This document shows, piece after piece, positions 1 through 64,000 of a DNA stretch of 64,000 nucleotides. Every line of letters starts with the position of its first letter. The stretch's first letter is position 1. The notes under the pieces are model-generated. The model saw only the letters and a list, made by a program, of their open reading frames with translations. It made no database searches and was not told the DNA's origin. Made by a program: the position numbers and the translations under genes. The DNA is taken from positions 128,856 to 192,855 of the forward strand of contig JACPJN010000006.1 in the NCBI GenBank assembly GCA_016187515.1. The letters run 5' to 3'. The DNA is from Candidatus Uhrbacteria bacterium. Its GTDB lineage: Bacteria > Patescibacteriota > Patescibacteriia > GWA2-47-26.

Positions 1-184
1 CCAAGATGATGAGCACGTGGGCGATCTGCGCGGTGCCGATGGAGATCACCACCTTGTCTGCGGCGTGATGCCTTGCGATGAAGGCGTTGACTGCCGCCTT
101 GTCGTTGCCCAGCGGCACACCGCGCACCTTGCGCTTGTCGTCGGTTGCGTCGCCGATGTACCCGGAGTAGGTCGGATCCAACAT
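1..184 (-). CDS. hypothetical protein (partial; continues past window start)
   Basis: ATG at 184-182 on the minus strand is preceded by a GGAGGAA Shine-Dalgarno-like motif. Hand translation MLDPTYSGYIGDATDDKRKVRGVPLGNDKAAVNAF... runs to position 1 without a stop. Absent from the ORF track because it is incomplete. No family recognised. Confidence 0.3.
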   Translation of the reverse strand, partial: MLDPTYSGYIGDATDDKRKVRGVPLGNDKAAVNAFIARHHAADKVVISIGTAQIAHVLIIL

Positions 185-436
185 CTGAAGTTCCTCCTTG
201 CTCTTTCTGTTTTACCGTGCTTTTTACACGGCCAATCAAGGAAAGAGAACTTGATTGGGATTATATTCCTTTTATCATACTTTTGCCCTTTTGTCAAGAG
301 GTGGGGTATACTAGGGAAATTGCGCACCTGCTGTCATCCCGAGCGCAGCGAGGGATCTCTTCACCAAGCCATCATCATAGATCATGGTGTAGAGATTTCT
401 CCCCCGCCAAGGCGGTGTCGAAATGACAATTACTTT

Positions 437-1615
437 ATGGAAGAAAAACTTTATTACCAAGCCCTGGCGCGATTTGATAAAATCGGGCCGGTCAGGTTGC
501 GGACGCTCCTTAAGACGTTTCCCACGGTGCAGCACATTTGGGAAGCAAGCGCGCAGGAACTTGCCCACACCGGACTTGGCGAACAAGTCGCGGCGGAGTT
601 TGCGCTTTGGCGACGCGACCAAAATCTTGAAAAACAGTGGGAGGAGTTGGGGAAAGAAGGGATACAGGTTATTACATGGGACGACCAAAAGTATCCCGCC
701 CTTCTCAAAGAAATCCACGACCCGCCACATACATTGTTTGTGAGAGTTGCACGCCCCATTGTCCCCTCCCCTAGCCCCTCCCACATGGGGAGGGGGATTT
801 CCAATTCGTCCCTCCCCCTTGATGGGGGAGGTCAGGAGGGGGTGTTGCAAAATCCCTTTACCCTCGCCGTGGTCGGCACGCGCATGGCCACCACTTATGG
901 AAGACAGATCGTGGAACAGATTGTCCGGCCGCTGGCGCGCGCGGGACTTACTATTGTTTCCGGTCTGGCGCTGGGCATTGATGCGCTGGCGCATTGGGCT
1001 ACCTTGAATGAACAAGGTACCACGATCGCGGTGCTCGGTGGCGGATGCGACAGCGCGACAATCTACCCGACTTCCAATCGCGCGCTGGCCGAGCGCATCG
1101 TTGAGTCCGGGAGCGCGCTGATCTCCGAATATCCTCCAAAAACGCTTGCCATGCCATTTCATTTTCCGCACCGCAACCGCATTATTGCCGGAATGAGCCG
1201 CGGCACTTTTGTTATTGAGGCGGCCGAGGACTCCGGCTCGCTGATTACCGCTAAACACGCCCTCGAGCAGAATCGCGAAGTGTTTACGGTCCCGGGCGAT
1301 ATTACTCGTGACACTAGCAAGGGTCCCAATAACTTGCTTAAAATGGGCGCGCATCCGGTACTTTGCGCCGAGGATATTCTGGACGCGCTTAATCTGCAGG
1401 ATCTCAAAGCCACCGTGGAAGCCAAAAAAATCTTACCGGACGATCCGGTGGAAGAGAAAATTCTGGCGCAGCTAAGTGGCGACGCCATCCACATTGATGA
1501 GCTCATCCGGGAGACCGCGTTTGACGCGGCAAAATTATCCAGTGCCTTGACGCTGATGGAGATGAAGGGTAAAGTACGGCATATCGGAGGGATGAACTAT
1601 GTGCTCGCTCGCTAA
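437..1615 (+). CDS. dprA: DNA processing protein DprA (Smf)
   Basis: Translation MEEKLYYQALARF...LAVVGTRMATTYG...GLALGIDALAHWA...EYPP...NRIIAGMS...VIEAAEDSGSLITA matches the DprA Rossmann core plus C-terminal wHTH. ORF-track frame 17..1615 is trimmed to the first plausible ATG at 437. The upstream 140 codons are low-complexity. Confidence 0.88.
   Translation: MEEKLYYQALARFDKIGPVRLRTLLKTFPTVQHIWEASAQELAHTGLGEQVAAEFALWRRDQNLEKQWEELGKEGIQVITWDDQKYPALLKEIHDPPHTLFVRVARPIVPSPSPSHMGRGISNSSLPLDGGGQEGVLQNPFTLAVVGTRMATTYGRQIVEQIVRPLARAGLTIVSGLALGIDALAHWATLNEQGTTIAVLGGGCDSATIYPTSNRALAERIVESGSALISEYPPKTLAMPFHFPHRNRIIAGMSRGTFVIEAAEDSGSLITAKHALEQNREVFTVPGDITRDTSKGPNNLLKMGAHPVLCAEDILDALNLQDLKATVEAKKILPDDPVEEKILAQLSGDAIHIDELIRETAFDAAKLSSALTLMEMKGKVRHIGGMNYVLAR
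763..845. repeat. GC-rich palindromic element (CCCCTCCC...GGGGAGGGGG) inserted in-frame in dprA
   Basis: cccctcccctagcccctcccacatggggagggggatttccaattcgtccctcccccttgatgggggaggtcaggaggggg carries inverted CCCCTCCC/GGGGAGGG arms. It encodes the extra peptide PSPSPSHMGRGISNSSLPLDGGGQEGV inside DprA. It belongs to the same family as the copies at 8575, 11795, 12771, 19536, 24487, 35622, 37091, 55963, 57083, 58141, 62404 and 62860. Confidence 0.7.
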
Positions 1616-1619
1616 CACT

Positions 1620-2101
1620 CTGTGTACGAATTACGAATCTTGTTCGAACATTACGAATATGTCGGAAGGAAAGGTGAGAAATGAAAAGTTGGTTTTACCT
1701 GAGTTAAGTTATTCGATCATGGGTGCGATATTTGAAGTCAGCAATGAACTGGGCACAGGATATCAGGAAAAATACTACTATCGGGCAGTCAAGTCTGCAC
1801 TTGAAAAACGGGGACTTCAGGTAAAAACTCAAGTCTATTTGCCGATTGAGTTTCGGGATGCAAAAATCGGGAACTATTTCCTTGATTTCTTGATTGAAGG
1901 AAAGATTGTGCTGGAATTAAAAATAGGAAAAAGATTCAAAAAGTCCGACTTTGATCAGATACAAGCCTATCTGAGGGCAACCAACACACCATTAGGTATA
2001 ATCGTGCGTCTTGATAAAGATGGTGAGGTGGTGTATCATCGGGTACTTCCACCTAACAAAGATTCGTAGTATTCGTAAAGCGATTCGTAATTCGTACACA
2101 G
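1620..2101 (+). mobile_element. Inverted-repeat-bounded insertion carrying a GxxExxY gene, sitting exactly between the dprA stop and the topA start
   Basis: Perfect 20-bp inverted repeats: ctgtgtacgaattacgaatc at 1620-1639 and gattcgtaattcgtacacag at 2082-2101. The left repeat begins 5 nt after the dprA stop and the right repeat ends 1 nt before the topA ATG. Internal reiterations of the attcgta word occur next to both ends. Confidence 0.5.
1659..2069 (+). CDS. GxxExxY family protein (PD-(D/E)XK-like; this family is also found in 23S rRNA intervening sequences)
   Basis: Translation MSEGKVRNEKLVLPELSYSIMGAIFEVSNELGTGYQEKYYYRAV... contains the signature G-Y-Q-E-K-Y (GxxExxY) near the N-terminus. 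Size is about 135 aa. Start chosen at ATG 1659, in the ORF-track frame 1599..2069. Confidence 0.7.
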   Translation: MSEGKVRNEKLVLPELSYSIMGAIFEVSNELGTGYQEKYYYRAVKSALEKRGLQVKTQVYLPIEFRDAKIGNYFLDFLIEGKIVLELKIGKRFKKSDFDQIQAYLRATNTPLGIIVRLDKDGEVVYHRVLPPNKDS

Positions 2102-2102
2102 T

Positions 2103-4301
2103 ATGAAGCTGATTATTGTAGAGTCGCCCACAAAGGCGAAAACATTGTCTAGATTCCTCGGGCCTGACTTCACGGTCAAATCCTCCATGGGCCATATTCG
2201 GGATCTGCCCAAAAGCAACAAAGACGCCGTGGATATCGCGGCCGGCTTTGTGCCGCGCTACCAGATCTTAAAAGAAAAGCAAAGGGTTATCGGGGAGCTG
2301 CGCGAGGCCGTAAAAAAGGCGGATGAAGTTATTCTCGCGCCCGACCCGGATCGCGAAGGCGAGGCGATCGCTTGGCATTTGAAGGAAACCATTGGCCTGA
2401 AAAACCCAAAGCGCAGTGTTTTTCATGAAATAACCCAGCGCGCCGTCTCTGAAGCGCTGGCTCATCCGCGCACGATTGATGAAAAGTTAGTCAGCGCCCA
2501 AGAGGCGCGGCGCGTGCTGGATCGCCTTTTCGGGTATGATCTTTCCGGTCTGATTTGGAAAAAAGTGCGCTATGGACTTTCGGCCGGGCGGGTGCAATCT
2601 CCGGCTTTGCGCATCCTGATGGAGCGCGAGCGGGAGATCCGCGCCTTTGTACCGGAAAAATTCTGGGTCGTCAGCGCCAATCTCAAAACCACCAAAGGAG
2701 TATCCTTTACGGCTACTTGCGTGGAGGAACCAAAAACCGGTGAGGAAGCGGAGGCCATCGTGAAGGCGGCGCGCGCCGGCGCTTGGAGTGTTAAAGACGT
2801 GGAGGAGTCGCAGCAAAATCGCGCCGCGCGTCCGCCCTTTACTACTTCAACTTTACAGCAAACCGCGTCCACCCGCCTTGGATTTTCTCCGGCGCGCACC
2901 ATGCGCCTGGCGCAAAAACTCTACGAGGCCGGACAGATTACCTACATGCGCACCGACAGCGTACATCTGGCGGAGGAGGCGCAGAAAAATTTTATTGCGG
3001 TGATTAAAAAAGAATTCGGCGACAATTATGTTTCGCCGCAGCAATATATTACCAAGAGCAAGTCCGCCCAAGAAGCGCACGAAGCGATTCGTCCGACTGA
3101 TGGCGCAGTCCGCGCCTGTGGGTCAAATGCAGACGAGAAAAAATTGTACGCGCTGATCCGCGCTCGCGCGCTCGCTAGCCAAATGTCGGACGCTAGAGTG
3201 GCGCGCGCGAAAATAATCGCAAACGTTTCAAACGCGGCTATTCCGGACTTTTCAGCAAACGGTTCGCGGGTGATATTTGACGGCTGGCTTAAGGCCGACC
3301 CGGATGCCAAGGGCGTTGATGTCGAGCTTCCCAAAACCGCAAAGGGAGCAGCGCTCACGCTTATGGAGGCCAACTCCGAACCAAAAGAAACCCAGCCGCC
3401 CAACCGTTATACCGAGGCGGGACTGGTTAAAGAACTGGAAAAACGGGACATTGGACGGCCGTCAACCTATGCCTCCATCCTAAAAACGCTCGGGGACCGC
3501 GGCTATGTGGAAAAACAAAATCGCACGCTGCTGCCGACCGCGACCGGCGACGTAGTCAGTTCGTTTATTGAAGAAAATTTCGGCGACTACATCTCGGACA
3601 CCTTTACCGCGGAAATGGAAAACGAACTGGACGAAATTGCTGAAGGCAAGCGTGAATATGTAAAGACCCTAAAAGAATTTTACACTCCCTTCACCGCGGC
3701 GGTAAAGTCAAAATCCAAGATTCCAAAAATCACCAGCATGGGAGACGCGCCGAAAGAATTTCCCTGTCCGATCTGCGGCGGCCTGATGGAATACAAACTT
3801 TCGCGTACCGGACGTTTTATGAGCTGCAAACGCTTTCCGGAGTGTTTAGGCGCGCGGAAAGAAGACGGCGTAGAGATCGCGCCGCCAAAAGAGACCGGCG
3901 AGAGCTGTCCGGAGTGTAAAGCTGGCCAACTCATTGAACGCGAAGGACGTTTTGGACGCTTCATTGCTTGCGGCAATTATCCTAAATGCAAGTACATTAA
4001 AAAAGATCCGGCGGAAGAAGCCAAAACAAAAACCGGGGTGGCCTGTCCGGTGTGCAAAAAAGGCGAGCTGGTCGAGCGGCGCGGCAAATTCGGGCCGTTC
4101 TATTCCTGCTCCAATTATCCGGATTGCAAACACGCGATCAAAGCAAAACCAACCGGACGCCTCTGCACTCTGTGCGGCGCGCTTATGATGGAGGGAACCA
4201 AAACCATTCCGGAGCGATGCAGTAATAAGCAGTGTTCAATGCATAATCCCCTTAAACACAAGACGGCCCCAGTACCAAAGCCCGAAGAACATCTAGTGTA
4301 A
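2103..4301 (+). CDS. topA: DNA topoisomerase I
   Basis: The Toprim N-terminus MKLIIVESPTKAKTLSRFLG...DLP is typical, and the active-site region YMRTDS is present. The C-terminal zinc ribbons (CPICGG..CKRFPEC, CPECKAG..CGNYPKC, CPVCKKG..CSNYPDC) are typical of bacterial TopA. It sits in the conserved position downstream of dprA. Confidence 0.95.
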   Translation: MKLIIVESPTKAKTLSRFLGPDFTVKSSMGHIRDLPKSNKDAVDIAAGFVPRYQILKEKQRVIGELREAVKKADEVILAPDPDREGEAIAWHLKETIGLKNPKRSVFHEITQRAVSEALAHPRTIDEKLVSAQEARRVLDRLFGYDLSGLIWKKVRYGLSAGRVQSPALRILMEREREIRAFVPEKFWVVSANLKTTKGVSFTATCVEEPKTGEEAEAIVKAARAGAWSVKDVEESQQNRAARPPFTTSTLQQTASTRLGFSPARTMRLAQKLYEAGQITYMRTDSVHLAEEAQKNFIAVIKKEFGDNYVSPQQYITKSKSAQEAHEAIRPTDGAVRACGSNADEKKLYALIRARALASQMSDARVARAKIIANVSNAAIPDFSANGSRVIFDGWLKADPDAKGVDVELPKTAKGAALTLMEANSEPKETQPPNRYTEAGLVKELEKRDIGRPSTYASILKTLGDRGYVEKQNRTLLPTATGDVVSSFIEENFGDYISDTFTAEMENELDEIAEGKREYVKTLKEFYTPFTAAVKSKSKIPKITSMGDAPKEFPCPICGGLMEYKLSRTGRFMSCKRFPECLGARKEDGVEIAPPKETGESCPECKAGQLIEREGRFGRFIACGNYPKCKYIKKDPAEEAKTKTGVACPVCKKGELVERRGKFGPFYSCSNYPDCKHAIKAKPTGRLCTLCGALMMEGTKTIPERCSNKQCSMHNPLKHKTAPVPKPEEHLV

Positions 4302-4381
4302 TTGTTGGCCATACGCTCGGATGTCGCCTACGGCTTCAATCTTTTTTAGATAACGTTCTGCGCTCGGCTTGGTACGGGACA

Positions 4382-4414
4382 CGTCATTTGGTTTGCTTCG
4401 CAAACCAAATGACG
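4382..4414. other. Perfect 15-bp stem hairpin (cgtcatttggtttgc ttc gcaaaccaaatgacg) in the topA-downstream spacer
   Basis: Read directly from the sequence. There is no flanking U-tract, so it may be an RNA processing or termination structure or a protein-binding palindrome. Confidence 0.5.
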
Positions 4415-4657
4415 GCCGGACACGCTAGCCCCTAAAACCAATGGTAATAAGAAGGCGCGCGCCGACCGCCGAGACCAGTATATCCGGCCTTCCCCCACTT
4501 GACAAGTTTTTAGTCAAGTTGTATGATGGGTTTGGTAATAGGAAGTTCCCCAAAAACCTGAAACACCCCATGATGTTAGCCATCGGGGGTGTTTCGTTTT
4601 TAAAAAAAGGGGTCCTCGTGCGCCGCGCGAGTGTATCGCACAGACACTGGAGAACCC

Positions 4658-5209
4658 TTACTTCTCGGCTGAAGAGACGCAGTTCAGCACACCCCGCCAG
4701 GTGGATTCCTGAAAGACCCCATCGGAAATCCCGCCCCACCGCGCAAGCGCTTCCTCTTCAGGACGAAACAGAATCCGTACCGGAACGACGTTGCGCATGT
4801 AATAGAGCACGTCCGGTCGGTCGTCAACGAAGTGCGTGAGCCGGAGCGACTGCGCAATCTTTGCCTTCGCCTCAAACGTGCGGCAAAAGATCGCGTGATC
4901 TTGGAGCACATCGGTCGCTCTATAGAAGCCGCGATCAATGAGCCACATCCGCACCTTTTTCTCGGTCATCTGACTGCACGCCGAGACAAGGTAGATGTTT
5001 TCCGCTCCAAAGCGTTGGACAAGGCGGGCGATTGCCCGAAACGCTCCGGGTACCGCCGGAATTCCAAAGAAGCTTTCCTTACGACGCACACCCGTTACCG
5101 ACCGAAGCATATCTTCGCGGTTCCCGTCAATGATAACCCCACCAATGTCAATCCCGGATCTCCTGCGCCTGCGCTCATGCCGCCGATATCTAACCCTAGG
5201 CCGGATCAC
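4658..5209 (-). CDS. HAD-superfamily-like hydrolase (nucleotidase-like), tentative
   Basis: GIDIGGVIIDG is a motif-I-like segment. IYLVSACSQ is motif-II-like, followed by K and then HFVDDRPDVL (motif-IV-like DD). It overlaps the upstream gene by 4 nt (ATGA), which suggests an operon. Higher GC than the flanking DNA. Confidence 0.4.
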   Translation of the reverse strand: MIRPRVRYRRHERRRRRSGIDIGGVIIDGNREDMLRSVTGVRRKESFFGIPAVPGAFRAIARLVQRFGAENIYLVSACSQMTEKKVRMWLIDRGFYRATDVLQDHAIFCRTFEAKAKIAQSLRLTHFVDDRPDVLYYMRNVVPVRILFRPEEEALARWGGISDGVFQESTWRGVLNCVSSAEK

Positions 5210-6129
5210 GTCCCACCTCTGGGCGAACCCTTAATCCTCTCCAGGCAGAGCTTGATGCCCGCCGGGCTTTTCGCGCACACTACGAACTGCGTACCGTCCA
5301 TCGGCAAACTCTCGCCAACCGAGGAAAGCGTGATACCGGCCAGTGCACCGCCGAGCTCTCGACTGATAAACTCCTCAATCGCGTCATCCCGGTCAATGAA
5401 AATAACCGACATTCCCGCCTGAAGCGCGGTCATCCCCATCACTAGGTTATTTTCAAGCACCACACACCGGTCCACCGCGGATTGCAACTTCTTCGCAATC
5501 GCGATCCAGAAATCCGGGTGCGATTTGGGCGGTCCCACCTGTTCGCTGATAAACACACGAACAAACAGATTCATTGGTGCGTTTTGTTCGCGCAGCAGCT
5601 GCTGCGCGAACTCCGAGGAACGCGCTGTGGTCAGGCACAACATCCACCGCCCATCCTCATCAACCAGCCATTGGACCAGTTCCCTCATCTGCGGCGTCAG
5701 GATATAGGGTGGACGAGGCGCATCTCGCCGCAACTTCCGAACCTGGCGCGCAAGCCGCCGACGGCCCCCTAGATCCAGACTGTTCACAAATGCCGGAGCC
5801 ACTTTCCGAAGTAGACGAAGATTGACTCGCTCCTGGAATTTCTTTTCCGTAACAACCTTGCCACCTTCAATTTTGGAGGTGCTAAGCTCAAGACGCATCC
5901 TCAAATCCCAGAATCCATAAGGGTCCAAAAGGGCTTCCTTGATCTGGGGTGGAAGCGCCCCGGCTTGCGCAAGAGCCGTACGAATCATCCATACCCACTG
6001 CTGCTTCCCCGCGAGCGCAATTTCACGCTCCTGCTTCCCTTCAAGTGTAAGGAACACACCGTGCACGTCCATGAAAAGGACGTCACGGCGCTGCTGCTGC
6101 GACATGGCGTCCTCCTTTCTTTCCCACAA
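5206..6129 (-). CDS. hypothetical protein, possible HAD-like fold
   Basis: FMDVHGVF (a DxHG variant of HAD motif I) and a C-terminal VIFIDRDD segment. Otherwise no recognisable family. Translationally coupled to 4658..5209. Confidence 0.35.
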   Translation of the reverse strand: MWERKEDAMSQQQRRDVLFMDVHGVFLTLEGKQEREIALAGKQQWVWMIRTALAQAGALPPQIKEALLDPYGFWDLRMRLELSTSKIEGGKVVTEKKFQERVNLRLLRKVAPAFVNSLDLGGRRRLARQVRKLRRDAPRPPYILTPQMRELVQWLVDEDGRWMLCLTTARSSEFAQQLLREQNAPMNLFVRVFISEQVGPPKSHPDFWIAIAKKLQSAVDRCVVLENNLVMGMTALQAGMSVIFIDRDDAIEEFISRELGGALAGITLSSVGESLPMDGTQFVVCAKSPAGIKLCLERIKGSPRGGT

Positions 6130-6175
6130 AATATGGGATACTCTGTACGTGTAAACTCACCATATCTGATCTGGA

Positions 6176-6215
6176 GAGAATTGTCAAGCACTCTTGAATT
6201 TATAGAAATCCTGTG
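6176..6215 (+). promoter_or_regulatory. candidate sigma70-like promoter for rsh (TTGTCA ... TATAGAAAT / TATTCT)
   Basis: ttgtcaagcactcttgaatttatagaaatcctgtggtattct lies upstream of the 6252 start. The TTGTCAAG word recurs upstream of several genes (16845, 27093, 42143, 59357). Confidence 0.3.
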
Positions 6216-6251
6216 GTATTCTCCAATTATTAAGATCTTAGCGATAACTCT

Positions 6252-7763
6252 ATGTACACTGCGGCCGAGGAAATGCTCCGCGATGTCAAAAAACTGCTTA
6301 AAGAAAACCATCCCAACGCTAACCTAGAGACCGTTGAGCGTGCCTACGAATTTGCCAAGGAAGCGCACGCGGGGCAATTCCGGACCAGTGGAGGACCCCA
6401 TATTGATCACGCCATGGGAACGGGAAAACTGCTCGCCAGCTGGCGCATGCCTGACCATATCGTGGTGGCCGGAATACTCCACGATATTACGGAAGACACG
6501 CCCTACACCTTAAAAGATCTGGAGACGCGGTTTGGGAGAGATGTGGCCGATATCGTGGAAGGAGAAACAAAAATCAGCGCGCTCAAATATCGTGGGCGAG
6601 AGCGGTACGCGGAAAATTTGAGGAAGATGTTTCTAGCCATCGCCCAAGATGTACGCGTAGTAATTGTGAAGTGCGCGGATCGGATTGATAACCTCAAAAC
6701 GCTGAATTTCTTCCCGGAGAATAAGCAAAAACGCATCGCGTTTGAAACCATGGAAATCTACGCGCCGATTGCGAGCCGCTTGGGGATGGGGTTGATTCGC
6801 GGCGAACTGGAAGATCTCTCTTTTAAATATATTTATCCGGAGGAATATGAATGGGCGCTGGGACTCTTAGTGGAGCGCGTGCCGAAGAAAGAAGAGTACC
6901 TTGACCACCTCAAGGGAATCATCGCGGATGATCTCAAAAAAAACCAAGTAAACCCGATCTCTATCCATGGCCGCGTCAAGCACCTATACAGTTTATACAA
7001 AAAGCTCCTCAAACGCGATCGAGATATTGAGAAAATCTACGATTTGGTGGCTCTGCGCCTCATCGTACCAGCGGTACAGGACTGTTATACCGTGCTCGGG
7101 GTAATCCACCAACGGTGGACCCCGCTCAAAGGCCGCATCAAGGACTACATCGCGCAGCCCAAACCCAACGGCTATCAGTCGCTGCACACCACGGTCTTTT
7201 GCGAAGACGGAGAAATTGTAGAATTCCAAATCCGCACCCAAGAAATGCACGAGGAAGCCGAATTTGGTATCGCGGCCCATTGGTTCTATGCCGAGCGCGG
7301 TAAAACTTCGGAAAACGCGCAAAAAATCAATCACCACCTAAAATGGCTAAAGGAGCTGGTGGAAATACAAAAAAATATCCAAGATCACACCAACTTTCTT
7401 AAAGCCCTGGAGTCCCTCAAAATTGATTTCTTCCGCGACCGCATCTTTGTGTTTACTCCCAAAGGAGACGTTATTGATCTGCCGGAGGGCGCCACCCCGA
7501 TCGATTATGCCTACGCCATCCATACCGAGGTTGGCAACCATTGTTCCGGAGCGACGATCAATGAGCAAGCCGTTTCGCTCAAAACTACCCTGCAATCCGG
7601 CGATGTGGTTGAAATTACCACTGATAAAAACCGCAAAGGTCCTGCGGCGGACTGGTTGGAATTAGTCAAGACCGCGCATGCGCGCAGTAAAATAAAAGAG
7701 AATCTTAAAAAAACCCGGCTCGCCGGGTGGGCCAGAATTAGAGATCTGGCTAGAAAACACTAG
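6252..7763 (+). CDS. rsh: bifunctional (p)ppGpp synthetase/hydrolase, RelA/SpoT homolog (short form, no ACT domain)
   Basis: The HD hydrolase domain is present (HIDHAMGTGKLLAS...ILHDITEDT). So is the synthetase domain (VHGRVKHLYSLYKKL...YQSLHTTVF...EFQIRTQEMHEEAEFGIAAHWFY) and a TGS-like C-terminus. Length is 503 aa. Confidence 0.9.
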   Translation: MYTAAEEMLRDVKKLLKENHPNANLETVERAYEFAKEAHAGQFRTSGGPHIDHAMGTGKLLASWRMPDHIVVAGILHDITEDTPYTLKDLETRFGRDVADIVEGETKISALKYRGRERYAENLRKMFLAIAQDVRVVIVKCADRIDNLKTLNFFPENKQKRIAFETMEIYAPIASRLGMGLIRGELEDLSFKYIYPEEYEWALGLLVERVPKKEEYLDHLKGIIADDLKKNQVNPISIHGRVKHLYSLYKKLLKRDRDIEKIYDLVALRLIVPAVQDCYTVLGVIHQRWTPLKGRIKDYIAQPKPNGYQSLHTTVFCEDGEIVEFQIRTQEMHEEAEFGIAAHWFYAERGKTSENAQKINHHLKWLKELVEIQKNIQDHTNFLKALESLKIDFFRDRIFVFTPKGDVIDLPEGATPIDYAYAIHTEVGNHCSGATINEQAVSLKTTLQSGDVVEITTDKNRKGPAADWLELVKTAHARSKIKENLKKTRLAGWARIRDLARKH

Positions 7764-7770
7764 GATTTAT

Positions 7771-8766
7771 TTAAGAATCCTCTCCGGCAAGTTTTCCAAG
7801 GATCTCCGCGTAATCCTCGTCCGAGTAAAAATTCATGGTAATGCGGCCGCGTCCTCCCCGTTTTTCGATTTGCACTTTGGTGTTGAACTTTTCGCGCAAG
7901 CGCGCCTCATCCGCGGCAACCGCCGGATCTTTGATTCCGACCCGTTTTTTTCTTACCTGCGGAGCCGCGAGCGTTTCCGCGGCTTTCACCGTCAACCCCT
8001 GCTCCAGAATGGTCCGGAATATCTCCTCCCGCACTTTGGGATTATCCAAGGTGAGCAACAGTCGAGCATGGCCGATCGAAAGGCGCCCGGAACCGATCGC
8101 TTTTTGCATCTCGCTTGAGAGTTCAAGCAAACGCAGCGTATTGGAAATTGTCTCGCGGCTTTTACCCATTTTTTTAGCGGCTTCCTCTTGAGTCAGACCA
8201 AACGCCTCAATCAATTCGCGGTACCCTTCGGCCTCTTCAATGGGATTCAAATCCTGACGCTGGAGATTTTCGATCAGCGAAAGTTCCAAGCGCTCCAGAT
8301 CATCAGCATGGCGCACGAGGACCGGAACTGCCGCAAAATTAAGATTGCGCGCCGCGCGCAGACGGCGCTCGCCGGCAATCAGCTCAAAACGCCCATCGTT
8401 TTTTTCCGTAACAATCAACGGCTCCAGAATTCCGTGTTTTTCAATGGAGGCCTGGAGCTCGGCCAGTTTTTCCGGATCGAAAAAAGTCCGCGGCTGGGCC
8501 GGATTGGAATCCACTAAATCCGGAGCGACCGTAAGCACGCGCAAAACATCTCCTTCCTTCGCATCATGGGGAGGCAATACCGGACCCCCTCTAACTCCCC
8601 TGCCCAACAATTTCCCCCCCTGCCCGCCGCCTCTGGCGAGCCTCGCCTCTGGCGGGAGGGGGGGTTCGGGGGGGTGGGAGGGAGGGGTGGGAGCGGGGGG
8701 GTGGGAGATGGGGGTGGGCACACCGCCCGGAATCAATGATCCTAAACCTTTACCAAAAGTATCCAT
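7771..8766 (-). CDS. parB: chromosome partitioning protein ParB/Spo0J
   Basis: The ParB box is present (ELIAGERRLRAARNL), with HTH GYRELIEAFGLTQEEAAKKMGKSRETISNTLRLL. ORF-track 7771..8838 is trimmed to MDTFGKG at 8766. The N-terminal region contains a roughly 140-bp in-frame GC-rich palindromic insert (8575-8720) encoding a Pro/Gly-rich linker. Confidence 0.88.
   Translation of the reverse strand: MDTFGKGLGSLIPGGVPTPISHPPAPTPPSHPPEPPLPPEARLARGGGQGGKLLGRGVRGGPVLPPHDAKEGDVLRVLTVAPDLVDSNPAQPRTFFDPEKLAELQASIEKHGILEPLIVTEKNDGRFELIAGERRLRAARNLNFAAVPVLVRHADDLERLELSLIENLQRQDLNPIEEAEGYRELIEAFGLTQEEAAKKMGKSRETISNTLRLLELSSEMQKAIGSGRLSIGHARLLLTLDNPKVREEIFRTILEQGLTVKAAETLAAPQVRKKRVGIKDPAVAADEARLREKFNTKVQIEKRGGRGRITMNFYSDEDYAEILGKLAGEDS
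8575..8720. repeat. GC-rich palindromic element inserted in-frame in parB
   Basis: gaccccctctaactcccctgcccaacaatttcccccc...gggagggggggttcgggggggtgggagggaggggtgggag. Its 5' end is identical to the elements at 35622 and 62860. Confidence 0.65.
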
Positions 8767-8775
8767 ACGTTTGAA

Positions 8776-8910
8776 AAATTCCAAATTACAAGCACCAAAA
8801 CACAAGGAAATTCCAAGCTCCAAATTACAAATTACCAACGTTTGAAATTTTGATATTGAAATTTAGGATTTATTTGTAATTTGTGATTTGTAATTTGGTA
8901 TTTTGGTAAC
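8776..8910. repeat. Long A/C-rich : G/T-rich low-complexity hairpin (ccaaattacaaatt ... atttgtaatttgg) in the parA-parB spacer
   Basis: The ggaaattccaagc(a/t)ccaa word array is followed by its inverted complement. A related element is embedded in the RNase P RNA at 42365-42500. Confidence 0.55.
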
Positions 8911-8911
8911 A

Positions 8912-9679
8912 TTAACGTCCACACACCGCCGCCACTTCGCTCGCTAGGTGTAAATATGCCTTTGCCCCCCGCGAGCTTGGCGCGTGTTCAAAAATAGTTT
9001 TTCCGCTCGCCGGTGCCTCGGCCAACTTCACCGTCCGCGGCACCACGGCCCGAAATATTTTGCGCGGAAAATAGCGATACAGTTCAGAAAGCACTTCGTT
9101 GGAAAGCCGCTGGGCCCCGGCATACATGGTAATGAGCGCGCCCAGTACCTGGAGATTTTGATTCAACCCCTGTTGTACCAACTGAATTACGGAAATCAAT
9201 TGTCCCATGCCCTCGAGCGCGAAATACTCGGCTTGGACCGGAATCAATACCGCGTCCGCGGCGACTAAAGCGTTGACTACTAAAATTCCCAGCGAGGGCG
9301 GACAATCAATCAGAATATAATCGTAGGAAACCCGAGCCGGCTCCAGCGCTTCCTTTAGTTTGTATTCCCGTCCGGTGACGTTCACGAGTTCCACGGTCGC
9401 GCCGGCCAGATCCATGGTCGCGGGCGCCAAAGCTAGACGCGGAATACGCGTAGGTAAGATAGTGGCCGACAAAGACGTGCGGCCCACCAGCGCGTCGTAA
9501 ACCCCGGTTTTCAAAATCGCGCGATTGGCGCCGAGGCCGGCGGTCGCGTTTCCCTGCGGATCAAAATCCACTAAAAGCACCGCGGCGCCGTTTGCGGCCA
9601 ACTGTGCCCCCAGGTTAATCGCGGTGGTGGTCTTCCCCACGCCGCCTTTTTGATTGACGACAGCAATAATCTGTGCCAT
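8912..9679 (-). CDS. parA: chromosome partitioning ATPase ParA/Soj
   Basis: MAQIIAVVNQKGGVGKTTTAINLGAQLA is a deviant Walker A. Full-length ParA homology. Lies upstream of parB on the same strand. Confidence 0.95.
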   Translation of the reverse strand: MAQIIAVVNQKGGVGKTTTAINLGAQLAANGAAVLLVDFDPQGNATAGLGANRAILKTGVYDALVGRTSLSATILPTRIPRLALAPATMDLAGATVELVNVTGREYKLKEALEPARVSYDYILIDCPPSLGILVVNALVAADAVLIPVQAEYFALEGMGQLISVIQLVQQGLNQNLQVLGALITMYAGAQRLSNEVLSELYRYFPRKIFRAVVPRTVKLAEAPASGKTIFEHAPSSRGAKAYLHLASEVAAVCGR

Positions 9680-9691
9680 AATATCCCTATG

Positions 9692-9722
9692 CTTTCTCCC
9701 CCTTAGGATAAGGGGGAGTCAG
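9692..9722. repeat. palindrome cccccttaggataagggggag (intergenic member of the GC-rich element family)
   Basis: Read directly from the sequence. Same core as cccccttaagataagggggag at 58141 and ccccttatcttaagggg at 37180. Confidence 0.55.
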
Positions 9723-9771
9723 AAGGGGTTACGACAACAATCGTATCACAAAATAATAGAGTACACAACCT

Positions 9772-9858
9772 GCCGGGATGGTGAAACTGCCAGACACGCG
9801 GGACTCAAAATCCCGTGACCGCAAGGTCGTGAGGGTTGGACTCCCTCTCCCGGCACCA
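9772..9858 (+). tRNA. tRNA-Leu (anticodon CAA), class II with long variable arm, CCA encoded
   Basis: GCCGGGA acceptor stem paired with TCCCGGC. Anticodon stem CGGGA/TCCCG with loop CTCAAAA. Variable arm TGACCGCAAGGTCGTG. T arm GAGGG-TTGGACT-CCCTC, followed by ACCA. The T-loop is slightly atypical (TTG instead of TTC). Confidence 0.8.
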
Positions 9859-9867
9859 AACAATTTT

Positions 9868-10656
9868 ATGTCACGCGACACACGTACGCCTACACCGGAA
9901 GATCTTGGTATCGCGCCAGAAACCCGCGAAACAGAAAGACATATTGAAATTGAAGTGAAAATCGTCCACACCAAATCCGAGCATTCCACACCCGAAGGAT
10001 TACAAAAGAAAATTGAGGCGCTTGGTGGCACACTGGAGATACCGCGGCGCTTGCTGGAGGACGTGAGTTTCCGCAGAGAAAAGAAAGCGGCGCGGGATGC
10101 ACGGACATATATACTCACGTTGAAGGATTTTAAAAACCAACAAGACCTTGAACGCGTACTCTCCCTCCTTGGACTTAAAATTCTCCCTAGAGATGGAAAT
10201 GAAATTGCTGTACGCACTTCTGGCGGCTCAATGCCAACGCGCACTGTCAGATTGCGGCGTGATGGTGAACAGTTTGTATGGGGTGTGAAAGAATCGCGAG
10301 AAAAAGGTAAGAAATTTGATGAACGCCAGGAAGAAGAAGTGAGCGTTATACGCCCTCGGGCAGTGGAGGAAATTCTTAATGCACTTGGCTATACTCGCGA
10401 TACCGAGCGTCAAAAATATCGCTCCACGTTCCGCCTTAATAAAACGCTCGTTGAGCTCAACGAAGGACCAAAAGCGCCGCCCTGGATTGAAGTTGAGGCC
10501 GACTCTGCACAAAAGGCGACTAACCAAGATGTGTTTGACACTGTAGATCGGCTCGGTTACGCAAAAGCAGATACGGCCGCAATATCTGATGCCGACTACT
10601 ACCGTATGCATGGAGTTAATGATGAGGAATTGAGAAATTTGAAATTTTCGCAATAA
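9868..10656 (+). CDS. CYTH-domain protein (triphosphate tunnel metalloenzyme / class IV adenylate cyclase-like)
   Basis: N-terminal HIEIEVKI and C-terminal WIEVEAD acidic motifs bracket a roughly 200-aa domain, as in CYTH. The ORF-track start at 9778 overlaps the tRNA, so the start is moved to ATG 9868 (MSRDTRTP) in the same frame. Confidence 0.6.
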   Translation: MSRDTRTPTPEDLGIAPETRETERHIEIEVKIVHTKSEHSTPEGLQKKIEALGGTLEIPRRLLEDVSFRREKKAARDARTYILTLKDFKNQQDLERVLSLLGLKILPRDGNEIAVRTSGGSMPTRTVRLRRDGEQFVWGVKESREKGKKFDERQEEEVSVIRPRAVEEILNALGYTRDTERQKYRSTFRLNKTLVELNEGPKAPPWIEVEADSAQKATNQDVFDTVDRLGYAKADTAAISDADYYRMHGVNDEELRNLKFSQ

Positions 10657-10705
10657 CTTTTAATCAAATGCAAAAACACTCCGATGATGATCGGAGTGTT
10701 TTTAT

Positions 10706-10777
10706 TGCGGGGGCGGGATTTGAACCCGCGACCTCCGGGTTATGGGCCCGGCGAGCTTCCAGGCTGCTCCACCCCGC
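10706..10777 (-). tRNA. initiator tRNA-Met (anticodon CAT)
   Basis: The minus-strand sequence GCGGGGTGGAGCAGCCTGGAAGCTCGCCGGGCCCATAACCCGGAGGTCGCGGGTTCAAATCCCGCCCCCGCA is nearly identical to E. coli tRNA-fMet. This includes the three consecutive G-C pairs in the anticodon stem. No CCA is encoded. Confidence 0.9.
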
Positions 10778-10799
10778 TATATGCAATTTTGAGTAGGAA

Positions 10800-10856
10800 T
10801 CCACGACCTTCCCGACTATGGTCGGGACGGCTTCCATGCTGCTCCACCCCGCTATG
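10800..10856 (-). pseudogene. degenerate partial copy of tRNA-fMet (5' end through T-loop), 22 nt upstream of the intact gene
   Basis: GCGGGGTGGAGCAGCATGGAAGCCGTCCCGACCATAGTCGGGAAGGTCGTGGATTCC. The acceptor 5' strand and D-arm are conserved. The anticodon loop is shortened (CCATAG). The 3' T-stem and acceptor strand are absent. Confidence 0.6.
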
Positions 10857-10909
10857 CAGTGCGTGGATAACATGATACACTGCCATCTCAATACTGTCAA
10901 ACATCGCCC

Positions 10910-11989
10910 ATGAGCATTTTTTTTGACTCCATAATTTTGCTCTACCTCATCGCTTCCGCCACGTTGGGTATTGCTCTGTTTCGTGATCGCCGGCGGACTG
11001 GCACCTGGGAATCCCGCCACAAATTGCTAGCCATTAGTTGTTCAGTTGTTTTGTTGTTTAGTTTTTTGGTCGTAATCTGGGGCTCGTTCATTGAACCGCG
11101 CCTTATCACGGTAAAGACCGTACAGATTGATTTACCCAATTTTGAGCCAACCCAGCCGGTACGCGCGGCGCTGATATCCGACGTGCATGTCGGGACCTAT
11201 AAAAAAGGCGGTTGGATCCAGCGCGTGTCAAAACGCATCATTGCCGAACAGCCGGATTTGGTACTTATCGCCGGCGACCTGATTGTCAGCAAACCCGAAC
11301 ACGCGCAATACCTTTCTTCATTCTCCATTCTTAACTCTTCATTCCCAACCTACGCCGTGCTTGGCGACCATGATTATCATGTTAACCATGGCTACACGCT
11401 CGATCCAGAACTTGCCTCCGCGGTTGAAGAAGAGCTCATCCGCGCCGGAATACAAGTCATGCACAATGAAGCGCGGAAAATCGAGATTAACGATGCAACA
11501 TTTTGGCTCCTCGGTCTTGACGACTGGCTCGCCGGAAAAACCGACCTGCCGCACGCACTCTCCCAATTAACCAATCAACAAATCAACGAATCACCAATTG
11601 TTGCGCTCATCCACAACCCCGACTTTATCCTTGACCCGGAATTCACTGCCAAGGCGGGACAAGCAAAAAAAGCCGACTTAATCCTGGCCGGCAATACTCA
11701 TGGCGGACAAATTCGGCTGCCTTTTATTGGGGCAGTCAGTCGCCTACCCTCAAAACTCCCGCGCGCCTTTGATAAAGGACTATTTGATATTACTCCTCCC
11801 ACCCCTCCGCTCCCACCCCTCCTAACCTCCCCTCGGGCAGGGGAGGAAAAATTGTTTCTCCCCCTTGTCAAGGGGGAGTTAGAGGGGGTCCAAAAACGCT
11901 ACGTCTTTATCACCTCCGGCATTTCCGAATCCGGCCCCCGCGCCCGCCTCTTCAACCCGCCGGAAATCGTCATACTAGAGTTCAACTAA
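10910..11989 (+). CDS. membrane-anchored metallophosphoesterase (calcineurin-like)
   Basis: N-terminal TM helices. Metal-binding motifs are present: ISDVHVG, GDLIV, GDHDY and GNTHGGQ. An in-frame GC-rich palindromic insert at 11795-11890 encodes TPPTPPLPPLLTSPRAGEEKLFLPLVKGELEGV. Confidence 0.8.
   Translation: MSIFFDSIILLYLIASATLGIALFRDRRRTGTWESRHKLLAISCSVVLLFSFLVVIWGSFIEPRLITVKTVQIDLPNFEPTQPVRAALISDVHVGTYKKGGWIQRVSKRIIAEQPDLVLIAGDLIVSKPEHAQYLSSFSILNSSFPTYAVLGDHDYHVNHGYTLDPELASAVEEELIRAGIQVMHNEARKIEINDATFWLLGLDDWLAGKTDLPHALSQLTNQQINESPIVALIHNPDFILDPEFTAKAGQAKKADLILAGNTHGGQIRLPFIGAVSRLPSKLPRAFDKGLFDITPPTPPLPPLLTSPRAGEEKLFLPLVKGELEGVQKRYVFITSGISESGPRARLFNPPEIVILEFN
11795..11890. repeat. GC-rich palindromic element (reverse orientation of the 35622/62860 element) in-frame in the phosphoesterase gene
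   Basis: The reverse complement reads gaccccctctaactcccccttgacaagggggagaaacaatttttcctcccctgcccgaggggaggttaggaggggtgggag. This is near-identical to the copies at 35622-35706 and 62860-62938. Confidence 0.7.
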
Positions 11990-12002
11990 CTTCTACTCCC
12001 TT

Positions 12003-12899
12003 TCAATCCCCCAGAGATCGTTCTCCTTGAACTACGCTGAATCCCCACTTTAACAATTTGGCCATATCTTGAAAGCGCGCATCGTTGGTTTCACTTCCCA
12101 ACACCACCGCCATGAGTTCACTGCCATAGCTGCGCGCGGCAAATACTAAATTATATTTACTCTCTTCGATATGTCCGGTTTTTCCTCCTAGAATCGGGCC
12201 GTCGGGAGGATTAAACCAGCGTAATAATTGATTAGTAGCGTGAACTTCTCGAGCGGCTTTGCCTTTTGGCGCAAATTGAAACGAGGACTTAAGAACCGCT
12301 TCGCGGATTGGCGCGTGGCTTAAACTAAAACGGGCCAAAGCGGCGACCTCCCGAGCGGTACCGACATTTTCCGCGCGAAGTCCGGTCGGATCGGCAAACT
12401 TTAAACTGCGCAAACCAAGTTTTTCGGCTTTAGCATTCATGGCCAAGACCCCCGCCGCCTCATCTCCCAAAAAACTGCGCGTGAGCAGCATCGCGGCGTC
12501 GTTGGAAGAGGCCGTAAGCATCAGGTTCCAAGCGTCAACGACCTTAAGCTGTTCTCCTGGAATGAGATAAGCAATATCGCCGTTACGGCGATCTTGTGCT
12601 TCAAAAGTTATAAGGCCATTCCAGTCCGGATTTTTATCCAGTAGCGCAAGCGCGGTCATTAGTTTAGTAATGCTCGCGATCGGCCGGACGGTATCCGCAT
12701 TCTTGGAGTGCAAAATTATTCCTTCCGTGGTATCCGCCAGAAACACGCTCTCGGCCGAGAGTGAAGGCAACTCCCCCGCTCCCCCTCTTAAGTTAAGAGG
12801 GGGTGGCCCGCCCGAGGCGGGTAGGGGGGCGTTATGCAACGTCTGCACGGCTAGAAATGCTCCCACCGCGGCAAATAAAGAAGCGAGCTGAAGAAGCAT
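12003..12899 (-). CDS. D-alanyl-D-alanine carboxypeptidase (peptidase S11, PBP5/6-like)
   Basis: SxxK (ASITKLMT), SxN (SSND) and KTG (GGKTG) motifs are in the correct order, with an N-terminal signal peptide. An in-frame palindromic insert at 12771-12832 (ccccctcttaagttaagaggggg) lies near the N-terminus. Confidence 0.8.
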   Translation of the reverse strand: MLLQLASLFAAVGAFLAVQTLHNAPLPASGGPPPLNLRGGAGELPSLSAESVFLADTTEGIILHSKNADTVRPIASITKLMTALALLDKNPDWNGLITFEAQDRRNGDIAYLIPGEQLKVVDAWNLMLTASSNDAAMLLTRSFLGDEAAGVLAMNAKAEKLGLRSLKFADPTGLRAENVGTAREVAALARFSLSHAPIREAVLKSSFQFAPKGKAAREVHATNQLLRWFNPPDGPILGGKTGHIEESKYNLVFAARSYGSELMAVVLGSETNDARFQDMAKLLKWGFSVVQGERSLGD

Positions 12900-12964
12900 A
12901 GCAATTGAAGCGAGACAAGTAAATCAGGTAAAGCAAGCAAGTCAAGTAACTTGATTCACTTGAT
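12900..12964. repeat. TTGATTTACTTG-type low-complexity hairpin spacer
   Basis: gcgagacaagtaaatcaggtaaagcaagcaagtcaagtaacttgattcacttgatttactt. The same word family fills the spacers at 13925-14010, 14570-14665 and 15030-15085, and occurs in-frame in rluD at 62265-62310. Confidence 0.6.
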
Positions 12965-13513
12965 TTACTTATTTTGCTCAAGCAAAGTGGTCATCACCTC
13001 ATGTCCGTGCAGCGCTCCGTAGTCCGGGAGCTCTTCCACCAAGCGGACCCCCAGATAGCGGAGAAAATCCATGCTCACCCGAATCCGATTTTCCTTACGC
13101 ACGGCATCATATTCTTCGTCAATCAGCCCGCGGATTAAGAGGTTGCGCAAAATCAGCCCGCAGCTGACCCCGCGGATAATCTCCAGCTCGCCTTTTGAAA
13201 TCGGGCCCCGATACGCGATCACGGTCAGGGTCTCCAATTGCGGACGCGTCAGTTCTCCGGCAAATTCCTCTTTTACAAAGGCCGCGACCACGGCCGCGGT
13301 TTCTCCCGCGGTCCCCATTTGCCAATTTTTACCGGTTGAAAAAATCTGCAATCCGCTGGCGCGCGCTTTGTATTCCTCCTGCAGTTCTTTTAAGGCCTCC
13401 CCGACCCGCGCTTCTTTTTCTCCGACAAATTCGGCGATCTTTTTTATGGTCATCGGCCGGCCGGCCACAAACAACAGCGCCTCAAGATTTGATTTAAGCG
13501 TCATAATTCGCAC
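12965..13513 (-). CDS. scpB: segregation and condensation protein B
   Basis: LEALLFVAGRPMTIKKIAEFVG is followed by tandem wHTH-like halves typical of ScpB. Length 182 aa. Confidence 0.8.
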   Translation of the reverse strand: MRIMTLKSNLEALLFVAGRPMTIKKIAEFVGEKEARVGEALKELQEEYKARASGLQIFSTGKNWQMGTAGETAAVVAAFVKEEFAGELTRPQLETLTVIAYRGPISKGELEIIRGVSCGLILRNLLIRGLIDEEYDAVRKENRIRVSMDFLRYLGVRLVEELPDYGALHGHEVMTTLLEQNK

Positions 13514-13515
13514 CT

Positions 13516-13986
13516 CTACCTCTTTTTCTTAGGCAGATATTCTTCGTATTTTTTTCTTTCCGCCAGCTGCGCGTATTCTCGTTTGTAGTTTTTCAGCACA
13601 CCTTTCAAAATCACCGCAAACCAAGAAACGGTAATCAAAAAAATCAGCAGCGTCCACCCTCGCGCGGAAAGAATCACGGCGCCGACTTGTCTGGACCAAA
13701 TCAGTATCAGCATAAACGCCGCGAAAAACCAGAATGGACGGCTAAGTTTGGAAAGCCCGCGGGCCAGCGGCGGATTATCTTTTTTCCGGCGGCTTAATAT
13801 CTTAAAGACAATTCCCCCGCCAATAAACAAGGCCACGACAATAATCGCGGCAATAAAAGAAAACCGACGCAATGGCGGAGTATATACCGCAAACCAATAA
13901 GAGAGGTGCAATAGATTGGTAAATTGCATGCGAGTAGGTAAATCAAGTAAATTAAGTAAAGCAAGTAAATCAAGGGCTTGATTCAC
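13516..13986 (-). CDS. hypothetical membrane protein (about 4 TM helices)
   Basis: Hydrophobic segments FIAAIIVVALFIGGGIVF, FWFFAAFMLILIW and LLIFLITVSWFAVIL. No family recognised. Confidence 0.5.
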   Translation of the reverse strand: MNQALDLLALLNLLDLPTRMQFTNLLHLSYWFAVYTPPLRRFSFIAAIIVVALFIGGGIVFKILSRRKKDNPPLARGLSKLSRPFWFFAAFMLILIWSRQVGAVILSARGWTLLIFLITVSWFAVILKGVLKNYKREYAQLAERKKYEEYLPKKKR

Positions 13987-14009
13987 TTGTCTCGCTTGAC
14001 TTGCATGAT

Positions 14010-14567
14010 TTACTTTTTCTCAAAGACAATGCCGAAGTGATACGGGCCGGCCTCGAATTCCTCGCGATACTCAAATCCGGCTTCTTGAGCCAGTTGCCGC
14101 GCCGTCGCTGGCGCGATGCGCCGCTCCGGAGGAGGACCCAAGGGGCTCGCGGTTTGCTTCCAATCGCCAACCAGCAGCGTGCCGCCGGATTTGGTAATCC
14201 GCGCCGCCTCGCGCAGGACTGCCGCGCGGGCCGGAATTTGAGAAAGATCATTGACGAGCACCGTCAGATCCGCGGAACCATCCGTAATTTTCAGCGCGCC
14301 CGGTTTTTCCAAATCCGCCCACACGGTTTCCACATTATCCACTCCTTCGAGCTTGGCCCGGCTGCGGATCGCCTCCAGCACGGATTTCAAAATATCCACC
14401 GCGTACACCCGCCCGGTCGGGCCGGTCAGATGCGCGGCGGGAAATACAAAATGCCCGGAGGTACCGCAGGCCAGCTCCGCGACAATATCCCCCTGTTTAA
14501 TGCCGGCGCGGGTCAGGAGTTTCACCGCGTCGATTAGCTCGTTGCCGCCGTGGAATCGAATGGACAT
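14010..14567 (-). CDS. class I SAM-dependent methyltransferase
   Basis: Motif I VAELACGTSGHF, followed by acidic motif II VYAVD and motif III-like LLVGDW. The start is moved to MSIRFHG (14567), because the upstream 15 codons of ORF-track 14010..14612 are encoded by the intergenic repeat. Confidence 0.7.
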   Translation of the reverse strand: MSIRFHGGNELIDAVKLLTRAGIKQGDIVAELACGTSGHFVFPAAHLTGPTGRVYAVDILKSVLEAIRSRAKLEGVDNVETVWADLEKPGALKITDGSADLTVLVNDLSQIPARAAVLREAARITKSGGTLLVGDWKQTASPLGPPPERRIAPATARQLAQEAGFEYREEFEAGPYHFGIVFEKK

Positions 14568-14608
14568 ACGATTGCAGTAAAGCAAGTAAATCAGGTAAAT
14601 CAAGTGAA

Positions 14609-15028
14609 TCAAATGCTTGATTTACTTGACTTGCTCGTCTCGCCTGATTTACTTAATTGATGAGTATTATCCTTCTGACTTTGAATCCATCGCCGTAATT
14701 TTTTACTTACCTCCCCTCCAAGCGCCTCAATACTAGTATACTGTGCTTTATCAATATAGCCAAGCTCACATGCGACCATCAGCTGATATCGTACCTCCTC
14801 TAAGGAAGCATCGGCAATATTGTAAAAGTGGAGACTATCATATACTGACTTTCTGTGAAAGCCCTCTACAATATTGGATGCTACAGATAGCGCGGCACGA
14901 CGTAGCTGTGATACAAGGCCGTACATCTCATGTGGTGGAAACTTTGCAGTAAGGCGATACACTTCTACCACAAGTTGATGTGCTTTCTGCCACACCTGTA
15001 AATCCCTAAAGGTACTGATCTGTGCCAT
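14609..15028 (-). CDS. four-helix-bundle protein (23S rRNA intervening-sequence protein / Avd-like family)
   Basis: FRDLQVWQKAHQLVVEVYRLTAKFPPHEMYGLVSQLRRAALSVASNIVEG matches the family consensus. The C-terminal tail (SKSGETSKSSKSS) is encoded by the TTGATTTACTTG repeat, so the true stop may lie earlier. Confidence 0.75.
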   Translation of the reverse strand: MAQISTFRDLQVWQKAHQLVVEVYRLTAKFPPHEMYGLVSQLRRAALSVASNIVEGFHRKSVYDSLHFYNIADASLEEVRYQLMVACELGYIDKAQYTSIEALGGEVSKKLRRWIQSQKDNTHQLSKSGETSKSSKSSI

Positions 15029-15076
15029 ACAACCTGATTTACTTGATTTACCCGTGATTTACCTGTCTCGCTTGAT

Positions 15077-15322
15077 TTACTTCAACCCAAACAACCTCCC
15101 AAAAATCGCCAAACCAATACTTTGCAAAATTCCGCTCATGTAGAAAAACGAGAGCAAGATGATCGCCACCCCCGCTAATTTATAAAATAGCCGCGAACCG
15201 CCTTCGGTTCCCAAATGCTGCTCGGCCCAAGCGACCGGGCCAAGCGAATTATATAATTTTTCCGAATAAATTACGATAAGCGCCCCGACCGCGGCTCCGA
15301 TTAACGCGAAAATATAACGCAT
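15077..15322 (-). CDS. small membrane protein (2 TM)
   Basis: MRYIFALIGAAVGALIVIY... and VAIILLSFFYMSGILQSIGLAIFG. No family recognised. Confidence 0.45.
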   Translation of the reverse strand: MRYIFALIGAAVGALIVIYSEKLYNSLGPVAWAEQHLGTEGGSRLFYKLAGVAIILLSFFYMSGILQSIGLAIFGRLFGLK

Positions 15323-15498
15323 AATTTAGTGCGAGGTCATACCTCCGTTAAATCGGAGGTCCGACCCCCATATTATTAAATCAACAAACGATCATAGTAT
15401 AACACGATTTATAAAAACAAAAAAGCGGAGAGCTTTGGTCCAAGACCCTGTTGTTCTGTTGTTCAGGGTTCCCGGCCTAAGATCCGCAGCGTACCCAC

Positions 15499-16704
15499 CT
15501 AGAAGGTGAGCGTCTCCCCCGCAAACGGGAACGGTCCGTAAGCAGGCAGGAGCGTGTTGTAACAGGAAAGATCACGTCCGGCGTTTATCGTACACCAGTG
15601 AACCGGACTGATTAACTCGGCTCGCAGGGTGTCGTCGAGCGGAGCAGAGGCACCCGTGGCGTCCACCTGAATCCGGAAGGTTGCGGTGGAATTCCCGTCA
15701 ATCTCTTCCTGCATCGGCAGAGCGAATCCTCGGGTGTACTCCGCGCCATCCACCGCCATCTCCAACGGAAATCCCCTAGAGACACTCTCGCCCTCGGCAT
15801 TGAGGATTTGCACATCGCGCGGTTGCCAACCTGATGCAGCGTGATCCGTCCACCAAAGTCGCACCTCCACCCAATGAAGCTCCACGTCCGGGACCACCGC
15901 GGCTCGCGCGCAATCCAAGGTCCCTCGGGGATCCACTCGCACGTGAAGCGCATCAATCACACCAGCGACAGCCGCTCCGGAAGGCGTCGTGGGGGCAATG
16001 CTGAAGATAAGACCCACCGGCACATGGATAATGCGATATCCATATCCAGCGGCATCAGTTACCGCGCCGCACATCTCCTCCTCGGCTCCGACTCCATCGG
16101 CACATTCTGGATCAGTGGAGTCGGCCAACCCATCGCAGTTATCGTCCACGCTATTGTGGCAGTCCTCCACCGCACCGGGGTAGGCATTGGGGTTAGTTGG
16201 CCAGCAGTCATCCGGCTCGCTCCGTCCAAGCACCAACCCGTCCGGACAACCGCATCCAAAGTACAGTAGGCACGCGGAGTTGATGCTTGTATGGCCATCG
16301 CGATCGAAATCGCTGCAACAATCCAGCCAATCCGCTTCGTCAACGAAGCCGTCGCAATCGTTGTCAATGCTGTCGCCGCAGACTTCTTCACCGGTCGGAA
16401 TGCATTCCTCACCCTCACTCTCGGACTCGGCTTCTGATTCGGCCTCGCTTTCCGACTCCGCCTCCGATTCGGCTTCGCTCTCGGCTTCCGCTTCGGACTC
16501 GGCCTCCGCCTCCGATTCGGCTTCGGATTCGCCCTCATCCGCGGGAGCCGGAACCGTCACCACGACAACGCACACGCCGTCCTGGCACTCGCCCCGCCCG
16601 CGACAATCCTCGGAAGCCTGGCACGGACCGTATTCGTGCACGATGGTCGTTTCGCCACCGCAAGCCACGACAAACAGTGTACCGATCAACATGATCGTTC
16701 GCAT
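15499..16704 (-). CDS. secreted lipoprotein with ESEA acidic repeat tract and Cys/Asp-rich metal-binding-type motifs
   Basis: Lipobox signal MRTIMLIGTLFVVAC. A 42-aa (E/S)EA tandem repeat (ESEAESEAEAESEA...). Repeated DNDCDG / DDNCDG motifs (MopE-type putative metal-binding motif). High GC relative to the flanks. Confidence 0.6.
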   Translation of the reverse strand: MRTIMLIGTLFVVACGGETTIVHEYGPCQASEDCRGRGECQDGVCVVVVTVPAPADEGESEAESEAEAESEAEAESEAESEAESESEAESEAESESEGEECIPTGEEVCGDSIDNDCDGFVDEADWLDCCSDFDRDGHTSINSACLLYFGCGCPDGLVLGRSEPDDCWPTNPNAYPGAVEDCHNSVDDNCDGLADSTDPECADGVGAEEEMCGAVTDAAGYGYRIIHVPVGLIFSIAPTTPSGAAVAGVIDALHVRVDPRGTLDCARAAVVPDVELHWVEVRLWWTDHAASGWQPRDVQILNAEGESVSRGFPLEMAVDGAEYTRGFALPMQEEIDGNSTATFRIQVDATGASAPLDDTLRAELISPVHWCTINAGRDLSCYNTLLPAYGPFPFAGETLTF

Positions 16705-16867
16705 GAGTCAGTCTCCTTGCTAATCCAGGGTTTGATTTGCCAGCAATGCTTGGTGCACAAATTAATTACGACCCAAATACTGCTGGCACACTTTCTCATT
16801 TAAAAGAACACCAACCAATATAACACAAGAATGGGCTTTTGTCAAGCCCATTCTTATCATCCGCTCA

Positions 16868-16939
16868 TGCGCGCTGAGGGGATTGAACCCCCGGCCTACT
16901 CGGTGTAAACGAGTCGCTCTACCACTGAGCTAAGCGCGC
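16868..16939 (-). tRNA. tRNA-Val (anticodon TAC)
   Basis: Minus-strand sequence GCGCGCTTAGCTCAGTGGTAGAGCGACTCGTTTACACCGAGTAGGCCGGGGGTTCAATCCCCTCAGCGCGCA has a canonical cloverleaf. No CCA is encoded. Confidence 0.9.
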
Positions 16940-17059
16940 ACATTTATCTATAAGCAAGAGGTTAGGTGCTCTACCACTGAGTCCCGACGAGCCGACTCAT
17001 CGTCGGCTGTCGGCTCCCCGACTCCGCCGGAGGCGGACGTCGGGGCTACGCGCGCAAAA
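16940..17059 (-). pseudogene. tRNA-Val-like 5' fragment (acceptor + D-arm) interrupted by a 64-nt palindromic insertion, directly upstream of the intact tRNA-Val
   Basis: Minus strand reads GCGCGCGTAGC then an insert (CCCGACG...CGTCGGGA) then CTCAGTGGTAGAGCACC. The insert is itself a nest of hairpins: TCCGCCTCCGGCGGA, GTCGGGGAGCCGAC and AGCCGACGATGAGTCGGCT. No anticodon or T arm follows. Confidence 0.55.
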
Positions 17060-17142
17060 TGCCCGGGAGAGGATTCGAACCTCCATGCCCTTGCGGGCGT
17101 CGCCACCTCAAGGCGGTGTGTCTGCCATTCCACCACCCGGGC
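17060..17142 (-). tRNA. tRNA-Leu (anticodon GAG), class II
   Basis: Minus-strand sequence GCCCGGGTGGTGGAATGGCAGACACACCGCCTTGAGGTGGCGACGCCCGCAAGGGCATGGAGGTTCGAATCCTCTCCCGGGCA. It has a long variable arm and the canonical T-loop TTCGAAT. Confidence 0.85.
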
Positions 17143-17179
17143 ACATTTTGATAAATTTTTACTTACTACTTACCCTTAC

Positions 17180-17911
17180 CTACTTACTACTTACTCTCCG
17201 TGCCGTTCTCCTTCCCCCAATCATTCTAATCGCTTCCGGAATTATGTCAACTTGGATGGGGGTTTTAACCACCCCGGAGGCGCCGCAATTAACCGAGATC
17301 GGCCGGACGGCCTTAAGCCGGCAAGAAGCGATCTTAAGCACGGTGGTTTCTTCCGGTTCTCTGCTCCACCAGGTTCGCTTAAAAGGGGTCACGCGCACGG
17401 TAAGCAATCCATCATTGCCGTTTTCCCCGTCTCCCAGATTCACGATCTCGACGCGGGTAAAACCCTTGGGGAATATGCTGAAGGTCGGCGTGTGAACGTC
17501 CAATCCTTTCCCTTCACCGCACACTTTCCCAAGAAAATACTTTTCTCCGATTCTCCCCAGATCAAGTTTTATAATTCGGCGCGCGGCCAGCGCGTCTACC
17601 GCGGCCAGGCCGTCGGGAATGGCGAGCTCGGGCGCGTAGTTGCTTTTTACCGCCGGAATGTAACCCAAAATAACCGAGGTTTTCGCGAAAGCGTTCACCG
17701 CTTCTTCAAGCAGTGCGTCATCTCCCACCAGCACCAGGGTTTTTAGCCGCTTGAGTCCGAATTCTTTGACTGCCGCGGGAAATTTGAGAAATTGCGAGAG
17801 CTGGGAAATTTTTCCGGAAATTCCAAAATCGGTAACGCGTCCTTCAATCAGCGCGAGCTCGCGCGCGTACTTTTTATTCCGCAAGAATGGCGCGTAAAGA
17901 TAAAGATACAT
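17180..17911 (-). CDS. DAGK_cat-type lipid kinase / NAD-kinase-fold protein with degenerate GGDGT motif
   Basis: LVLVGDDALLEEAVNAFAKTSVILGYIPAVKSNYAPELAIP aligns to the diacylglycerol-kinase catalytic-domain pattern GGDGT..V.NGL....LG.IP.GT.NDFAR. The key Gly/Asp/Thr residues are substituted (GDDA). Confidence 0.5.
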   Translation of the reverse strand: MYLYLYAPFLRNKKYARELALIEGRVTDFGISGKISQLSQFLKFPAAVKEFGLKRLKTLVLVGDDALLEEAVNAFAKTSVILGYIPAVKSNYAPELAIPDGLAAVDALAARRIIKLDLGRIGEKYFLGKVCGEGKGLDVHTPTFSIFPKGFTRVEIVNLGDGENGNDGLLTVRVTPFKRTWWSREPEETTVLKIASCRLKAVRPISVNCGASGVVKTPIQVDIIPEAIRMIGGRRTARRVSSK

Positions 17912-17912
17912 A

Positions 17913-18000
17913 GAGAATTCCTAATTCACCTAATTGACCTAATTTCTAAACTTGGGATTTGGGATTTGTTTAGATTAATTAGGAATTAGAGTACTTAGAA
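17913..18000. repeat. AATTAG-word low-complexity hairpin with TTGGGATTTG core
   Basis: ctaattcacctaattgacctaatttctaaac ... ttgggatttgggatttgtttag ... attaattaggaattagagtacttag. A second member with a GC-rich loop insert lies at 47865-48045. Confidence 0.55.
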
Positions 18001-18006
18001 ATTCTT

Positions 18007-18450
18007 TTATTCTTCACTCTGCGCGGCTACTTTGATCACGGGTTGCCGGCTGATTTTTGCTTCCACTTTTTCAGCAATCTTCCCATTACCCTTCATCAAA
18101 CATTTTCCGTGCAGAATCGCGCCGGGAGCCACCGATAAAACTTTCACCTCCACATTTCCAAACACTCGCGCGGTCGGCGCCAGCTCCAATCGATCACGGG
18201 CTTGAATATCCCCGCGGACCTCGCCGGCCACCTGGATGTGGGCGGCCGAAACCGTGGCTTGCACTTTGGCGCCTTCCTCCACCCGCACATTGCCGCTCGT
18301 CGTGAGCGAGCCGGTCAGCGAACCCACCACCACGATATTGCCGGATGAATTAAAATTGCCTTCCAGATGAACCGAGGGACCGATAACGGACTCGGTCGTG
18401 TCTCCTCCGGTATGCGCGATTGCTCCAATATCTTGGGTCTTTTTAAACAT
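18007..18450 (-). CDS. bactofilin (polymer-forming cytoskeletal protein)
   Basis: A repetitive beta-helical segment (GNFNSSGNIVVVGSLTGSLTTSGNVRVEEGAKVQATVSAAHIQVAGEVRGDIQA...VFGNVEVKVLSV) is typical of the bactofilin DUF583 fold. Confidence 0.75.
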   Translation of the reverse strand: MFKKTQDIGAIAHTGGDTTESVIGPSVHLEGNFNSSGNIVVVGSLTGSLTTSGNVRVEEGAKVQATVSAAHIQVAGEVRGDIQARDRLELAPTARVFGNVEVKVLSVAPGAILHGKCLMKGNGKIAEKVEAKISRQPVIKVAAQSEE

Positions 18451-18580
18451 AGTGATTAACTCGTTAATTAGTTGATTAGATAATTGGTTAATTTACGGAC
18501 TGAAGAACCGCAATTTCACCCTACCATAACCCCTAGTATCATACAATACCGGCGTAACTATAACCACTACCGCGGCTTCC

Positions 18581-18746
18581 TAAAGGGGCTGTTGCGCAGT
18601 GCGCTTTCGTAGCGAAAGGTAAGAATTTTGAGCGAGACAAAGCAAAAATTGCGAGGCATACACGGAGTGTCTGTTGAGCAATTTTTGCAAAGCCGCAGCC
18701 GAAATTCTTACCTTGCAGTAGAAATGGCACTGCGCAACAGCCCCTT
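18581..18746. ncRNA. candidate structured RNA: long imperfect hairpin closed by a perfect 20-bp stem (6S-RNA-like architecture)
   Basis: aaggggctgttgcgcagtgc at 18581-18600 pairs with gcactgcgcaacagcccctt at 18727-18746. Nested pairs inside: gtaagaatttt/aaaattcttac, caaaaattgc/gcaatttttg, and the small hairpins ctttcg-tag-cgaaag and acacggagtgt. It sits intergenic between bactofilin and the lipoprotein gene. Confidence 0.4.
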
Positions 18747-18843
18747 AAACACTCTACCAGGTCTTGACGATTGCCGCAACAGCCCCATCATAGAAAAAAG
18801 GCGACCGTTACGATCGCCCTAAACACGCTGCCCTAAGCGCCGC

Positions 18844-19428
18844 TTACGGCGTCTCGCGGCAGGTTGCGATTGCAAACATCCCGCGCACAATGTTTTTGCA
18901 GGTCTCATCTTTCACCGCATCCGCATCTACCGAATACCTCTGCACTGTTGTCTGTGCCCGCGCGCACACTGCGTCCCTTCTGGCGATATCGGCAGCATCG
19001 CAAGCGCAAAGTAATTCCGCCCATCCTGCGCAGCCAACCGGAACGACCGCAAATGGATCAGCTTGAGGGACTGGTTTTGGCGCTTCTCGTACCGGCAAAG
19101 GCCCCTCCATCTGCGGCGCCGGTACAGCGCTAGGGGTCGGTGCCCGAGTTACGGTTTCTGGAGTCGCAACTGGCCGTCCTTTGATGCCTTCTGTCTTGAC
19201 CGTCAACTCAATACATTGCAAGCCCGGCACCCAGTAACTTTTCCACCCTTGAAATATCACGTCTTCTTCAATACACCGCTTTACCCAGACCTCACTGAAA
19301 ATAAGGAATGAGGTTGTGCCGGTCAGATAAACCTTGTCCTCATACCGCGCCACGCCGGTATAAGTCACACAGGATGACACCAGCAGTGCGGTTGTGGCAA
19401 AGAACAAATTCCTCCGCTTGGCATACAT
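18844..19428 (-). CDS. hypothetical lipoprotein
   Basis: Start moved to MYAKRRNLFFATTALLVSSC (a lipobox signal peptide). The Pro-rich linker PVATPETVTRAPTPSAVPAPQ is followed by a C-terminal Cys-containing domain. No family recognised. Confidence 0.5.
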   Translation of the reverse strand: MYAKRRNLFFATTALLVSSCVTYTGVARYEDKVYLTGTTSFLIFSEVWVKRCIEEDVIFQGWKSYWVPGLQCIELTVKTEGIKGRPVATPETVTRAPTPSAVPAPQMEGPLPVREAPKPVPQADPFAVVPVGCAGWAELLCACDAADIARRDAVCARAQTTVQRYSVDADAVKDETCKNIVRGMFAIATCRETP

Positions 19429-19535
19429 GCGTTTTCTCCTTTTTGCGCGGTTTAACGTTTGCGCGGTTTCACGCCCTATATTAATAACATATCCGCCGCG
19501 CTCTGTCAAGAATGTTTTCAAAAAAGCGAGGAATT

Positions 19536-19576
19536 TCTCCCCCTGCCCGAGGGGGAGATAAAGAGGGGGTGGGAGC
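19536..19576. repeat. GC-rich palindromic element (ctccccctgcccgagggggag...gggggtgggag), intergenic copy
   Basis: Read directly from the sequence. Same core as the copies at 24520, 35670 and 62900. Confidence 0.6.
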
Positions 19577-19666
19577 CCAAAATGCCATTAGGAGAACCGT
19601 GTTTTGCGTATGATCCAAACAAACCCGGTTTACCCCGTTAGCAGCAGATCGCGATTCGCGAGCGCG

Positions 19667-19698
19667 GCTTCTAACGGGTAAATGCAGTGCGGCCGCAC
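19667..19698. repeat. 32-bp perfect palindrome GGTAAATGCAGTGCGGCCGCACTGCATTTACC (NotI core); copy 1 of 3
   Basis: Perfect dyad symmetry. T-rich tract follows on the plus strand. Related copies lie at 27236-27268 and 28038-28070. Confidence 0.7.
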
Positions 19699-19879
19699 TG
19701 CATTTACCGTTTGTTATTTTCTGTAAATTTTTGTTTTCCTGAATCACGGCTTCTTAAAAAAAGACCGCACGACCCTAAGAAAGGTGTGCGGGGCCCGCGC
19801 GAGAACGCACGCGCAGGCAAGATCGTCTCCGCCACTTCGAGGCGGCTTTCGCCTCTTCGGGGCGGGTTTGCGGAAAGAG

Positions 19880-22768
19880 CTATGGCGTGTATCGCCCGCC
19901 ACTATCAATAAACAGGTTACAGTAAACATTGCAGCCGCCCCAAATGATCATTTCTGATCCTGTCCAAACCGCAGTATGACCGCGACGAGCAGCGGGGGCA
20001 CCCATACTTGACACTGGTAACCAGCTGTTGCCTGTAGGACTATAACGCCCACCGCTACCAAGCACATAGTTATCCCATGTGCCGGGACCATCGAAGTAAC
20101 CGCCCCATACCAACATTGCTGACCCGCTCCATACTGCGGTGTGATCAGAACGCCCGGATGGCGTGTCATCCGTAATTGAGGTCGGACTCCAAGTATTCGC
20201 GGGTGGATTGTATCGCCCGCCAGTGTTGAAGTAAACCCATGAGAAAGGGGGGCCTGCTCCATCCCCACCCCATACAATCATCTCTGCTCCGGTCCAGACA
20301 GCGGTAAACCCATCTCGTTGAGACGGTGCCCCGCTTATGTACATAGGAATCCATGAATTGGTCGTAGGACGATATCGTCCTTGCGCACAAAGTTCTCCCC
20401 TCCAACTACAGAGTGTGCCACCCCAGAGAATCATTTCGGAGCCGGTCCAAACCGCAGTGTATCCTTCTCCGCCACTCGTGGGTGCATTTTGATCGGTAGA
20501 AGTGGTCGAAGTTGCGGTCCAAGTATTTGTAGTAGGATTATATCTTCCACCGCTTAAAAGGTATCTTTCACCAAAGCCGCCGTCTCCGCCCCACACAATC
20601 ATTTCCGACCCAGTCCACACGCTCACATGTAAATACCGTGCAGATGGAGCATTAAATGTGCTTGTCGGTATCCATGCCTCCAGATCTGGATCATAGCGTC
20701 CTCCAGTGTTGACTGGATCGCTCAACCAATCTTCTCCGCCCCAAACGATCATTTCTGATCCTGTCCAAACCGCAGTATGACTTGCAGACCCTGCCGGAGC
20801 ATCTACTGTGGTCACAGGATTCCATGAGTCTGCTACAGGATCGTACTTCCATCCTGTATTGGTAGTGAAGAATTCATCCTGTAAAAAGCCGCCCCAGACA
20901 ATCATCTCTGCTCCGGTCCAGACCGCAGTATGGCGGATGCGACCACCTGACGACGGTGATTGTGGCTGAAGCGCCATGGACCGCCAACAGTCTGACGCTC
21001 CATTGTCATCCTCGCCGTCGCAATCGTCATCCAACCCGTTGCAGACCTCGATGCTGTCTGGCGTGTAATCCGAACAGGTGACACTGCCGTCCGGAGCGCA
21101 GATGATCAGGCCCTCCAAACAGCTGTCGCTGTCAGGACCGTCACACGCCGTGCCTAGGCCGAGACCTTCGTCTCTCGCGCCGTCGCAGTCGTTATCGAGC
21201 TCGTCGCAACGCTCGGTAGATCCCGGATGGATTGATCCATCCGCGTCATTACAGTCGGTCCCGCCAATACAGGTCGCCGCGAAAAACCCGTCGTTATCGG
21301 CATCCAGCGTCAAGGTCTGCCGACAACCGGTCGGAGCGCACCGATCGGTTGTGCAGACGGATCCATCATCACAGCGCTCGTGCACGGCCACGGTAGAGCA
21401 AGTCCGCGCCGCTTCAAAGCACAGGTCAATGGTGCAGGCCACGCCGTCGTTGCAGACCACGGGCGCACCCATTGCGCATACTCCGGCGATGCAGACCTCT
21501 TGCCCGTCGCAGAAAATGCCGTTGTCGCAGGAAACGTGCGCGTCTGCGTCATCCACTAGGCCATTGCAGTCGTTATCTTGGCCATCGCAGACCTCTTCAG
21601 CATCCGGGTTGATGTATGGATTATCGTCCGCACAGTCATTTCCGCCGGCGCAAGAAGCAGAGAAAAAGCCATCACGGTCGGCGTCCAGGGTCAGCGCATT
21701 GCGGCAGCCAGTTGGAGTGCAGCGATCTTCGGTGCAGGAATTGCTATCGTTGCACAACCCATGGGCAGCCACGGTGGAACACGCGCGCGCTGCTTCAAAG
21801 CAAAGGTCAATGGTGCAGGCCACGCCGTCGTTGCAGATAACTGGCTCGCCGAGCGCGCACACGCCACCCACGCACTGCTCTTGACCATCGCAGAAAATGC
21901 CGTTGTCGCAGGAGGTCGCGGCTTCGCCATCATCAACTGCGCCATTGCAGTCATTGTCTTGGCCGTCGCAGATCTCGGGACGCGGAAGGCCGGCTGGCGG
22001 GGCAGTGCAATCCAGGGACTCGCCATCGTCGCTGCAGACCCATTCGCCAGTGGTGCGGCAAGCGCCAATGCTTATGGCGCACTCCGCGCCAAGGCCAACC
22101 TCCAGAAACGGCTCGTCTGCCGCGCCGGAACAGTTGTCGTCAATACCGTTACACAGCTCAAGCGCGTCCGGGTGCACGTTTGGATTGTCATCATCGCAGT
22201 CGCCCTGGGCAATCGTGTAACCGTCGCGGTCGCCATCAGTATATGGCTGCGGGGGGCAAGTGGCCCAAAGTGCGTTTGGGCCGCAACCGCCGGCATAGTC
22301 CGGCGGGTCGCCGTAGGGATTAACCCGCACTCCATCAGGATCCTGCACCTCGAAATGGAGATGGGGACCGGTGGAAAAACCGGAATTGTCCGAAAGTGCG
22401 ATTTGTTGGCCAGCTTCAACTTGCTCACCTTCGCGAACTCCGATAGAGTTTCCCGTAAGGTGCGCGTAGATGGTCAAATAGCTGTTTTCATGGCGGATGC
22501 GGATATGGTTGCCCAAACCATCCTTCAGATTCGGTCGATCAGGATAGCGGCGTTCTACTCGCACCACCTCGCCATCAGCAGCAGCCAGGATTGGCGTGCC
22601 ATGGGGTGCACGGTAATCGATGGCGCCATGACACCGGCCCTGAATAGGGTAGTCACGACAGCAGAAGTCACAAGTGAGTGCGCGAGATTCCTCGAATGGT
22701 AGATAGAGAAATTGCTCTGCATGAGCAACTCGCACGACCAACAGTGCAAGGATGATATTTCGACTCAT
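19880..22768 (-). CDS. secreted multidomain protein: N-terminal M23 (LytM) peptidase domain, Cys/Asp-rich repeats, C-terminal Kelch-like beta-propeller repeats
   Basis: Signal peptide MSRNIILALLVVRVAHA. The M23 motifs are HGAIDYRAPHGTPILAAADG ... GNHIRIRH ... GPHLHFEV. Repeated CDGQDNDCNG / CNGIDDNC motifs occur, along with Cys-rich CNDGVACTIDLC units. The tract of about 9 repeats of approximately 50 aa centred on TAVWTGSEMIVWGG resembles the Kelch hhhhGG signature. The C-terminal GGRYTP is shared with paralogs 28252..29787 and 30597..34745. Confidence 0.75.
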   Translation of the reverse strand: MSRNIILALLVVRVAHAEQFLYLPFEESRALTCDFCCRDYPIQGRCHGAIDYRAPHGTPILAAADGEVVRVERRYPDRPNLKDGLGNHIRIRHENSYLTIYAHLTGNSIGVREGEQVEAGQQIALSDNSGFSTGPHLHFEVQDPDGVRVNPYGDPPDYAGGCGPNALWATCPPQPYTDGDRDGYTIAQGDCDDDNPNVHPDALELCNGIDDNCSGAADEPFLEVGLGAECAISIGACRTTGEWVCSDDGESLDCTAPPAGLPRPEICDGQDNDCNGAVDDGEAATSCDNGIFCDGQEQCVGGVCALGEPVICNDGVACTIDLCFEAARACSTVAAHGLCNDSNSCTEDRCTPTGCRNALTLDADRDGFFSASCAGGNDCADDNPYINPDAEEVCDGQDNDCNGLVDDADAHVSCDNGIFCDGQEVCIAGVCAMGAPVVCNDGVACTIDLCFEAARTCSTVAVHERCDDGSVCTTDRCAPTGCRQTLTLDADNDGFFAATCIGGTDCNDADGSIHPGSTERCDELDNDCDGARDEGLGLGTACDGPDSDSCLEGLIICAPDGSVTCSDYTPDSIEVCNGLDDDCDGEDDNGASDCWRSMALQPQSPSSGGRIRHTAVWTGAEMIVWGGFLQDEFFTTNTGWKYDPVADSWNPVTTVDAPAGSASHTAVWTGSEMIVWGGEDWLSDPVNTGGRYDPDLEAWIPTSTFNAPSARYLHVSVWTGSEMIVWGGDGGFGERYLLSGGRYNPTTNTWTATSTTSTDQNAPTSGGEGYTAVWTGSEMILWGGTLCSWRGELCAQGRYRPTTNSWIPMYISGAPSQRDGFTAVWTGAEMIVWGGDGAGPPFSWVYFNTGGRYNPPANTWSPTSITDDTPSGRSDHTAVWSGSAMLVWGGYFDGPGTWDNYVLGSGGRYSPTGNSWLPVSSMGAPAARRGHTAVWTGSEMIIWGGCNVYCNLFIDSGGRYTP

Positions 22769-23406
22769 TAACGCACCTCCGTTGCAAAGGAAGCAGCAAT
22801 GGTCTCTAGCTCTACAACTTTTGGATTGCCAGAGATTGAGTACACGCTGCCATTCGCCTCTGTGATGTATGTTTCGGACACATCATCAATAAGTTCACTG
22901 ATATAGCGCACTCTGGTAAACATCGTCCCACCTATAATTACCTGCGATTGAGATTCGATACCATCGATATATTTGATTTCTTCATTAATACTTCCTGCTC
23001 GCACTACCTCAATCGTGAGTGGGTACGGCGGATCAGAATGTAGCAATGGTGTGAACGGTTCCGGGTTTAACACCACGATGTGGACATTCGCATCACCTAT
23101 CGCGTCGAAAGGAAGCTCTGCATAGTACCACCCCTCCGGATACGCCAACTGCGCAATTCCCCAGGCCGGATTGCGGTACACTTGCCATCCTTCCGGAATC
23201 ACACTGCCGGAATCCGGCGCGCCAGCGTCCGCGCGTTCCTCTTTTACATCTTCAGCTTCCCTCTCGGCTTCTGCTCCAGCATCGGCCGATTCCGCCGCCG
23301 GGGTCTGGGTCAGCACTTTTTCCTTGCAGCCCAGCCCCAAAAGCGCAAACGCGACAAACACGGTCATTAACTTGTCAATGAACCCGCCTCTCCCACCGAC
23401 GTTCAT
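22768..23406 (-). CDS. lipoprotein, paralog pair with 29787..30425
   Basis: MNVGGRGGFIDKLMTVFVAFALLGLGC has a lipobox. The first roughly 110 aa are near-identical to the paralog, then the sequences diverge. It overlaps the downstream M23/Kelch gene by 1 nt (two-gene cassette). The start is chosen at M21 of ORF-track 22768..23466, so the true start is uncertain. Confidence 0.6.
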   Translation of the reverse strand: MNVGGRGGFIDKLMTVFVAFALLGLGCKEKVLTQTPAAESADAGAEAEREAEDVKEERADAGAPDSGSVIPEGWQVYRNPAWGIAQLAYPEGWYYAELPFDAIGDANVHIVVLNPEPFTPLLHSDPPYPLTIEVVRAGSINEEIKYIDGIESQSQVIIGGTMFTRVRYISELIDDVSETYITEANGSVYSISGNPKVVELETIAASFATEVR

Positions 23407-23513
23407 GCCTCCGTCCCGACCGTGGTCGGGACTCGGACTTTTCTCCTCGCTTTGAGTATAGTGCATATATGATAATTTGACAATTAGCTTCGCGATAATT
23501 GGTGATTCGATAA

Positions 23514-23921
23514 TTAGCCGCTTAGCGGCGATGATTTGCGATTGGTATTGATTTGTTTGCGTTGGTAATGCGCCTCAATATAGCGATTAAGTTTGGGCGC
23601 CAATCCCTGTATCATTCCGTTACACTTCTGAAAAAATGCTTCCGCTATTATACCGCGCTCTTTCATAAGCCCCAACCAATGCAGTGTTTCATAAAGAGAA
23701 CCCCGTGCATTATATAAAAATTTTATTTTGTCTAGATAGTGAAACCTCCCATGGGCTTCTGCAATATTCGCGCCTACCGAATCAATCGCGGTAATCCACT
23801 GATCCCCGATAATTTTTCTTGTATGCCATTCAAATGTTTTAAATGTGTTCCAACTTTCGCGCGATAATTCCCGTGCAATATTGTAGACCTCAATTTTATG
23901 CAAATTAATTTCCCCCTGCAT
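23514..23921 (-). CDS. four-helix-bundle protein (23S rRNA IVS / Avd-like family), second copy
   Basis: IAIDSVGANIAEAHGRFHYLDKIKFLYNARGSLYETLHWL matches the conserved core of the family (N..EG..R....D...FL..A.GS..E...). Confidence 0.65.
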   Translation of the reverse strand: MQGEINLHKIEVYNIARELSRESWNTFKTFEWHTRKIIGDQWITAIDSVGANIAEAHGRFHYLDKIKFLYNARGSLYETLHWLGLMKERGIIAEAFFQKCNGMIQGLAPKLNRYIEAHYQRKQINTNRKSSPLSG

Positions 23922-24021
23922 ATAAATTCAATTCTCCTATCATCCAATCACCCAATCTCGTCGGCTCCGCCGACCAATTATCGTTCGCGAAGCGAACAAA
24001 TTATCCAATTATCCAATCATC

Positions 24022-25797
24022 TCAATGCCTCGGCAACTCCACTCCTTTGCCGCCTTCGCCCATCTCTTCCGCCGAGAGCGGCGGGGGGCCGGAAAGCGGG
24101 AGTATAAAAATAAATGTTGAGCCCTGGCCGCGGCCGGGCGACTCGGCCCAGATTTTTCCGCCGTGTTTGTCAATAAACATTTTTGCAACGTGCAGACCCA
24201 GCCCGCTGCCCTCAATCGGCTCGCCTTCGCGCCGGCGCATCGTTCCGCTCGCCGCGCGCCTGAATTTTTGGAACAGCACCGCGATATCTTCCGGCTCCAA
24301 ACCGAGTCCAGTATCCTTCACACTCACCTTCACCCACCCTTGCGAATTATCTAATTGTCTAATCATCGAATTATCCAATTCACACGTTACAGTAATCGAT
24401 CCCTTCATCGTATACTTTATCGCATTATCAATAAGATTGACAATCACATGCCGCATTTTTTCCTCATCAAATTTAACCAGCGGAATCCCCTCCAATTTTC
24501 CCCTCTTTTCCAAGGAGGTTTTCCTCCCCTGCCCGAGGGGAGGCGAGGAAGGGTGGGAGGGGGTGGTTCGACCACCCTCAAACGTCAATTTCAACTTTTT
24601 CTGCGCCGCGCGCGGCTGATATTCCTCCACAATATCTTTGACCAACGCGCACAAATCCTGCTCTTTGAAATTATATTTCATCTTGCCCAACTCAATACGC
24701 GAAACATTCAAATACTCACCAATAAGATTTATAAGCCGCGTCGCGCTTTCCGCCATTTTTTTCATGGCATCAATCTGCCGCTGATCTTTAACCTCACCAA
24801 ACGTACCATCAAGCATAGCCGCCAGCCCCAACCGCACCACAGTTAACGGACTGCGCAACTGATGTGAGGCCATAGACAAGAAATCTGTCTTGGCCTGATC
24901 CAACTCCTGGAGCTTCGCATACGCCACCTCCAACTCATTCTTCAACCTCTCCATCTCCTCACGACGATCTACCTCACGAATAACACTTCGTATCAAAAGA
25001 TAACCAAAATAAAGAAACAGTACGAGCACTATGCTTCGGAGGAATGCCTCGAATCTCGTCTGTGAGAAAAATAACTGGAAAAACAGTACAATAAATATGG
25101 CAAATACTAGCACCTCCGTGGCAATGACCTTAATACGCAAAAGTTGATAGCGAAATACTCCTATCGCAACAAAGGTGGCAAACAATGGTACACTGAAGTT
25201 TAAAATAGGATATACATCTATCTCAAAGACCGGAAAAAATGATGGGGTACCACCCGCAAAACCAAGCCCAGCGCCTAAAAGAACGTATAGTATTTGTGTT
25301 CGTTTAGGTTCGACACTCTTCAAAAATGCCCTTACCAACCAATAATGGGCCATCAAAACTGCAACTACAAAGTAAGCAGTAAATGCAGAGTATAAAATGG
25401 TGGGTGGCGAATCATAGTAAAATTGTCCGAATGTGTAACGCACACAACAAATAAGAGCGCCAGTTAAGTTAGTCAATCCAAAAAGGATAGCTAGGGTGTA
25501 ATTTATTAATACAAGAAATCCTCGCTTCTTCTTATCGATAAAAACAAGCACGAAGTGAAAAAGAAAAGCCGGGATCATAATGACCCCAACGTGTGTAAGT
25601 CGCCATAAGAACAACGACTGTGACGGATCTTGTTCACGCGCGATAAAAAATCCCCCGATACCCCATAAGGAAACCACAAATGTAAACAAGGCAAGGAGCC
25701 AACGATCCTTTTCTCGTTGGGCATTGATAGCAATTAAGATGGCTAACGGGATAGAAATAACCGCTATCAAAATGCCATTCACAGCAAAAGCATTCAT
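24022..25797 (-). CDS. membrane sensor histidine kinase (orphan; no response regulator adjacent)
   Basis: Roughly 7 N-terminal TM helices. HisKA H-box SMASHQLRSPLT. HATPase_c motifs DNAIKYT and GSGLGLHVAK. An in-frame GC-rich palindromic insert at 24487-24575 sits between HisKA and the ATPase domain. Confidence 0.85.
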   Translation of the reverse strand: MNAFAVNGILIAVISIPLAILIAINAQREKDRWLLALFTFVVSLWGIGGFFIAREQDPSQSLFLWRLTHVGVIMIPAFLFHFVLVFIDKKKRGFLVLINYTLAILFGLTNLTGALICCVRYTFGQFYYDSPPTILYSAFTAYFVVAVLMAHYWLVRAFLKSVEPKRTQILYVLLGAGLGFAGGTPSFFPVFEIDVYPILNFSVPLFATFVAIGVFRYQLLRIKVIATEVLVFAIFIVLFFQLFFSQTRFEAFLRSIVLVLFLYFGYLLIRSVIREVDRREEMERLKNELEVAYAKLQELDQAKTDFLSMASHQLRSPLTVVRLGLAAMLDGTFGEVKDQRQIDAMKKMAESATRLINLIGEYLNVSRIELGKMKYNFKEQDLCALVKDIVEEYQPRAAQKKLKLTFEGGRTTPSHPSSPPLGQGRKTSLEKRGKLEGIPLVKFDEEKMRHVIVNLIDNAIKYTMKGSITVTCELDNSMIRQLDNSQGWVKVSVKDTGLGLEPEDIAVLFQKFRRAASGTMRRREGEPIEGSGLGLHVAKMFIDKHGGKIWAESPGRGQGSTFIFILPLSGPPPLSAEEMGEGGKGVELPRH

Positions 25798-25891
25798 ATT
25801 GAAATATTATACCACCTATACACAATAAAAAAAAGAAGACCCGCCCCTCTTCTGAGCGAGTCGAAATCGATCTATTGTTGATTTTTATACC

Positions 25892-27007
25892 CTAGCGTCT
25901 ATCGACCGGCTTGAAACGACACTTCAGAGCCGGCTCGAGAAGACGGCGCACTTCATCCGGACCAATTCGCGGCACCTTCTCCATGTCATAGAACCGCCCC
26001 ATCTCGTCGGTACGGAAACGACGCTGCTCTCCAACGTATCCCAAGAATGGTCGTACCGCTGCCTTAATCAGGGTTTCGGTTGGACTAAGTTCGTCCGATG
26101 CTTCAGGTGAATTCGATAGGACGATTCTGCCTCCCGTGATTCCCATCGCTTCAAAACTATGCCGAACAAGCGGCTCGTAGCGAGGGCCTTCCGGGTGCGT
26201 CGCGTGAAAAACGCCTCCCCCACTGCGAGGATCATCAGCGAGTGCGGCAATCATCTCAACAAGGTTATCAATGGGGATGAGGTTGATCTCTGCTTCCGGG
26301 TCCCCGGGAATCCTCATGCCCTCGAGATCAAGATGGCCACCGTCAGATTTCATCTGACGCTTGAGCCATGCAAAACCCTTGAAGTAGCCGTAGTAGCCAG
26401 CGAAAGTCACCGGGACACTCCCATCCCATCCAGCTCCCAACGATCCAACTACGATTGAGGGTCGAACGATGGTTACACTATCGCCGAGCAATGCGCTCAC
26501 CGCGTGTTCACCCTCTATCTTCGAGAGTTCGTACCCGTTGTGCACACCGTGGCCACTGGAGACCATCTTTTCCTCGATCCACCCCGTAGAACTGCCGCAC
26601 ACGTATGCGGTTGAGATATGGACGAACCGACCCCATCCCAGATCGCGAGCCATGTGGGCCACCCGTTGACTCCCGAGGTAGTTGATCTCCATGTTGAGGG
26701 GATCTTCGTCCTCGAACTTGATGTGTCCAGCGGAGTGGACGATGAAATCAATGGCACCCTTGAGCCGATCGTACCAGGTCTTCGTGAGGCCGATGTCGTC
26801 CATCGTCACGTCACCAGGCACCACGTGCAGAGTACCATTACGCCACCTCTCGGTAGGATCGAGACTCGCCAGAGCTCGTTCAACACGAGTGGGATCTCCG
26901 CCACGACACAATGCGAACACGGTGTGCCCTTGCTGGAGGTAGTGAACCGCCACGCCAGCACCGACGAAACCGGTTGTTCCAGTCACAAACACGTTTTTCT
27001 TTTCCAT
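25892..27007 (-). CDS. NAD(P)-binding SDR-superfamily protein, NAD_binding_4 / thioester-reductase-like
   Basis: VFVTGTTGFVGAGV Rossmann motif. HSAGHIKF and ISTAYVCGS match the male-sterility/thioester-reductase family pattern. The start is moved to MEKKN (27007), which has a GGAGGAGA Shine-Dalgarno motif upstream. The ORF-track extension to 27208 has no support. Confidence 0.65.
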   Translation of the reverse strand: MEKKNVFVTGTTGFVGAGVAVHYLQQGHTVFALCRGGDPTRVERALASLDPTERWRNGTLHVVPGDVTMDDIGLTKTWYDRLKGAIDFIVHSAGHIKFEDEDPLNMEINYLGSQRVAHMARDLGWGRFVHISTAYVCGSSTGWIEEKMVSSGHGVHNGYELSKIEGEHAVSALLGDSVTIVRPSIVVGSLGAGWDGSVPVTFAGYYGYFKGFAWLKRQMKSDGGHLDLEGMRIPGDPEAEINLIPIDNLVEMIAALADDPRSGGGVFHATHPEGPRYEPLVRHSFEAMGITGGRIVLSNSPEASDELSPTETLIKAAVRPFLGYVGEQRRFRTDEMGRFYDMEKVPRIGPDEVRRLLEPALKCRFKPVDRR

Positions 27008-27235
27008 TGTCTCCTCCCCATCGGGATTGTTAAGTTGTTGATGAACCAACTTCCTCCTAACCTCTCCTCCTACCCCATTAAAGCACAAAATGGGGCTTTT
27101 GTCAAGTTTTGCACACGATGAACGCATCGAGGGGCGATGGGACCCCACACCGCCCGCCGGGGCGCCGGATTGACCACGCCAGAAAGATTGCGAAGGAAAC
27201 CATCGCAAAAACCTCCGCCACCCTCAACCAAATAC

Positions 27236-27268
27236 GGTAAATGCAGTGCGGCCGCACTTTGTTTACCA
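27236..27268. repeat. NotI-core palindrome copy 2 (ggtaaatgcagtgcggccgcactttgtttacc), in the divergent promoter region between the SDR gene and the PaaX-like gene
   Basis: Read directly from the sequence. Confidence 0.6.
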
Positions 27269-27397
27269 CAATGGGATTTACTTGACAAAATTCCGGTGGC
27301 CAACTTTTGTGCGGTAGGGTACAATTAAATTGGTACGCTAGACCAGGACAGCGCGCGGACAGTAAGGAACCCCGATCTCAGCGCGTCCATAAATAGT

Positions 27398-27967
27398 ATG
27401 CCCAGAAAAAAGAAAAACCCATCCTCGAAGTTGCGCGAGCGGCTGACCGAGGCGCGCTGCTGCTTGCAAGAACTCGCCGGAATGCTGCACTGGGCCTGCT
27501 CCGCTAAAAATTACATCCCTTATGGACTCTATCAAGAAACCAAACGCGAGCAACTGCATAAGGAGCAGCGTGAACAACTGCAATATCTAAAGCGGAGGAA
27601 ACTCATCGAGATAGCAAAGATTGGAAAACGCCTGAACGTGCGTCTCACGGACAAGGGATGGACCGCGGCGCTTCGGGATAAAATCAAAACCACCAAAACG
27701 CGATGCAAAAGTGGACGCTGTTTTCTTCTTTTTGACATTCCGGAAAAAGAACGCGCCGTGCGCAACGTACTCCGCCAATTTCTCAAAGAGTGCGGATTCA
27801 TCCATCTGCAGCACAGCGTTTGGATGACCGATCGCGACGTAATCGAACCATTGCGTACACTGCTCCAGCGCAGAAAACTCGAGCGCTGGATTCGTATCAT
27901 TGTAGGCGATATTGTGGCCGCCTCTCCTCTTGACCGGCTCGTTATCCGTCAAAACTACCGCCGCTAA
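27398..27967 (+). CDS. PaaX-like transcriptional regulator (wHTH + Cas2-like ferredoxin-fold segment), tentative
   Basis: RLNVRLTDKGW resembles the PaaX wHTH (YRLTDAG). CFLLFDIPEKERAVRNVLRQFLKECGFIHLQHSVWMT resembles the PaaX/Cas2-fold segment (W.LVVFDIPE..R..RDRLRR.L.WLGFG.LQ..VW). It is the only plus-strand gene inside the surface-protein locus. Confidence 0.4.
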   Translation: MPRKKKNPSSKLRERLTEARCCLQELAGMLHWACSAKNYIPYGLYQETKREQLHKEQREQLQYLKRRKLIEIAKIGKRLNVRLTDKGWTAALRDKIKTTKTRCKSGRCFLLFDIPEKERAVRNVLRQFLKECGFIHLQHSVWMTDRDVIEPLRTLLQRRKLERWIRIIVGDIVAASPLDRLVIRQNYRR

Positions 27968-28037
27968 GGGGACTGCTCCGCTGTACTCGCCTATCACACC
28001 AGCGTAAACCCTCAAGATAAACCCTCAAACAAACACG

Positions 28038-28070
28038 GTAAATACAGTGCGGCCGCACGTTATTTACCGT
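28038..28070. repeat. NotI-core palindrome copy 3 (ggtaaatacagtgcggccgcacgttatttacc), between convergent gene ends
   Basis: Read directly from the sequence. Flanked by A-rich and T-rich tracts, consistent with a bidirectional terminator. Confidence 0.6.
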
Positions 28071-28251
28071 TTATTTTTGACGGCAAGTTTTTGTTTTATG
28101 GTTTTATGGAAAGTACTCCAATCCGATTCTTGGTTATCCTGAATAACTCAATAAAAAGAAAAAAGCCCACGTGTGTTCAAGACACGCAGGCCAGAGCGTA
28201 CCGCCGCGAAAAGGCGGCTTCCCGCCTCCTCGTGGCGGGTTTGCAAAAGAG

Positions 28252-29787
28252 CTACGGCGGCGTATACCGTCCGCCGGTGTTGAGCGGTCCATCTTCATCA
28301 CTCCCTCCCCAGACCACCATTGCACTGCCAGTCCAAACCGCGGTGTGCAAGTAACGCGCCGCAGGCGCGCCAACAGTGGAGACCGGACTCCAGGAGTCGG
28401 TTTCCGGATCATACCGGCTGCCAGTGTTGAGTAGGCCATCTTCACCCCATCCATCCCGTCCTCCCCAGACCACCATTGCACTACCTGTCCAAACCGCGGT
28501 GTGCAAGTAACGCGCCGCAGGCGCGCCAACAGTGGAAGTCCGACTCCAGGAGTCGGTTTCCGAATCATACCGGCTGCCAGTGTTGAGACGGCTATCTTGA
28601 CCCGCTCCTCCCCAGACCACCATTGCACTACCGGTCCAAACCGCGGTGTGATAGTCACGCGCCGCAGGCGCGCCAAAGGTGGCAATCGTACACCAAAATT
28701 CGTGGCAATCCGAATCATCTTGATCAATGAATCCATCTACGTCGTTGTCTACGCCATCACAGCAACCACATTCAATGAGTACTCCTGCAACGCAAGCAAT
28801 TGCAGCAGACCCGCATGTTATGGTGAATCCTTCATCCACTCCGCCATCACAGTCGTTGTCCAGCTCGTCGCAGACTTCAACCGGAGCCGAACCGCAGACA
28901 CCGCAGGCATTGAGGAGTCCTTCATCTGTTGCGCCGTCGCAGTCGTTGTCAACCCCATCGCAGGTCTCGGGGCTTGACGGGAAAGGGACAGACGAGCAGG
29001 CGGTGCTCATGAAATCGGCGGTGCAAACATAGACGCCGGTGTTTTGGCAAGCGCCCACTCCTACTGTGCAAGGGGTAAGCAGGCCGGGGAATCCTTCGTC
29101 GGTCTGTCCATCGCAGTCATCGTCGGTGTAGTTGCAGACCTCGTCGGCATCGGGATTAATGACCGAGGCCGGCACACCTTCTGGCGTCTCCCCAGAGTCC
29201 AGGCAATCGCCTTCAGCAACCGTGTAGCCGTCGGAGTCGTTGTCAGCGAACGCGGGGCTCCAGGGCTGGGGAGGGCACGTGGCCCAGAGGGGGTTGGCGC
29301 CGCATCCCCCTGCGTAGTCCGGCGGATCGCCGTAGGGATTTACCCGCACTCCATCCGGATCGCGGACTTCGAAATGAAGGTGGGGGCCACGAGAAAACCC
29401 TGAAGTGTCTGACAGTGCAATCTGCTGACCGGGCGTAACGTCGCTATCCTCCTCCACCCGAATCGAGTCAGGAGCAAGGTGCGCGTAGATCGTAAGGTAG
29501 CCATTGGAATGCCTGATGCGAACATGGTTCCCAAAACCGCCCCGACGTCTAAATCCTGCAGGATGAGAATTATCTACCCTCGTGACGCTTCCTGCCGCGG
29601 CAGCAAACACAGGAGTGCCGCCCGCTGCTCGGTAATCGATCGCATTATGGCAAACGTTTGGGATCGGGTAGTTGGGACAGCAGAAATCACACGTAATAAC
29701 GCGTGTTTCTGCTAATGGCAGATACAGAAACTGTTCTGCTCTTGCCACACTTGCGGTAGCAAGTATTGCCATTATGTGCCTAATCAT
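28252..29787 (-). CDS. secreted M23 peptidase / Cys-rich / Kelch-like repeat protein (short paralog of 19880..22768)
   Basis: Signal peptide and M23 motifs (HNAIDYRAAGGTPVFAAAAG, GNHVRIRH, GPHLHFEV). CDGVDNDCDG-type motifs. Three TAVWTGSAMVVWGG repeats. C-terminus TGGRYTPP. The last roughly 45 coding nt plus about 90 nt downstream are near-identical to the 30597 paralog. Confidence 0.75.
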   Translation of the reverse strand: MIRHIMAILATASVARAEQFLYLPLAETRVITCDFCCPNYPIPNVCHNAIDYRAAGGTPVFAAAAGSVTRVDNSHPAGFRRRGGFGNHVRIRHSNGYLTIYAHLAPDSIRVEEDSDVTPGQQIALSDTSGFSRGPHLHFEVRDPDGVRVNPYGDPPDYAGGCGANPLWATCPPQPWSPAFADNDSDGYTVAEGDCLDSGETPEGVPASVINPDADEVCNYTDDDCDGQTDEGFPGLLTPCTVGVGACQNTGVYVCTADFMSTACSSVPFPSSPETCDGVDNDCDGATDEGLLNACGVCGSAPVEVCDELDNDCDGGVDEGFTITCGSAAIACVAGVLIECGCCDGVDNDVDGFIDQDDSDCHEFWCTIATFGAPAARDYHTAVWTGSAMVVWGGAGQDSRLNTGSRYDSETDSWSRTSTVGAPAARYLHTAVWTGSAMVVWGGRDGWGEDGLLNTGSRYDPETDSWSPVSTVGAPAARYLHTAVWTGSAMVVWGGSDEDGPLNTGGRYTPP

Positions 29788-30425
29788 TATGGCACCTCCG
29801 ATTGGAATGAGGATACGACAGTTTCAAGCGAGACCAATTCAGGGTCGCCAGTTATGGCATACACCCTCCCATTCATCTCCAATAGATACGATTCGAACTC
29901 TCTATCTACGAGCTCCTCGAGATATCGAATCTTTACAAACTGCCGCTCTCTAATTTCAACCGTAGTCTGTGACTCAAGATTCTGCGTAAGCAGAATCTCC
30001 TCTTCCAGCGTTCCACCTTCTCGAACATCAAGAGTGAGAGGGTACACTGGATCCGTATTGGAAAGCAGTGCAATCGGCTCAGAACTAAACACCACCACCA
30101 GAAGATTCGCATCACGAGTTTCTTCTGTCGACAATTCTTGTGAGTGCCACCCCGCCGGATACGCCAACTGCGCAATTCCCCAGGCCGGATTGCGGTACAC
30201 TTGCCATCCTTCCGGAATCACACTGCCGGAATCCGGCGCGCTGGCGTCCGCACGTTCCTCTTTCACATCTTCAGCTTCCTTCTCGGCTTCTGCTCCGGCA
30301 TCGGTCGATTCGTGAGCCGGGGTCTGGGTCAGCACTTTTTCCTTGCAGCCCAGCCCCAAAAGCGCAAACGCGACAAACACGGTCATTAACTTGTCAATGA
30401 ACCCGCCTCTCCCACCGACGTTCAT
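29787..30425 (-). CDS. lipoprotein, paralog of 22768..23406
   Basis: MNVGGRGGFIDKLMTVFVAFALLGLGCKEKVLTQTPA... is identical over the N-terminal region. It overlaps the downstream M23/Kelch gene start by 1 nt. Confidence 0.6.
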   Translation of the reverse strand: MNVGGRGGFIDKLMTVFVAFALLGLGCKEKVLTQTPAHESTDAGAEAEKEAEDVKEERADASAPDSGSVIPEGWQVYRNPAWGIAQLAYPAGWHSQELSTEETRDANLLVVVFSSEPIALLSNTDPVYPLTLDVREGGTLEEEILLTQNLESQTTVEIRERQFVKIRYLEELVDREFESYLLEMNGRVYAITGDPELVSLETVVSSFQSEVP

Positions 30426-30596
30426 GCCTCCGTCCCGACCGTGGTCGGGACTCGGATCAAAGTTAATTGCCTCTCTACGCATTATTCCACACTTTGACAA
30501 AACAAAAAAGGCCTGTGTGTTTTCAAGACACGCAGGCCAGAGCGTACCGCCGCGAAAAGGCGGGAATCGCCTCTTCGTGGCGGGTTTGCAAAAGAG

Positions 30597-33500
30597 CTAC
30601 GGCGGCGTATACCGTCCGCCGGTGTCGAGGTAGTTATCCCCGTCGTATCCACCCCAGACAATCATCTCGGAGCCAGTCCAGACGGCGGTAGGCAGACGAC
30701 GGGCCGTTGGCGCACCTGTCAAGGCCATATCTGCCCACGTATCACTGCTGGGATCATAACGTGCGCCATCATCAAAGTGATTCGCGAAAGCACCTTCACC
30801 GTCAGTCCCGCCCCACACGATCATCTCGGAACCGGTCCACACCGCAGTGTGCAAGTAGCGCGCCGAAGGAGCACCTGAACTTGAAATCCCGAGCCAAAGC
30901 TCTGTGCCAGGGAAATACAGTGCACCATTGGAGAATTCGGTTGTCCCAGAGCGGCCACCCCAGATAATTATACACTGCTGACTGCCGGAAGCAGAATCGC
31001 AGTCATCTGCCACTATCATCGTGTGGTACTCTCGAGCAGAAGGGTCTCCGATAGTTGGCATCGCAGTCCATGTATTGTTCACAGGATCGTAAATGCCGCC
31101 ATCTCCCCTTGGGCCGCTGCAAGACCGGCCTCCCCACACAATCATCGTGGATCCTGTCCACACTGCCGGGTGAGCGCGTCTTAGGGAGGGTGTCCCAGTT
31201 GTCGAAGTCGCTGCCCACGAATTATCGCTTACCCTGTAACGGCCGCCTGTGTTTGTAAGCGAACAACTTCCACTGGTATCTCCGCCCCAAACTATAAGCT
31301 CAGATCCTGTCCATACTCCAGAATGGTTGAGGCGCGCTGAAGGAGCGCCTACGGTACTCGTAGCGCTCCAAGTATTTGCGGAGGGATCATATCTTCCGCC
31401 TGTATTGTACTCTGACGACAAGTGAAATCCACCCCATACGATCAGCTCGATTCCGGTCCAAACCCCAATGTGACTCTGACGGCTTGCTGGTGCACCACTC
31501 GTTGTTGTGGCAAACCAAGCATCAGCTTCAGGGAAATATCGGCCACCTGTTCCAGTTCCAGTGAGGTAAGCTATTTCACCACCCCAAATAACCATGCATT
31601 CCTGAAGTCCGGCAGTTGCTGTGTCACAATCCACACCAGATGTCCACACCGCGGCAGGATTTGTGCGCGGCGATGGAGCGCCTGTTGTTGTCACCGGCAG
31701 CCAGTACCCCACTGCGCAGCAAGCACTTCCGCATCGCTCGTACCCTAGATCGCAGGTAATCACGCATGTGCCGCTAGTGCAACGCACAGTGCCATTTACC
31801 GGTGCAACACATGCTCTTCCGCATGCACCGCAATGATCCAAATTAGAGTTGATATTCACCTCGCAGCTATCTACTGCGCTATCATCGCAATCTCGCAAAC
31901 TGCCTGAACATGCAGTGCAGATGCCAGACAAGCAGTAGGAAGTGAAGTTTGTGCACACAGCGCAGGTACTCCCGCATGCCTCGTTGTTTGCAGAAACCGA
32001 GGTTTCACAGCCATCCTCTGCCACTCTATTGCAGTTGGCATATCCAGCAAGGCAAGTAAATCCGCAGGTTGCCGCGCTGCACGTAGCGGCTGCGTTTGCC
32101 CGCGAAGGACAGGCAGTATCAATAAAGGTATAACCGCATATCCCATCGGCGCAGGTACCTGGGCTGTCGTACGAACGCACTGCCGGGCCTGAAACACATT
32201 CATCCGCAGGCGGATTGTCGCAGACAATCGGCGTACCATTGCAAACCCCGCCGCCACACTCATCTCCATCGGTGCACGCCTCTGCGTCGTCACAAGAATC
32301 AGCATTGTCCGTAAACACGCAGTCCGTTGCCGCGTCGCAAGAGTCGTCGGTGCAGATATTCGTGTCGTCGCACACAATCGGTGTTCCTGCGCATGTTCCG
32401 CCGCCGCACACATCCCCTGCGGTGCACGCATCCACGTCATCACAGGGATCAGTGTTGTCCGTAAACACACAGCCGGTCGCGGGGTTACACGAGTTGTCAG
32501 TGCAGATGTTGCCGTCGTTGCAGGTGATTGCAACTCCTGCGCATGTTCCGCCGCCGCACACATCCCCTGCGGTGCACGCATTTCCGTCATTGCAAACCAC
32601 CGTATTGGGCTCGTTCACGCACCCGGCCGCGCTGTCGCAGGAGTCGTCGGTGCAGGGACTACTGTCGTTGCACGCCGCATCAGATGGCGTAAACACACAG
32701 CCGGACGCGGAATCGCAGGTATCCACGGTGCAGACAACGGAGTCATTGCAGACCACGGCCGTAAACACGCACGCGCCGCTATCGCACGCATCACTGGTGC
32801 AAGCGTCTTCGTCGTTGCAGACCGTGTCCGTGGCCGTGTAGGAACACACGCCGCCGGAACACGTGCCAACCGCCGCAAAAGTACGGCGCGTCAGCCCATC
32901 CGCGCACTCGGCCGAAGGCGGGCTCACGCAGACCATTGGCGTGCCACTGCAGGCGCCGCCAGAACAGATATCTGACACGGTGCACGGATCCGCGTCATCG
33001 CAGGAGGCGGTGTTATTGGCAAACACACAGCCCGTTGCCGCGTCGCACGAGTCGTCGGTGCAGGGACTACTGTCGTTGCATTCCCCGTCTTCCGGCGTAA
33101 ACACGCAACCGGACGCGGGAGCACAGGAATCCGCGGTGCAGGCAACGGAGTCATTGCAGATCACGGCCGTAAACACGCACGCGCCGCTATCGCACGCATC
33201 ACTGGTGCAGGCGTTGCTGTCGTTGCAGACCGTGTCGGTGGCCGTGTAGGAGCACACGCCGCCGGAACACGTGCCGACCGCGGCATAGGTGCGCCGAGTT
33301 ACTACGTCTGCGCATTCGCTAGCCGGCGGCGCTTCACACGCAACCAGCGTCCCATTACAGGTACCATCCGCGCACACATCTGACAGCGTGCACGGATTTC
33401 CGTCGTTGCAGACGACAGTATTGGGATCGTTCACGCACCCGGTCGCGCTGTCGCACGAGTCGTCCGTGCAAGGACTACCGTCCTCGCACGCCGCATTATT

Positions 33501-34745
33501 CGGCGTAAACACACAGCCGGACGCGGAATCGCAGGTATCCACGGTGCAGGCGATCGCGTCAGCGCAGGAGACCGGCGTGTAAACGCACGCGCCGCCCCTG
33601 CACGCGTCAGCTGTACAGGCGTCCGCGTCATTGCAGGAAGTGTCCGTAGACACGTAGGAGCACACGCCACCCGCGCACGCTCCAGAGGCGGCATAGGTGC
33701 GGCGGGTAAGGCCGTCTCCCAAACACTCGGCTGAAGGCGGAGTTTCGCAAACCATTGGCTCTGCCGCACAAACCTCGCCGTCGCAATGATCAGCCACGGT
33801 ACAGGGATTTTCATCATCACAGATCGTGTCCAAGGCGCTGCAAACCTCCCAGGCGCACGCCGCGCAGTTCTGAATTCCGATTGTGCCGCACGCTGGTACG
33901 CACGGCTGAAGCGCTGCGCCTTCGCAGTCCTCGCCCGAATCGCGCACGCCGTCCCCGCAGGAAGGCAAAACGCACGCGCTACGGCAGGCGTTGGGAAGCA
34001 CGTTGGAATTGTCCGCTCCATTATCACACTGCTCGCCGGAGTCCGTAACTTCATCTCCGCAACGGAAAACGGTGCAATCGGTCCGGCAGGCGTCCGGCGC
34101 GGTGTCGGAATTTTCCGCGCCCTCGTCGCACTCCTCGCCGGAATCCGCCACCTCATCACCGCAGGAAGGTTCCCCACAGTTTGTTCTGCACGCATCCGGC
34201 GCGGTGTCAGAGTTTTCCGCGCCTTCATCGCACTGCTCGGCGCTGTCGGAAACTCCATCACCGCAGATCGCGGCACTGCAGTCAACGCGGCAGGCGTCCG
34301 CTTCGGTGTCGGAGTTATCCGCACCATTGTCGCATACCTCTGCCTCATCAACCACGCCATCGCCGCAGTACGCTGCGAGGCAGTCAGAACGGCAAGCATC
34401 AGGCGCGATATCCGAGTTAAACGAACCGTCGTCGCACTCCTCGCCGCTATCGGTAATCGCGTCGCCGCAGAAAGGCCGACGACAATCCGTCCGGCACACG
34501 TCCGGATCATCAGCGTTGGCTGCTCCGTTATCGCACTCCTCGCCCGGATCGCGCCGCCCGTTGCCGCAGGAAGGAACGTAGGCGTCGGGCGAAATGCCCG
34601 CATCCGGCGGGGCCATCCCCATATCCGGCAGGAGTTGAGGCGCGATTGCCATGTCCGGCTCCGGCGTTGCCGCCGGATTGCTTCCGCAGGACAACAAACA
34701 CATCAGACCCGTAAGCGTCAACACGTTTCGCTTGTCAAAGTGCAT
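30597..34745 (-). CDS. giant (1382 aa) Cys-rich surface lipoprotein: Myxococcus-type cysteine-rich repeats + CxxxC tandem repeats + C-terminal Kelch-like propeller
   Basis: Lipobox signal MHFDKRNVLTLTGLMCLLSC. About 7 tandem CGDGxxDxGEECDxG...NSD..PDACRxDC units (Myxococcus cysteine-rich repeat pattern). About 20 further units such as CNDxxxCTxDxC. Eight WTGSEMIVWGG-type repeats. C-terminus GGRYTPP. GC is markedly higher than elsewhere in the window. Confidence 0.75.
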   Translation of the reverse strand: MHFDKRNVLTLTGLMCLLSCGSNPAATPEPDMAIAPQLLPDMGMAPPDAGISPDAYVPSCGNGRRDPGEECDNGAANADDPDVCRTDCRRPFCGDAITDSGEECDDGSFNSDIAPDACRSDCLAAYCGDGVVDEAEVCDNGADNSDTEADACRVDCSAAICGDGVSDSAEQCDEGAENSDTAPDACRTNCGEPSCGDEVADSGEECDEGAENSDTAPDACRTDCTVFRCGDEVTDSGEQCDNGADNSNVLPNACRSACVLPSCGDGVRDSGEDCEGAALQPCVPACGTIGIQNCAACAWEVCSALDTICDDENPCTVADHCDGEVCAAEPMVCETPPSAECLGDGLTRRTYAASGACAGGVCSYVSTDTSCNDADACTADACRGGACVYTPVSCADAIACTVDTCDSASGCVFTPNNAACEDGSPCTDDSCDSATGCVNDPNTVVCNDGNPCTLSDVCADGTCNGTLVACEAPPASECADVVTRRTYAAVGTCSGGVCSYTATDTVCNDSNACTSDACDSGACVFTAVICNDSVACTADSCAPASGCVFTPEDGECNDSSPCTDDSCDAATGCVFANNTASCDDADPCTVSDICSGGACSGTPMVCVSPPSAECADGLTRRTFAAVGTCSGGVCSYTATDTVCNDEDACTSDACDSGACVFTAVVCNDSVVCTVDTCDSASGCVFTPSDAACNDSSPCTDDSCDSAAGCVNEPNTVVCNDGNACTAGDVCGGGTCAGVAITCNDGNICTDNSCNPATGCVFTDNTDPCDDVDACTAGDVCGGGTCAGTPIVCDDTNICTDDSCDAATDCVFTDNADSCDDAEACTDGDECGGGVCNGTPIVCDNPPADECVSGPAVRSYDSPGTCADGICGYTFIDTACPSRANAAATCSAATCGFTCLAGYANCNRVAEDGCETSVSANNEACGSTCAVCTNFTSYCLSGICTACSGSLRDCDDSAVDSCEVNINSNLDHCGACGRACVAPVNGTVRCTSGTCVITCDLGYERCGSACCAVGYWLPVTTTGAPSPRTNPAAVWTSGVDCDTATAGLQECMVIWGGEIAYLTGTGTGGRYFPEADAWFATTTSGAPASRQSHIGVWTGIELIVWGGFHLSSEYNTGGRYDPSANTWSATSTVGAPSARLNHSGVWTGSELIVWGGDTSGSCSLTNTGGRYRVSDNSWAATSTTGTPSLRRAHPAVWTGSTMIVWGGRSCSGPRGDGGIYDPVNNTWTAMPTIGDPSAREYHTMIVADDCDSASGSQQCIIIWGGRSGTTEFSNGALYFPGTELWLGISSSGAPSARYLHTAVWTGSEMIVWGGTDGEGAFANHFDDGARYDPSSDTWADMALTGAPTARRLPTAVWTGSEMIVWGGYDGDNYLDTGGRYTPP

Positions 34746-34760
34746 TTTGTTTCCTCCTAC

Positions 34761-35942
34761 CTAGAGCATACTCCACGCGCGAAAAGTGTCAAGCATTTTC
34801 TGCGCTGATTTTTGCCAAGAAAATTCCTGCGCGCGGACGTAGCCGGCTTCAATGTAATGCCGCCGCACCTCATTGTCTTCCAAAAGCACCCGCATCCCCG
34901 CGGCAATTTCATCCGTTTTCCACGGACTGACCAGCACCGCGCCGTTGCCGCAAATCTCGGGCACGGAGGAGGCGGAGGAGGCCACGACCGGCACGCCCGC
35001 GGCCATGGCTTCGAGCGGCGGAAAACCAAATCCTTCATAAAATGAAGGATAAACAAAAAGACGCGCTCCGGCGTACAGGTCTATTTTTTGTTCCTCGGTT
35101 GGATTCTCGATTAAACGGATGCGCTCGCGCAATTTGCTTTGGGCAATACGTTTTTTTAAGCGCTTTGTATAAGGAGTGGCCAAACCGGCGATCCACAATT
35201 GCTCCCGCGGTTTCAGTGCCTCGTATGCGGCAATCAACCCTTCAATATTTTTCCGCGGCTCCAGCGCGCCGAAATATAATATGAAGTCATCAGTCATCGG
35301 TTCACAGTTCACGGTTTTAGTTTTAATGTGAACTGTTGACTGTGAACTATTGACTCCACCTCCGGGATAGATCACGCTGATCTTCTTCGGCGGTATTCCA
35401 TACGTCTCCATCAAATCGTCCTTGGTATGCCTCGACACCGCGATAATATGATCGGCGCGTTTCAAAAGCGCGCGCGGACCGATGGCGCGATGCCAAAGCC
35501 GGCTTTTCAGCGAAAAATGTTCAGGGAAATGTATAAACGATAGGTCGTGAATAGTTAGAATGAGCTTGGTGCGCGATGGAAGCGCGATGAAATTCAGGTT
35601 GGGCATGAAAAAAATATCTAGACCCCCTCTAACTCCCCCTCGGAGAGGGGGAGAAACGATACGATTTCCTCCCCTGCCCGAGGGGAGGTTAGGAGGGGTG
35701 GGAGCACCAAACACCTTCATCCCTACATTCAACGCCTTATTCGGCCATCTTGTGTGATACACGCGCGCATTTGGATATTCGGAAAACTCCGGCACGGATA
35801 ATTTTCCTGCCGCGTTGTACCACACCACATACTCATTGACGCGATCCAACTCAAAAAGCGCGCGCAGAAGATGATAAGTATACTGCCCCACACCGCTTCT
35901 GGGCGTACTCTGCAGCGCGCGGCCGTCAATTGCTATTCTCAT
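34761..35942 (-). CDS. glycosyltransferase family 4 (GT-B, retaining)
   Basis: EGFGFPPLEAMAAGVPVVAS is the GT4 E-x7-E region. An in-frame GC-rich palindromic element at 35622-35706 encodes PPNLPSGRGGNRIVSPPLRGGVRGGLD. Confidence 0.85.
   Translation of the reverse strand: MRIAIDGRALQSTPRSGVGQYTYHLLRALFELDRVNEYVVWYNAAGKLSVPEFSEYPNARVYHTRWPNKALNVGMKVFGAPTPPNLPSGRGGNRIVSPPLRGGVRGGLDIFFMPNLNFIALPSRTKLILTIHDLSFIHFPEHFSLKSRLWHRAIGPRALLKRADHIIAVSRHTKDDLMETYGIPPKKISVIYPGGGVNSSQSTVHIKTKTVNCEPMTDDFILYFGALEPRKNIEGLIAAYEALKPREQLWIAGLATPYTKRLKKRIAQSKLRERIRLIENPTEEQKIDLYAGARLFVYPSFYEGFGFPPLEAMAAGVPVVASSASSVPEICGNGAVLVSPWKTDEIAAGMRVLLEDNEVRRHYIEAGYVRAQEFSWQKSAQKMLDTFRAWSML
35622..35706. repeat. GC-rich composite palindromic element, reference copy (gaccccctctaactccccctcggagagggggag...cctcccctgcccgaggggaggttaggaggggtgggag)
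   Basis: Two internal dyads: CCCCCTC..GAGGGGG and CCTCCCC-TGCCCGA-GGGGAGG. About 90 percent identical to 62860-62938 and to the reverse complement of 11795-11890. Confidence 0.75.
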
Positions 35943-35956
35943 AGCTACAGGATAAG

Positions 35957-37078
35957 TTATAAGAGCTTCGCTCTTGTATGTCCGCCTTGAAACTCCCCGT
36001 AGGCGCGCTCCACGTATCCTTGCATCCGCGTTTTAAATTCCGGCAAATCAAACTGCCGCGCCCAGGCGCGAATTTCCTCCGGCTGATATTCTTCCGGCTT
36101 AAAATTAGTAACCGCGTCAAGGAGCGTCTCCCATTTCTGTTCATAAAAAAACTTACCGGTTTTACCCTCCCGCACGGTCTCCAGCGCCCCGCCGCGCCCA
36201 TAGGCCACCACTGGCCGGCCCGACGCCATGGCTTCGAGCGGCAGCAATCCGAGGTCCTCGAGTTGCGGATGTAAAAACGCCACGCACTCGGAGAGCAGTT
36301 GGGACTTTTCTTTATCGGAAACGTGTCCTAAGAATTTGATATTTTTCTTGGCCATTTTTCTCAAGGGCTGCTCATACGGCCCGCGTCCAAAAATTAAAAG
36401 CGGCCAGCCCAGGCGATTAAATGCTTCAATCGTCAAATCAAAACGCTTATAAGCCACCAGCCGCCCGCCGGCCAGAAAATAATTTCCGACCTTGCGGCTG
36501 ACATAAAATTGCGAACAATCCACCGGCGGATAGATTACCTCGGCCTCGCGATCATAGTATTTTTTAATCCGCTTGGCCACGGTCTGCGAATTAGCCAGAA
36601 AGCGATCCACGCGCAAGGCGCTCGTGCGATCCCACATGCGCAGAGAAGTGAGTAGAAAAGGAAGGGCAAATTTAATGGCGCGGTTCGTGCGCAAGTCCTT
36701 AATATAACTATGGGTCTCGGTCCAAAGATACCGGGTGGGCGTGTGACAGTAGGAAATATGCAAGGCGTCCGGACGAGTAACGACGCCCTTGGCAAAAGCC
36801 GAAGAAGAGGAAAGTACCGCGTCAAATTCTCCCAGATCATGGTGCTCGGTAGCGGCCGGCATGAGCGGAAGCGTCCACCGATAGTAACGCAGCACCCCGG
36901 GCAGTCCTTGGAGCACCGAGGTATGCATATCCCGCTCTTTAAATTCTCTGCCCCAGCGCTTTTTATCGTAAAAAAGCACAAAGATCGGAGCGTTCGGCCA
37001 AATTTGCGAAAACGCCCGCAGTACCCGTTCGGCTCCCCCGTCTTGGATCAAATAATCGTGCACTAAAGCGAGTTTCAT
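35957..37078 (-). CDS. glycosyltransferase family 4
   Basis: MKLALVHDYLIQDGGAERV ... LEDLGLLPLEAMASGRPVVAYGRGGALETV. Confidence 0.85.
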   Translation of the reverse strand: MKLALVHDYLIQDGGAERVLRAFSQIWPNAPIFVLFYDKKRWGREFKERDMHTSVLQGLPGVLRYYRWTLPLMPAATEHHDLGEFDAVLSSSSAFAKGVVTRPDALHISYCHTPTRYLWTETHSYIKDLRTNRAIKFALPFLLTSLRMWDRTSALRVDRFLANSQTVAKRIKKYYDREAEVIYPPVDCSQFYVSRKVGNYFLAGGRLVAYKRFDLTIEAFNRLGWPLLIFGRGPYEQPLRKMAKKNIKFLGHVSDKEKSQLLSECVAFLHPQLEDLGLLPLEAMASGRPVVAYGRGGALETVREGKTGKFFYEQKWETLLDAVTNFKPEEYQPEEIRAWARQFDLPEFKTRMQGYVERAYGEFQGGHTRAKLL

Positions 37079-37090
37079 ATCACAATCAAT

Positions 37091-37205
37091 TCCCCCCTCT
37101 TAAGTTAAGAGGGGGTAGGGGGAGTTATGCCTGTCCGTCTTAGACGAAAGCATACATCATGTTTCATAACCCCTCCCCGCCTCCCCTTATCTTAAGGGGA
37201 GGAGA
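37091..37205. repeat. pair of palindromes (ccccctcttaagttaagaggggg ... ccccttatcttaagggga) in the divergent spacer
   Basis: Read directly from the sequence. The first palindrome is identical to the one inside the carboxypeptidase gene at 12781-12803. Confidence 0.6.
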
Positions 37206-37308
37206 TTGTTTTACGTTACGTTACATTAACACGATCCACCCAGAAAAACAACCCACAACTCATCCCCTGGACAATAAAAACTCCATGTACTACTATACCC
37301 AATGTAGT

Positions 37309-39084
37309 ATGAAAGGCGTTATTTTGGCGGGCGGCTCCGGGAGCCGGCTCATGCCCAACACTAAAGTCACCAACAAACACCTGCTGCCGGTTTACAATAA
37401 ACCGATGATTTATTACGCGATTGAGACGCTCCTGCGCGCCGGCATTCGCGATATTCTTATTTTACCCGGAAAAGAACAAGCCGGCGGGTTTGCTCAACTG
37501 CTCGGATCCGGGTCGGATTTTAACGCCAACTTTACTTACCGCGTGCAAGACAGCGCCTCCGGGCTCGCCTACGCGGTCGGCCTGGCCGAGCCGTTTGTTG
37601 GCCAGGATTGTTTTATGGTCGTCTTTGGCGACAATATTATTCTTGACGATCTTACCCGCGACGTTGCCGAATTTAAAGCCGGCGCGAAAGTATTTCTCAC
37701 TAAGGTTCCGGACCCTTCGCGGTATGGTATCGCCGAACTGGCGGGAGAGAAAGTCGTGCGCATTATTGAAAAACCGACCAACCCGCCCTCGGACTGGGCC
37801 GTAGTGGGCGCTTATCTTTATGACGGGCGGGCTTTTGAATTTATCCGGGGACTCACGCCCTCCGCCCGCGGGGAGCTGGAAATTACCGATCTTAATAATA
37901 AGTACATCGACTCCGGGGCCATGCAAGCCGGATTTCTTAAAGAACCCTGGTTTGACGCCGGCACCCATGAATCCCTGGTTGAGGCGGCCGCCGCGATCCG
38001 CGATATGCGCCGTCCGGTTGAACGCATCAAAACCGTAAACTCGCCGGCGCCCAAAGTGGCCGCCGGAGTTATTCTGGCAAACTCGCGCGCGTATCTGCCT
38101 AAATTTTTTGAGACGCTCCGCGCGCAAGATTACCGAAATCTCGAGCTGATTGCCTTTGACAGTAATACCGAAACCGAAAATGAAGACCTCGCTTTTATTA
38201 AAGCCAATTTTCCGGAGGTAACCATACTGCGCGCCGCCGCTCCAGCAGGAACCTCTGCCGCGCATAACCAAATCATTCAGCAGGCGGCGCTGCAGAACGC
38301 GGAATTCTATCTTACTCTGCACCCCGAGATGATTCTGGAGCAAAATTTTGTTTCTGAACTGGTCAACACCGCGCTCCGTGATCCGCAGTGCGCCGCAGTA
38401 GGCGGAAAACTCAAGCAATGGCACCTATTTAGCGAGCGCGCCTACGGCGGAGCCGGGACGACCAACTTTCTGGAAAGCACGGGGGTATTGATCACGCGCG
38501 AACATCGTTTTATCAACCGCGGAGAAGGAGAAATTGATCATGGCCAATATGACCAGGATTGCGCAGTGTTCGGGGTCAGCGGAACTGCGGCGCTCTACCG
38601 CATTTCCGCGTTAAAATCCATCGCGTTTATCAATGAATCCGGCCGCGCCGAATATTTTGATGAACTCCTGATCTTTAAATACAAGGAAGACGTGGATGTG
38701 GCGTATCGGCTGCAACTGGCCGGATACCGCGCGCTGTACAACCCCCGCGCGGTGGCTTACCACGACTACACCAGCATCCATCACGGCCGCGGGATGCTCG
38801 CGACCGTCCGCCGGCGGCGGCAAAAAACGCGCCGCTACAAAGAGTGGTCCTTTATCAACCACCATATTATTCTTTCCAAGTATCTGGGCGGTCTTTCCGG
38901 GGGAGTGGTCCGATCCACTTTTCTCTACGAACTCAAAGCGCTGATCTATTCCATCCTGCTTGAACCGTATCTATTGCCGCAATTCCTGCGGCTGGCCAAA
39001 ATGAGCCGCCAAATCGCCCAGCGCAAACTCCAGCTCCAGCGCTACGCGCCGAACTTTACACACATTGAGCGGTGGATGGTGTGA
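37309..39084 (+). CDS. fusion of sugar-1-phosphate nucleotidyltransferase (RmlA-like) and glycosyltransferase family 2
   Basis: N-terminus MKGVILAGGSGSRLMPNTKVTNKHLLPVYNKPMIYY is the G1P thymidylyl/uridylyltransferase signature. The C-terminal half has a GT2-like region (VILANSRAYLPKFFETLRAQDYRNLELIAFDSN ... DVDVAYRLQLAGY). Start taken at ATG 37309 within ORF-track 37159..39084. Confidence 0.75.
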   Translation: MKGVILAGGSGSRLMPNTKVTNKHLLPVYNKPMIYYAIETLLRAGIRDILILPGKEQAGGFAQLLGSGSDFNANFTYRVQDSASGLAYAVGLAEPFVGQDCFMVVFGDNIILDDLTRDVAEFKAGAKVFLTKVPDPSRYGIAELAGEKVVRIIEKPTNPPSDWAVVGAYLYDGRAFEFIRGLTPSARGELEITDLNNKYIDSGAMQAGFLKEPWFDAGTHESLVEAAAAIRDMRRPVERIKTVNSPAPKVAAGVILANSRAYLPKFFETLRAQDYRNLELIAFDSNTETENEDLAFIKANFPEVTILRAAAPAGTSAAHNQIIQQAALQNAEFYLTLHPEMILEQNFVSELVNTALRDPQCAAVGGKLKQWHLFSERAYGGAGTTNFLESTGVLITREHRFINRGEGEIDHGQYDQDCAVFGVSGTAALYRISALKSIAFINESGRAEYFDELLIFKYKEDVDVAYRLQLAGYRALYNPRAVAYHDYTSIHHGRGMLATVRRRRQKTRRYKEWSFINHHIILSKYLGGLSGGVVRSTFLYELKALIYSILLEPYLLPQFLRLAKMSRQIAQRKLQLQRYAPNFTHIERWMV

Positions 39085-39153
39085 GAGAAAAAAAAGAAAG
39101 CCCGGGCCGTGCGCACAGGCATTACCAAACAATTAAATTTCGTCAACTGATCA

Positions 39154-39453
39154 CTATTCCGGAATCATTTTTTCTGGATTCAAGAGTCCGCGCACCTTGT
39201 CTCGAATCCCTGCGGTGTTGGTGATGAAACCAAGCAAGGCCTGGTCAGCCCTCACCCCTTCAATCCGTCCGATGAGCTCTGCCGCAGGATAGTCACGGTG
39301 CCCCCCGGGGATGGTGTCAAACCCTTCAAGTACCTCATACAATAGATCAAAACTCGCAGCGCGCGAAACTGCTTCTTTTCTCTCTGGGGTCTGCCAGGCC
39401 TCAACCATGGCTGCCCTGGTCCCTTCTTCTGGTCGCATATTGTTAAACAGCAT
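39154..39453 (-). CDS. hypothetical protein
   Basis: 99-aa ORF. No family recognised. Confidence 0.35.
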   Translation of the reverse strand: MLFNNMRPEEGTRAAMVEAWQTPERKEAVSRAASFDLLYEVLEGFDTIPGGHRDYPAAELIGRIEGVRADQALLGFITNTAGIRDKVRGLLNPEKMIPE

Positions 39454-39481
39454 TGTATCAATACGTTCCTTTTTGTGTCAA

Positions 39482-39543
39482 GACCGCCAGCGGGGTTTTA
39501 AGTAAGATGATAAGGTCGAGCTTTAAGGACCAGTGTTCCATGT
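39482..39543. repeat. 62-bp direct repeat, copy 1 (a duplicate of the 3' terminus of the sugar-transferase gene)
   Basis: gaccgccagcggggttttaagtaagatgataaggtcgagctttaaggaccagtgttccatgt is identical apart from 1 nt to 40739-40800. In the minus frame it encodes MEHWSLKLDLIILLKTPLAV, which is the C-terminus of the 40715..42148 product. Confidence 0.8.
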
Positions 39544-39554
39544 GTGTTGGAAGT

Positions 39555-39920
39555 TTATGGCACAATACAAATAAGTGTGGGAATTTTTGTAAACTTCTTA
39601 TCGCGAGTTACGAGTGGTGCATGTGCTTGCAATGCAGTGGCTGCGATCACAGCATCCGCAGTGGCTAATGCATAGGTGCGTCGAATATGGGCTGCCTCAC
39701 GTGCAAGGGATGGCGTAAGGTCAAATAAGCTGGCGGATTGGAGGAATACCTCGATTTCTTGGGTGTGCGCCTCGGTGATGGCCGGGTACCCCAGTAATTC
39801 CACCACCACGATCGTAGGAAGTGCAATATCTTCGTCTAATCCCCTCGTATCAATACAATCCATGAGGGCTTGATCGTCACCGAGATATCCTATCACCGCG
39901 TTGGTATCGAGCATGAGCAT
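39555..39920 (-). CDS. vapC: PIN-domain toxin VapC
   Basis: MLMLDTNAVIGYL ... D..E ... TRDKKF carries the PIN acidic residues. It lies immediately downstream of the small antitoxin-like gene. Confidence 0.75.
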   Translation of the reverse strand: MLMLDTNAVIGYLGDDQALMDCIDTRGLDEDIALPTIVVVELLGYPAITEAHTQEIEVFLQSASLFDLTPSLAREAAHIRRTYALATADAVIAATALQAHAPLVTRDKKFTKIPTLICIVP

Positions 39921-39939
39921 AACAAAAACTTGCTACTGT

Positions 39940-40185
39940 TCAATGGGAAAGACGCGCATCACTCTCAGCTCGAATTCGCTGCTGATAAGCAAGGGGGTCT
40001 TCGGTAAGTTTGCCCTTAAGGAGTCCACGAAGTTTCCGGAGCGCTTCGTAATTACGAGGAATATGGGGCTCACGGGTTTTACTTACGCCTACCCGCTCCT
40101 TAAGACGATGCAGAAGCCGATCAATTTCATCAAGCTCAAGGCGTAGTTTGTCAGTATCAGTGGTTGTAGAAACAGAATGTTGCAT
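39940..40185 (-). CDS. antitoxin partner of VapC (81 aa)
   Basis: Small charged protein. Its stop lies 20 nt before the vapC start, giving the typical type II TA gene order. Confidence 0.55.
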   Translation of the reverse strand: MQHSVSTTTDTDKLRLELDEIDRLLHRLKERVGVSKTREPHIPRNYEALRKLRGLLKGKLTEDPLAYQQRIRAESDARLSH

Positions 40186-40294
40186 ATGTTGTTATCATAA
40201 CACGGGCAACTCTTTTTTGTCAAATTTTGAAATTTAAAAAAGCCCCGGCCGACGCGCACGCGATGTGCACACCGAACCAAGACGTAAGGACGAC

Positions 40295-40527
40295 CTATTC
40301 GCGTCGTAGCTTCTCCCATCGCGCCTCATGACGATCCGCGGCGCGCCATTCTAGGAGCGCAACCACGATCCCGCTCAGGGCACAGACGCTCATGAACTTT
40401 GCCAGCGCCCAGGCAAAGTCCGGGTCGATCTGGTGTTTCCGAAGCAGAACGACTTCCCAAGCAATTACGCCAAGCGAAAGGAAGAAAGCCACCATTCCGG
40501 CGATTGCCATGATGCGATGGTGAGACA
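40295..40527 (-). CDS. small membrane protein (77 aa, 2 TM)
   Basis: MSHHRIMAIAGMVAFFLSLGVIAWEVV ... SVCALSGIVVALLEW, with a GGAGGGTAC Shine-Dalgarno motif upstream. A further 42-aa membrane ORF (MTRTAQKRAMPGWFDVAWKISVALTYLYIANLLVPVLKRLAN) lies just upstream at 40542..40671. Confidence 0.45.
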
Positions 40528-40714
40528 TGGGTACCCTCCGATCTAGTTGGCCAGCCTCTTGAGGACTGGAACGAGCAAGTTGGCGATGTAGAGGTACGTA
40601 AGGGCGACGGAAATCTTCCACGCCACATCGAACCATCCTGGCATCGCTCGTTTCTGCGCTGTTCTTGTCATCTTGTCTCCTTGATGTACATCGTAACACA
40701 CAACGAGGCACCTG

Positions 40715-42148
40715 TCAATAAGTGCCTCGTTGTCCCGCGACCGCCAGCGGGGTTTTAAGTAAGATGATGAGGTCGAGCTTTAAGGACCAGTGTTCCATGT
40801 AGTAGGTATCCAAGCGCGTCTCTTCGTCAAACGAAAGATCAGCGCGGCCGGAGATTTGGGCCAGTCCGGTCATTCCGGGATTGATTCTCATAATTTTTTT
40901 CTGATGTTTTTCATACTGCGCAACCTCTTCTGGAAAATGCGGTCGCGGACCCACGAGAGACATTTTCCCCGCCAGCACTAAAAACAACTCCGGCAATTCA
41001 TCAATTGACCACTTGCGGATCAATCGGCCTACAGCCGTGATGCGCGGATCCTCGGTATCTTTGAATTTTACCAGCGGCCCTTTGCGGATATCCAAATGCT
41101 TAAGTTCTTTGTAGCGCATTTCATGGGTATCCGGTTTCATCGAACGAAACTTCACATATTGAAACCTCTTACCGCCCTGGCCCACGCGAGGATACTGAAA
41201 TAATATTGATCCTCGCGAGTCAAGTTTAATTGCCAGCGCGGTAAGGAGCATGATCGGGAAAGTAACAATAATCAAAAGTAACGCGCCGATAATATCAAAA
41301 ATCCGCTTATAAACTCTTCCCCAACCTTCGAGCCGCGTGCGCTTAATTTCCATAAGCGGCACCCCGGCCAGCGTATCAAACTCCAGTCCGGCGCCGTGCG
41401 TTGCCAGTACGTCGGCGGAATAACGAAACGCAAGATGGTACTCGTCGGCAAGATCAAGAATTCTATGCAAATCGTCCCCGCCGTTTTGGGAAAGCGCGAT
41501 AATCTGGTCTAATCCGCCCCGCGCGGCAAGCGCGCGCAACTGAAGTTCAGCATCTTTGTTTAATGTTTCTGCGTGGAATACCACTTTGAGTCCATACTTT
41601 GGATTATGCTTGATCATTCCCAGAAGCGCTTGCGCAGAAGATCCGCGGCCAATCACTGCCACGCACTGAAGTCCTACTCCGGCACGCAAGAGTCCACTGC
41701 GAACCACGCGCAGAATTATCCGAGCCATACTGACAAATACGATCGCAAATCCCCAGGATACTAAAAGAATGAACCGTGATTCAAACAATTCGCGGGAAAA
41801 CACGATTACGGCGAGCACCGCGCCAAGCCCGGCGGTGGAAGCCACCACCACCTTTTTAAACTCCTCCAGTTTTTTGCGTCGGCCAATGGTATACAGACCG
41901 GAAAGCGCGAAAATAATAATCCAGCCAAGCGCAATAAGCGCTGCCGCTTTCAGATACAGCTCAAAGGGCAAATTGAATATCACTGGCCGCCGAGCAACCG
42001 CAAATTCCGCATGACGCAGCGCATAAGCTGCAAGCGCGGCCAAAAGCAACGCCGCATAATCCAGAGGGACGAGAATCGTCGTAAAAAAGAGATCTAATCT
42101 CCGCATAAATGGTTGTTGTAGTGTATCATTGGTTAGACCGCTTGACAA
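40715..42148 (-). CDS. polyprenyl-phosphate sugar phosphotransferase (WbaP/bacterial sugar transferase family)
   Basis: N-terminal TM helices followed by the C-terminal catalytic domain KRIFDIIGALLLIIVTFPIMLL...SRGSILFQYPRVGQGGKRFQYVKFRSM...GPRP. Confidence 0.88.
   Translation of the reverse strand: MSSGLTNDTLQQPFMRRLDLFFTTILVPLDYAALLLAALAAYALRHAEFAVARRPVIFNLPFELYLKAAALIALGWIIIFALSGLYTIGRRKKLEEFKKVVVASTAGLGAVLAVIVFSRELFESRFILLVSWGFAIVFVSMARIILRVVRSGLLRAGVGLQCVAVIGRGSSAQALLGMIKHNPKYGLKVVFHAETLNKDAELQLRALAARGGLDQIIALSQNGGDDLHRILDLADEYHLAFRYSADVLATHGAGLEFDTLAGVPLMEIKRTRLEGWGRVYKRIFDIIGALLLIIVTFPIMLLTALAIKLDSRGSILFQYPRVGQGGKRFQYVKFRSMKPDTHEMRYKELKHLDIRKGPLVKFKDTEDPRITAVGRLIRKWSIDELPELFLVLAGKMSLVGPRPHFPEEVAQYEKHQKKIMRINPGMTGLAQISGRADLSFDEETRLDTYYMEHWSLKLDLIILLKTPLAVAGQRGTY
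40739..40800. repeat. 62-bp direct repeat, copy 2 (the native 3' terminus of the sugar-transferase gene)
   Basis: See 39482-39543. Confidence 0.8.
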
Positions 42149-42170
42149 GTACGGCGTAGTATGCTATACT
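42143..42170 (+). promoter_or_regulatory. sigma70-type promoter of rnpB (TTGACA - 16 nt - TATACT)
   Basis: cttgacaagtacggcgtagtatgctatact reads directly as a consensus -35/-10 pair. The transcript would start near 42177. Confidence 0.6.
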
Positions 42171-42177
42171 TGATTTT

Positions 42178-42963
42178 GTACCCTGAAAACCGGATGATCG
42201 CCCCCACACCTATCAGACACAGTGACGCACAGCGTCAAAACAGGACCTAGGTATACAGGTGTTGATGAAAAGCATCGTTTGCCAGTTGAACAAGACAGAC
42301 TTGCTTACTAGTGTCTGAAAGGTGTGGGGGAGGAAAGTCCGAACACCCCAACCAGTGCTTCGCACTGGAAATTCCAAGCACCAAGCACCAAATACCAAAA
42401 AAATCCCAAACTAAAAATTCCAAATCACAAACTTGGAATTTGGGATTTGGAGATTGAATATTGTCTGGAATTTGGAAATTGTGATTTGGGATTTCCAGCG
42501 CGGAGCGCTGGCGGAAGTAGGTACCAGCTAACGGCTGGGCATCCTGCTCGGCATAACACATAAAGCCGGCTGACGGATTAGTGCCACAGAGACAATACTA
42601 CCCCCACACCTATCAGACACTTTGGCGCGAAGCGCCACAAGAGCCTAACCATACGGAAGTTCTTGCTGAATACAACTGCCAGTCGAATAAGACAGGATGT
42701 GCATGTACAAGGTGCCTGAAAGGTGTGGGGGGAAAGGTGAAAAGTGAGGTGGTGTTTATCGCTTAATTCCACTCTAAAGGTGGCGTAAACGAGGAAGCTA
42801 CACCTCTTGCTCCCGAGTAATCGGGATGCGTGGAAAACCCTACCTGGTGCAAGTCGTATAACCGACGCATGAGGCCCCGCGTAAGCGGGGTCCCAGAGAG
42901 ATGATCATCCAGTCCCGCGGACGCGGGACGGACAGAATTCGGCTTACAGGTTTTCTTGGTACG
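42178..42963 (+). ncRNA. rnpB: RNase P RNA (bacterial type A core) with greatly expanded P3, P5.1-region and P12 helices (about 786 nt)
   Basis: CR-I GGAGGAAAGTCCGAACACC is at 42329. A P5.1-like UUCG hairpin ccagtgcttcgcactgg follows. Then CCAGCTAACGGCTGGG (a P8-like GNRA-type hairpin). Then AGTGCCACAGAGACAATAC (cf. E. coli AGUGCAACAGAGAGCAAAC). Then a CR-II-like GGTGAAAAGTGAGGTGG. CR-V ACAGAATTCGGCTTA is at 42932. P1/P2 pairing joins 5' GTACC/GAAAACC with 3' GGTTTTC/GGTAC. The expansions are 42201-42330 (P3 position), 42365-42500 and 42601-42731 (P12 position). Confidence 0.65.
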
Positions 42964-42969
42964 CAAAAA

Positions 42970-42996
42970 GACCCCGCAATCGCGGGGTCTTTTTTA
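42970..42996 (+). terminator. Rho-independent terminator of rnpB
   Basis: gaccccgcaatcgcggggtc followed by ttttttaat. Confidence 0.8.
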
Positions 42997-43006
42997 ATCG
43001 TTAAAA

Positions 43007-43321
43007 TTATTTTTCTCGCGCGCCTGCGCGGCGTGCGGCGTATCCGGAAAGCCGGGCTTGTAAAATTTCTCTGCGATCTTTTGCCTGTCGTAATTTATCC
43101 TCAACTTCTGCCAAATGGGCGGCGGCAACTTTTGTAACATCCCCTTGTTCTCTCCCGCGAATATTCGGACTCATTGGTTGCGGTTGCATCATGCGCTCCA
43201 AATTGAGAATTTCCTGTTCAACTCGCGCCAACTCATCCGCCACGCGCGCTTCAGCTTCATCCTCACTCATGCCTCCCCCCTCTACACTCATTACTTTTAG
43301 ATCGCGAGGTGTTTCACCCAT
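43007..43321 (-). CDS. hypothetical coiled-coil protein (104 aa)
   Basis: Charged, helical composition. Downstream partner of 43457..44122. Confidence 0.4.
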   Translation of the reverse strand: MGETPRDLKVMSVEGGGMSEDEAEARVADELARVEQEILNLERMMQPQPMSPNIRGREQGDVTKVAAAHLAEVEDKLRQAKDRREILQARLSGYAARRAGAREK

Positions 43322-43456
43322 AAATATGAAGTTTATGTCTTATGTTTGCATCTTATCAAATATCCGCTAAATTGTCAAATTAAAGCATCCCTACCGGTTT
43401 CCTTGGTACAATAAAATAACGGCCTTCATGGCCGCTATTTTCATTCTACCTATGAT

Positions 43457-44122
43457 CTATGATATGGTGGCCCGCACTACCCCACGCTGTCTGATCGTTC
43501 CGTCTTCATTCAAAACGGCGGCCTTCACTAAGTCCACGGTTTCGGCCATCAGATGGGGCGAACCACTTTCTTCCGCAAAAAATGCTGCCATGTTCGAATA
43601 CAAGGAATGTAGGGGTACGGCAAATTCTATCTTTCCTCTATCTGGTTGACGAACCGTAACCACCAGCACACCCGGATTATCCCCATGCACCCTGGTGCCC
43701 AAGAAATCCTGTCCCAAAGCTGACTTGAGATACGCATCCAACTTTTTGGGATCATTACGATTTATTCCACCTCTCTCATTGTAAAATGCTCTCCAACCCT
43801 GAAGTAATGCGACGGGAGTTAACACTTCTGCTGGGGGTCGTTCTGGGGGGCGTACTGAAGCAATTCCACTTCTCTCGGCAGGAGGACCGACGGCGAGCGG
43901 CTTGCGAAGATTGTTTAGTATTTGCTCGACACCGTCCCTCACTACCTGTTCTGGTATTTTGCTTAAATCCACCTTAAATAATCGTGCAAAATCATCCCTG
44001 ACCATTCTAACTAATCCTTTAAGCGCCTTTTCCGTCTCCGCCGGACTTGGTTCTGTTTCGCCGACCGGTAACGTATCTTGTTTTATTTCGGGCAGTGGAC
44101 CACCTGATCTTTCGGTTCGCAT
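43457..44122 (-). CDS. hypothetical protein, paralog of 46130..46741 (GWRAF(F/Y)NE..G ... VPLHSLYSN family)
   Basis: Shares LQGWRAFYNERGG...DPKKLD...G....V.....R..IEFAVPLHSLYSNMAAFF with the 46130 product. No known family recognised. Confidence 0.5.
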   Translation of the reverse strand: MRTERSGGPLPEIKQDTLPVGETEPSPAETEKALKGLVRMVRDDFARLFKVDLSKIPEQVVRDGVEQILNNLRKPLAVGPPAERSGIASVRPPERPPAEVLTPVALLQGWRAFYNERGGINRNDPKKLDAYLKSALGQDFLGTRVHGDNPGVLVVTVRQPDRGKIEFAVPLHSLYSNMAAFFAEESGSPHLMAETVDLVKAAVLNEDGTIRQRGVVRATIS

Positions 44123-44327
44123 AAAATTTAGGCAATTACTACTTATACCCTAATAGCACTCTTTCTCTAAAAAAGTCAAAGGGAAGTGAGTTCTGCTTGC
44201 GCCAACTCCGCTTGCGCTTTATTTTGGGCTGCTTTTGCTTCACGCGCGGCGGCAAGTTTTTCTTTTGGTGATGGGCGTTCTGTCATATATTGTCGCTCCT
44301 ATTCAGGTTATCGAAATATCGTGGTTA

Positions 44328-44573
44328 TTAGGTACTGGCCATGCTTAACCGCATCTCAATCTTGCCCACCCGCTCCTCAACCCGATCTACTTTTGAACGC
44401 AACGCGACCAGTTCCAAATCCAACGTCTCGTGAAGTTTTATGAATCCGTCAATATGGGTCAACATGCGATCTTCGGATGCTTGCATCTCTTCCTTAGTGG
44501 CGGTATGCTCACGCACATAGACATCCAGATCTATGAGTTTGATCAGTATCTTATTTAGTAATTCTTCAGACAT
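44328..44573 (-). CDS. hypothetical small coiled-coil protein (81 aa)
   Basis: Heptad-like charged sequence. No family recognised. Confidence 0.35.
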   Translation of the reverse strand: MSEELLNKILIKLIDLDVYVREHTATKEEMQASEDRMLTHIDGFIKLHETLDLELVALRSKVDRVEERVGKIEMRLSMAST

Positions 44574-44608
44574 AGGTTTACTTATTTCACTTTTATCATA
44601 TCATCCCT

Positions 44609-44695
44609 CATGTTTTTAGACAAGCCCCATCTTCTTCTTGACCTCCTGAGGGGTTTTTTGTGCCAGTGGTCGGGCGCGGCGCCGGATGTAATTAT
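44609..44695 (-). pseudogene. degenerate duplicate of the trpS 3' terminus (encodes IGYNYIRRRARPLAQKTPQEVKKKMGLV*)
   Basis: Compare genuine TrpS C-terminus KKARPIAQKTLEEVKKKMGLT*. The DNA is also similar: gacaagccccatcttcttcttgacctcctgaggggttttttg versus gtcaaccccatttttttcttcacctcctcaagagttttttg. Confidence 0.7.
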
Positions 44696-44970
44696 ATCCG
44701 ATCCATGTATCGGTAAATCCAATGGTGTGGTCCGACAGTCAAAAAATAGATAGTAGTCGTATCCTTAAAACGGAACAATACTCGATAATTTTCGTCAATA
44801 CGGAAACTCCACACCTCTTTAGCTTTAGGGTGGAGTTTTTCGGTATCCAGAGAAGTATGAAACGGATTGGCACGGAATAACGTTTCCCGCCGTTCTGCTT
44901 TCTTTTGAATGTGGAGTGGCAATTCCGAGTAGCGGCGCTCAAATTCCTCCGTATAGAAAATTGTAATCAC
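44692..44970 (-). CDS. RelE/ParE-family type II toxin
   Basis: KLHPKAKEVWSFRIDENYRVLFRFKDTTTIYFLTVGPHH matches the RelE/ParE core pattern (R..YR...R.....I.....GPH..Y). Preceded by a small antitoxin-size gene. Confidence 0.6.
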   Translation of the reverse strand: MITIFYTEEFERRYSELPLHIQKKAERRETLFRANPFHTSLDTEKLHPKAKEVWSFRIDENYRVLFRFKDTTTIYFLTVGPHHWIYRYMDRI

Positions 44971-44980
44971 ACGGCTACGG

Positions 44981-45187
44981 CTACGCGCGAAGATCGCGGA
45001 GACTTTTTAGCTTTCTGACTCGGCCAGCGCGAATATCTGCCTCCGCACGATCAATACTGGCAATAAATTCATTGCCAAAAAACCCCAAAGAATCAGCCAA
45101 TCGCTCAAAACCATGACGATCCATTTCCACAGAAATCTTTCTGGGGGTTTTCTGAATAATCGTAAGGGGTAGGGTGGTAGTGCTCAT
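44981..45187 (-). CDS. antitoxin partner of RelE/ParE toxin (68 aa)
   Basis: Small gene 11 nt upstream of the toxin gene on the same strand. Confidence 0.5.
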   Translation of the reverse strand: MSTTTLPLTIIQKTPRKISVEMDRHGFERLADSLGFFGNEFIASIDRAEADIRAGRVRKLKSLRDLRA

Positions 45188-45253
45188 ATTCTAACTACAG
45201 CGTATCACGCCATGCTTATGATGTCAACCCCGTAGTGAAAGTGCCGAACTTCT

Positions 45254-45300
45254 ACTACAGGGTCAATCCCATTTTCTTTTTCACCTCTGTCTTTTTTGGC
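45254..45300 (-). pseudogene. second degenerate duplicate of the trpS 3' terminus (encodes ...KKTEVKKKMGLTL*)
   Basis: gtcaatcccattttctttttcacctctgtcttttttgg aligns to the genuine trpS end at 46804-46850. Confidence 0.65.
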
Positions 45301-45316
45301 GGTAGATTTTTAGCAT

Positions 45317-46087
45317 TCATCCGCCGATCTCTTTGAGCAATCGAATAACGTCATTTCTAAGTCCGACATACTCTTCGTACGCGTTTTCATATGGCTGCAA
45401 TTCTGGTGACCGTTCAAAAGATTCCGGTTTCCTAGCTCGTCTAATCGACTTTTCTTTTGCAAGCGCTTCAACTTGTGGTTCGAGTGCGCGTAAACGCTCT
45501 AGAGCGGAAGAAAGCTCGCTCTGTAAAGTTGCCAGCTTCTCCGGAGACATATCTCCACGATTTTGTATAATCTCGTCGAGTTGTTCTCCCCGTAAACTTA
45601 CCTCTCCACTAGCTCGCATTTTCTTAACATCCTCAGAAGAAAGCTCGCCTTTCAATGCTGCAAGTACTTGCTCAGTGGTCCGTATATGGTCACGTTTAAA
45701 CGAGTCACCCGCTTGCTCCCACTGGGTCTGGAGATATTCTATATCTTCTGGCTTGTCCGGCGCCTTAAAAGCATGGTATGCCCATGTTCTCGCCCTATCT
45801 CGCAATGCTTCCATGCCTACTTTCGTGTCGAGATCGCTGGACTTGTCCTCGCGCCCCACCACCGCCGCCTTCATTTGTGCTTGCAGTTGTTTGCCTTCCT
45901 CCGATACTTGCCGTAAGAATTTTATATGGTCCGATACTCCGGGAGATTTTTTAAGTTCTTCCATAGCCCATTGATCACGGCCCCTAAAATCCCTCCGCAC
46001 TTCTTCCATGGTGCGCTCTGCGCGCTGTCCAACCATCTCTTGTTCTGCACGTTTTTGCATGCGCTCTTGGTCTTCAGGTCTTGACAT
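45317..46087 (-). CDS. hypothetical coiled-coil protein (256 aa)
   Basis: Highly charged with a predicted long helix. Downstream partner of 46130..46741. Confidence 0.4.
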   Translation of the reverse strand: MSRPEDQERMQKRAEQEMVGQRAERTMEEVRRDFRGRDQWAMEELKKSPGVSDHIKFLRQVSEEGKQLQAQMKAAVVGREDKSSDLDTKVGMEALRDRARTWAYHAFKAPDKPEDIEYLQTQWEQAGDSFKRDHIRTTEQVLAALKGELSSEDVKKMRASGEVSLRGEQLDEIIQNRGDMSPEKLATLQSELSSALERLRALEPQVEALAKEKSIRRARKPESFERSPELQPYENAYEEYVGLRNDVIRLLKEIGG

Positions 46088-46129
46088 AATTTTAGAGATT
46101 AAATTTTAACTCCCTACTTTCGCCTTTTT

Positions 46130-46741
46130 TCAGTGCACGCTGACCCTAACAAGCCCTCTCTTTTTAACTTCCCCATCCTCAAATTCCGCGGCCTCAAGTA
46201 AATCGTCAACTTCAGCTAACATTAGATTTGTTTTATCGTCTGCCTCAAAATGACTAGCAAAATTGGAATATAAGCTGTGGAGTGGCACTCCAAATATCCT
46301 CATCCTCTGACCCACGCGAACTTGTATTTGGGCAACACCAGGTTGACTATAATCCGGCCGAATACTAACCAAACGATCTCCCAATTTGCTCCGTAGTTCT
46401 TGCTCCAATTTTTTAATATCATTTTGATACCGTCCTTTTTCTGCATTAAAGAACGCTCGCCATCCTGTAAGAATCTCCGTTGGGGTACCTGCTTCTACGG
46501 ATTCGCGGACCTCAGCAGTGCTCCCACCTACATTTCCCAGCTTCGGCATTGTTTCCGTGCGCTTTCCTGAGCTAGCGCGTAACTGGGTCATCATTTCTGC
46601 TAGGCCGCGCTTAATTATCTCGTCTGGAATTGCGTCGTTCGGAATCCCCGCATTCATCGCGAGATACGAACGAATACTCTCCGTGGCTCTACCGCGGAGT
46701 TCTTCAATATAAGCGTCCTCTCCCTCCCTATGTTCTAACAT
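46130..46741 (-). CDS. hypothetical protein, paralog of 43457..44122
   Basis: LTGWRAFFNAEKGRYQNDIKKLEQELRSKLGDRLVSIRPDYSQPGVAQIQVRVGQRMRIFGVPLHSLYSNFASHF. See the paralog for details. Confidence 0.5.
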   Translation of the reverse strand: MLEHREGEDAYIEELRGRATESIRSYLAMNAGIPNDAIPDEIIKRGLAEMMTQLRASSGKRTETMPKLGNVGGSTAEVRESVEAGTPTEILTGWRAFFNAEKGRYQNDIKKLEQELRSKLGDRLVSIRPDYSQPGVAQIQVRVGQRMRIFGVPLHSLYSNFASHFEADDKTNLMLAEVDDLLEAAEFEDGEVKKRGLVRVSVH

Positions 46742-46803
46742 ATGTGGTTATGACTCATTAATTCAGTGTGGATGATTCAGTTGAATATACCAGCTTACCT
46801 TGC

Positions 46804-47862
46804 CTATGTCAACCCCATTTTTTTCTTCACCTCCTCAAGAGTTTTTTGAGCAATGGGACGAGCTTTTTTTGAACCGGCGTCAAGTACTTCTTCCACGTAT
46901 CCTTTCTTCTTCTCCAGTTCGCGACGGCGTTTTTGGATTGGCTCTAAAAATTTCACTACCGCTTCGGCAAGTCCCGCTTTAAACTCGGCATATCCTTTAC
47001 CCGCGTATTGTTTTTCAAGTTTAGAAATTGGCAGACCGGAAACTTCCGAGTAAATCGTAAGTAAATTGGTTAGCGCGGGTTTGTCGTTTCCGGATTTGAT
47101 CTCGCGGCCGGAATCGGTAACCGCGGTTTTTATTTTCTGCCGCACCTCATCCGAACTATCGGAAAGCGCAACGCCTTCATCACCTGTTTTGGACATTTTC
47201 TTTTTCGGATCTTTGAGCGACATGATGCGCGCGCCGTGTGTGAGCTCGGCTTTGACTGGAGGGAAAAACCCAGTGCTGTCATCCTGAGGAGTGGAACGAC
47301 GAAGGATCCCGTCCCTACTTCCACGGGATTCTTCGCTGCGCTCAGAATGACGAGATGGGGAAGCGAACATCCGATTAAACCGCCTCGCGATCATGTTCGT
47401 AAGTTCAATATGCGGAAGCTGATCCTCGCCAACCGGTACCAGATCGGCTTTGTAAATCAAAATGTCGGCGGCCATCAGCGCCGGATAGGCCAAAAGCCCC
47501 AAATTCACATATTCCGGGTGTTGCACGATTTTTTCTTTGTAGGTGGGCACGCGCTCAAACCAGGAAACCGGACTGATGGATTGAAAAATCCAGCCCAACT
47601 CCACATGCTCCGGCACCTGGGATTGCACGATAAGCGTCGCGCGCTTGGGATCAAGCCCGACCGCCAAATAATCCAGCGCCACCTCGCGCACATTTTCCCG
47701 CAGCTCCTCCGGCGAAAAAGGCGTGGTAATTGCGTGATAATCCACGATTGCATATATACAATCGTGCTTTTCTTGAAGCGTAATCCAATTTTTGATCGCG
47801 CCCAAATAGTTGCCGAGGTGCAGTCGGCCTGATGGGCGGATGCCGGAGAAAACACGGGTCAT
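46804..47862 (-). CDS. trpS: tryptophan--tRNA ligase
   Basis: HIGH region SGIRPSGRLHLGNYLG and KMSKS region KKMSKTGD. Contains a roughly 33-aa in-frame insertion (SPSRHSERSEESRGSRDGILRRSTPQDDSTGFF) encoded by a palindromic element at 47268-47345. Confidence 0.9.
   Translation of the reverse strand: MTRVFSGIRPSGRLHLGNYLGAIKNWITLQEKHDCIYAIVDYHAITTPFSPEELRENVREVALDYLAVGLDPKRATLIVQSQVPEHVELGWIFQSISPVSWFERVPTYKEKIVQHPEYVNLGLLAYPALMAADILIYKADLVPVGEDQLPHIELTNMIARRFNRMFASPSRHSERSEESRGSRDGILRRSTPQDDSTGFFPPVKAELTHGARIMSLKDPKKKMSKTGDEGVALSDSSDEVRQKIKTAVTDSGREIKSGNDKPALTNLLTIYSEVSGLPISKLEKQYAGKGYAEFKAGLAEAVVKFLEPIQKRRRELEKKKGYVEEVLDAGSKKARPIAQKTLEEVKKKMGLT
47268..47345. repeat. second palindromic insertion family (gtcatcctgag ... 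ctcagaatgac) in-frame in trpS
   Basis: Inverted termini gtcatcctgagg / cgctgcgctcagaatgac. A half-copy gtcatcccgagcgcagcgagggatc lies at 335-360 upstream of dprA. Confidence 0.55.
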
Positions 47863-47864
47863 AG

Positions 47865-48045
47865 ATTACAAATTGATAATTATTCTAATTATCCTAATTG
47901 ATCTAATTATTCTAAACAATGTCCAAGCACCTCACGCCCAAGGCGGATGCGCCTGAGGCGCAAAATCCCAATTTTGGTTATTGGATGTTGGGATTTGTTT
48001 AGGTCAATTAGAGTAATTAGGTGAATTAGGTCAATTCTCATTATA
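47865..48045. repeat. AATTAG-word low-complexity hairpin with a GC-rich loop insert; same family as 17913-18000
   Basis: ctaattatcctaattgatctaattattctaaac ... gcgcctgaggcgc ... ttgggatttgtttaggtcaattagagtaattaggtgaattagg. Confidence 0.55.
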
Positions 48046-49921
48046 CCTCAATCAACACCGGAAGCACCATCGGCCTCCGGCGCGTCATGGTATACAAGAA
48101 CTGCCCGACTTCGTTGCGGATTTTGTTTTTGATGTGATCTTCAAAGGCCGGTGATTTGGGATCCGTGTCGCGCAAGATTTTCTTAATCAGCGATCGCGCG
48201 CGCTCAATAAGTTCTTTCGATTCGCGCAGATACACAAAGCCGCGCGAGATAATATCCGGACTGCCCAAAAGCGCGCCGGTGCGTTTGTCAATCGTGACAA
48301 TCACCACAAACATCCCGTCATCGGCTAACTGCTGCCGGTCGCGCAAGACCACCTCGGAGACATCGCCAACCCCGAGGCCATCAACCATGACATAGTCGGT
48401 CGGAACATACCGATCCGTCAGCCGGCCGCCCTGCTCATCAAACTCCATGACCTGGCCGTTATCCGCGACAAAGACGTTTTCCTCCTTGTATCCAATGCCG
48501 GTTGCCAGATCAGCGTGCGCTTGCAGCATAAAGCGATTCGCATGAATTGGAATCACATAGCGCGGACGAGTAAGCTGCATCATGAGTTTAAGCTCTTCTT
48601 GTTTGGCATGACCGCCGGCATGAATATCCATAAATTGATAGTGGTAAATTTTTGCGCCGTGGCGGATAAGCGCGTCCTTTAGACCTTGAATCGTGCGCTC
48701 ATTGCCCGGAATGACGGAAGAAGAGAAAATAATCGAGTCGCCCTTTTTAAGCGAGATTAAACGGTGCTCGTTGTTGGCGATGCGCATGAGCTGGGCATTC
48801 TTTTCGCCTTGCGCGCCCGTGCAAATAATGGTGACTTTGTTGTCAGGAAGACGATTAAAATCACGATCTTCGATAAATAAGCCGGTTTTGTATTTTAGGT
48901 AGCCGAGTCCATGAGCAATCTCAACGTTAGTGACCATGGAACGCCCTTGAATAAGCACTTTCCGCCCGTATTTTTCCGAAAGAGTTAAGAGATGCTGAAT
49001 ACGGGTTAGAAGCGATGCAAAGGTTCCAAAGATTAGACGACCTTGAGAATTCGCGGCAAAAATTTTCTCCAGTTCCTCAAATACTTGCTGTTCTGAAATT
49101 TGGTGTCCGGGAAAAGGCGCGTCGGTCGCATCGGAAAAAAGCGCCAGCACTCCGCGATCGCCAAACGAGCGCACGTGGTCAATATCCGCCGGCGGCTCGT
49201 TGACCGGGGTGTAATCAAATTTGAAATCGCCGGTGTGGAGCATAAGCCCATACGGGGTCTGAAGCGCCGCCCCGGTTGAGTCGGCAATATTGTGATTCAC
49301 ATGAAACGGCTCAAAGACAAAATGTCTCCCCAGCGCGATTTTCATCTTCGGCTTGATCAGCACGATATTCGGTTTTGGCGCTTTGGGAAATTCTTCTTGC
49401 CGCTTGCGGATAATCCCGGCCGAAAGCGCGGTAGTAAAGACCGGCGGATTGCCCAGTTTTCCAAGCAAATGCGGAATGCCGCCAATGTGATCATAATGGC
49501 CATGCGTTACAATAACGCCCCGGATATTGCGCTCTTTGCCGCGCAGACAAGCAATGTTGGGAATGATGTAATCAATGCCGTGCATGTCTTCTTCCGGAAA
49601 CTGGAGCCCCATGTCCACAATCACAATATCCTCTCCGCATTCATAAACCATGCAGTTGCGTCCCACCTCCTCCAGCCCGCCCAGCGCGTAGATTAGCAAT
49701 TTGGGGGGCCGGCCGCTGGCGGCCCGAGCAGGAGCGGAGGCGGCGATACTCCGGCTTTCCCCGGCCGTGCTCACGATCAGACGCGGCTCGCTTTTGCGCG
49801 GGGCAGATTTTCCATGCCTAAACGGGCCGCGCCGACGGCGCGGTCTAGGATTGCGAGTGCCGCTGCCGTGTGCTGATCCTGGAGCTGAAATAGTTTTCGC
49901 TGTGAATTCCGCTGATTCCAT
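48041..49921 (-). CDS. rnj: ribonuclease J (metallo-beta-lactamase / beta-CASP)
   Basis: HxHxDH motif VTHGHYDHIGG. beta-CASP motifs and the C-terminal domain are present. The Arg-rich N-terminal extension of about 70 aa may not be translated. The conserved core begins near KLLIYALGGLEEVGRNCM. Confidence 0.85.
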   Translation of the reverse strand: MESAEFTAKTISAPGSAHGSGTRNPRPRRRRGPFRHGKSAPRKSEPRLIVSTAGESRSIAASAPARAASGRPPKLLIYALGGLEEVGRNCMVYECGEDIVIVDMGLQFPEEDMHGIDYIIPNIACLRGKERNIRGVIVTHGHYDHIGGIPHLLGKLGNPPVFTTALSAGIIRKRQEEFPKAPKPNIVLIKPKMKIALGRHFVFEPFHVNHNIADSTGAALQTPYGLMLHTGDFKFDYTPVNEPPADIDHVRSFGDRGVLALFSDATDAPFPGHQISEQQVFEELEKIFAANSQGRLIFGTFASLLTRIQHLLTLSEKYGRKVLIQGRSMVTNVEIAHGLGYLKYKTGLFIEDRDFNRLPDNKVTIICTGAQGEKNAQLMRIANNEHRLISLKKGDSIIFSSSVIPGNERTIQGLKDALIRHGAKIYHYQFMDIHAGGHAKQEELKLMMQLTRPRYVIPIHANRFMLQAHADLATGIGYKEENVFVADNGQVMEFDEQGGRLTDRYVPTDYVMVDGLGVGDVSEVVLRDRQQLADDGMFVVIVTIDKRTGALLGSPDIISRGFVYLRESKELIERARSLIKKILRDTDPKSPAFEDHIKNKIRNEVGQFLYTMTRRRPMVLPVLIEV

Positions 49922-49974
49922 AGAGTTGAATGTAAAATTTAAAATGTAAAATGTAAAATTGTTTATTAAGAATT

Positions 49975-50024
49975 TGGGCGAGGAGGGAGTCGAACCCTCA
50001 TGCCTTGCGGCATACGCTCCTGAA
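49975..50024 (-). pseudogene. tRNA 3'-half fragment (anticodon loop TTCAGGA through acceptor 3' strand CCTCGCCC)
   Basis: Minus strand reads TTCAGGAGCGTATGCCGCAAGGCATGAGGGTTCGACTCCCTCCTCGCCCA. There is no 5' half adjacent. Its acceptor strand is perfectly complementary to the 5' fragment at 50230-50285. Confidence 0.55.
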
Positions 50025-50037
50025 GCCCGCCTAAATT

Positions 50038-50121
50038 TGCCCAGAGGGGGACTCGAACCCCCATGGCCTTGCGACCGCTAGCTCCTGAAGCTAGTGCGTC
50101 TGCCAATTCCGCCACCTGGGC
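50038..50121 (-). tRNA. tRNA-Leu (anticodon CAG), class II
   Basis: Minus-strand sequence GCCCAGGTGGCGGAATTGGCAGACGCACTAGCTTCAGGAGCTAGCGGTCGCAAGGCCATGGGGGTTCGAGTCCCCCTCTGGGCA. It abuts 13-bp inverted repeats cccgcctaaattt (50025-50037) and aaatttaggcggg (50122-50134) on both sides. Confidence 0.85.
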
Positions 50122-50134
50122 AAATTTAGGCGGG

Positions 50135-50203
50135 TGAACTAGTGCGCCTGCCCAGCACCGAGCTTCGCTCTGGTGCTGGGTCTGCCAATTCCGCCACCGC
50201 GGC
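50135..50203 (-). pseudogene. tRNA 5'-half fragment (acceptor, D-arm, then a 32-nt hairpin insert, truncated in the anticodon loop at TTCA)
   Basis: Minus strand reads GCCGCGGTGGCGGAATTGGCAGAC then CCAGCACCAGAGCGAAGCTCGGTGCTGGGCAG then GCGCACTAGTTCA. Confidence 0.5.
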
Positions 50204-50229
50204 ATTGGTGTGGGGGTGAATCTGCCAAC

Positions 50230-50285
50230 CTGTCCCGCCGCCCTCCGACCGTAGTCGGAGTGGTGCGGGATTCCACCACTCGCCC
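50230..50285 (-). pseudogene. tRNA 5'-half fragment (GGGCGAG acceptor + D-arm + 7-bp hairpin), complementary to 3' fragment 49975-50024
   Basis: Minus strand reads GGGCGAGTGGTGGAATCCCGCACCACTCCGACTACGGTCGGAG.... It starts 5 nt after the stop of the solute-binding-protein gene. Confidence 0.5.
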
Positions 50286-50289
50286 ATTC

Positions 50290-52119
50290 CTAGCGCCACC
50301 CGAGTCGCGACCGCATATACCATTGGTGAACCCCGACAAAACGATCCGCGGGCAGCGCCACGTTTTTTACGTCAACCCCGCGCACTTTTTTTGAAATTAC
50401 ATACACATAAGGGCTGCGGTAAAGAATCACCCCGGGCGCTTCCTCATAAAACAACTTTTGAAACTCGAGGTAGCGGTCCAATCTTTCCTCCGGATCGGTC
50501 GCCAGGCGCGCTTGTTCAAGGGCAATATCAATTCCCCGCACCCGTAAGCTCGACAGATTAAGACCGGGATGATCAATTTGAGTGGAATGCCAGAAAGAAT
50601 ATGGATCGCCATCGCGCCCCTCGACAAACGAAAAGAGCAGAACTTCATAAGCGCGAGTGCGCAGCACGCCTTGTTCGAACGCTCCCTTGTGCACCGCCTC
50701 CAGCGTTACTTCCACCCCGAGCTTTTTCCAAGCGGACCGGAGCGCGTCGGCAACCGTAAGCTGAATCGGCTCATCTTGGACCGTCAGCCGCACCGCCAAG
50801 GGCTTCTGATCTTTTTTCCATACTGCTCCTTCCTTCTTCCACCCCGCCTCTTTAAGCAGGCGCGCGGCCTCCGCTAAATCATAGGCCGGGGGCAAAAGCG
50901 TGCGCGCGTATCCGATTTGACCCTCGACAAACGGAGCGGTCTCGGGCTGCGCGTCCGGAACCAGAGCGGCAATCGCGCCGCGATCCAGCGCGCGCGATAA
51001 GGCCTGGCGTACGGCTTTTTCTCGCAGCGCCGGAGCGCGCCGATCTTGAAAGAAAAGTCCGACGAATCTGGGGATATCCGCTTTGATGACCGCTACTCCG
51101 GTGGATGGAATACGGCCGCGCATCCGCTCCGGAACAAAACTTACTCCTAAAACGGTGTGTTCCCGAACCGCGTTTACCGCGCCCTCAAAATCCGGGAAAA
51201 AATATAATACCAACTCCTCAATATAGGGCGCTCCTTTATAATATCGCGTAAACCGCGCCAGTTGGTAAGACCGAATACTGCCATCACGACTTTTAAGGAA
51301 AGACGAAAACTGGAAAGGGCCGGAGCCGACGGGTTTTAAGTTCCATACCGCGAGCGGCGCTTCTTTCGGGTCCGCGTTTTCCCAAATATGTTTGGGTATG
51401 ATACCGACCGTAAAAAGATTGGCAAAACTATTGGTAAAAGTCGCGGTCTTAACTAAAATCACGTTTGGCTCCGGACTGGATATTTCAATCCCTTCGAATG
51501 AACGCCACAGCGGCGAACGCCAGGCCGGATTTTGTATGCTTTTAACGGTAAAGATTATATCGTCAACCTCGAGGCGCTCACCATCGTGAAAAAACAGATT
51601 ATCCCGCAAAATAAATTTCAGGGTTCTGCCTCCGTCTTCAGCCGTAAAGCTCTCCGCCAGATCTCCCGTAAGCTCTCCTTTACTATTATACATGAGCAGC
51701 CCGGAATAGATCAAGCGGCTCAAGTCCCGATCCACATCGCTCCCCGCCAATATCGGATTAACAAAACGCGGACTGCCAACCAGGGCCTCGCGGTATACTC
51801 CCCCGGGCTTGGGGACGCGCTCCAGATGCGGGGTAATCAGACGGCTAAGTCCAGCCGCGACGATTATGATAAAAAACGCGGCCGCCCCCTGCAAGACCCA
51901 GCGCTCTTTGGCGGAAAGCAGGGTCGGCAGGTGCCGCAGCTGGGTAAATTTAGGCAGACGCAAACGCGCTCCGGAGAGCACCAGCTTCTTATCCAGATCT
52001 TCGGATTTTGGAGGATGACGGAAGAATTTCAACACAGCATTCAACGGGATAGCCACAGGATAGAAGACAGGACAGCCACAAGATCGCGGATCCGTGATCC
52101 GTGGGCCATCCGTAAACAA
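50290..52119 (-). CDS. ABC transporter substrate-binding protein, family 5 (OppA/DppA-like), membrane-anchored
   Basis: N-terminal TM anchor, then SBP_bac_5-like sequence (GGVYREALVGSPRFVNPILAGSDVDRDLSRLIYSGLL...). There are no adjacent permease or ATPase genes. Confidence 0.75.
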   Translation of the reverse strand: MFTDGPRITDPRSCGCPVFYPVAIPLNAVLKFFRHPPKSEDLDKKLVLSGARLRLPKFTQLRHLPTLLSAKERWVLQGAAAFFIIIVAAGLSRLITPHLERVPKPGGVYREALVGSPRFVNPILAGSDVDRDLSRLIYSGLLMYNSKGELTGDLAESFTAEDGGRTLKFILRDNLFFHDGERLEVDDIIFTVKSIQNPAWRSPLWRSFEGIEISSPEPNVILVKTATFTNSFANLFTVGIIPKHIWENADPKEAPLAVWNLKPVGSGPFQFSSFLKSRDGSIRSYQLARFTRYYKGAPYIEELVLYFFPDFEGAVNAVREHTVLGVSFVPERMRGRIPSTGVAVIKADIPRFVGLFFQDRRAPALREKAVRQALSRALDRGAIAALVPDAQPETAPFVEGQIGYARTLLPPAYDLAEAARLLKEAGWKKEGAVWKKDQKPLAVRLTVQDEPIQLTVADALRSAWKKLGVEVTLEAVHKGAFEQGVLRTRAYEVLLFSFVEGRDGDPYSFWHSTQIDHPGLNLSSLRVRGIDIALEQARLATDPEERLDRYLEFQKLFYEEAPGVILYRSPYVYVISKKVRGVDVKNVALPADRFVGVHQWYMRSRLGWR

Positions 52120-52139
52120 TCCGTGGCCATCTAGTTCTT

Positions 52140-52358
52140 TTAACGCAGAATCACCCCGGCGAGCGCGGAGGCAAAGAAAATAATCGAGAAGATAATCGTA
52201 CCGATAAAAATTCCGCGTTCCACCCCGCGTTTGGTGCGATAGAGGGCGCCTTCTCCGCCAAAGGCCGAGCCCAGGCCAACTCCGCGCTGTTGGAGAAGGA
52301 TGCCAATAATCAGAAGAATGGCGGAAATGATTTGAACGACGGTGAGCAATTTTAACAT
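52140..52358 (-). CDS. secG: preprotein translocase subunit SecG
   Basis: MLKLLTVVQIISAILLIIGILLQQRGVGLGSAFGG is the SecG signature (two TMs joined by a Gly-rich loop). Start trimmed from ORF-track 52382. Confidence 0.7.
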   Translation of the reverse strand: MLKLLTVVQIISAILLIIGILLQQRGVGLGSAFGGEGALYRTKRGVERGIFIGTIIFSIIFFASALAGVILR

Positions 52359-52402
52359 AATTCGCAACCCTATTCTATCCATGATATACTAAAGCCATTA
52401 AT

Positions 52403-53134
52403 ATGTCAATAGGCCAAACTGCTAGCACCACCGAACCCTGGTATAAAAAGGGATGGGGTATCTTGTTAATTGCCGGACTACTGATTCTCTTTGGCGGACT
52501 GACCTATATTGGCGTTAAGACCGTGGAATACTACGGTAAAATCCGGATTGGCGAAATTCCCCCGGAAGTGCGCGCGAAAATCACCTACGGCAATATCCAG
52601 CCGCCTTCCGATCCTAAAGAGAACCTGGCCTACGACGCCAAGGATGATCCCGCCTTTGGCAATCCGGCCGCGCCGCTTCAAATCGTGGAGTTTGCGGATT
52701 TTGAGTGTCCGTACTCGCGCGATGAAAGCGCGATAGTTCGGGAACTCCAAGCCCGCTTTCCGGAAAAAATTTATTTTATCTACCGCGACTTTCCGCTGGA
52801 AGATATTCATCCCCATGCCTTCCGCGCCTCCGAGGCGGCAAACTGCGCGCAGGATCAAGGCAAGTTCTGGGCCATGCATGACAAACTCTATCAGAATGCG
52901 CAGCGCCTTTCCGACCTGGATCTTAAAACCTACGCGCTGGAGATCGGACTGAATATTGTAAAATTTAACGCGTGCTTTGACAGCCGTAAATATAAAGAGG
53001 AGATTGAGGGGGACCGCGCGGATGGCATTGCCGCCGGAGTAGTTGGCACTCCCACTTTCTTCATTAACGGACAAAAAGTCGAAGGGGCCATCCCGATGCC
53101 GGTCTGGGAACAGATTATTTCGCGCGCGAAATAA
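52403..53134 (+). CDS. DsbA-family thiol:disulfide oxidoreductase (membrane-anchored)
   Basis: N-terminal TM helix. CxxC active site FADFECPYS in a thioredoxin fold. Conserved cis-Pro region GTPTFFING. Confidence 0.85.
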   Translation: MSIGQTASTTEPWYKKGWGILLIAGLLILFGGLTYIGVKTVEYYGKIRIGEIPPEVRAKITYGNIQPPSDPKENLAYDAKDDPAFGNPAAPLQIVEFADFECPYSRDESAIVRELQARFPEKIYFIYRDFPLEDIHPHAFRASEAANCAQDQGKFWAMHDKLYQNAQRLSDLDLKTYALEIGLNIVKFNACFDSRKYKEEIEGDRADGIAAGVVGTPTFFINGQKVEGAIPMPVWEQIISRAK

Positions 53135-53144
53135 TCGCGGAATT

Positions 53145-54695
53145 ATGAATTATGAATTAAGAATTATGAATATACGGAGATCGATTCTCCGTGGCCACGG
53201 AGAATCGATCTCCCGATTTTTCCTACTCCTTACTCCTTATTCCTTATTCCTAATTCTCACGCTTGCTCTACCAGCGCAAGCCCAATCCCTGCCCCAACTT
53301 AAAACCTTTTGCTTTACCCAAGACGAGTGCGTTTCCCCGCCCTACAGCGGCGAGGCCAAAGAAGCGCCGGAATGTCGTGACCAAGATCCCCGCTATGTCC
53401 AGGCCGGCTATCTTTACAACTGTTACGCCAAACAGCAGCCCATCCGCCTGGAGGTCGGGATTGGCCCGTATAAAGTCGCGGGCATTGAGGATTATATCCG
53501 CCGACTCTACATTTATCTCATTGGCATCTCCGGAATCGTGGTGGGCGTGATGTACACTTGGGCCGGCTTAAAATGGCTAACCTCGGGCGGAGCTCCGGAC
53601 AGAATCACGGACGCGAAAAAGAAAATCGGAAACGCCACGGTCGGGCTCGTGCTGCTGCTCTCCTCCTACCTGATTCTCCAAACCGTTAATCCCGCGCTCG
53701 TGCGTCTGCGTTTGCCGGCCCTGAAGATGCCCCGCCAGGTTCTCTTGGGGGACGACTTGTGTGTAAATCGCCCGGAATATCCCTGCGGCGGATTAAAATT
53801 GCGGCCATCGCTAAGCCAGGATGGGCTGGGTCAATGGCAAGTCGCTCTGCTCGATCCCCTGCTCCGGGACAGGAAATATCAATGTGATGACCCCAGTAAT
53901 GCGGACTTGGCGCGTAACCCGCCTTGCCAAGACGGAGTCGGCTCCGGCGCTTGCGTACCCCGCTTCTGTCCATTTCCGGGATGCTATACCCTGCTTGAGG
54001 ACCGGATTACTGAAGATGCTCAAGATGTTATCGAGGGCATCGACGAGTATCAAGAAGCTCGCGATGCTGGACTGAATGTTCCCACTGGAACGAGCGATGC
54101 TGAGGTTTTGGAGCTGATCACGACTTTCCGCGAACAAGCCAGCCAAAATCAACGGATGTGCGTTAAACCGGAACAGTGCGGAGGGTGCGCGGCCAATACT
54201 CCCTGGGCGGTCTGTGTCTCGTCTGCTTGTCCCTGCATACTGGATGTAAAAGAAATTGGCGGGGAAGATCAGATCGTTTGCGCCGGCCGGCGAGGTGAAG
54301 GTCAGCCCTGCGAAAGGCATGAGCAATGCCAAGGCCAAGGCCAAGGCGGCCGAGCCGGACGCTGCAACTTTGGCCGCATACCTAATGAATGCACTCCGGA
54401 AGGAGGCGAGCCACCCGGACAGCCCTGCGATGTTGATGGCGATTGCGCAAGCGGGCTATGCAATGAGAATGCCGCGACAGATGTATGCGTTGCTCCGCAA
54501 TCGCTCCGCATTGGAGAGGATTGTTCTTCCAGCGAAGAGTGTGTTACCGGGGTTTGCGGATATGAAGGCGTGATTAGCACTCTTAATCCCGCCTCTGACC
54601 CAGTTTGTATGGCGGCAGGACAATGTAACGGTCTAACCCGAGTTGGCTGTCCTTGTGAAACTTCCATCAACTGCAATACGAATACCGGGGATTAA
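53145..54695 (+). CDS. secreted/membrane protein with VirB2/TrbC-like two-helix hydrophobic hairpin and C-terminal Cys-rich domain (tentative)
   Basis: Signal peptide FFLLLTPYSLFLILTLALPAQA. The hydrophobic helices IYLIGISGIVVGVMYTWAGLKWLTSGG and IGNATVGLVLLLSSYLILQTV are separated by a short polar loop. The long C-terminal region has more than 30 Cys. Start taken at 53145 within ORF-track 53043..54695. Confidence 0.4.
   Translation: MNYELRIMNIRRSILRGHGESISRFFLLLTPYSLFLILTLALPAQAQSLPQLKTFCFTQDECVSPPYSGEAKEAPECRDQDPRYVQAGYLYNCYAKQQPIRLEVGIGPYKVAGIEDYIRRLYIYLIGISGIVVGVMYTWAGLKWLTSGGAPDRITDAKKKIGNATVGLVLLLSSYLILQTVNPALVRLRLPALKMPRQVLLGDDLCVNRPEYPCGGLKLRPSLSQDGLGQWQVALLDPLLRDRKYQCDDPSNADLARNPPCQDGVGSGACVPRFCPFPGCYTLLEDRITEDAQDVIEGIDEYQEARDAGLNVPTGTSDAEVLELITTFREQASQNQRMCVKPEQCGGCAANTPWAVCVSSACPCILDVKEIGGEDQIVCAGRRGEGQPCERHEQCQGQGQGGRAGRCNFGRIPNECTPEGGEPPGQPCDVDGDCASGLCNENAATDVCVAPQSLRIGEDCSSSEECVTGVCGYEGVISTLNPASDPVCMAAGQCNGLTRVGCPCETSINCNTNTGD
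53177..53224 (+). terminator. 38-bp perfect palindrome + T-tract (ggagatcgattctccgtggccacggagaatcgatctcc cgattttt), a terminator-like structure lying inside the 5' coding region of the next gene
   Basis: Read directly from the sequence. The only in-frame ATGs for the downstream secreted protein (53145, 53166) lie before it. Confidence 0.5.
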
Positions 54696-54841
54696 AGGTA
54701 ACTATATAGATATCGTCCTAAAGGCAATGAAAGAGCCCTTTTACGGGCTCTTTTAGTTATCCACCCTCGACATCTTGACACCGTTATGCTACCCTTGATT
54801 CTGGTTAAGTCATCCGTCGTCAGACATCTGTTCACCGTATT

Positions 54842-55207
54842 ATGCCGTTTAGATTTGAGGATTTGCGAGTATACCAGCGTACTCTCGAACTTGTTGACCA
54901 TATCTATGATGTTGTGGATAAATTCCCTACTCACGAACTATACACCCTCTCGTCGCAGTTACGGCGTGCTGTAATCTCAATTCTTTTAAACATAGCGGAG
55001 GGTACAGGACGAACCAACAAGGAATTCGCGCATTTTGTAGACATGTCAAGAACTTCTGCATACGAATGCATCGCATGTTTGGCGATCGCGCTACGTCGAA
55101 AATACATCACGCAACAATCCTATGAAACACTCTATGCTGAAATAAACGAGATTGTGAGAATGCTTAATGCCCTCAAAAATAGTATCAACAACAATACGGT
55201 GAACTGA
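54842..55207 (+). CDS. four-helix-bundle protein (23S rRNA IVS / Avd-like family), third copy
   Basis: [53 protein letters not shown] matches the family consensus closely. Confidence 0.8.
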
Positions 55208-55230
55208 AGACGGTGAACTGATGTCTCAAT

Positions 55231-58155
55231 ATGAAAAACACCATCCAAATTCGCGGCGCGCGCGTCAATAATTTGAAAGACATCACGGTTGAGATTCCCA
55301 AAAATAAATTAGTGGTCATCACCGGACTTTCCGGTTCGGGAAAATCATCACTGGCTTTTGACACCCTGTTTGCCGAAGGCCAGCGCCGGTATGTGGAGTC
55401 GCTGGGCAGTTTTATCCGGCAATTTTTGGAACTCCAAAACAAACCGGACGTGGATGAAATCCGCGGCTTGTCGCCCACGATCGCGATCGACCAAAAAGGA
55501 CTTTCGGAAAATCCCCGTTCCACCGTCGGCACCATTACGGAAATCGCCGACTATCTGCGGCTGCTTTTTTCACGAATCGGAAAAATGGAATGCCTGGCCT
55601 GCCAAGCGCCCCTGCGTCGGCTTGCTCCGGAAGAAATCGTACGCGAATTAACTGCCGAAATATCCAACCACTCCCTTATCCTGCTCGCCCCGTTGGTCTC
55701 AAAAAATAAAACCGAGGAAACCGCCGATGATATTATTGAACGGCTGGAGCGCGCCGGTTTTTCCGAAGTGCGCTTAAACGGAGCACGGATGCCGCTAAAC
55801 ACGCTTAAAGAATTGGGCCTGCCTCAAATTCCTTTCGCGCTCGACGTCGTCATCGGAACGCTTGGCCCAAAAGAATTAGCAGAAGATCCGGGCTACGTCC
55901 GCCTGCAAATTTTAACCGCCCTGGAACTCGGCGACGGCGCGGTGGCGGCCGAAATAATCGTCCCCGCACCCCCTCCCTTGGTGGGAGGGGCGAGGGGAGG
56001 GGGAAAGGATGAGGGGATCTTATTTTTCTCCCGCGAACTGACTTGTCCGTCTTGCGGAAAAACCTATCCGCCTTACGAGCCGCGCAATTTTTCCTTCAAC
56101 AGTCCCCACGGGGCGTGCGCGGGCTGCACCGGACTGGGCGTCAAGGCGACCGTCATCCCCGAGCTGGTCTTGCCTAATCCGCGCCTGACTTTGCGCGAAG
56201 GAGCGATTAAACCCTGGTCCCGGATCGGAGCAAATCAGTCCTCCCGCCTGGAATTGCTTAACGCGGTCGCGGCAAAACATAAATTCTCGCTGGACACTCC
56301 CGTCGGTGAACTGACCGCGCGCTCCCGCGAGATCGTGCTTTTCGGCGCCAAAGATGAGCTTTACGAACTGAAAGGCGCCGCGATGAAATTTCAGGGAGTC
56401 ATCCCGGAACTGCAGTCGCGCTACTCCGATACGGACTCCGACTACATCCGCAAAGAAATCGAGACCTATATGCGCCAGGAGCTTTGCCTGGAGTGCCAGG
56501 GCGGCCGCCTTAAACCCGAAACCCTAGCCGTTACGCTCGCCGGGAAAAATATCGCGGAGCTTGGCGCCCTGTCCATTGATGACGCCATCGAATTTTTTGA
56601 AAAAATTACTAAATCCACCGGCTCGCTCGCGCCGTCCGAACTTGCCGTCGCTACCCCGATTGTCAGAGAAATTCTGACCCGCCTTAAGCACCTGCAGCAC
56701 GCCGGGCTGGGCTACTTGAGTTTGGATCGCTCGGCGCCCAGCATTTCCGGCGGAGAAGGACAGCGCATTCGCCTCGCCGTCCAGCTGGGGACCACCCTTT
56801 CCGGGGTGATCTATGTTCTGGACGAACCCACGGTCGGACTTCATGAACGCGACACGCAAATGCTGTTGAACCTGTTGCGCGAACTTATCGCTAATGAAAA
56901 TACGGTTGTGGTGGTTGAACATGACGCTCGACTCATGCGCGAGGCGGATTTCATCATTGATATGGGACCCGGGGCCGGGCAGTGCGGCGGACAAGTGGTC
57001 ACCCGCGGAACCGCGGGAGCCATTATGAAACACGGAAAGTCGCTGACCGGCGCGTACCTGGCCGGAAGGAAGCGCATTGCCCTACCCTCACCCTCCCCTC
57101 TCCCCAAGGGAGAGGGTGGCCGCAGGCCGGGTGAGGGACGCCGCGGCAATGGCAAGGCCCTCTTCATCAAAGGCGCGAGCGCGTTCAATCTCAAAAACGT
57201 AGATGTTAAAATCCCGCTGGGAAAATTTGTCTGCGTTACCGGGGTCTCCGGGTCCGGGAAATCCACGCTCATCCTGGAAATTCTGGGCAAAGCGCTGGCG
57301 CGCAAACTTTACAACGCGCATGATCTGCCCGCGGCCCATCAAGAGATTACCGGCCTCCAGCATCTTGACAAAGTCATTACCGTGGACCAAACCCCGATTG
57401 GACGAACCCCGCGATCCAACCCGGCCACCTATACCGGAATCTTTACGCTCGTGCGCGACCTTTACACTGAAATTCCGGAAAGCAAACTCAAGGGCTTTGA
57501 CGCCGGAACCTTTAGCTTCAACGTACGGGGCGGACGCTGTGAAAGCTGTACTGGCGAGGGTTATGTAAAAGTCGCCATGCAATTTATGGCCGACACCTAT
57601 TTACTCTGTCCCGAGTGCCATGGCACGCGCTACCACGCCCACGCGCTGGAAGTCCACTATAAAAATAAAAATATCGCCGAGGTCTTAACCCTGTCGGCCG
57701 CGGAGGCCAAAATATTTTTCAAGGACGTGCCGCTCCTGGCCGAAAAACTTCAGGTTCTGGAAGACGTCGGTCTGGGCTATATCAAACTTGGCCAGGGCGC
57801 GCCGACTTTATCCGGCGGAGAAGCCCAGCGGGTTAAACTGGCCACTGAACTGTCCCGCCGGGCCACCGGCAAAACCCTGTATATCCTGGATGAACCCACT
57901 ACCGGCTTGCACTTTGATGATATTCAGCATCTTTTGCTGGTCCTGGATCGGCTGGTAGAAAAAGGCAACGCGGTTCTCGTGATTGAACATAATCTGGAGG
58001 TCATCAAATGCGCGGACTGGGTGATTGACATGGGTCCGGAGGGCGGAAAGGGCGGCGGGTATTTGGTGGCGGAAGGCACGCCGAAAGATATTTGCAAAGT
58101 AAAAAAATCGTATACGGGACAGTATTTGAAACGAGTTCTCTCCCCCTTAAGATAA
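55231..58155 (+). CDS. uvrA: excinuclease ABC subunit A
   Basis: N-terminal Walker [28 protein letters not shown], duplicated ABC ATPase modules, and zinc-finger Cys clusters. Two in-frame GC-rich palindromic inserts (55963-56018 and 57083-57140) encode Pro/Gly-rich loops. A further palindrome overlaps the stop (58141-58197). Confidence 0.95.
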
Positions 58156-58197
58156 GGGGGAGTGGGAGGGGGTTATGAAGGGTTGGGGTGAGGGATC
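58141..58197. repeat. palindrome cccccttaagataagggggag + GGGAGGGGG tract at the uvrA stop
   Basis: Read directly from the sequence. Family member. Confidence 0.6.
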
Positions 58198-58211
58198 AAT
58201 TTAGGGGCAGT

Positions 58212-58263
58212 TACAAAAAAACACTCCGGAGTCCTCGACGCTTGCCGCGTCAGGAATCCGGAG
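58212..58263 (-). terminator. Rho-independent terminator for 58308..59294 (hairpin ctccggattcctgacgc..gcgtcgaggactccggag followed by a U-tract on the minus strand)
   Basis: Imperfect GC-rich stem. The aaaaaaa tract on the plus strand immediately precedes it. Confidence 0.55.
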
Positions 58264-58307
58264 TTGGAAATGGGGGAACATAGGCGCTTCGTGCGCACCT
58301 GCGGCGC

Positions 58308-59294
58308 TTACGGCGCCGCCATCGCCTGACACTCGGTGCGCCAGCCACGCGGGTCACGTGCGTCGGGTATGTACATGTATACCCGCCTCTGTTGAATGCA
58401 TGAGTTCGCAGAGACCAGGGCTTGCTGCAGCAGCCGCACGCGCTCCTCCAGAAACGCGAGCCGCTCGGCCGCCGCGTCAGCCGGCCCCGGACTCAAACCG
58501 GCGCTGGGTACGCAAGCGTTCGTCGCGGCGTTATAGAGCTCGCCTTGCTCTGCGCATCTCTTGGCGCGGCCGCCACTGTTGACCAAGGGCTGAAGGTCGA
58601 CGACATGCCTCTTGAGCGTATCACGATCGCCTTCGCACGCCTGAAGGTCTGCCAAGGCCTGCTGGACACGCGGGGCCGGGCGCTTGGGGCAGGCCGGACA
58701 TTCCTGCACCGCAGCCGCCGACACCGTTCCGCAGGTCTGACAATGCTTGGTAACCGCGTTGTATAGCGTTCCGAGATTGCCGCACTGCTCCGCCGTCTTG
58801 AGCTCGGCGCGGCACTCATTGCGCTCGCTCGTCACTTGCGCCAACTGTTCTTCGCCGGCAACCGGCGTAAGGTAGAGCACGTCCGTGCGCCAGGCGCCGA
58901 ACCGCAGGTTGGTCGCGGGCAGGGCGCGGCGGGGGTCCAGGAACTTGTCGCCTGTAAAGCTCTTCCCGTCGGCGGTCCAGAGGAGCGCGCCGCGCAGGTT
59001 CACCCGTCCGCAGGTCCCGTCGCCGAGATCCGCGATGGTCTCGCGCATGGCGTGACCCAAACTCCGGTGCGCCAGGCCCGCCGTGTGCAAAGCGCACAGG
59101 TACGGCGAACGGCTGCCGGCCGGACACGCGCGCCGGTCGGCCTTGTTCTTGCTGACCTTGACAGCCACGAGCTTGGCGAGCGGGAGCGCACCCTGGCAGA
59201 CATCGCTTCCCATCGCGGGAAGCGCGCGGGCATCCGCCTTGCTGACCGTGAGAAACACGGTGAAAATCGCGCAAAGAACGTTGAAGAATCGCAT
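58308..59294 (-). CDS. hypothetical secreted Cys-containing protein (high-GC gene)
   Basis: Signal peptide MRFFNVLCAIFTVFLTVSKADA. About 20 Cys. No family recognised. GC is visibly higher than in the housekeeping flanks. Confidence 0.5.
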   Translation of the reverse strand: MRFFNVLCAIFTVFLTVSKADARALPAMGSDVCQGALPLAKLVAVKVSKNKADRRACPAGSRSPYLCALHTAGLAHRSLGHAMRETIADLGDGTCGRVNLRGALLWTADGKSFTGDKFLDPRRALPATNLRFGAWRTDVLYLTPVAGEEQLAQVTSERNECRAELKTAEQCGNLGTLYNAVTKHCQTCGTVSAAAVQECPACPKRPAPRVQQALADLQACEGDRDTLKRHVVDLQPLVNSGGRAKRCAEQGELYNAATNACVPSAGLSPGPADAAAERLAFLEERVRLLQQALVSANSCIQQRRVYMYIPDARDPRGWRTECQAMAAP

Positions 59295-59389
59295 GTTTTC
59301 CTCCGAAAGCCGCTTTTTGGGGCTTTCTGTATGGGTTATAACATAAATACCTTAGTTTGTCAAGTCGCTGGTCGGCAACCGCCCCATAA

Positions 59390-59430
59390 TTTTAAAAAAC
59401 CCGTTTGGATCATTACTGATCCAAACGGGG
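59390..59430 (-). terminator. Rho-independent terminator for 59455..61095
   Basis: On the minus strand, ccccgtttggatcagtaatgatccaaacggg is followed by ttttttaaaa. Confidence 0.65.
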
Positions 59431-59454
59431 TGAAGGTACGCTCTGGTTTTCCTC

Positions 59455-61095
59455 CTACACCGGCGCTACGGCTGCGGTGCTAGCGGCCCTCCTGCCGCGC
59501 CGGCCTCGCGCGGGAGGCGTCTTGGGCTCCGGCGGCGGAGCCGGGAACACGGTGCGCAAGGCCTGGACAACCGCGCCAAACTGCGCGCGCCGCGGCGTGT
59601 CCTGCATCGTGCCGTCCACCCGCTTGCGCTGACGCGCGCAGGGGTGATCGTAAAAGTACGTCAGGCCGTCCAAGTTGGCCGCGATCCGCTCGGTAACCGC
59701 GGCAAAGCCATTGACCCGTCCGCGCAGGCCGGAAAGTTCGGCCTCGGCGCGCAAGGCATGCTGGCGCTTGTCTTCCGCCGCGGCACGCGCTTCTGCCGCT
59801 TCCTGCGTGAGGCGCGTCATCTCCCCCTGCGCCAACGCCAGCTCCTGGCTGGCATGGTCACGTTCGTTGACAACCTGACGCGCAAGCACCGCGATCTCGC
59901 TCGCCTCCGCCTCATGCGCGCCCAGCTCGCCCAAGGCCGCCTGGACCTGGACCAGGAGGTCCGCGCGCGCGACTTCGGCCTGCTCCGCGCGCCGCTGCTG
60001 CGCCTGGAGTTCGTCCATGCGCGTCTGGGCCGCCTGCGCCAGCCCCAGGTCCTCGGGGGCGCGCAGCGCGCCGCGCGTACGGCGGATCTGGACCACGAGA
60101 TCACCACCCGCTTTTTTCAAATCCGCGATCTTGTCGGCAACGACCTTAACAACATCCAATTCCGAAGGCGCTTCACGGTAATCCGCTCCCACTGCCGCGT
60201 ACAATCCGCGCCGAACGCCCTCGGCTGCGTCATCAATTCCCTCAAACTCACTGGCATTGAGGGACTGGCGAGCGCGCCCAACACGCTCAAGCAAGGGTTT
60301 GTACATCTGGAGCAATGACGAATGCGCATCCTGCGCAAGGCGCAGCGACGCGCGCGTTTCCTGCAACGCGGCATTGGCTCGGTGCCGCTGACGCCACAAA
60401 AACCACAAAACCGTACCAAACACCATCAGCACTACGCTCAAAAACACCACTTGGCCGCTTGTGATTCCGTTTGGGGCAGCGCGCAGCGCCGCAAGCTCAC
60501 GACCCTGCTGCTGGAGCGCGGCTTGGAGCGCCGCGACTTCCTCGTCGCGCCCGGGGGCGCTCTGCGCATTGGCCGTTCCACCGGCCGGAAGTGCGCGCAC
60601 CTGCCTTTCCAATCCGGCCACATACGCCTCGCACACCTGCCGGCCGCCCTGGCAAGGCGGGAGCGACTGAAACACCGTGAGGCGCGCGCCGTGGCGCCGG
60701 TTCAGTCCGAACTCCGTACGCCGGCAGTCCAGCCGTTCATCCAGCGCCCGCACCTGCGCGACCGTGCGCAGCTTGTAGTCCACCGGATCCACCCACAGCT
60801 TGGAACCATTGGAAAGCGTGCAGATCATCCAGACCGCGCCGCTTACCAGATTCGGGCACTCACCCGTCCGCGTATTGGTCATGAGCGCCACCCTTTCCGG
60901 GGTGGCCGTGAGACCGCGCTTTTCAATCCCGGCCTGGATCGTGGAACCATCCGCGCTCGGACAGTTCTCGCCGCGCAGACCGCAGTCCGCCGAAAGCAAC
61001 TCTCCATCCGGCGGCAGCCCCGGCTTGGCCTGCGCCGTGACGCTCGCGAACATCACCGCGAAAAACGCGAACAACATGTTGGTGATCCGGTCCAT
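59455..61095 (-). CDS. hypothetical single-pass membrane protein with extracellular Cys-containing domain and cytoplasmic coiled-coil (high-GC gene)
   Basis: Signal peptide MDRITNMLFAFFAVMFASVTAQA. TM helix VVFLSVVLMVFGTVLWFLW. Ala/Glu/Arg/Leu-rich helical C-terminal half. Confidence 0.5.
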   Translation of the reverse strand: MDRITNMLFAFFAVMFASVTAQAKPGLPPDGELLSADCGLRGENCPSADGSTIQAGIEKRGLTATPERVALMTNTRTGECPNLVSGAVWMICTLSNGSKLWVDPVDYKLRTVAQVRALDERLDCRRTEFGLNRRHGARLTVFQSLPPCQGGRQVCEAYVAGLERQVRALPAGGTANAQSAPGRDEEVAALQAALQQQGRELAALRAAPNGITSGQVVFLSVVLMVFGTVLWFLWRQRHRANAALQETRASLRLAQDAHSSLLQMYKPLLERVGRARQSLNASEFEGIDDAAEGVRRGLYAAVGADYREAPSELDVVKVVADKIADLKKAGGDLVVQIRRTRGALRAPEDLGLAQAAQTRMDELQAQQRRAEQAEVARADLLVQVQAALGELGAHEAEASEIAVLARQVVNERDHASQELALAQGEMTRLTQEAAEARAAAEDKRQHALRAEAELSGLRGRVNGFAAVTERIAANLDGLTYFYDHPCARQRKRVDGTMQDTPRRAQFGAVVQALRTVFPAPPPEPKTPPARGRRGRRAASTAAVAPV

Positions 61096-61244
61096 GGTTT
61101 TCCTCCTGTTGGATTTTGGGCCATTCTGGTTAAATCAAGGTACACTCTCTCTATACCACAAGACGCACGATCTGTCAACCCCTTACGCAAAACGCAAAAG
61201 CGGCCTTGCGGCCGCTCCAATTCCTACGTACTACGTCCTACATA

Positions 61245-61565
61245 CTACGTACTCGCCACGGGCGTTTCCTTCAGCCGTTTTTTGTAATCCCGCAAAAAGT
61301 AAAGTTTGGCGCGGCTAACCTTGGCCTGACGCACTGGCTCAATCTTGACGACGGCCGGCGCGCGAAGCGGGTATATTTTTTCTACCCCCACGCCGTCAGC
61401 GCCAATCTTGCGCACGGTGATCGTGGCTTGCGGTTCATTTCTGCCATGGCGCGCGATCACGATGCCTTCAAAAATCTGCACGCGCTCTTTTTCGCCTTTT
61501 TCGGTTTGCTCTTTGATTTTTTCATGCACCTTGACGGTCATCCCGGGTTTGATTGAATCGTGCAT
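61245..61565 (-). CDS. rplS: 50S ribosomal protein L19
   Basis: [48 protein letters not shown] is the canonical L19 sequence. Confidence 0.9.
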
Positions 61566-61641
61566 AAGACCTATGTGACCTATACGACTTATAAGACCTA
61601 CTTTAATCGTGCCACTATCCTACCACTCCCCCCTTATTACG

Positions 61642-62202
61642 TCAAGGCCTGATAATTTTAAGCACGGCCAGAACGGTTTCTTCAATCTTTCCCTCCGGCG
61701 CGGTTACGGTGTGGGTGCAGTATTTTGCTTGTTCCATTTCCTCGCGCGCTTGGACAACACGGCGTGATTCATCTTCCGGCGCCATTTTGCCGCGCCGTTT
61801 CAGCCGGCGCACGAGCGACTGCGGGGATTCGGCTTGGAGAAAGATAGAAATTGCTTGAGGGAGTTTTGCTTGAATCGCTTTTGCGCCCTGGATATCAATG
61901 ACCATGAGCACATCTTTATCGGACTGGAGCAGCGCGTCAAGATCGCGCTTGGAGTTACCGTACCATTCATTGTACACCTGCGCGTGCTCAAAAAATTCTT
62001 GCGCGGCAACTTTTTTATCAAATTCTTCTTTGCCGATAAAATGATAATCGCGTCCCTCAACTTCGCCTTTCCGCGAACCGCGGGTCGTGTAAGTTACCAG
62101 ACGCGCCAAGTTTGGTACACGCTTCAACAATCCACGCGCCACGGTAGTTTTTCCGACTCCGGAGGGGCCAGTTACAATAAAAATTCTTCCGGTTCTGGAC
62201 AT
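61642..62202 (-). CDS. gmk: guanylate kinase
   Basis: P-loop IVTGPSGVGKTTV, followed by LVTYTTRGSRKGEVEGRDYHF. Confidence 0.9.
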   Translation of the reverse strand: MSRTGRIFIVTGPSGVGKTTVARGLLKRVPNLARLVTYTTRGSRKGEVEGRDYHFIGKEEFDKKVAAQEFFEHAQVYNEWYGNSKRDLDALLQSDKDVLMVIDIQGAKAIQAKLPQAISIFLQAESPQSLVRRLKRRGKMAPEDESRRVVQAREEMEQAKYCTHTVTAPEGKIEETVLAVLKIIRP

Positions 62203-63182
62203 ACGAATTCTCGGCGAGTGCCGCTTAAATCCTTAAACGCAATTTTCCGCGCATGCAACATGAGCCGGCTTGATTTACCTGTCTCGCTTGATTTACTTGA
62301 TTTACTGCGATACAGCGTATCGCCGACAATCGGATGCCCAATGGCTTTTAAGTGTACGCGAATCTGATGCGTCCGGCCAGTGCGGGTCCGGATCGCGAGA
62401 AATGTCACCCTCCCCTTCATCCCCTCCCATCGAGGGAGGGGGATCGTTTCGTACTCGGTCACGGCCTGTCTTCCCTTCCCCCCTTTTGGCCGCGCCACCA
62501 TCCGCGCGCCTTTGCGCGCCACGACAAATTCAATCACGCCCTGCGGCGGAATGACCGCGCCATTTACCGCCGCGACATATTCTTTTTCAACCTCATGCAT
62601 TTTAAATTGCTTTTTTAAATGATCAAACATATCCTGGGTACGGGCGATAACCATGACTCCGGAAACGTCGGCGTCAAGCCGATGCGCAATGCCCGGACGG
62701 ATTGGATCATCGCCGACTTTTCCAAGCTCGGGATACCGTGCCAGCAATCCATTAACCAGGGTATCCGGGGCTTTATGGCCTGCGCCTTGATGAACGACCA
62801 GGCCAGCGGGCTTGTTCACGACAATAAAATCCGGTTCTTCGTGGAGTACCCATGCCAGACCCCCTCTCACTCCCCCTCCGAGAGGGGGAGAAACAATTTT
62901 TCCTCCCCTGCCCGAGGGGAGGTAAGGAGGGGTGGGAGTACAATTAACGATTTGTACCTCCGGATTTGGCACCACCCGCAAATCCTCCGGTGGCTCGATT
63001 ACTGCCTCCACCTCATCACCCATGCGTAAAAAATGGTGCGGCGTGATGCGTTTGCTGTTTACCGTAACTTGTCCGTCTTTGACCATCCTTTGCAAATGCG
63101 CGCGCGAAAACTCCGGCAAATATTCTTTCAGAAACTTGTCGAGTCGTTGACCTTGATGTTCAATCGTAATTAAGAAATCCAT
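62172..63182 (-). CDS. RluA-family 23S rRNA pseudouridine synthase (RluD-like) with N-terminal S4 domain
   Basis: S4 region RLDKFLKEYLP. Catalytic motif HRLDADVSGVMVIARTQ. Two in-frame repeat-derived inserts: the GC-rich palindromic element at 62860-62938 and the TTGATTTACTTG repeat at 62265-62310 (encoding SKSSKSSETGKSS). A further GC-rich tract lies at 62404-62475. Confidence 0.85.
   Translation of the reverse strand: MDFLITIEHQGQRLDKFLKEYLPEFSRAHLQRMVKDGQVTVNSKRITPHHFLRMGDEVEAVIEPPEDLRVVPNPEVQIVNCTPTPPYLPSGRGGKIVSPPLGGGVRGGLAWVLHEEPDFIVVNKPAGLVVHQGAGHKAPDTLVNGLLARYPELGKVGDDPIRPGIAHRLDADVSGVMVIARTQDMFDHLKKQFKMHEVEKEYVAAVNGAVIPPQGVIEFVVARKGARMVARPKGGKGRQAVTEYETIPLPRWEGMKGRVTFLAIRTRTGRTHQIRVHLKAIGHPIVGDTLYRSKSSKSSETGKSSRLMLHARKIAFKDLSGTRREFVCPEPEEFLL
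62860..62938. repeat. GC-rich composite palindromic element, near-identical to 35622-35706
   Basis: gaccccctctcactccccctccgagagggggagaaacaatttttcctcccctgcccgaggggaggtaaggaggggtgggag. Confidence 0.75.
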
Positions 63183-63191
63183 GAGAAACGG

Positions 63192-63665
63192 TTAAGAACC
63201 GGCGTACCAAGCTACTTCTTTACCTTTGGTTTTCCAAAAAATTCCGTGGATCTCCTTGATTTTTTCAAGCAGTTCCTGCGCGTGCTCCAAGCTCACTTCT
63301 TGTTTGCACGCGGAAGCAAGTTTTGCCGTCTCCCAAAATTTAGTATGCAAATCCGGAAAGTCCTTAAGATGCGCCGGCTTAAAATAGTCCGTCCATAAAA
63401 TCAAGAGTTCGCGCTTGGCCAGCTCGGCCTGCTCTTCTTTAATCGCGATATAGCGCGCCAAAGTATTATGGAAATTTTTCCACGCGTCCTGATCGTGATT
63501 TTTCGGCTGCTCAAGCGCGATAATCTTTTTGGTCATCGAAAGCACGGCTTCCCCCGCGATCCGCGATGAGGCCGGATCATAAACCCCGCAAGGGCCGTCG
63601 CAATGCGCGTGTGCCACTTGCGCCGGGATCAATCTACAAAAAAAGGCGATTAATTTTATCCACAT
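63192..63665 (-). CDS. sodN: nickel-containing superoxide dismutase
   Basis: The mature N-terminus HCDGPCGVYDPA matches the Ni-hook HCDLPCGVYDPA, after a cleavable leader MWIKLIAFFCRLIPAQVAHA. About 15 kDa. Confidence 0.85.
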   Translation of the reverse strand: MWIKLIAFFCRLIPAQVAHAHCDGPCGVYDPASSRIAGEAVLSMTKKIIALEQPKNHDQDAWKNFHNTLARYIAIKEEQAELAKRELLILWTDYFKPAHLKDFPDLHTKFWETAKLASACKQEVSLEHAQELLEKIKEIHGIFWKTKGKEVAWYAGS

Positions 63666-63676
63666 AGATTTTTTGA

Positions 63677-63862
63677 TTACTTATTGGTAGTGAATTTGAA
63701 TAGCGCGTACGCCGCCACGCTGCCAACCGCGACCCAGCCCATAACCTCAAAGGGGTGCGTATGGAGAACCGGCGCGCCATGGCCGGGATTGGCCAAAACG
63801 GCAAAAGGCGTAAACATAAACCCGATACTTATAATATATCGCATATTTAAAAAGTATAACAT
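63677..63862 (-). CDS. small membrane protein (61 aa)
   Basis: Two hydrophobic segments flank GHGAPVLHTHPFE. No family recognised. Confidence 0.35.
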   Translation of the reverse strand: MLYFLNMRYIISIGFMFTPFAVLANPGHGAPVLHTHPFEVMGWVAVGSVAAYALFKFTTNK

Positions 63863-63874
63863 TTTAGCTGACGC

Positions 63875-64000
63875 TTATCCATAGTTACTTTGCACCCACG
63901 CCGCGGCCTGTTCTTTGGTGGTAACCCGCGCCGAAAGCTGTTCTTCAATAAGCGCGTCTTTGATCTCTCCCACCCCGGGCCCGGCCGGAATCTTTAGCAT
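63875..64000 (-). CDS. short ORF or 3' end of a gene continuing past the window end
   Basis: Minus-strand translation MLKIPAGPGVGEIKDALIEEQLSARVTTKEQAAAWVQSNYG*. The ATG is exactly at the window edge, so the true start is probably upstream and outside the window. Confidence 0.25.
   Translation of the reverse strand: MLKIPAGPGVGEIKDALIEEQLSARVTTKEQAAAWVQSNYG

Follow-up and report, generated by a model that had tools for sequence, protein, structure and literature searches.

Small foreign cassettes are stacked behind the essential gene trpS in Candidatus Uhrbacteria bacterium, where serial insertions have each brought a new replacement trpS 3' end and left the old end behind. The stretch of DNA analysed (the window) is 64,000 nt of assembly GCA_016187515.1 (contig JACPJN010000006.1, positions 128,856-192,855 of the forward strand), and within it the interval from trpS to rnpB, the gene for RNase P RNA, is 3.8 kb long, of low GC content (44-49%, with 49-57% in the flanks) and bracketed by copies of the trpS terminus (Table 1). 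The island is not an assembly artefact, as the same arrangement is found in independent Logan assemblies, with L001 running from trpS to the 104-aa gene, L002 and L003 lacking most or part of trpS, L004 having both toxin-antitoxin (TA) genes called and two other contigs being shorter. The interval can be read as a hot spot of recombination in which at least three small cassettes have accumulated through general recombination with no island-encoded integrase, a reading to which, taken whole, we give an even chance.

Table 1. Features between trpS and the cassette behind the sugar transferase gene (window coordinates).
Feature	Position	Strand	Basis
trpS, tryptophanyl-tRNA synthetase, 352 aa	46804-47862	-	Pfam tRNA-synt_1b, E=4e-66
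Copy A, functional trpS terminus, last 26 codons and stop (46804-46806)	46784-46884	-	translation
Module 1, 203-aa protein of unknown function	46130-46741	-	ORF
Module 1, 256-aa helical protein of unknown function	45317-46087	-	no Pfam match
Copy B, orphan trpS terminus, PPKKTEVKKKMGLTL then stop	about 45255-45302	-	23/26 nt identical to A
Module 2, 68-aa putative antitoxin	44981-45187	-	small ORF 10 nt upstream of toxin gene, position only
Module 2, 92-aa RelE/HigB/ParE-type toxin	44692-44970	-	Pfam HigB-like_toxin, 28.1 bits (cut-off 27)
Copy C, orphan trpS terminus, RRARPLAQKTPQEVKKKMGLV then stop (44616-44618)	44595-44686 with promoter-like site (copy about 44616-44686)	-	tblastn
Module 3, 81-aa helical protein	44328-44573	-	ORF list; sub-threshold DUF3287 match only
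Module 3, 36-aa Ala/Lys-rich ORF	44176-44286	-	called as gene in independent assemblies
Module 3, 221-aa paralog of 203-aa protein	43457-44122	-	BLASTP
Orphan rnpB 3' end copy (43390-43409) and own hairpin terminator (43420-43434)	43390-43434	+	terminator-like site
104-aa helical protein gene	43007-43378 (with promoter-like site)	-	ORF
rnpB, RNase P RNA	42140-42995 (with promoter and terminator)	+	Rfam RF00010, 106.9 bits, at 42446-42962
Sugar transferase gene	40690-42148 (ORF 40715-42148)	-	ORF and homologs in L008, L028, L030
Cassette behind sugar transferase gene	39555-40711	-	VapBC-type
138-aa membrane-like ORF of this cassette	40295-40711	-	ORF
81-aa putative antitoxin of this cassette	39940-40185	-	
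PIN-domain toxin of this cassette	39555-39920	-	Pfam PIN, E=9.5e-17
Orphan sugar transferase end, last 28 codons and stop	39452-39544 (with promoter boxes)	-	tblastn E=2e-13

The terminal 9-26 codons of trpS are present in triplicate, as the functional end A, where the protein finishes in KARPIAQKTLEEVKKKMGLT, and as the orphans B and C, with no further copy found in the 64-kb window. The threefold occurrence had been claimed by a first-pass annotation of the letters and is confirmed by alignment, translation and tblastn; the copies do end like trpS as it had proposed, although B reads KKT where QKT was given and finishes GLTL followed by two stops. Both orphans are intergenic, lie in the orientation of trpS and have their stop codon at the homologous position. 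Copy B has a 3-nt deletion relative to A, and C, which begins 5 nt past the toxin stop codon, matches A over 20-26 codons with 76% identity across 51 nt (tblastn E=4e-6, search space about 600 kb). It could be supposed that the copies are coincidental matches of Lys-rich low-complexity sequence, the alternative that the same annotation had named, since the shared peptide EVKKKMGL is Lys-rich and several island proteins are Lys/Glu-rich coiled coils. The match statistics refute this and leave it practically no likelihood: besides the E value of C, the nucleotide match of B found no second in 100 shuffles of the window, and the same orphan ends stand 3' of trpS in L008, L019 and L060.

The copies are ends of different trpS alleles and not a decayed local duplication, as their differences are mainly synonymous third-position changes. 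All four differences between A and B in the last 9 codons are of this kind, third positions account for 12 of the 18 differences between A and C (p=0.004) and 17 of 27 in the orphan end of L008, and the pool of all six pairs gives 45 of 77 (p=5e-6). Judged by codon position, the termini have clearly diverged as alleles under purifying selection. trpS itself is a mosaic when set against L008, with nucleotide identity of 98%, then 65%, then 85-88%, then 66%, and TrpS is 72-76% identical to that of other Uhrbacteria-like contigs. In a local tandem duplication, the trpS end, a gene of the 203/221-aa family and a coiled-coil gene would have been copied together in place, the copies then diverging. 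This would account for modules 1 and 3 each combining one protein of that family with a helical one, arranged and oriented alike, but it is very unlikely: neutral decay would not yield mostly synonymous differences, identity is only 36% between the paralogs and still 70-88% between the functional trpS end and its non-coding remnants, module 2 bears no relation to the other two, and the 256-aa and 104-aa proteins have no detectable relation.

A trpS terminus, whole or partial, stands ahead of every inserted cassette. The gene content first proposed for the three modules is borne out by the 203/221-aa paralogs and the match to a HigB/ParE/RelE-type toxin, and the modules are serial, although the three copies bound just two of them. 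The 203-aa protein has no Pfam or PADLOC match and a word search of 5.8 billion proteins returned only itself, while its profile gathered 15 proteins among 1.84 billion representatives that have a C-terminal domain of about 100 aa in common; with the 221-aa paralog it shares 36% identity over 169 aa (BLASTP E=1e-32). The 256-aa protein has a 30% identical homolog immediately 3' of trpS in L028 and homologs of 71% identity in other contexts, of which one lies 170 nt past a tRNA gene. No Pfam match was found for the putative antitoxin of 68 aa, and the 92-aa toxin also matches ParE_like, ParE_toxin and YoeB below the cut-off. TA cassettes are over-represented, plausibly because a cell in which the repeats on either side recombined and so removed the insert would pay a penalty. 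Small co-oriented cassettes, a TA pair included, with a repeated 45-85-nt sequence between them might suggest an integron-like array in which the trpS-end copies are attC-type recombination sites. This is scarcely credible, as the repeats fold no better than shuffled sequence (z -1.0 to +0.7), the window yielded no IntI-like tyrosine recombinase, and the repeats are formed by coding ends of the gene alongside and differ at each of the three targets described below.

The empty site that had been proposed as a check is present in L030 and L029, where the trpS stop is followed by 30 nt and then rnpB; ancestrally, rnpB stood between trpS and the sugar transferase gene. Close relatives each carry a different small insert at the trpS-rnpB spot, of 650 bp in L008 and 1.2 kb in L028, with a different one again in L032 and in L059 what is probably a HicAB pair, recognised by eye in the translation. 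The cargo of L019 ends in a truncated phosphomannomutase (PMM) gene, which is intact in L011 as the native neighbour of trpS, and in L060 a cargo ORF is fused into the trpS remnant and runs into it. L019 and the sugar transferase 3' end described below are the two youngest events, and in L019 the left-edge block is identical at 28 of 28 positions with a diverged tail after it. Orphan ends were found at 3 of 39 trpS genes and at 1 of 465 other genes (p=0.0016), with L060 a fourth trpS case. The left boundaries of the remnants lie at -2, -13/-15, -22, -24, -26 and -29 codons, four of five starting at -22 to -29 in three different lineages, and most cassettes end 0-17 nt from a stop codon.

A possible reason for the repeated restoration of the trpS end lies in the rnpB promoter. 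Its -35 box is formed in L030 by the last two sense codons of trpS, and L008, L028 and the window have all kept it 5' of rnpB (TTGACA at 42142, N17, TATACT at 42170; scan 11/12). Copy A overlaps a promoter-like site facing the 203-aa gene (TTGACA, 46812-46807; N17; TATATT, 46789-46784; 11/12 matches with TG ahead of the -10), in which the -35 is made of Leu-Thr codons, as it is in the empty-site relative L030. The site of copy C faces the 81-aa gene (TTGTCT, 44623-44618; N17; TATGAT, 44600-44595; 9/12 with TG), and that of the 104-aa gene is TTGACA (43378), N17, TAAGAT (10/12 with TG). The rnpB promoter stub gcTTGACA (42140-42147), now inverted along with rnpB, is likely a fourth copy of the trpS terminus, cut down to a minimum. 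A strong -35 box lies over the stop codon in 3 of 57 window genes, 0.4 being expected, and two of the three are genes with duplicated ends.

Since the final codons of trpS contain the rnpB -35 box, selection alone can explain why the trpS 3' end has to be re-created. With trpS and rnpB both essential and overlapping, an insertion would survive only if it supplied a new trpS end, and the old end, holding the promoter, would stay attached to whatever lies downstream. Displaced ends may persist as promoters, -35 and -10 boxes being retained in copy A, copy C and the rnpB stub alike. The incoming DNA may have come from the region 3' of trpS in related bacteria; after uptake, host general recombination would have joined it without an island-encoded integrase, with one junction at a homology anchor in the conserved trpS 3' region and the other illegitimate or of short homology. 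For this source and enzymology, which we infer, we see the balance against the main rival as about level. Counted against general recombination are the enrichment of orphan ends at trpS, the clustering of boundaries and the cassette ends near stop codons, together with the identical left-edge blocks, the tRNA-adjacent 71% cargo homolog and the fact that no donor genome was identified for any module.

The pattern is also seen at two neighbouring genes, and other genomes of this bacterial group show it at trpS. rnpB in the window is oriented opposite to trpS and the sugar transferase gene, an inversion when set against L030, L008 and L028, where it is on the same strand as trpS; alignment with the rnpB of these three places its 5' end near 42177 and its GAGGAAAGTCCG motif at 42329, with the terminator at 42969-42995. 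The 104-aa gene cassette sits between two rnpB 3'-end copies, the orphan being identical at 17 of 20 nt to 42943-42962 (0.01 chance matches expected). The sugar transferase gene, which probably starts at the ATG at 42103, has its functional 3' end at 40715-40800, with TTGACA (40718-40713) overlapping the stop codon and a 14-bp hairpin spanning it (z=-4.5). Its cassette is absent from L028, in which the gene directly precedes the homolog of a 99-aa gene, and homologous VapBC-like pairs are found at this locus in L064 and L065. The orphan end consists of a 62-nt block identical at 61 positions followed by a last 24 nt with just 15 identical, and it holds TTGACA (39481-39476), N18, TACAAT (39457-39452) facing the 99-aa gene (39154-39453). 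Both 3' ends may have been shaped by the same process as trpS.

It is possible, if rather doubtful, that the modules are instead decayed site-specific elements of the CIME type, whose integrase family, encoded elsewhere or since deleted, targets the trpS 3' region; attP would mimic the trpS end, and with the integrase and transfer genes lost, addictive or useful cargo would be left between att copies. Direct repeats of the target 3' end bracketing each module, the empty site in a relative, the enrichment of orphan ends at trpS across CPR lineages and the boundary cluster at -22 to -29 codons would all fit, the identical left-edge blocks of L019 and the sugar transferase resemble an att crossover core, and a cargo homolog adjoins a tRNA gene. 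Precedents exist in the ssrA tandem arrays of Dehalococcoides, where about half of the islands have no integration module (PMC3146451), and in the route of integration, decay and accretion known for streptococcal CIMEs (PMC5704250). Against this, the absence of integrase, transposase and tRNA from the island, noted at the outset, was upheld on scanning: neither the island nor 30 other window proteins nor the surroundings of the four other related inserts examined yielded an integrase, transposase or resolvase, no recombinase gene is present in any of the five inserts with ORFs inspected, and none is evident in those of L008, L019 and L060. The search in this genome covered 64 kb, so that an integrase acting in trans may lie outside it, and L064 and L065 are short partial contigs. 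A PHROGs summary scan of 117 ORFs 3' of trpS in 39 loci gave one integrase family with two member hits, and the only hit traced is part of an element linked to a tRNA, 2.3 kb away from trpS. The architecture recurs at the 3' ends of the sugar transferase gene and rnpB, giving three targets within 9 kb with no common core on inspection, the boundary varies between -2 and -29 codons, the distal junctions of L019 and L060 fall inside genes, arm sites would not fit into cassettes of 0.45-1.5 kb, and neither a trpS-end mimic nor a cargo homolog was found among 2.9 million viral contigs. Repeated site-specific insertion at one att site, as first proposed, is therefore supported as to serial insertion but not as to a single att site with a site-specific recombinase, given that no recombinase was found, and given the three targets, the varying boundaries and the inserts ending inside genes.

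The closest known systems each share part of this arrangement. Dehalococcoides ssrA islands are serial 3' of one essential single-copy gene and each is bounded by its 3'-end repeat; they are many kilobases long with a near-exact 20-bp repeat and one inferred crossover position, sixteen encode the serine recombinase DsiB beside attL, and fifteen without an integration module are proposed to be cis-mobilizable elements (PMC3146451). The trpS modules are likewise serial, downstream of an essential gene and bounded by gene-end repeats, but these repeats are 45-87 nt, diverged alleles of a coding end, and none of the 0.45-1.5 kb modules has a recombinase. Streptococcal CIMEs, defined by ICE/IME descent and att sites usable by the integrase of a related element, have no integrase, keep attL and attR and stack at a target gene 3' end that is restored at each integration (PMC5704250). 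The trpS modules are also stacked at a gene 3' end, without integrase and with the target end restored, but unlike CIMEs neither integrase nor ICE/IME remnant was found at the island. SGI1-type islands, tens of kilobases long, encode an integrase and an excisionase of their own. SGI1 integrates at trmE, at the 3' end of a protein-coding gene (PMC8409611), and trpS, whose 3' end is the target here, is similarly a conserved protein-coding gene with a housekeeping role. After DNA uptake, homology-facilitated illegitimate recombination joins a homologous crossover at one end to an illegitimate junction at the other (PMC3240628). It fits the truncated PMM gene, the fused ORF of L060 and the absent recombinase genes, but does not predict boundaries clustering at -22 to -29 codons. 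We know of no description of repeated additive events at one site, leaving displaced gene ends, as its outcome. Like integron arrays, the trpS cassettes are short and co-oriented, with TA pairs and a repeated site between them; unlike such arrays, the island has neither an IntI gene nor an attC-like folded site, and each of its cassettes has a promoter-like site in the preceding repeat.

In the window, part of a Candidatus Uhrbacteria genome, the 3' end of trpS is present in three copies, the functional terminus (copy A) and two orphan termini downstream of it (copies B and C), which together bracket the 3.8-kb island between trpS and rnpB, the gene for the RNase P RNA. Copy C matches the functional end by tblastn (E=4e-6) and has 76% nucleotide identity to it over 51 nt, copy B matches at 23 of 26 nt, and a second match of this kind was found in 0 of 100 shuffles of the window. 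These statistics rule out a chance or low-complexity match, and with it the concern that the repeats are coincidental Lys-rich sequence. An assembly artefact is also ruled out, as assemblies made independently from separate runs of sequencing of this organism show the arrangement too. The three copies described in the first-pass annotation are thus confirmed by tblastn, nucleotide alignment, shuffles and independent assemblies, and its listing of the genes in the modules between them agrees with what is found here. No further copy was detected by tblastn in the 64-kb window, contigs of the same organism that were searched for variants missing a module were all identical, and a phylogeny of the 57-nt trpS ends, aimed at finding the native copy, gave no signal.

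Gene ends and their copies at the trpS-rnpB locus, with the left boundaries of trpS-end remnants in the window and in related contigs (L0xx)
Feature	Coordinates (window)	Strand or setting	Left boundary, codons from stop	Evidence or remark
trpS (end = copy A)	46804-47862	minus		Pfam tRNA-synt_1b; protein ends ...KARPIAQKTLEEVKKKMGLT, stop
Copy B	about 45255-45302	trpS orientation, intergenic	-13 to -15	translation ...PPKKTEVKKKMGLTL, stop
Copy C	about 44616-44686	trpS orientation, intergenic	-26	translation ...RRARPLAQKTPQEVKKKMGLV, stop
L008 trpS remnant			-24
L019 trpS remnant			-29
L060 trpS remnant			-22
rnpB promoter of window and of L028			only -2	gcTTGACA
Sugar transferase gene	40715-42148	minus		last 28 codons repeated, E=2e-13
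Copy of sugar transferase end	39461-39544	1.17 kb downstream
rnpB 3' end	42943-42962			repeated, 17/20 nt, 0.01 expected
Copy of rnpB 3' end	43390-43409

An empty site, with trpS directly before rnpB, had been proposed as something to look for in relatives and was found in L030/L029, in which TrpS is 73% identical, 30 nt separate the trpS stop (at 10477) from rnpB, which starts at 10508 in the same orientation, and the sugar transferase gene comes next. The order of trpS, rnpB and sugar transferase gene is also kept in the related contigs L008 and L028, with an insert of 650 bp between trpS and rnpB in L008 that holds a gene for a 128-aa helical protein on the opposite strand, and one of 1.2 kb in L028 encoding a 250-aa protein that is 30% identical to the 256-aa protein of the window. 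On two short contigs in which rnpB was not found, trpS is followed by a probable HicAB toxin-antitoxin pair, recognised by eye in translation (L059), and by another, oppositely oriented gene (L032). The 3.8-kb stretch of the window has a GC content of 44-49%, compared with 49-57% in its flanks. As the inserts differ in each close relative and GC is low, the trpS-rnpB interval is a hot spot in which accessory DNA varies, with the same conserved core genes flanking different content in the window, L008, L028 and L030. The nucleotide identity of trpS between the window and L008 swings from 98%, over the first 54 aligned nt of that contig (codons 58-75), to 65%; the 98% stretch lies at the contig end of a co-assembled bin labelled Gammaproteobacteria, and unless that contig end is chimeric it is a recombination tract.

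The differences between the copies are concentrated at third codon positions. This applies to 12 of the 18 differences between A and C (p=0.004), to all 4 between A and B, which are all synonymous (p=0.012), and to 17 of 27 between the functional and remnant trpS ends of L008 (p=0.0015), with 45 of 77 when all six pairs tested are pooled (p=5e-6). Judged by this pattern, the copies are the ends of different trpS alleles that diverged while each served as a coding end, thus at least two of the three came from other genomes. Neutral decay of a local duplicate would not give a third-position bias, which argues for serial import; local duplication followed by decay is ruled out by the codon-position test together with the identity of only 36% between the 203-aa and 221-aa paralogs of modules 1 and 3. 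It is therefore very probable, and well supported, that DNA was imported serially with a replacement trpS end at each event, and the earlier suggestion of serial insertions that each re-create the target 3' end stands on the third-position pattern and the empty site.

The trpS gene itself carries an in-frame insertion of ~35 residues (ASPSRHSERSEESRGSRDGILRRSTPQDDSTG; window about 47270-47365), encoded by a nested imperfect palindrome (GTCATCCTGAGG ... CGAAGGATCCCGT / ACGGGATTCTTCG ... CTCAGAATGAC). At this position TrpS of L028 and of L007 has other insertions, and that of L030, L008 and L032 has no insertion; the one in the window resembles a small palindromic element that is tolerated in coding sequence. 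The intergenic spacers at 47863-48040, 13923-13964, 14578-14651 and 62260-62316 contain AT-rich motif runs of the type TAATTAG/ATCTAATT, which give spurious mutual peptide matches (LIYLIYLL...) and may be a dispersed intergenic repeat.

Orphan ends are not limited to this locus. For each of 504 ORFs from 46 loci (630 kb), an orphan copy of the last 30 residues was searched for downstream of the gene itself. Only four genes had such a copy, trpS in the window, in L008 and in L019 (Wildermuthbacteria) and the window's sugar transferase gene; a nucleotide-level scan added L060 as a further trpS case. In the window, L008, L019 and L060 alike, direct repeats of the target 3' end flank inserted DNA. 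Within a small sample of loci that were chosen through trpS, orphan ends are found at 3 of 39 trpS genes, compared with 1 among the 465 other genes (p=0.0016), or, again for a small sample chosen in this way, at 2 of 38 against 0 of 411 when the window is left out (p=0.007). At the sugar transferase gene the first 62 nt of the end copies are identical at 61 positions and the last 24 nt at 15, and the copies (region 39452-40800) enclose a 138-aa ORF plus a VapBC-like pair whose toxin is of the PIN type. The corresponding 3' site is empty in L028, and contigs L064 and L065 have at the same locus PIN homologs, 69-72% identical, behind which lie 12-14 nt of the same sugar transferase end. The insertion of the VapBC-like pair is thus old, and the near-identity of the 61/62 block in the window is probably due to gene conversion or re-import at a later time. 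The two copies of the rnpB 3' end bracket the 104-aa gene and its promoter-like site, each copy being followed by a different hairpin terminator, so that with trpS and the sugar transferase gene three different termini are duplicated within 9 kb. In L028 (8040-8170) a 331-aa gene has its last 12 codons (VGACLRVLPRKR) again 47 nt downstream (VGAALRVLPRKR), with a short motif (GCCGCATATTG) also repeated, and the arrangement resembles these end duplications on a very small scale.

The left boundaries of the trpS remnants, few in number, are clustered, not identical, and in the insert of L019 a PaaX/Cas2-like gene is found with a phosphomannomutase (PMM) gene that is cut to domains III-IV at the junction. 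An intact PMM gene is the native convergent neighbour of trpS in the contig L011, therefore the insert of L019 looks like a piece of the trpS-downstream region of a related chromosome. In L060 the cargo ORF reads straight into the trpS remnant, and the distal junctions of L019 and L060 would fit illegitimate joining. These two loci have, as a hot spot may, junctions at arbitrary positions including the inside of genes and chromosomal cargo of relatives. DNA of relatives could have been taken in by general recombination that was anchored by homology in trpS and closed at the distal side by an illegitimate join or one of short homology, a mechanism to which we would give close to an even chance. 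In its favour are the three different targets within 9 kb, the junctions inside genes, the chromosomal cargo of L019, the variable boundaries, the possibly mosaic trpS and the lack of any recombinase found. In the two youngest events, at L019 and the sugar transferase gene, the repeat starts on its left side with an identical block and goes on as a diverged tail (28/28 and then 29/42 in L019); such a pattern resembles an att core, or homologous crossing-over within a short stretch of identity, and counts against reading the junctions as illegitimate.

The identical blocks are also a point for decayed or trans-mobilised site-specific elements, as are the enrichment of orphan ends at trpS, the clustering of their boundaries and a cargo homolog that adjoins a tRNA gene. 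It is possible, if rather doubtful, that such elements are the source of the inserts. Within the 64 kb of the genome that the search covered, no recombinase was found in the 7-8 island proteins (Pfam and PADLOC), in 30 further window proteins or in the VapBC cassette (both Pfam), and none is evident in the inserts of L008, L019, L028 and L060, the last of which is a single membrane ORF. The island also holds no ICE/IME gene remnants. A PHROGs search of 117 ORFs downstream of trpS in 39 loci did give one integrase family with two member hits, and the one that was traced, by motif search, is a serine recombinase in the contig L017. Its gene overlaps a tRNA-like sequence 2.3 kb from trpS, lies in DNA that is absent from the sister contig L040 and belongs to a tRNA-linked element. 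In viral contigs a mimic of the trpS end was not found with two DNA patterns, nor was any relative of the 203/221-aa proteins or of the 256-aa protein, and a literature search for trpS as an attachment site found nothing relevant. The remark in the first-pass annotation that no integrase is present within the island therefore holds for all window proteins scanned, and extends to the inserts of the four related loci. Of its reading as accretion by site-specific insertion at one att site, the serial import with new ends is kept, while no encoded recombinase was found and the left boundaries are close to one another without coinciding. An integron array with attC-like sites was also considered and rejected, as A, B, C and the sugar transferase remnant fold no better than shuffles (z -1.0 to +0.7); IntI with attI and Pc was not found, the array being bounded by trpS and rnpB with no tyrosine recombinase among the scanned proteins.

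The re-created 3' ends may have a basis in the position of the promoter of the next gene. In the empty-site genome rnpB has a promoter of the form TTGACA, N17, TATACT, in which TTGACA forms the Leu-Thr codons that end trpS, and the same promoter precedes rnpB in L008, L028 and the window. By consensus match only, as for all promoters named here, copy A has a promoter-like site (TTGACA-N17-TATATT, 11/12 matches, -10 box at 46784) that faces the 203-aa gene, and copy C one (TTGTCT-N17-TATGAT, 9/12 matches, -10 box at 44595) that faces the 81-aa gene of module 3, and the sugar transferase remnant has a -10 box at 39452; a promoter scan found no good -10 box at copy B. A strong -35 box over the stop codon is found in 3 of the 57 window genes against 0.4 expected, and 2 of those 3 are genes with duplicated ends. 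We infer that an insertion between trpS and rnpB would be viable only if a new trpS end were supplied and the old end, with its promoter, were left on the downstream gene. Under such a constraint selection would account for a re-created 3' end at each event, whatever the enzyme.

Compared with its setting in L030, L028 and L008, the rnpB of the window has been inverted with respect to both trpS and the sugar transferase gene. The rnpB promoter (42142-170) corresponds by homology to the promoter at the trpS end in relatives, with only "gc" left of trpS before TTGACA. Three copies bound only two modules, and this stub is probably the fourth copy, carried off by the inversion of rnpB. Between the 250-aa gene and the rnpB promoter of L028 (12020-12215) are inverted pieces like the rnpB 3' end (GTACCAAGGAAACCTGTAAGG, GTAAGCCGAATTCTGT), which suggests past rearrangements of rnpB in that lineage also. 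The 5' end of the window rnpB (42140-42995) is placed at 42446 by Rfam and at ~42177 by alignment with relatives, with the conserved GAGGAAAGTCCG motif at 42329; the aligned end gives an RNA of about 790 nt with two large insertions, at about 42195-42325 and 42350-42505. The first of these is a long hairpin with arms CCCACACCTATCAGACAC ... GTGTCTGAAAGGTGTGGGGG, which nearly repeat the arms of the P12-region hairpin (42601-42731) of the same RNA, and the pair looks like an internal duplication of a helix.

The cargo includes a type II toxin-antitoxin pair in module 2, with a toxin of the RelE/HigB/ParE type (Pfam HigB-like_toxin, 28.1 bits against a cut-off of 27) and directly upstream a 68-aa ORF, the putative antitoxin, which ends 10 nt before the toxin start and is without a family match. 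At the trpS site as well as at the sugar transferase site a toxin-antitoxin pair immediately precedes the distal remnant, and in L059 one probably follows trpS. It is reasonable to suppose that such pairs would make it costly to lose the insert when the flanking repeats recombine. The 203/221-aa paralogs belong to a family with 15 detectable members among 1.84 billion representative proteins; PADLOC gave no match for the 203-aa protein, 9 of its 13 distant relatives were scanned and had no informative Pfam domains, and its AlphaFold model, built with two sequences, has a pLDDT of 52. Several helical island proteins likewise have no family matches in Pfam or PADLOC. The contig L062 (1.2 kb), with a 71%-identical homolog of the 256-aa protein, has 45-nt terminal inverted repeats (1-45 and 1133-1177), which may be an assembly artefact or real element ends.

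To our knowledge little is known of accessory gene gain in the CPR/Patescibacteria, whose genomes are about 1 Mb in size and hold few mobile elements that can be recognised. The locus offers a concrete and repeated route for it, in which small cassettes are added behind conserved genes and a record of each event is kept as a displaced gene end that still resembles a different allele. A more general, if unlikely, scheme is that CPR bacteria build integron-like arrays without a dedicated integrase, with trpS as a preferred landing site across several CPR lineages. In compact CPR genomes the promoter of the next gene would sit within the last codons of the previous gene, so that DNA from relatives could be added behind a conserved gene only with a replacement 3' end, the displaced ends would be retained as ready-made promoters, and toxin-antitoxin cassettes would lock the additions in. 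Should the process need no integrase, cassette arrays would be assembled here in a distinct way and orphan gene ends could be a simple marker for horizontally acquired genes in CPR genomes; if the modules are decayed integrative elements, trpS would be an attachment site used across several CPR lineages.

We know of no case in which homology-facilitated illegitimate recombination builds such arrays. As a process (PMC3240628) it does fit the junctions at the trpS locus. The closest documented cases in architecture are the tandem ssrA islands of Dehalococcoides, of which 15 are without an integration module (PMC3146451), and the streptococcal elements that integrate and decay to CIMEs, beside which new elements then integrate (PMC5704250). 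Like a CIME, the trpS island has att-like flanks and neither integration nor transfer genes. It has the architecture of these cases, with no recombinase found in it, and differs in how long and how diverged its repeats are, in its very small modules and in the overlap of the repeats with promoters.

Follow-up and report, generated by a model that had tools for sequence, protein, structure and literature searches.

The tRNA-Leu(CAG) gene upstream of the RNase J gene in the 64-kb window (the whole stretch of DNA analysed here) is probably the top layer of a palimpsest, in which a small tRNA cassette that has inverted repeats at its ends and encodes no protein replaced the resident gene more than once. 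The host is an uncultured member of the Patescibacteria (CPR), close to Candidatus Uhrbacteria. The core of this account, relics of older genes plus insertion of newer ones, is very likely to be right, while the lateral mobility of the unit as a cassette falls a little short of an even proposition. The account is based on the anatomy of the locus, an unbroken allele in a relative, the recurrence of the arrangement at other loci and a bias in the insertion site. Judged from their sequence, the fragments around the intact gene are pseudogene relics of earlier resident genes, and the inner tRNA is predicted to be the only functional gene.

Anatomy of the tRNA-Leu(CAG) locus

The whole array lies on the minus strand, with all of its features essentially where the initial annotation had placed them (Table 1). 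As that annotation proposed, the innermost gene is an intact tRNA-Leu(CAG); ARAGORN called it at 50037-50122, and Rfam matched 50038-50121 to RF00005 (52.3 bits, E = 9e-10). The 13-bp inverted repeats described as extending its acceptor stem are perfect, and the extended helix also includes the discriminator A73. The complementary arms span 19 nt each (50026-50044 and 50116-50134, 100% complementary) and consist of 13 nt of flank (CCCGCCTAAATTT / AAATTTAGGCGGG) and 6 nt of acceptor stem; by our own estimate, the chance expectation of a perfect 19-mer inverted repeat in 650 nt is ~1e-6. The exact 13-mer arm is single-copy in the 64-kb window. The leader-trailer duplex was computed at -31.9 kcal/mol (z = -4.6 against shuffles), and the fold that contains the extended helix has a minimum free energy (MFE) of -66.4 kcal/mol (z = -6.75). 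The inner unit measures 110 nt, or 114 nt counting TTCA.

Table 1. Features of the tRNA-Leu(CAG) array, in 5′ to 3′ order on the minus strand.
Feature	Coordinates	Strand	Description
5′ relic A, part 1	50270..50285	-	GGGCGAG TG GTGG AAT: acceptor 5′ strand, D-stem 5′ strand, D-loop start
Hairpin insertion in the D-loop of A	50227..50269	-	43 nt, GC-rich: CCCGCACCACTCCGAC TACG GTCGGAGGGCGGCGGG ACAGGTT; core palindrome CCGAC-N4-GTCGG
5′ relic A, part 2	50221..50226	-	GGCAGA, D-loop end; lacks the 8 ancestral nt that follow in L211 (CACGTACG)
Left end of the earlier cassette	50204..50220	-	TTCA + 13-nt leader CCCCCACACCAAT ahead of fragment B; right-arm partner absent
5′ relic B, part 1	50181..50203	-	GCCGCGG TG GCG G AATTGGCAGA
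Hairpin in relic B, position 21/22	50151..50180	-	30 nt: CCCAGCACCAGAGC GAA GCTCGGTGCTGGG
5′ relic B, part 2	50139..50150	-	CAGG + CGC A CTAG: D-stem 3′ strand, nt 26, 4 of 5 nt of anticodon-stem 5′ strand
Left end of the inner cassette	50122..50138	-	TTCA (50138-50135) + 13-nt leader arm CCCGCCTAAATTT (50134-50122); perfect inverted repeat
tRNA-Leu(CAG) 'C'	50038..50121	-	acceptor GCCCAGG/UCUGGGC, discriminator A, CCA not encoded; intact, presumably functional
Right (trailer) arm of the inner cassette, AAATTTAGGCGGG	50026..50038	-	takes in discriminator A73; acceptor stem lengthened to a ~20-bp helix
3′ relic of the older resident tRNA-Leu(CAG) 'A'	49975..50025	-	C31, loop TTCAGGA, stem 3′ strand GCGTA, variable arm, T-arm, CTCGCCC, A73; reads C + TTCAGGA ... 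CTCGCCCA

A single ORF was listed in the region, at 49966-50205; it runs across the tRNA and is spurious. A promoter inside the arms was rejected because TTCACC and TAAATT are just 4 nt apart, and the single promoter-like site found in a promoter scan was that of RNase J (49957-49929). The likeness of GCCTAAA...TTTAGGC to an integron attC site was also considered and dropped because the arms of L012, L043 and L098, three of the relatives' loci described below, lack the core sites.

Two tRNA-Leu 5′ fragments, A and B, are located upstream of the intact gene, and one 3′ half is located downstream. The 3′ half matches the tRNA-Leu(CAG) profile (nhmmer, E = 3.5e-7); it had been described as starting at the anticodon loop TTCAGGA, which is present, preceded by C31. 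The pairing proposed for fragment A stood, its GGGCGAG being exactly complementary to the CTCGCCC of the 3′ half; the fragment also carries a hairpin insert, which had been overlooked. Fragment B (E = 1.6e-3 against the same profile) and its hairpin are present, the latter being 30 nt long rather than the 32 nt first given. The D-arm of B is identical to that of the inner tRNA at 19 of 19 positions, its second part is a direct repeat 93% identical to the inner tRNA, and it has no 3′ half at all. The left end of the earlier cassette, ahead of B, is in register with that of the inner cassette as a direct repeat. The acceptor stems of the inner and outer tRNAs are strongly dissimilar (GCCCAGG, GCCGCGG and GGGCGAG), and the 3′ relic shares 75% identity with the inner tRNA in the T-arm and 3′ end, whereas the acceptor strands of the two are unrelated. 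The relic hairpins contain inverted copies of nearby tRNA sequence (CACCACTC vs GAGTGGTG), and the CCGAC-N4-GTCGG palindrome family is enriched. Upstream 5′ pseudo-copies are found at three of the five tRNA genes of the window (Leu, Met and Val).

An array of this kind could also be produced by a metagenome assembler that used shared k-mers to join tRNA alleles of different strains. A stretch of 19-23 nt is indeed common to fragment B and the inner tRNA, and two Logan contigs, L002 and L003, break exactly inside this repeat. Against such a chimera, which we consider close to negligible, an independent Logan contig (L001, reported for 4 samples) is base-for-base identical over the whole intergenic region (370 nt), the junctions contain unique non-tRNA sequence (leaders and hairpins), and comparable nesting is seen in many MAGs assembled independently, as well as in a single-cell genome (L009).

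An uninterrupted outer gene in a related genome

At the same site in a Candidatus Uhrbacteria genome, L211, whose RNase J is 84% identical, the outer tRNA is unbroken, as the comparison with relatives advised by the initial annotation brought out. There, GGGCGAGTGGTGGAAT-GGCAGA-CACGTACG-CTTCAGGAGCGTA...CTCGCCCA forms a single ARAGORN tRNA-Leu(CAG) between the genes for a solute-binding protein (SBP) and RNase J; the uninterrupted A allele reads GGCAGACACGTACGCTTCAGG. L211 shares with window fragment A the 5′ 16 nt (16 of 16 identical to L211:2367-2382) and the GGCAGA motif. The hairpin in the D-loop of A is missing from L211, L209 and L213, where AAT(T)GGCA(G/A)A runs unbroken. The window's 3′ relic and trailer are 98.2% identical to the L211 gene over 111 nt, compared with 79% and 66% for the flanking genes. 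In the window, ~195 nt comprising the second 5′ fragment and the repeat-flanked tRNA stand for 8 nt of the L211 gene (CACGTACG). The joined A relics, which lack the D-stem 3′ strand and 4 of the 5 nt of the anticodon-stem 5′ strand, were not called by ARAGORN, and were called only once these 8 nt were added back. Given the unbroken L211 allele and the replacement of its 8 nt, the fragments are therefore relics of earlier resident genes and not halves of a split or intron-containing tRNA.

The L211 allele also bears on where the insertions occurred. The initial annotation had a repeat-flanked tRNA inserted into the anticodon loop of an older tRNA-Leu gene, with TTCA on both sides as a target-site duplication. 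The nesting is borne out by the intact L211 gene between SBP and RNase J, but the site is not: A breaks at the D-loop/D-stem boundary (21/22) with the loss of 8 nt, and the innermost unit alone is located at an anticodon stem/loop boundary, in fragment B and not in A. Nor is the duplication supported, since the two copies belong to different genes: the left one adjoins fragment B, and the right one, within TTCAGGA, is part of gene A. Another TTCA follows the GGCAGA of A, where L211 reads CACG. The leader arms of L012, L043, L089, L098 and L007 are likewise preceded by TTCA (or TTTA), for 7 cases in all, and among these leaders are some at which a duplication is impossible. Because it stands ahead of the leaders at several loci and has no L211 counterpart, TTCA is therefore the left end of the inserted unit.

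The nesting could alternatively operate at the RNA level: one precursor would contain the inner tRNA as an 'intron' freed by RNase P plus RNase Z (or the hairpins would be excised like rRNA IVS), and the outer pieces would be joined, or held by the 13-bp helix, into a second functional tRNA, split or spliced. In keeping with this reading, the full 331 nt folds as nested helices with the outer acceptor stem closed (predicted MFE -178 kcal/mol, z = -7.25), and at L098 the outer exons are complete, in silico removal of three repeat-bounded inserts giving back an ARAGORN tRNA-Leu(CAG). The complementary leader and trailer also recall the paired flanks of Nanoarchaeum split-tRNA halves. At other loci, 5 of 7 arm mismatches would still allow G·U pairing in the tRNA strand; selection on the arms at the RNA level was nevertheless rejected, the 5:2 ratio of wobble (G·U) to non-wobble (A·C) mismatches not being significant. 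Relative to L211, however, the window's outer gene is short of 8 nt, which comprise the 3′ strand of the D-stem, nt 26 and the greater part of the anticodon-stem 5′ strand. ARAGORN does not call a tRNA in its joined relics, a 3′ counterpart of B is missing, and the relics of relatives are variably truncated, ending at different points. The junctions show no bulge-helix-bulge (BHB) motif; they flank a continuous helix of 13 bp plus the acceptor stem, with 4 unpaired nt on the 5′ side and 8 on the 3′ side. Rfam searches returned nothing but tRNA over 49000-51500 at E <= 10, with no group I intron, and tRNAs only on eight nested loci at E <= 0.05. Among the 57 largest ORFs of the 64-kb window, Pfam identified no EndA or RtcB-type protein, and likewise no transposase, integrase or reverse transcriptase. 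We consider functional outer tRNAs of this kind very improbable.

Recurrence of nested relics in Patescibacteria

The comparison set comprised ~38 loci of Patescibacteria at which a tRNA-Leu(CAG) gene precedes that of RNase J, all reached via RNase J, and the informative relatives were found through protein look-ups. Relics are present at about a third of these loci, in nested order every time. At six loci the inner tRNA is repeat-flanked, and in five of the six it is inserted at the D-loop/D-stem boundary. Fragments of tRNA-Leu beside an intact gene were detected by nhmmer at the window's own locus (W) and at L012, L043, L089, L098, L125, L101, L009, L006 and L212, and further fragments were recognised by eye at L087, L014, L209 and L214. 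All significant fragments (13 of 13) are on the same strand as the gene, with 5′ pieces upstream and 3′ pieces downstream. The closest relatives that the genome and metagenome collections contained, L004 and L005, lack a tRNA here.

The left junction follows the last D-loop nucleotide (GGCAGA, GGTATA or GACAGA) in W-A, L012, L089, L098 and L125. Strong leader-trailer complementarity was found only in W, L043, L098, L103, L125 and L012 (z from -2.4 to -9.4); the nested loci make up five of the six, and none was found at other tRNAs. We accordingly rejected such pairing as a general tRNA trait of these bacteria, as it is almost confined to nested loci. The roles of resident and relic are exchanged between close relatives, with L214 having an intact C and an A-type 3′ relic, and L212 an intact A-type gene and a C-type 3′ relic.

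Leader arms are also shared between distant lineages. The leader and 5′ tRNA of W-B are identical to the inner cassette of L098 at 35 of 40 positions, the RNase J proteins being just 50% identical, and the left end of W-C matches a hairpin of L007 at 16 of 17 positions, with the common motif TTCACCCGCCTAA(A/G)TTT. The trailer AAATTTAGGCGG also follows the relic tRNA 3′ end in L209, and the leader starts with TTCA(C/T)CCC in L012, L043 and L089.

Integration classically takes place in tRNA genes; the crossover lies in their anticodon loop or T-loop, and its usual signature is a displaced 3′ fragment, as reportedly described by Williams in 2002. The relics could be att-site fragments left by islands or prophages that targeted tRNA-Leu, brought replacement segments and were later deleted, and 3′-end fragments do lie downstream of the intact gene in L009, L006, L209 and L214. 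We regard such scars as improbable. The fragments are 13-25 nt from the intact gene, with neither an island nor an integrase in the window; the upstream 5′ fragments are not produced by the standard 3′-replacement scheme; and the inserted unit is a complete tRNA with both acceptor strands. Moreover, relic and intact gene are different alleles, with the 75% identity and unrelated acceptor stems given above, and the preferred D-loop/D-stem junction is not a typical integrase sublocation.

A model of serial replacement

What follows is inferred from the arrangement described above, as regards the sequence of events, the deletion, the unit's mobility and the function of its helix. Under serial replacement, an ancestral single tRNA-Leu(CAG), A, would have stood between the SBP gene and RNase J. 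A small self-contained unit (TTCA, a ~13-nt leader, a whole tRNA-Leu(CAG) gene and a trailer able to pair with the leader) would have entered A at the D-loop/D-stem boundary. A second unit, carrying the present functional gene C, would then have entered the first unit, B, at the anticodon stem/loop boundary, and one deletion between two 10-nt CTTCAGGAGC repeats would have taken out the 3′ half of B, its right arm and 8 nt of A. Finally, small GC-rich palindromes would have built up in the dead D-loops. The order of these steps and the CTTCAGGAGC-mediated deletion are a reconstruction and not an observation, and the perfect preservation of the outer gene at L098 is unexpected for an old relic. 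Such insertions would be selectively tolerated because each unit carries a working copy of the tRNA that it disrupts; the host genome probably has one gene per isoacceptor.

With its own 13 bp and the 7 bp of the acceptor stem, the leader-trailer helix most likely shields the folding of the inner tRNA from the near-identical D-arm of the upstream relic. It may also be a processing stem that is opened or cut before RNase P and 3′ trimming; as CCA is not encoded, its addition must come after processing.

A phage or plasmid origin was rejected, the 331-nt array matching INPHARED phages and PLSDB plasmids in the tRNA body alone (blastn), and the junction motif TTGGCAGATTCAYYCC had 45 matches in IMG/VR, all of them outside any tRNA context and within what chance would give. 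Several observations count against the model. The arms are single-copy in the window, no transposase, integrase or reverse transcriptase was found among its 57 largest ORFs (Pfam also found no Y1_Tnp domain among the window ORFs), and there is no clear target-site duplication. We saw no free or circular form among the loci retrieved, and no second genomic context, because every locus was reached through RNase J. The right arms resemble degenerate D-loop sequence (in L012, GAAATTGGTA), so that arms could arise locally in recombination rather than travel with the tRNA. Likewise, to judge by their sequence, the hairpins with inverted tRNA copies would fit template-switch rearrangement equally well as the insertion of mobile palindromes.

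The alternative that deserves most weight, although we consider it unlikely, is local rearrangement of a hairpin-prone gene without any mobile unit, in which natural transformation with diverged DNA of related Patescibacteria, illegitimate or homology-facilitated recombination and template switching would produce patchwork duplications, inverted duplications (the hairpins and repeat arms) and deletions. In its favour are the DprA encoded in the window, the hairpin arms with inverted copies of adjacent tRNA sequence, the D-loop-like right arms, and the pseudo-copies upstream of three tRNA genes. So is the 98% identity of tRNA-A and its trailer between W and L211, against 79% for RNase J, which implies that alleles were recently exchanged by recombination. 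It leaves unexplained the conserved TTCA(C/T)CCC left end and the leader arms common to lineages whose RNase J proteins are 50-56% identical, and it accounts neither for the reuse of junction 21/22 in five lineages nor for a nested order that every significant fragment obeys.

Comparison with known systems

Our literature search found no account of nested, repeat-flanked tRNA cassettes, and only group I introns in Patescibacteria. These introns occupy position 35/36 of Asn and Asp tRNA genes, not Leu, in a study that does not mention nested tRNAs (PMC13011429). They are found in the same phylum, likewise break the gene in or near the anticodon loop and are missed by standard annotation; unlike them, the insert described here has no group I intron signal in Rfam, is far smaller (~110 nt, against ~200 nt or more), and has A and not U at the 5′ junction.

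Integrative elements that carry a replacement gene segment into tRNA genes, at tyrosine-integrase att sites in the anticodon loop or T-loop, resemble the proposed cassette in their target, in restoring a working gene and in leaving old fragments in place, with several fragments after serial events. By contrast, the unit here is ~110-130 nt long, encodes no protein and carries a whole tRNA rather than a 3′ segment between inverted repeats; 5′ relics occur upstream too, the D-loop/D-stem boundary is preferred, and no integrase is nearby. The hallmark of an att scar, a fragment that directly repeats the 3′ part of the restored gene, was not found, given the 75% identity and the 5′ relics.

Similarly to MITEs, the inner unit is short, has terminal inverted repeats (13-19 bp) and contains no ORF; the ends are conserved (TTCACCC...) and the interior is variable, consisting of just 3 nt of loop in L007, of a tRNA at W, L043 and L098, and of 85-100 nt of unknown cargo in L098. 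In contrast to MITEs, it has no demonstrable target-site duplication, is single-copy in 64 kb, with related arms in other genomes (L007 and L098), has no candidate transposase there, and carries as cargo a predicted functional tRNA of the same isoacceptor as its target. With respect to IS200/IS605-derived palindromic (PATE/REP-like) elements, which have hairpin ends and insert 3′ of a fixed tetranucleotide, the tetranucleotide TTCA/TTTA lies to the left of the unit and is not target-derived where this can be checked (L211, CACG).

The split and multi-intron tRNAs of archaea (Nanoarchaeum halves and the intron transposition of Thermoproteales) also have breaks at the D-loop, anticodon and T-loop, complementary flanks at the break, and inserts that recur at the same positions across lineages; here, however, the host is a bacterium, there is no BHB, the outer 'exons' in the window are incomplete, and the insert is a full tRNA of the same specificity. 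The intervening sequences (IVS) of 23S rRNA are likewise inverted-repeat stem-loops with optional cargo, located in loops of a structural RNA gene and sporadic among relatives, but they sit in functional genes and are cut by RNase III, whereas at this locus function lies with the cargo and the genes that it interrupts are dead relics. Three '23S rRNA IVS protein' paralogues are encoded in the window.

Tentatively, leader-tRNA-trailer units could constitute an undescribed class of tiny protein-less mobile elements in Patescibacteria, 'selfish' tRNA genes that home to the same isoacceptor, prefer the D-loop/D-stem boundary, replace the function of their target and spread between distant lineages; empty hairpins would be cargo-less derivatives.

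Significance

Few parts of bacterial genomes are normally as static as the tRNA genes, and in the reduced genomes of Patescibacteria the isoacceptor genes are probably single-copy and essential. The repeated overwriting of one tRNA gene by complete replacement genes within its own body would be an unexpected route of turnover and lateral exchange, and the burial of the 5′ and 3′ ends of a tRNA in a 20-bp helix raises a processing question for these bacteria. Nested replacement would also account for pseudo-tRNA fragments and for "missing" or mis-called tRNAs in Patescibacteria annotations. Should the units prove to be mobile, no smaller element with its own complementing cargo would be known, and they would be a testable system for the tolerance of insertions into essential RNA genes; if the 'selfish' tRNA reading is true, it would mean rapid allele turnover at tRNA loci.

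Organization of the tRNA-Leu(CAG) locus

ARAGORN detected five tRNAs in the window, among them tRNA-Leu(CAG) at 50122-50037(-), which the Rfam tRNA model scored at 52.3 bits; an Rfam scan of 49000-51500 at E <= 10 showed no family besides tRNA. The gene lies in the 370-nt spacer between a solute-binding-protein (SBP) gene and the RNase J gene, and all features of the locus are on the minus strand. The initial annotation had described this tRNA as flanked by inverted repeats among tRNA fragments, and these features were confirmed with small corrections, namely the strand, the length of a hairpin and a second hairpin, in fragment A, that had been missed. Hereafter, A is the older resident tRNA-Leu(CAG) gene, B a second 5′ fragment and C the intact inner tRNA.

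Positions of features in the window
Feature	Position	Strand	Remark
SBP_bac_5 gene	ORF 52119-50290	-	stop codon 50292-50290; spacer starts after stop
A 5′ piece	50285-50270	-	GGGCGAG TG GTGG AAT
Hairpin	50269-50227	-	43 nt
GGCAGA	50226-50221	-	
TTCA + CCCCCACACCAAT	50220-50204	-	
Fragment B start	50203-50181	-	GCCGCGGTGGCGGAATTGGCAGA
Hairpin	50180-50151	-	30 nt
CAGGCGCACTAG	50150-50139	-	
Leader of inner tRNA	50138-50122	-	TTCA + CCCGCCTAAATTT
Intact tRNA-Leu(CAG)	50121-50038	-	
Right arm	50038-50026	-	AAATTTAGGCGGG; discriminator A shared with tRNA
A 3′ half	50025-49975	-	C TTCAGGA GCGTA ... CTCGCCC A
Promoter-like site	49957-49929	-	in AT-rich stretch
RNase J start codon	49921	-	
tRNA-Met pseudo-copy	10790-10854	-	just upstream of tRNA-Met 10779-10704
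tRNA-Val 5′ relic	16960-17057	-	GCGCGCGTAGC ... CTCAGTGGTAGAGCAC
CCGAC/GTCGG palindromes (examples)	10812, 16984-17043, 23416, 30435, 50245		
Second hairpin family	775-831, 9696-9718, 11826-11878, 12781-12803, 19536-19558, 24523-24543, 35633-35688, 37093-37202, 55970-55990, 58140-58162, 62421-62441, 62860-62922		
~130-nt repeat	23300-23440, 30320-30450		
Repeat-bearing ORFs	22768-23466, 29787-30500	-	Pfam match none
PF05635 paralogues	14609-15028, 23514-23921	-	
PF05635 paralogue	54842-55207	+	
PDDEXK_3 nuclease gene	1599-2069	+	
Terminator-like hairpin	59400-59434	-	after ORF 59455-61095

A repeat finder recovered a perfect 19-nt inverted repeat and direct repeats between the fragments and the gene, and the 13-mer arm occurs once in the window. 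The inner tRNA has no encoded CCA, and 19 nt of its D-arm recur unchanged in the relic D-arm. A Logan assembly made independently and reported for four samples matches the entire spacer without a difference, which excludes an assembly chimera.

The flanking genes encode RNase J, TrpRS/TyrRS, SecG, a DsbA-like protein, a T4SS-pilin-domain protein, UvrA, DprA and ParAB, among others. RNase J has its relatives in Patescibacteria, with Candidatus Uhrbacteria as the best named ones (84% identity), and tRNA-Leu(CAG) directly upstream of RNase J is a conserved synteny in the phylum, found at 31 of the loci first collected.

Comparison with an uninterrupted gene

Locus L211 (GCA_016203545.1; RNase J 84% identical) has the gene order of the window, and its spacer carries one uninterrupted tRNA-Leu(CAG), GGGCGAGTGGTGGAAT GGCAGA CACGTACG CTTCAGGAGCGTATGCCGCAAGGCATGAGGGTCCGACTCCCTCCTCGCCCA, which is called by ARAGORN and followed by a trailer matching the window's. 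This otherwise intact tRNA has an odd T-loop, TCCGACT, with C at position 55. Both A pieces are collinear with the L211 gene: the 16 nt at the 5′ end and GGCAGA match exactly, and across the 111 nt of the 3′ half and its trailer the identity is 98.2%. The window differs by a 43-nt insertion in the D-loop and by ~195 nt that replace the 8 nt CACGTACG of L211, i.e., the D-stem 3′ strand, nucleotide 26 and four of the five nucleotides of the anticodon-stem 5′ strand. At the level of sequence, the comparison shows that A was once a single intact gene, now interrupted, and that the interrupting DNA consists of a complete, different tRNA-Leu(CAG) allele in complementary arms together with the 5′ piece of a third allele.

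When joined, the A pieces yielded no tRNA, and with the 8 nt restored ARAGORN recognized one. Because of this and of the collinearity, the outer fragments are read as relics of a disrupted resident gene and not as halves of a working split tRNA. Split or spliced processing at the RNA level, which the initial annotation had offered as an alternative, may apply to loci of the L098 type; in the window it is contradicted by the missing 8 nt, the orphan state of fragment B and the variable truncation of the relics.

The block comprising the A 3′ half, trailer and RNase J promoter region (L211:2396-2506 against window 50026-49916) is 98% identical. Its flanks are more diverged (RNase J DNA 79%, SBP 3′ end 66%), which suggests a recent lateral exchange of the intergenic block.

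Among other close relatives, L213 and L218 (RNase J 79% and 73% identical, respectively) have a single simple tRNA. In L209/L210 (87%), an intact A-type gene comes first; hairpins then occupy the T-loop of a relic, a relic 3′ end follows, and the trailer AAATTTAGGCGG after it equals the window's right arm. In L212 (83%), the A-type gene precedes CTTGTACGGGG and a hairpin, after which comes the 3′ part of a relic with homology to the inner tRNA of the window, while L214 (78%) has an intact C-type gene and an A-type 3′ end as relic. It follows from these states that resident and relic alleles swap between relatives. In L004 (66%), the tRNA is absent from the site and a TTCACCCCC...GGGGGGAA hairpin occupies the RNase J leader instead. 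L209 also carries an RVT_1 reverse-transcriptase gene (4357-5301, minus strand) directly downstream of RNase J, a counterpart of which is absent from the window.

Nested architecture in distant Patescibacteria

With a profile built from 31 tRNA-Leu(CAG) genes and searched against their masked flanks, fragments were matched in the window and in L012, L043, L089, L098, L125, L101, L009 and L006, as well as in L212. All 13 matches (E below 1) were on the strand of the tRNA, 5′ pieces lying upstream of it and 3′ pieces downstream, an order that is nested, not tandem; with sides equally likely, its chance was estimated at about 1e-4. In L012, L043, L089, L098 and L125, complementary arms bracket the inner gene and the relic pieces lie outside them, while L103 has 15-bp arms and no recognizable relic. 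Leader-trailer duplex energies stood out only at arm-bearing loci, L103 included (z -2.4 to -9.4), and the signal was absent in other tRNAs, including the other four of the window.

The outer gene of L098 is complete: deletion of three inserts (D-loop, arm-tRNA-arm and T-loop) restored an ARAGORN tRNA-Leu(CAG). This perfectly preserved gene (1181-1607) has repeat-bounded inserts, two of which hold a cargo of about 85-100 nt that Rfam does not match; its inner tRNA is called by ARAGORN, yet is unlisted by the Rfam tRNA model at E <= 0.05. In L101 (2790-2925), the 5′ half of tRNA-Leu(CAG) is tandemly duplicated over 52 nt; the acceptor strand of the upstream copy, GCGGACG, fits the 3′ end, and the copy in the ARAGORN call starts ATGGACG.

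In five cases that are independent of one another (A in the window, L012, L089, L098 and L125), the D-loop ends directly before the left junction, and the 30-nt hairpin of fragment B is placed likewise. Further insertion points are the anticodon stem/loop boundary (fragment B, L043), D-loop position 17 (A, L098) and, behind TTCG, the T-loop (L098, L209, L006, L009). Integrase scars do not account for relics on the 5′ side, spacings this small, a cargo that is a whole gene or a junction at the D-loop.

Termini of the inserted unit

Immediately 5′ of the leader arm is TTCA or TTTA, in two instances in the window and also in L012, L043, L089, L098 and the L007 hairpin, and the right end of the unit carries the complementary TGAA in L043 and L089. 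In A, TTCA follows GGCAGA. TTCA had been proposed as a target-site duplication; judging from this comparison, it is more probably part of the insert, because the ancestral, L211-type gene reads CACG at that position.

The leader and 5′ tRNA of fragment B match the L098 inner unit at 35 of 40 positions (RNase J 50% identical), and TTCACCCGCCTAAATTT of unit C matches a cargo-less hairpin of L007 at 16 of 17 (RNase J 56% identical). On this sequence evidence, the arms form families common to distant hosts, among which the L004 hairpin is also counted. The L007 hairpin (35 nt) interrupts a tRNA-Ile(GAT)-like gene (~3650-3770, minus strand; CCA encoded) within the T-loop. That gene is called by ARAGORN only with the hairpin deleted, its remaining T-loop, TGAAAAT, is non-canonical, and it is probably a pseudogene. 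In the window, a terminator-like hairpin, TTCAC-CCCGTTTGGATCA-GTAA-TGATCCAAACGGG with a T-run behind it, opens with TTCACCCC, a motif also seen in the cassette leaders, to which it may or may not be related.

A serious alternative is that arms and hairpins arose by recombination and template switching after natural transformation: DprA is encoded in the window, parts of the neighbouring tRNA recur in inverted orientation in the hairpin arms, and the right arms look like D-loop sequence. It leaves unexplained the conserved TTCACCC ends and the leaders common to distant lineages.

Proposed history of the locus

As a history by insertion, a unit TTCA-leader-B-trailer would have entered A at position 21/22, and a second unit, C, would have entered B at position 30/31. 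Recombination between two CTTCAGGAGC repeats, in the anticodon regions of B and A, would have deleted the B 3′ half, the B right arm and CACGTACG of A, so that one deletion would explain both missing pieces. Palindromes would then accumulate in the dead D-loops. In silico, the whole spacer folds as nested helices (z = -7.25) and the inner unit as a 20-bp stem with the tRNA body at its tip (z = -6.75); we infer that this stem may keep the inner tRNA from pairing wrongly with the relic D-arm and act as a processing stem. No recombinase gene was found among the 57 largest ORFs of the 64 kb in a Pfam scan, and neither a second genomic context nor a free form of the unit was seen among the RNase J-linked loci.

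Other relics and repeats in the window

With the tRNA-Leu, tRNA-Met and tRNA-Val relics, three of the five window tRNAs have upstream relics. The tRNA-Met pseudo-copy is 96% identical to the gene over its first 25 nt, TGCAT leader included; its anticodon arm, of the same 20-nt length, is now a 7-bp hairpin (UCCCGAC-CAUA-GUCGGGA), the T-arm has degenerated and the 3′ acceptor strand is missing. The tRNA-Val relic, between tRNA-Leu(GAG) and the intact tRNA-Val directly downstream, contains two nested GC-rich hairpins with CCGAC/GTCGG stems. CCGAC-N(3-24)-GTCGG palindromes number 13 in the window against 1.6 expected (0/100 shuffles reached 13); each of the three tRNA relics has one, mostly of the form CCGAC-YRTR-GTCGG.

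A second, REP-like hairpin family (CTCCCCCTT...AAGGGGGAG / CCTCCCC...GGGGAGG) is dispersed and often paired, with one copy about 55 nt upstream of tRNA-Leu(CAA). A near-identical ~130-nt repeat, containing the hairpin GTCCCGACCGTGGTCGGGAC, covers the 5′ ends of two paralogous ORFs, each upstream of a large M23-peptidase/Kelch-repeat protein. The window also encodes three 23S rRNA intervening sequence protein paralogues (PF05635, bAvd-like) and one PDDEXK_3 nuclease; small genes of these kinds frequently accompany intervening sequences and hot spots of insertion.

Relation to known elements

Group I introns at position 35/36 were recently described in Patescibacteria tRNA-Asn and tRNA-Asp (PMC13011429), the only report found in a full-text literature search, which returned nothing on tRNA genes nested in relic tRNA genes. 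The ingredients are known: insertion into tRNA genes, leftover fragments of such genes and small elements with inverted repeats at their ends. Their combination looks undescribed: a protein-less unit of ~110 nt (TTCA, leader arm, complete tRNA and complementary trailer arm) that interrupts a gene and carries, as its cargo, a full replacement for it. Tentatively, and with the odds somewhat against it, this cassette may represent a new class of mobile element.
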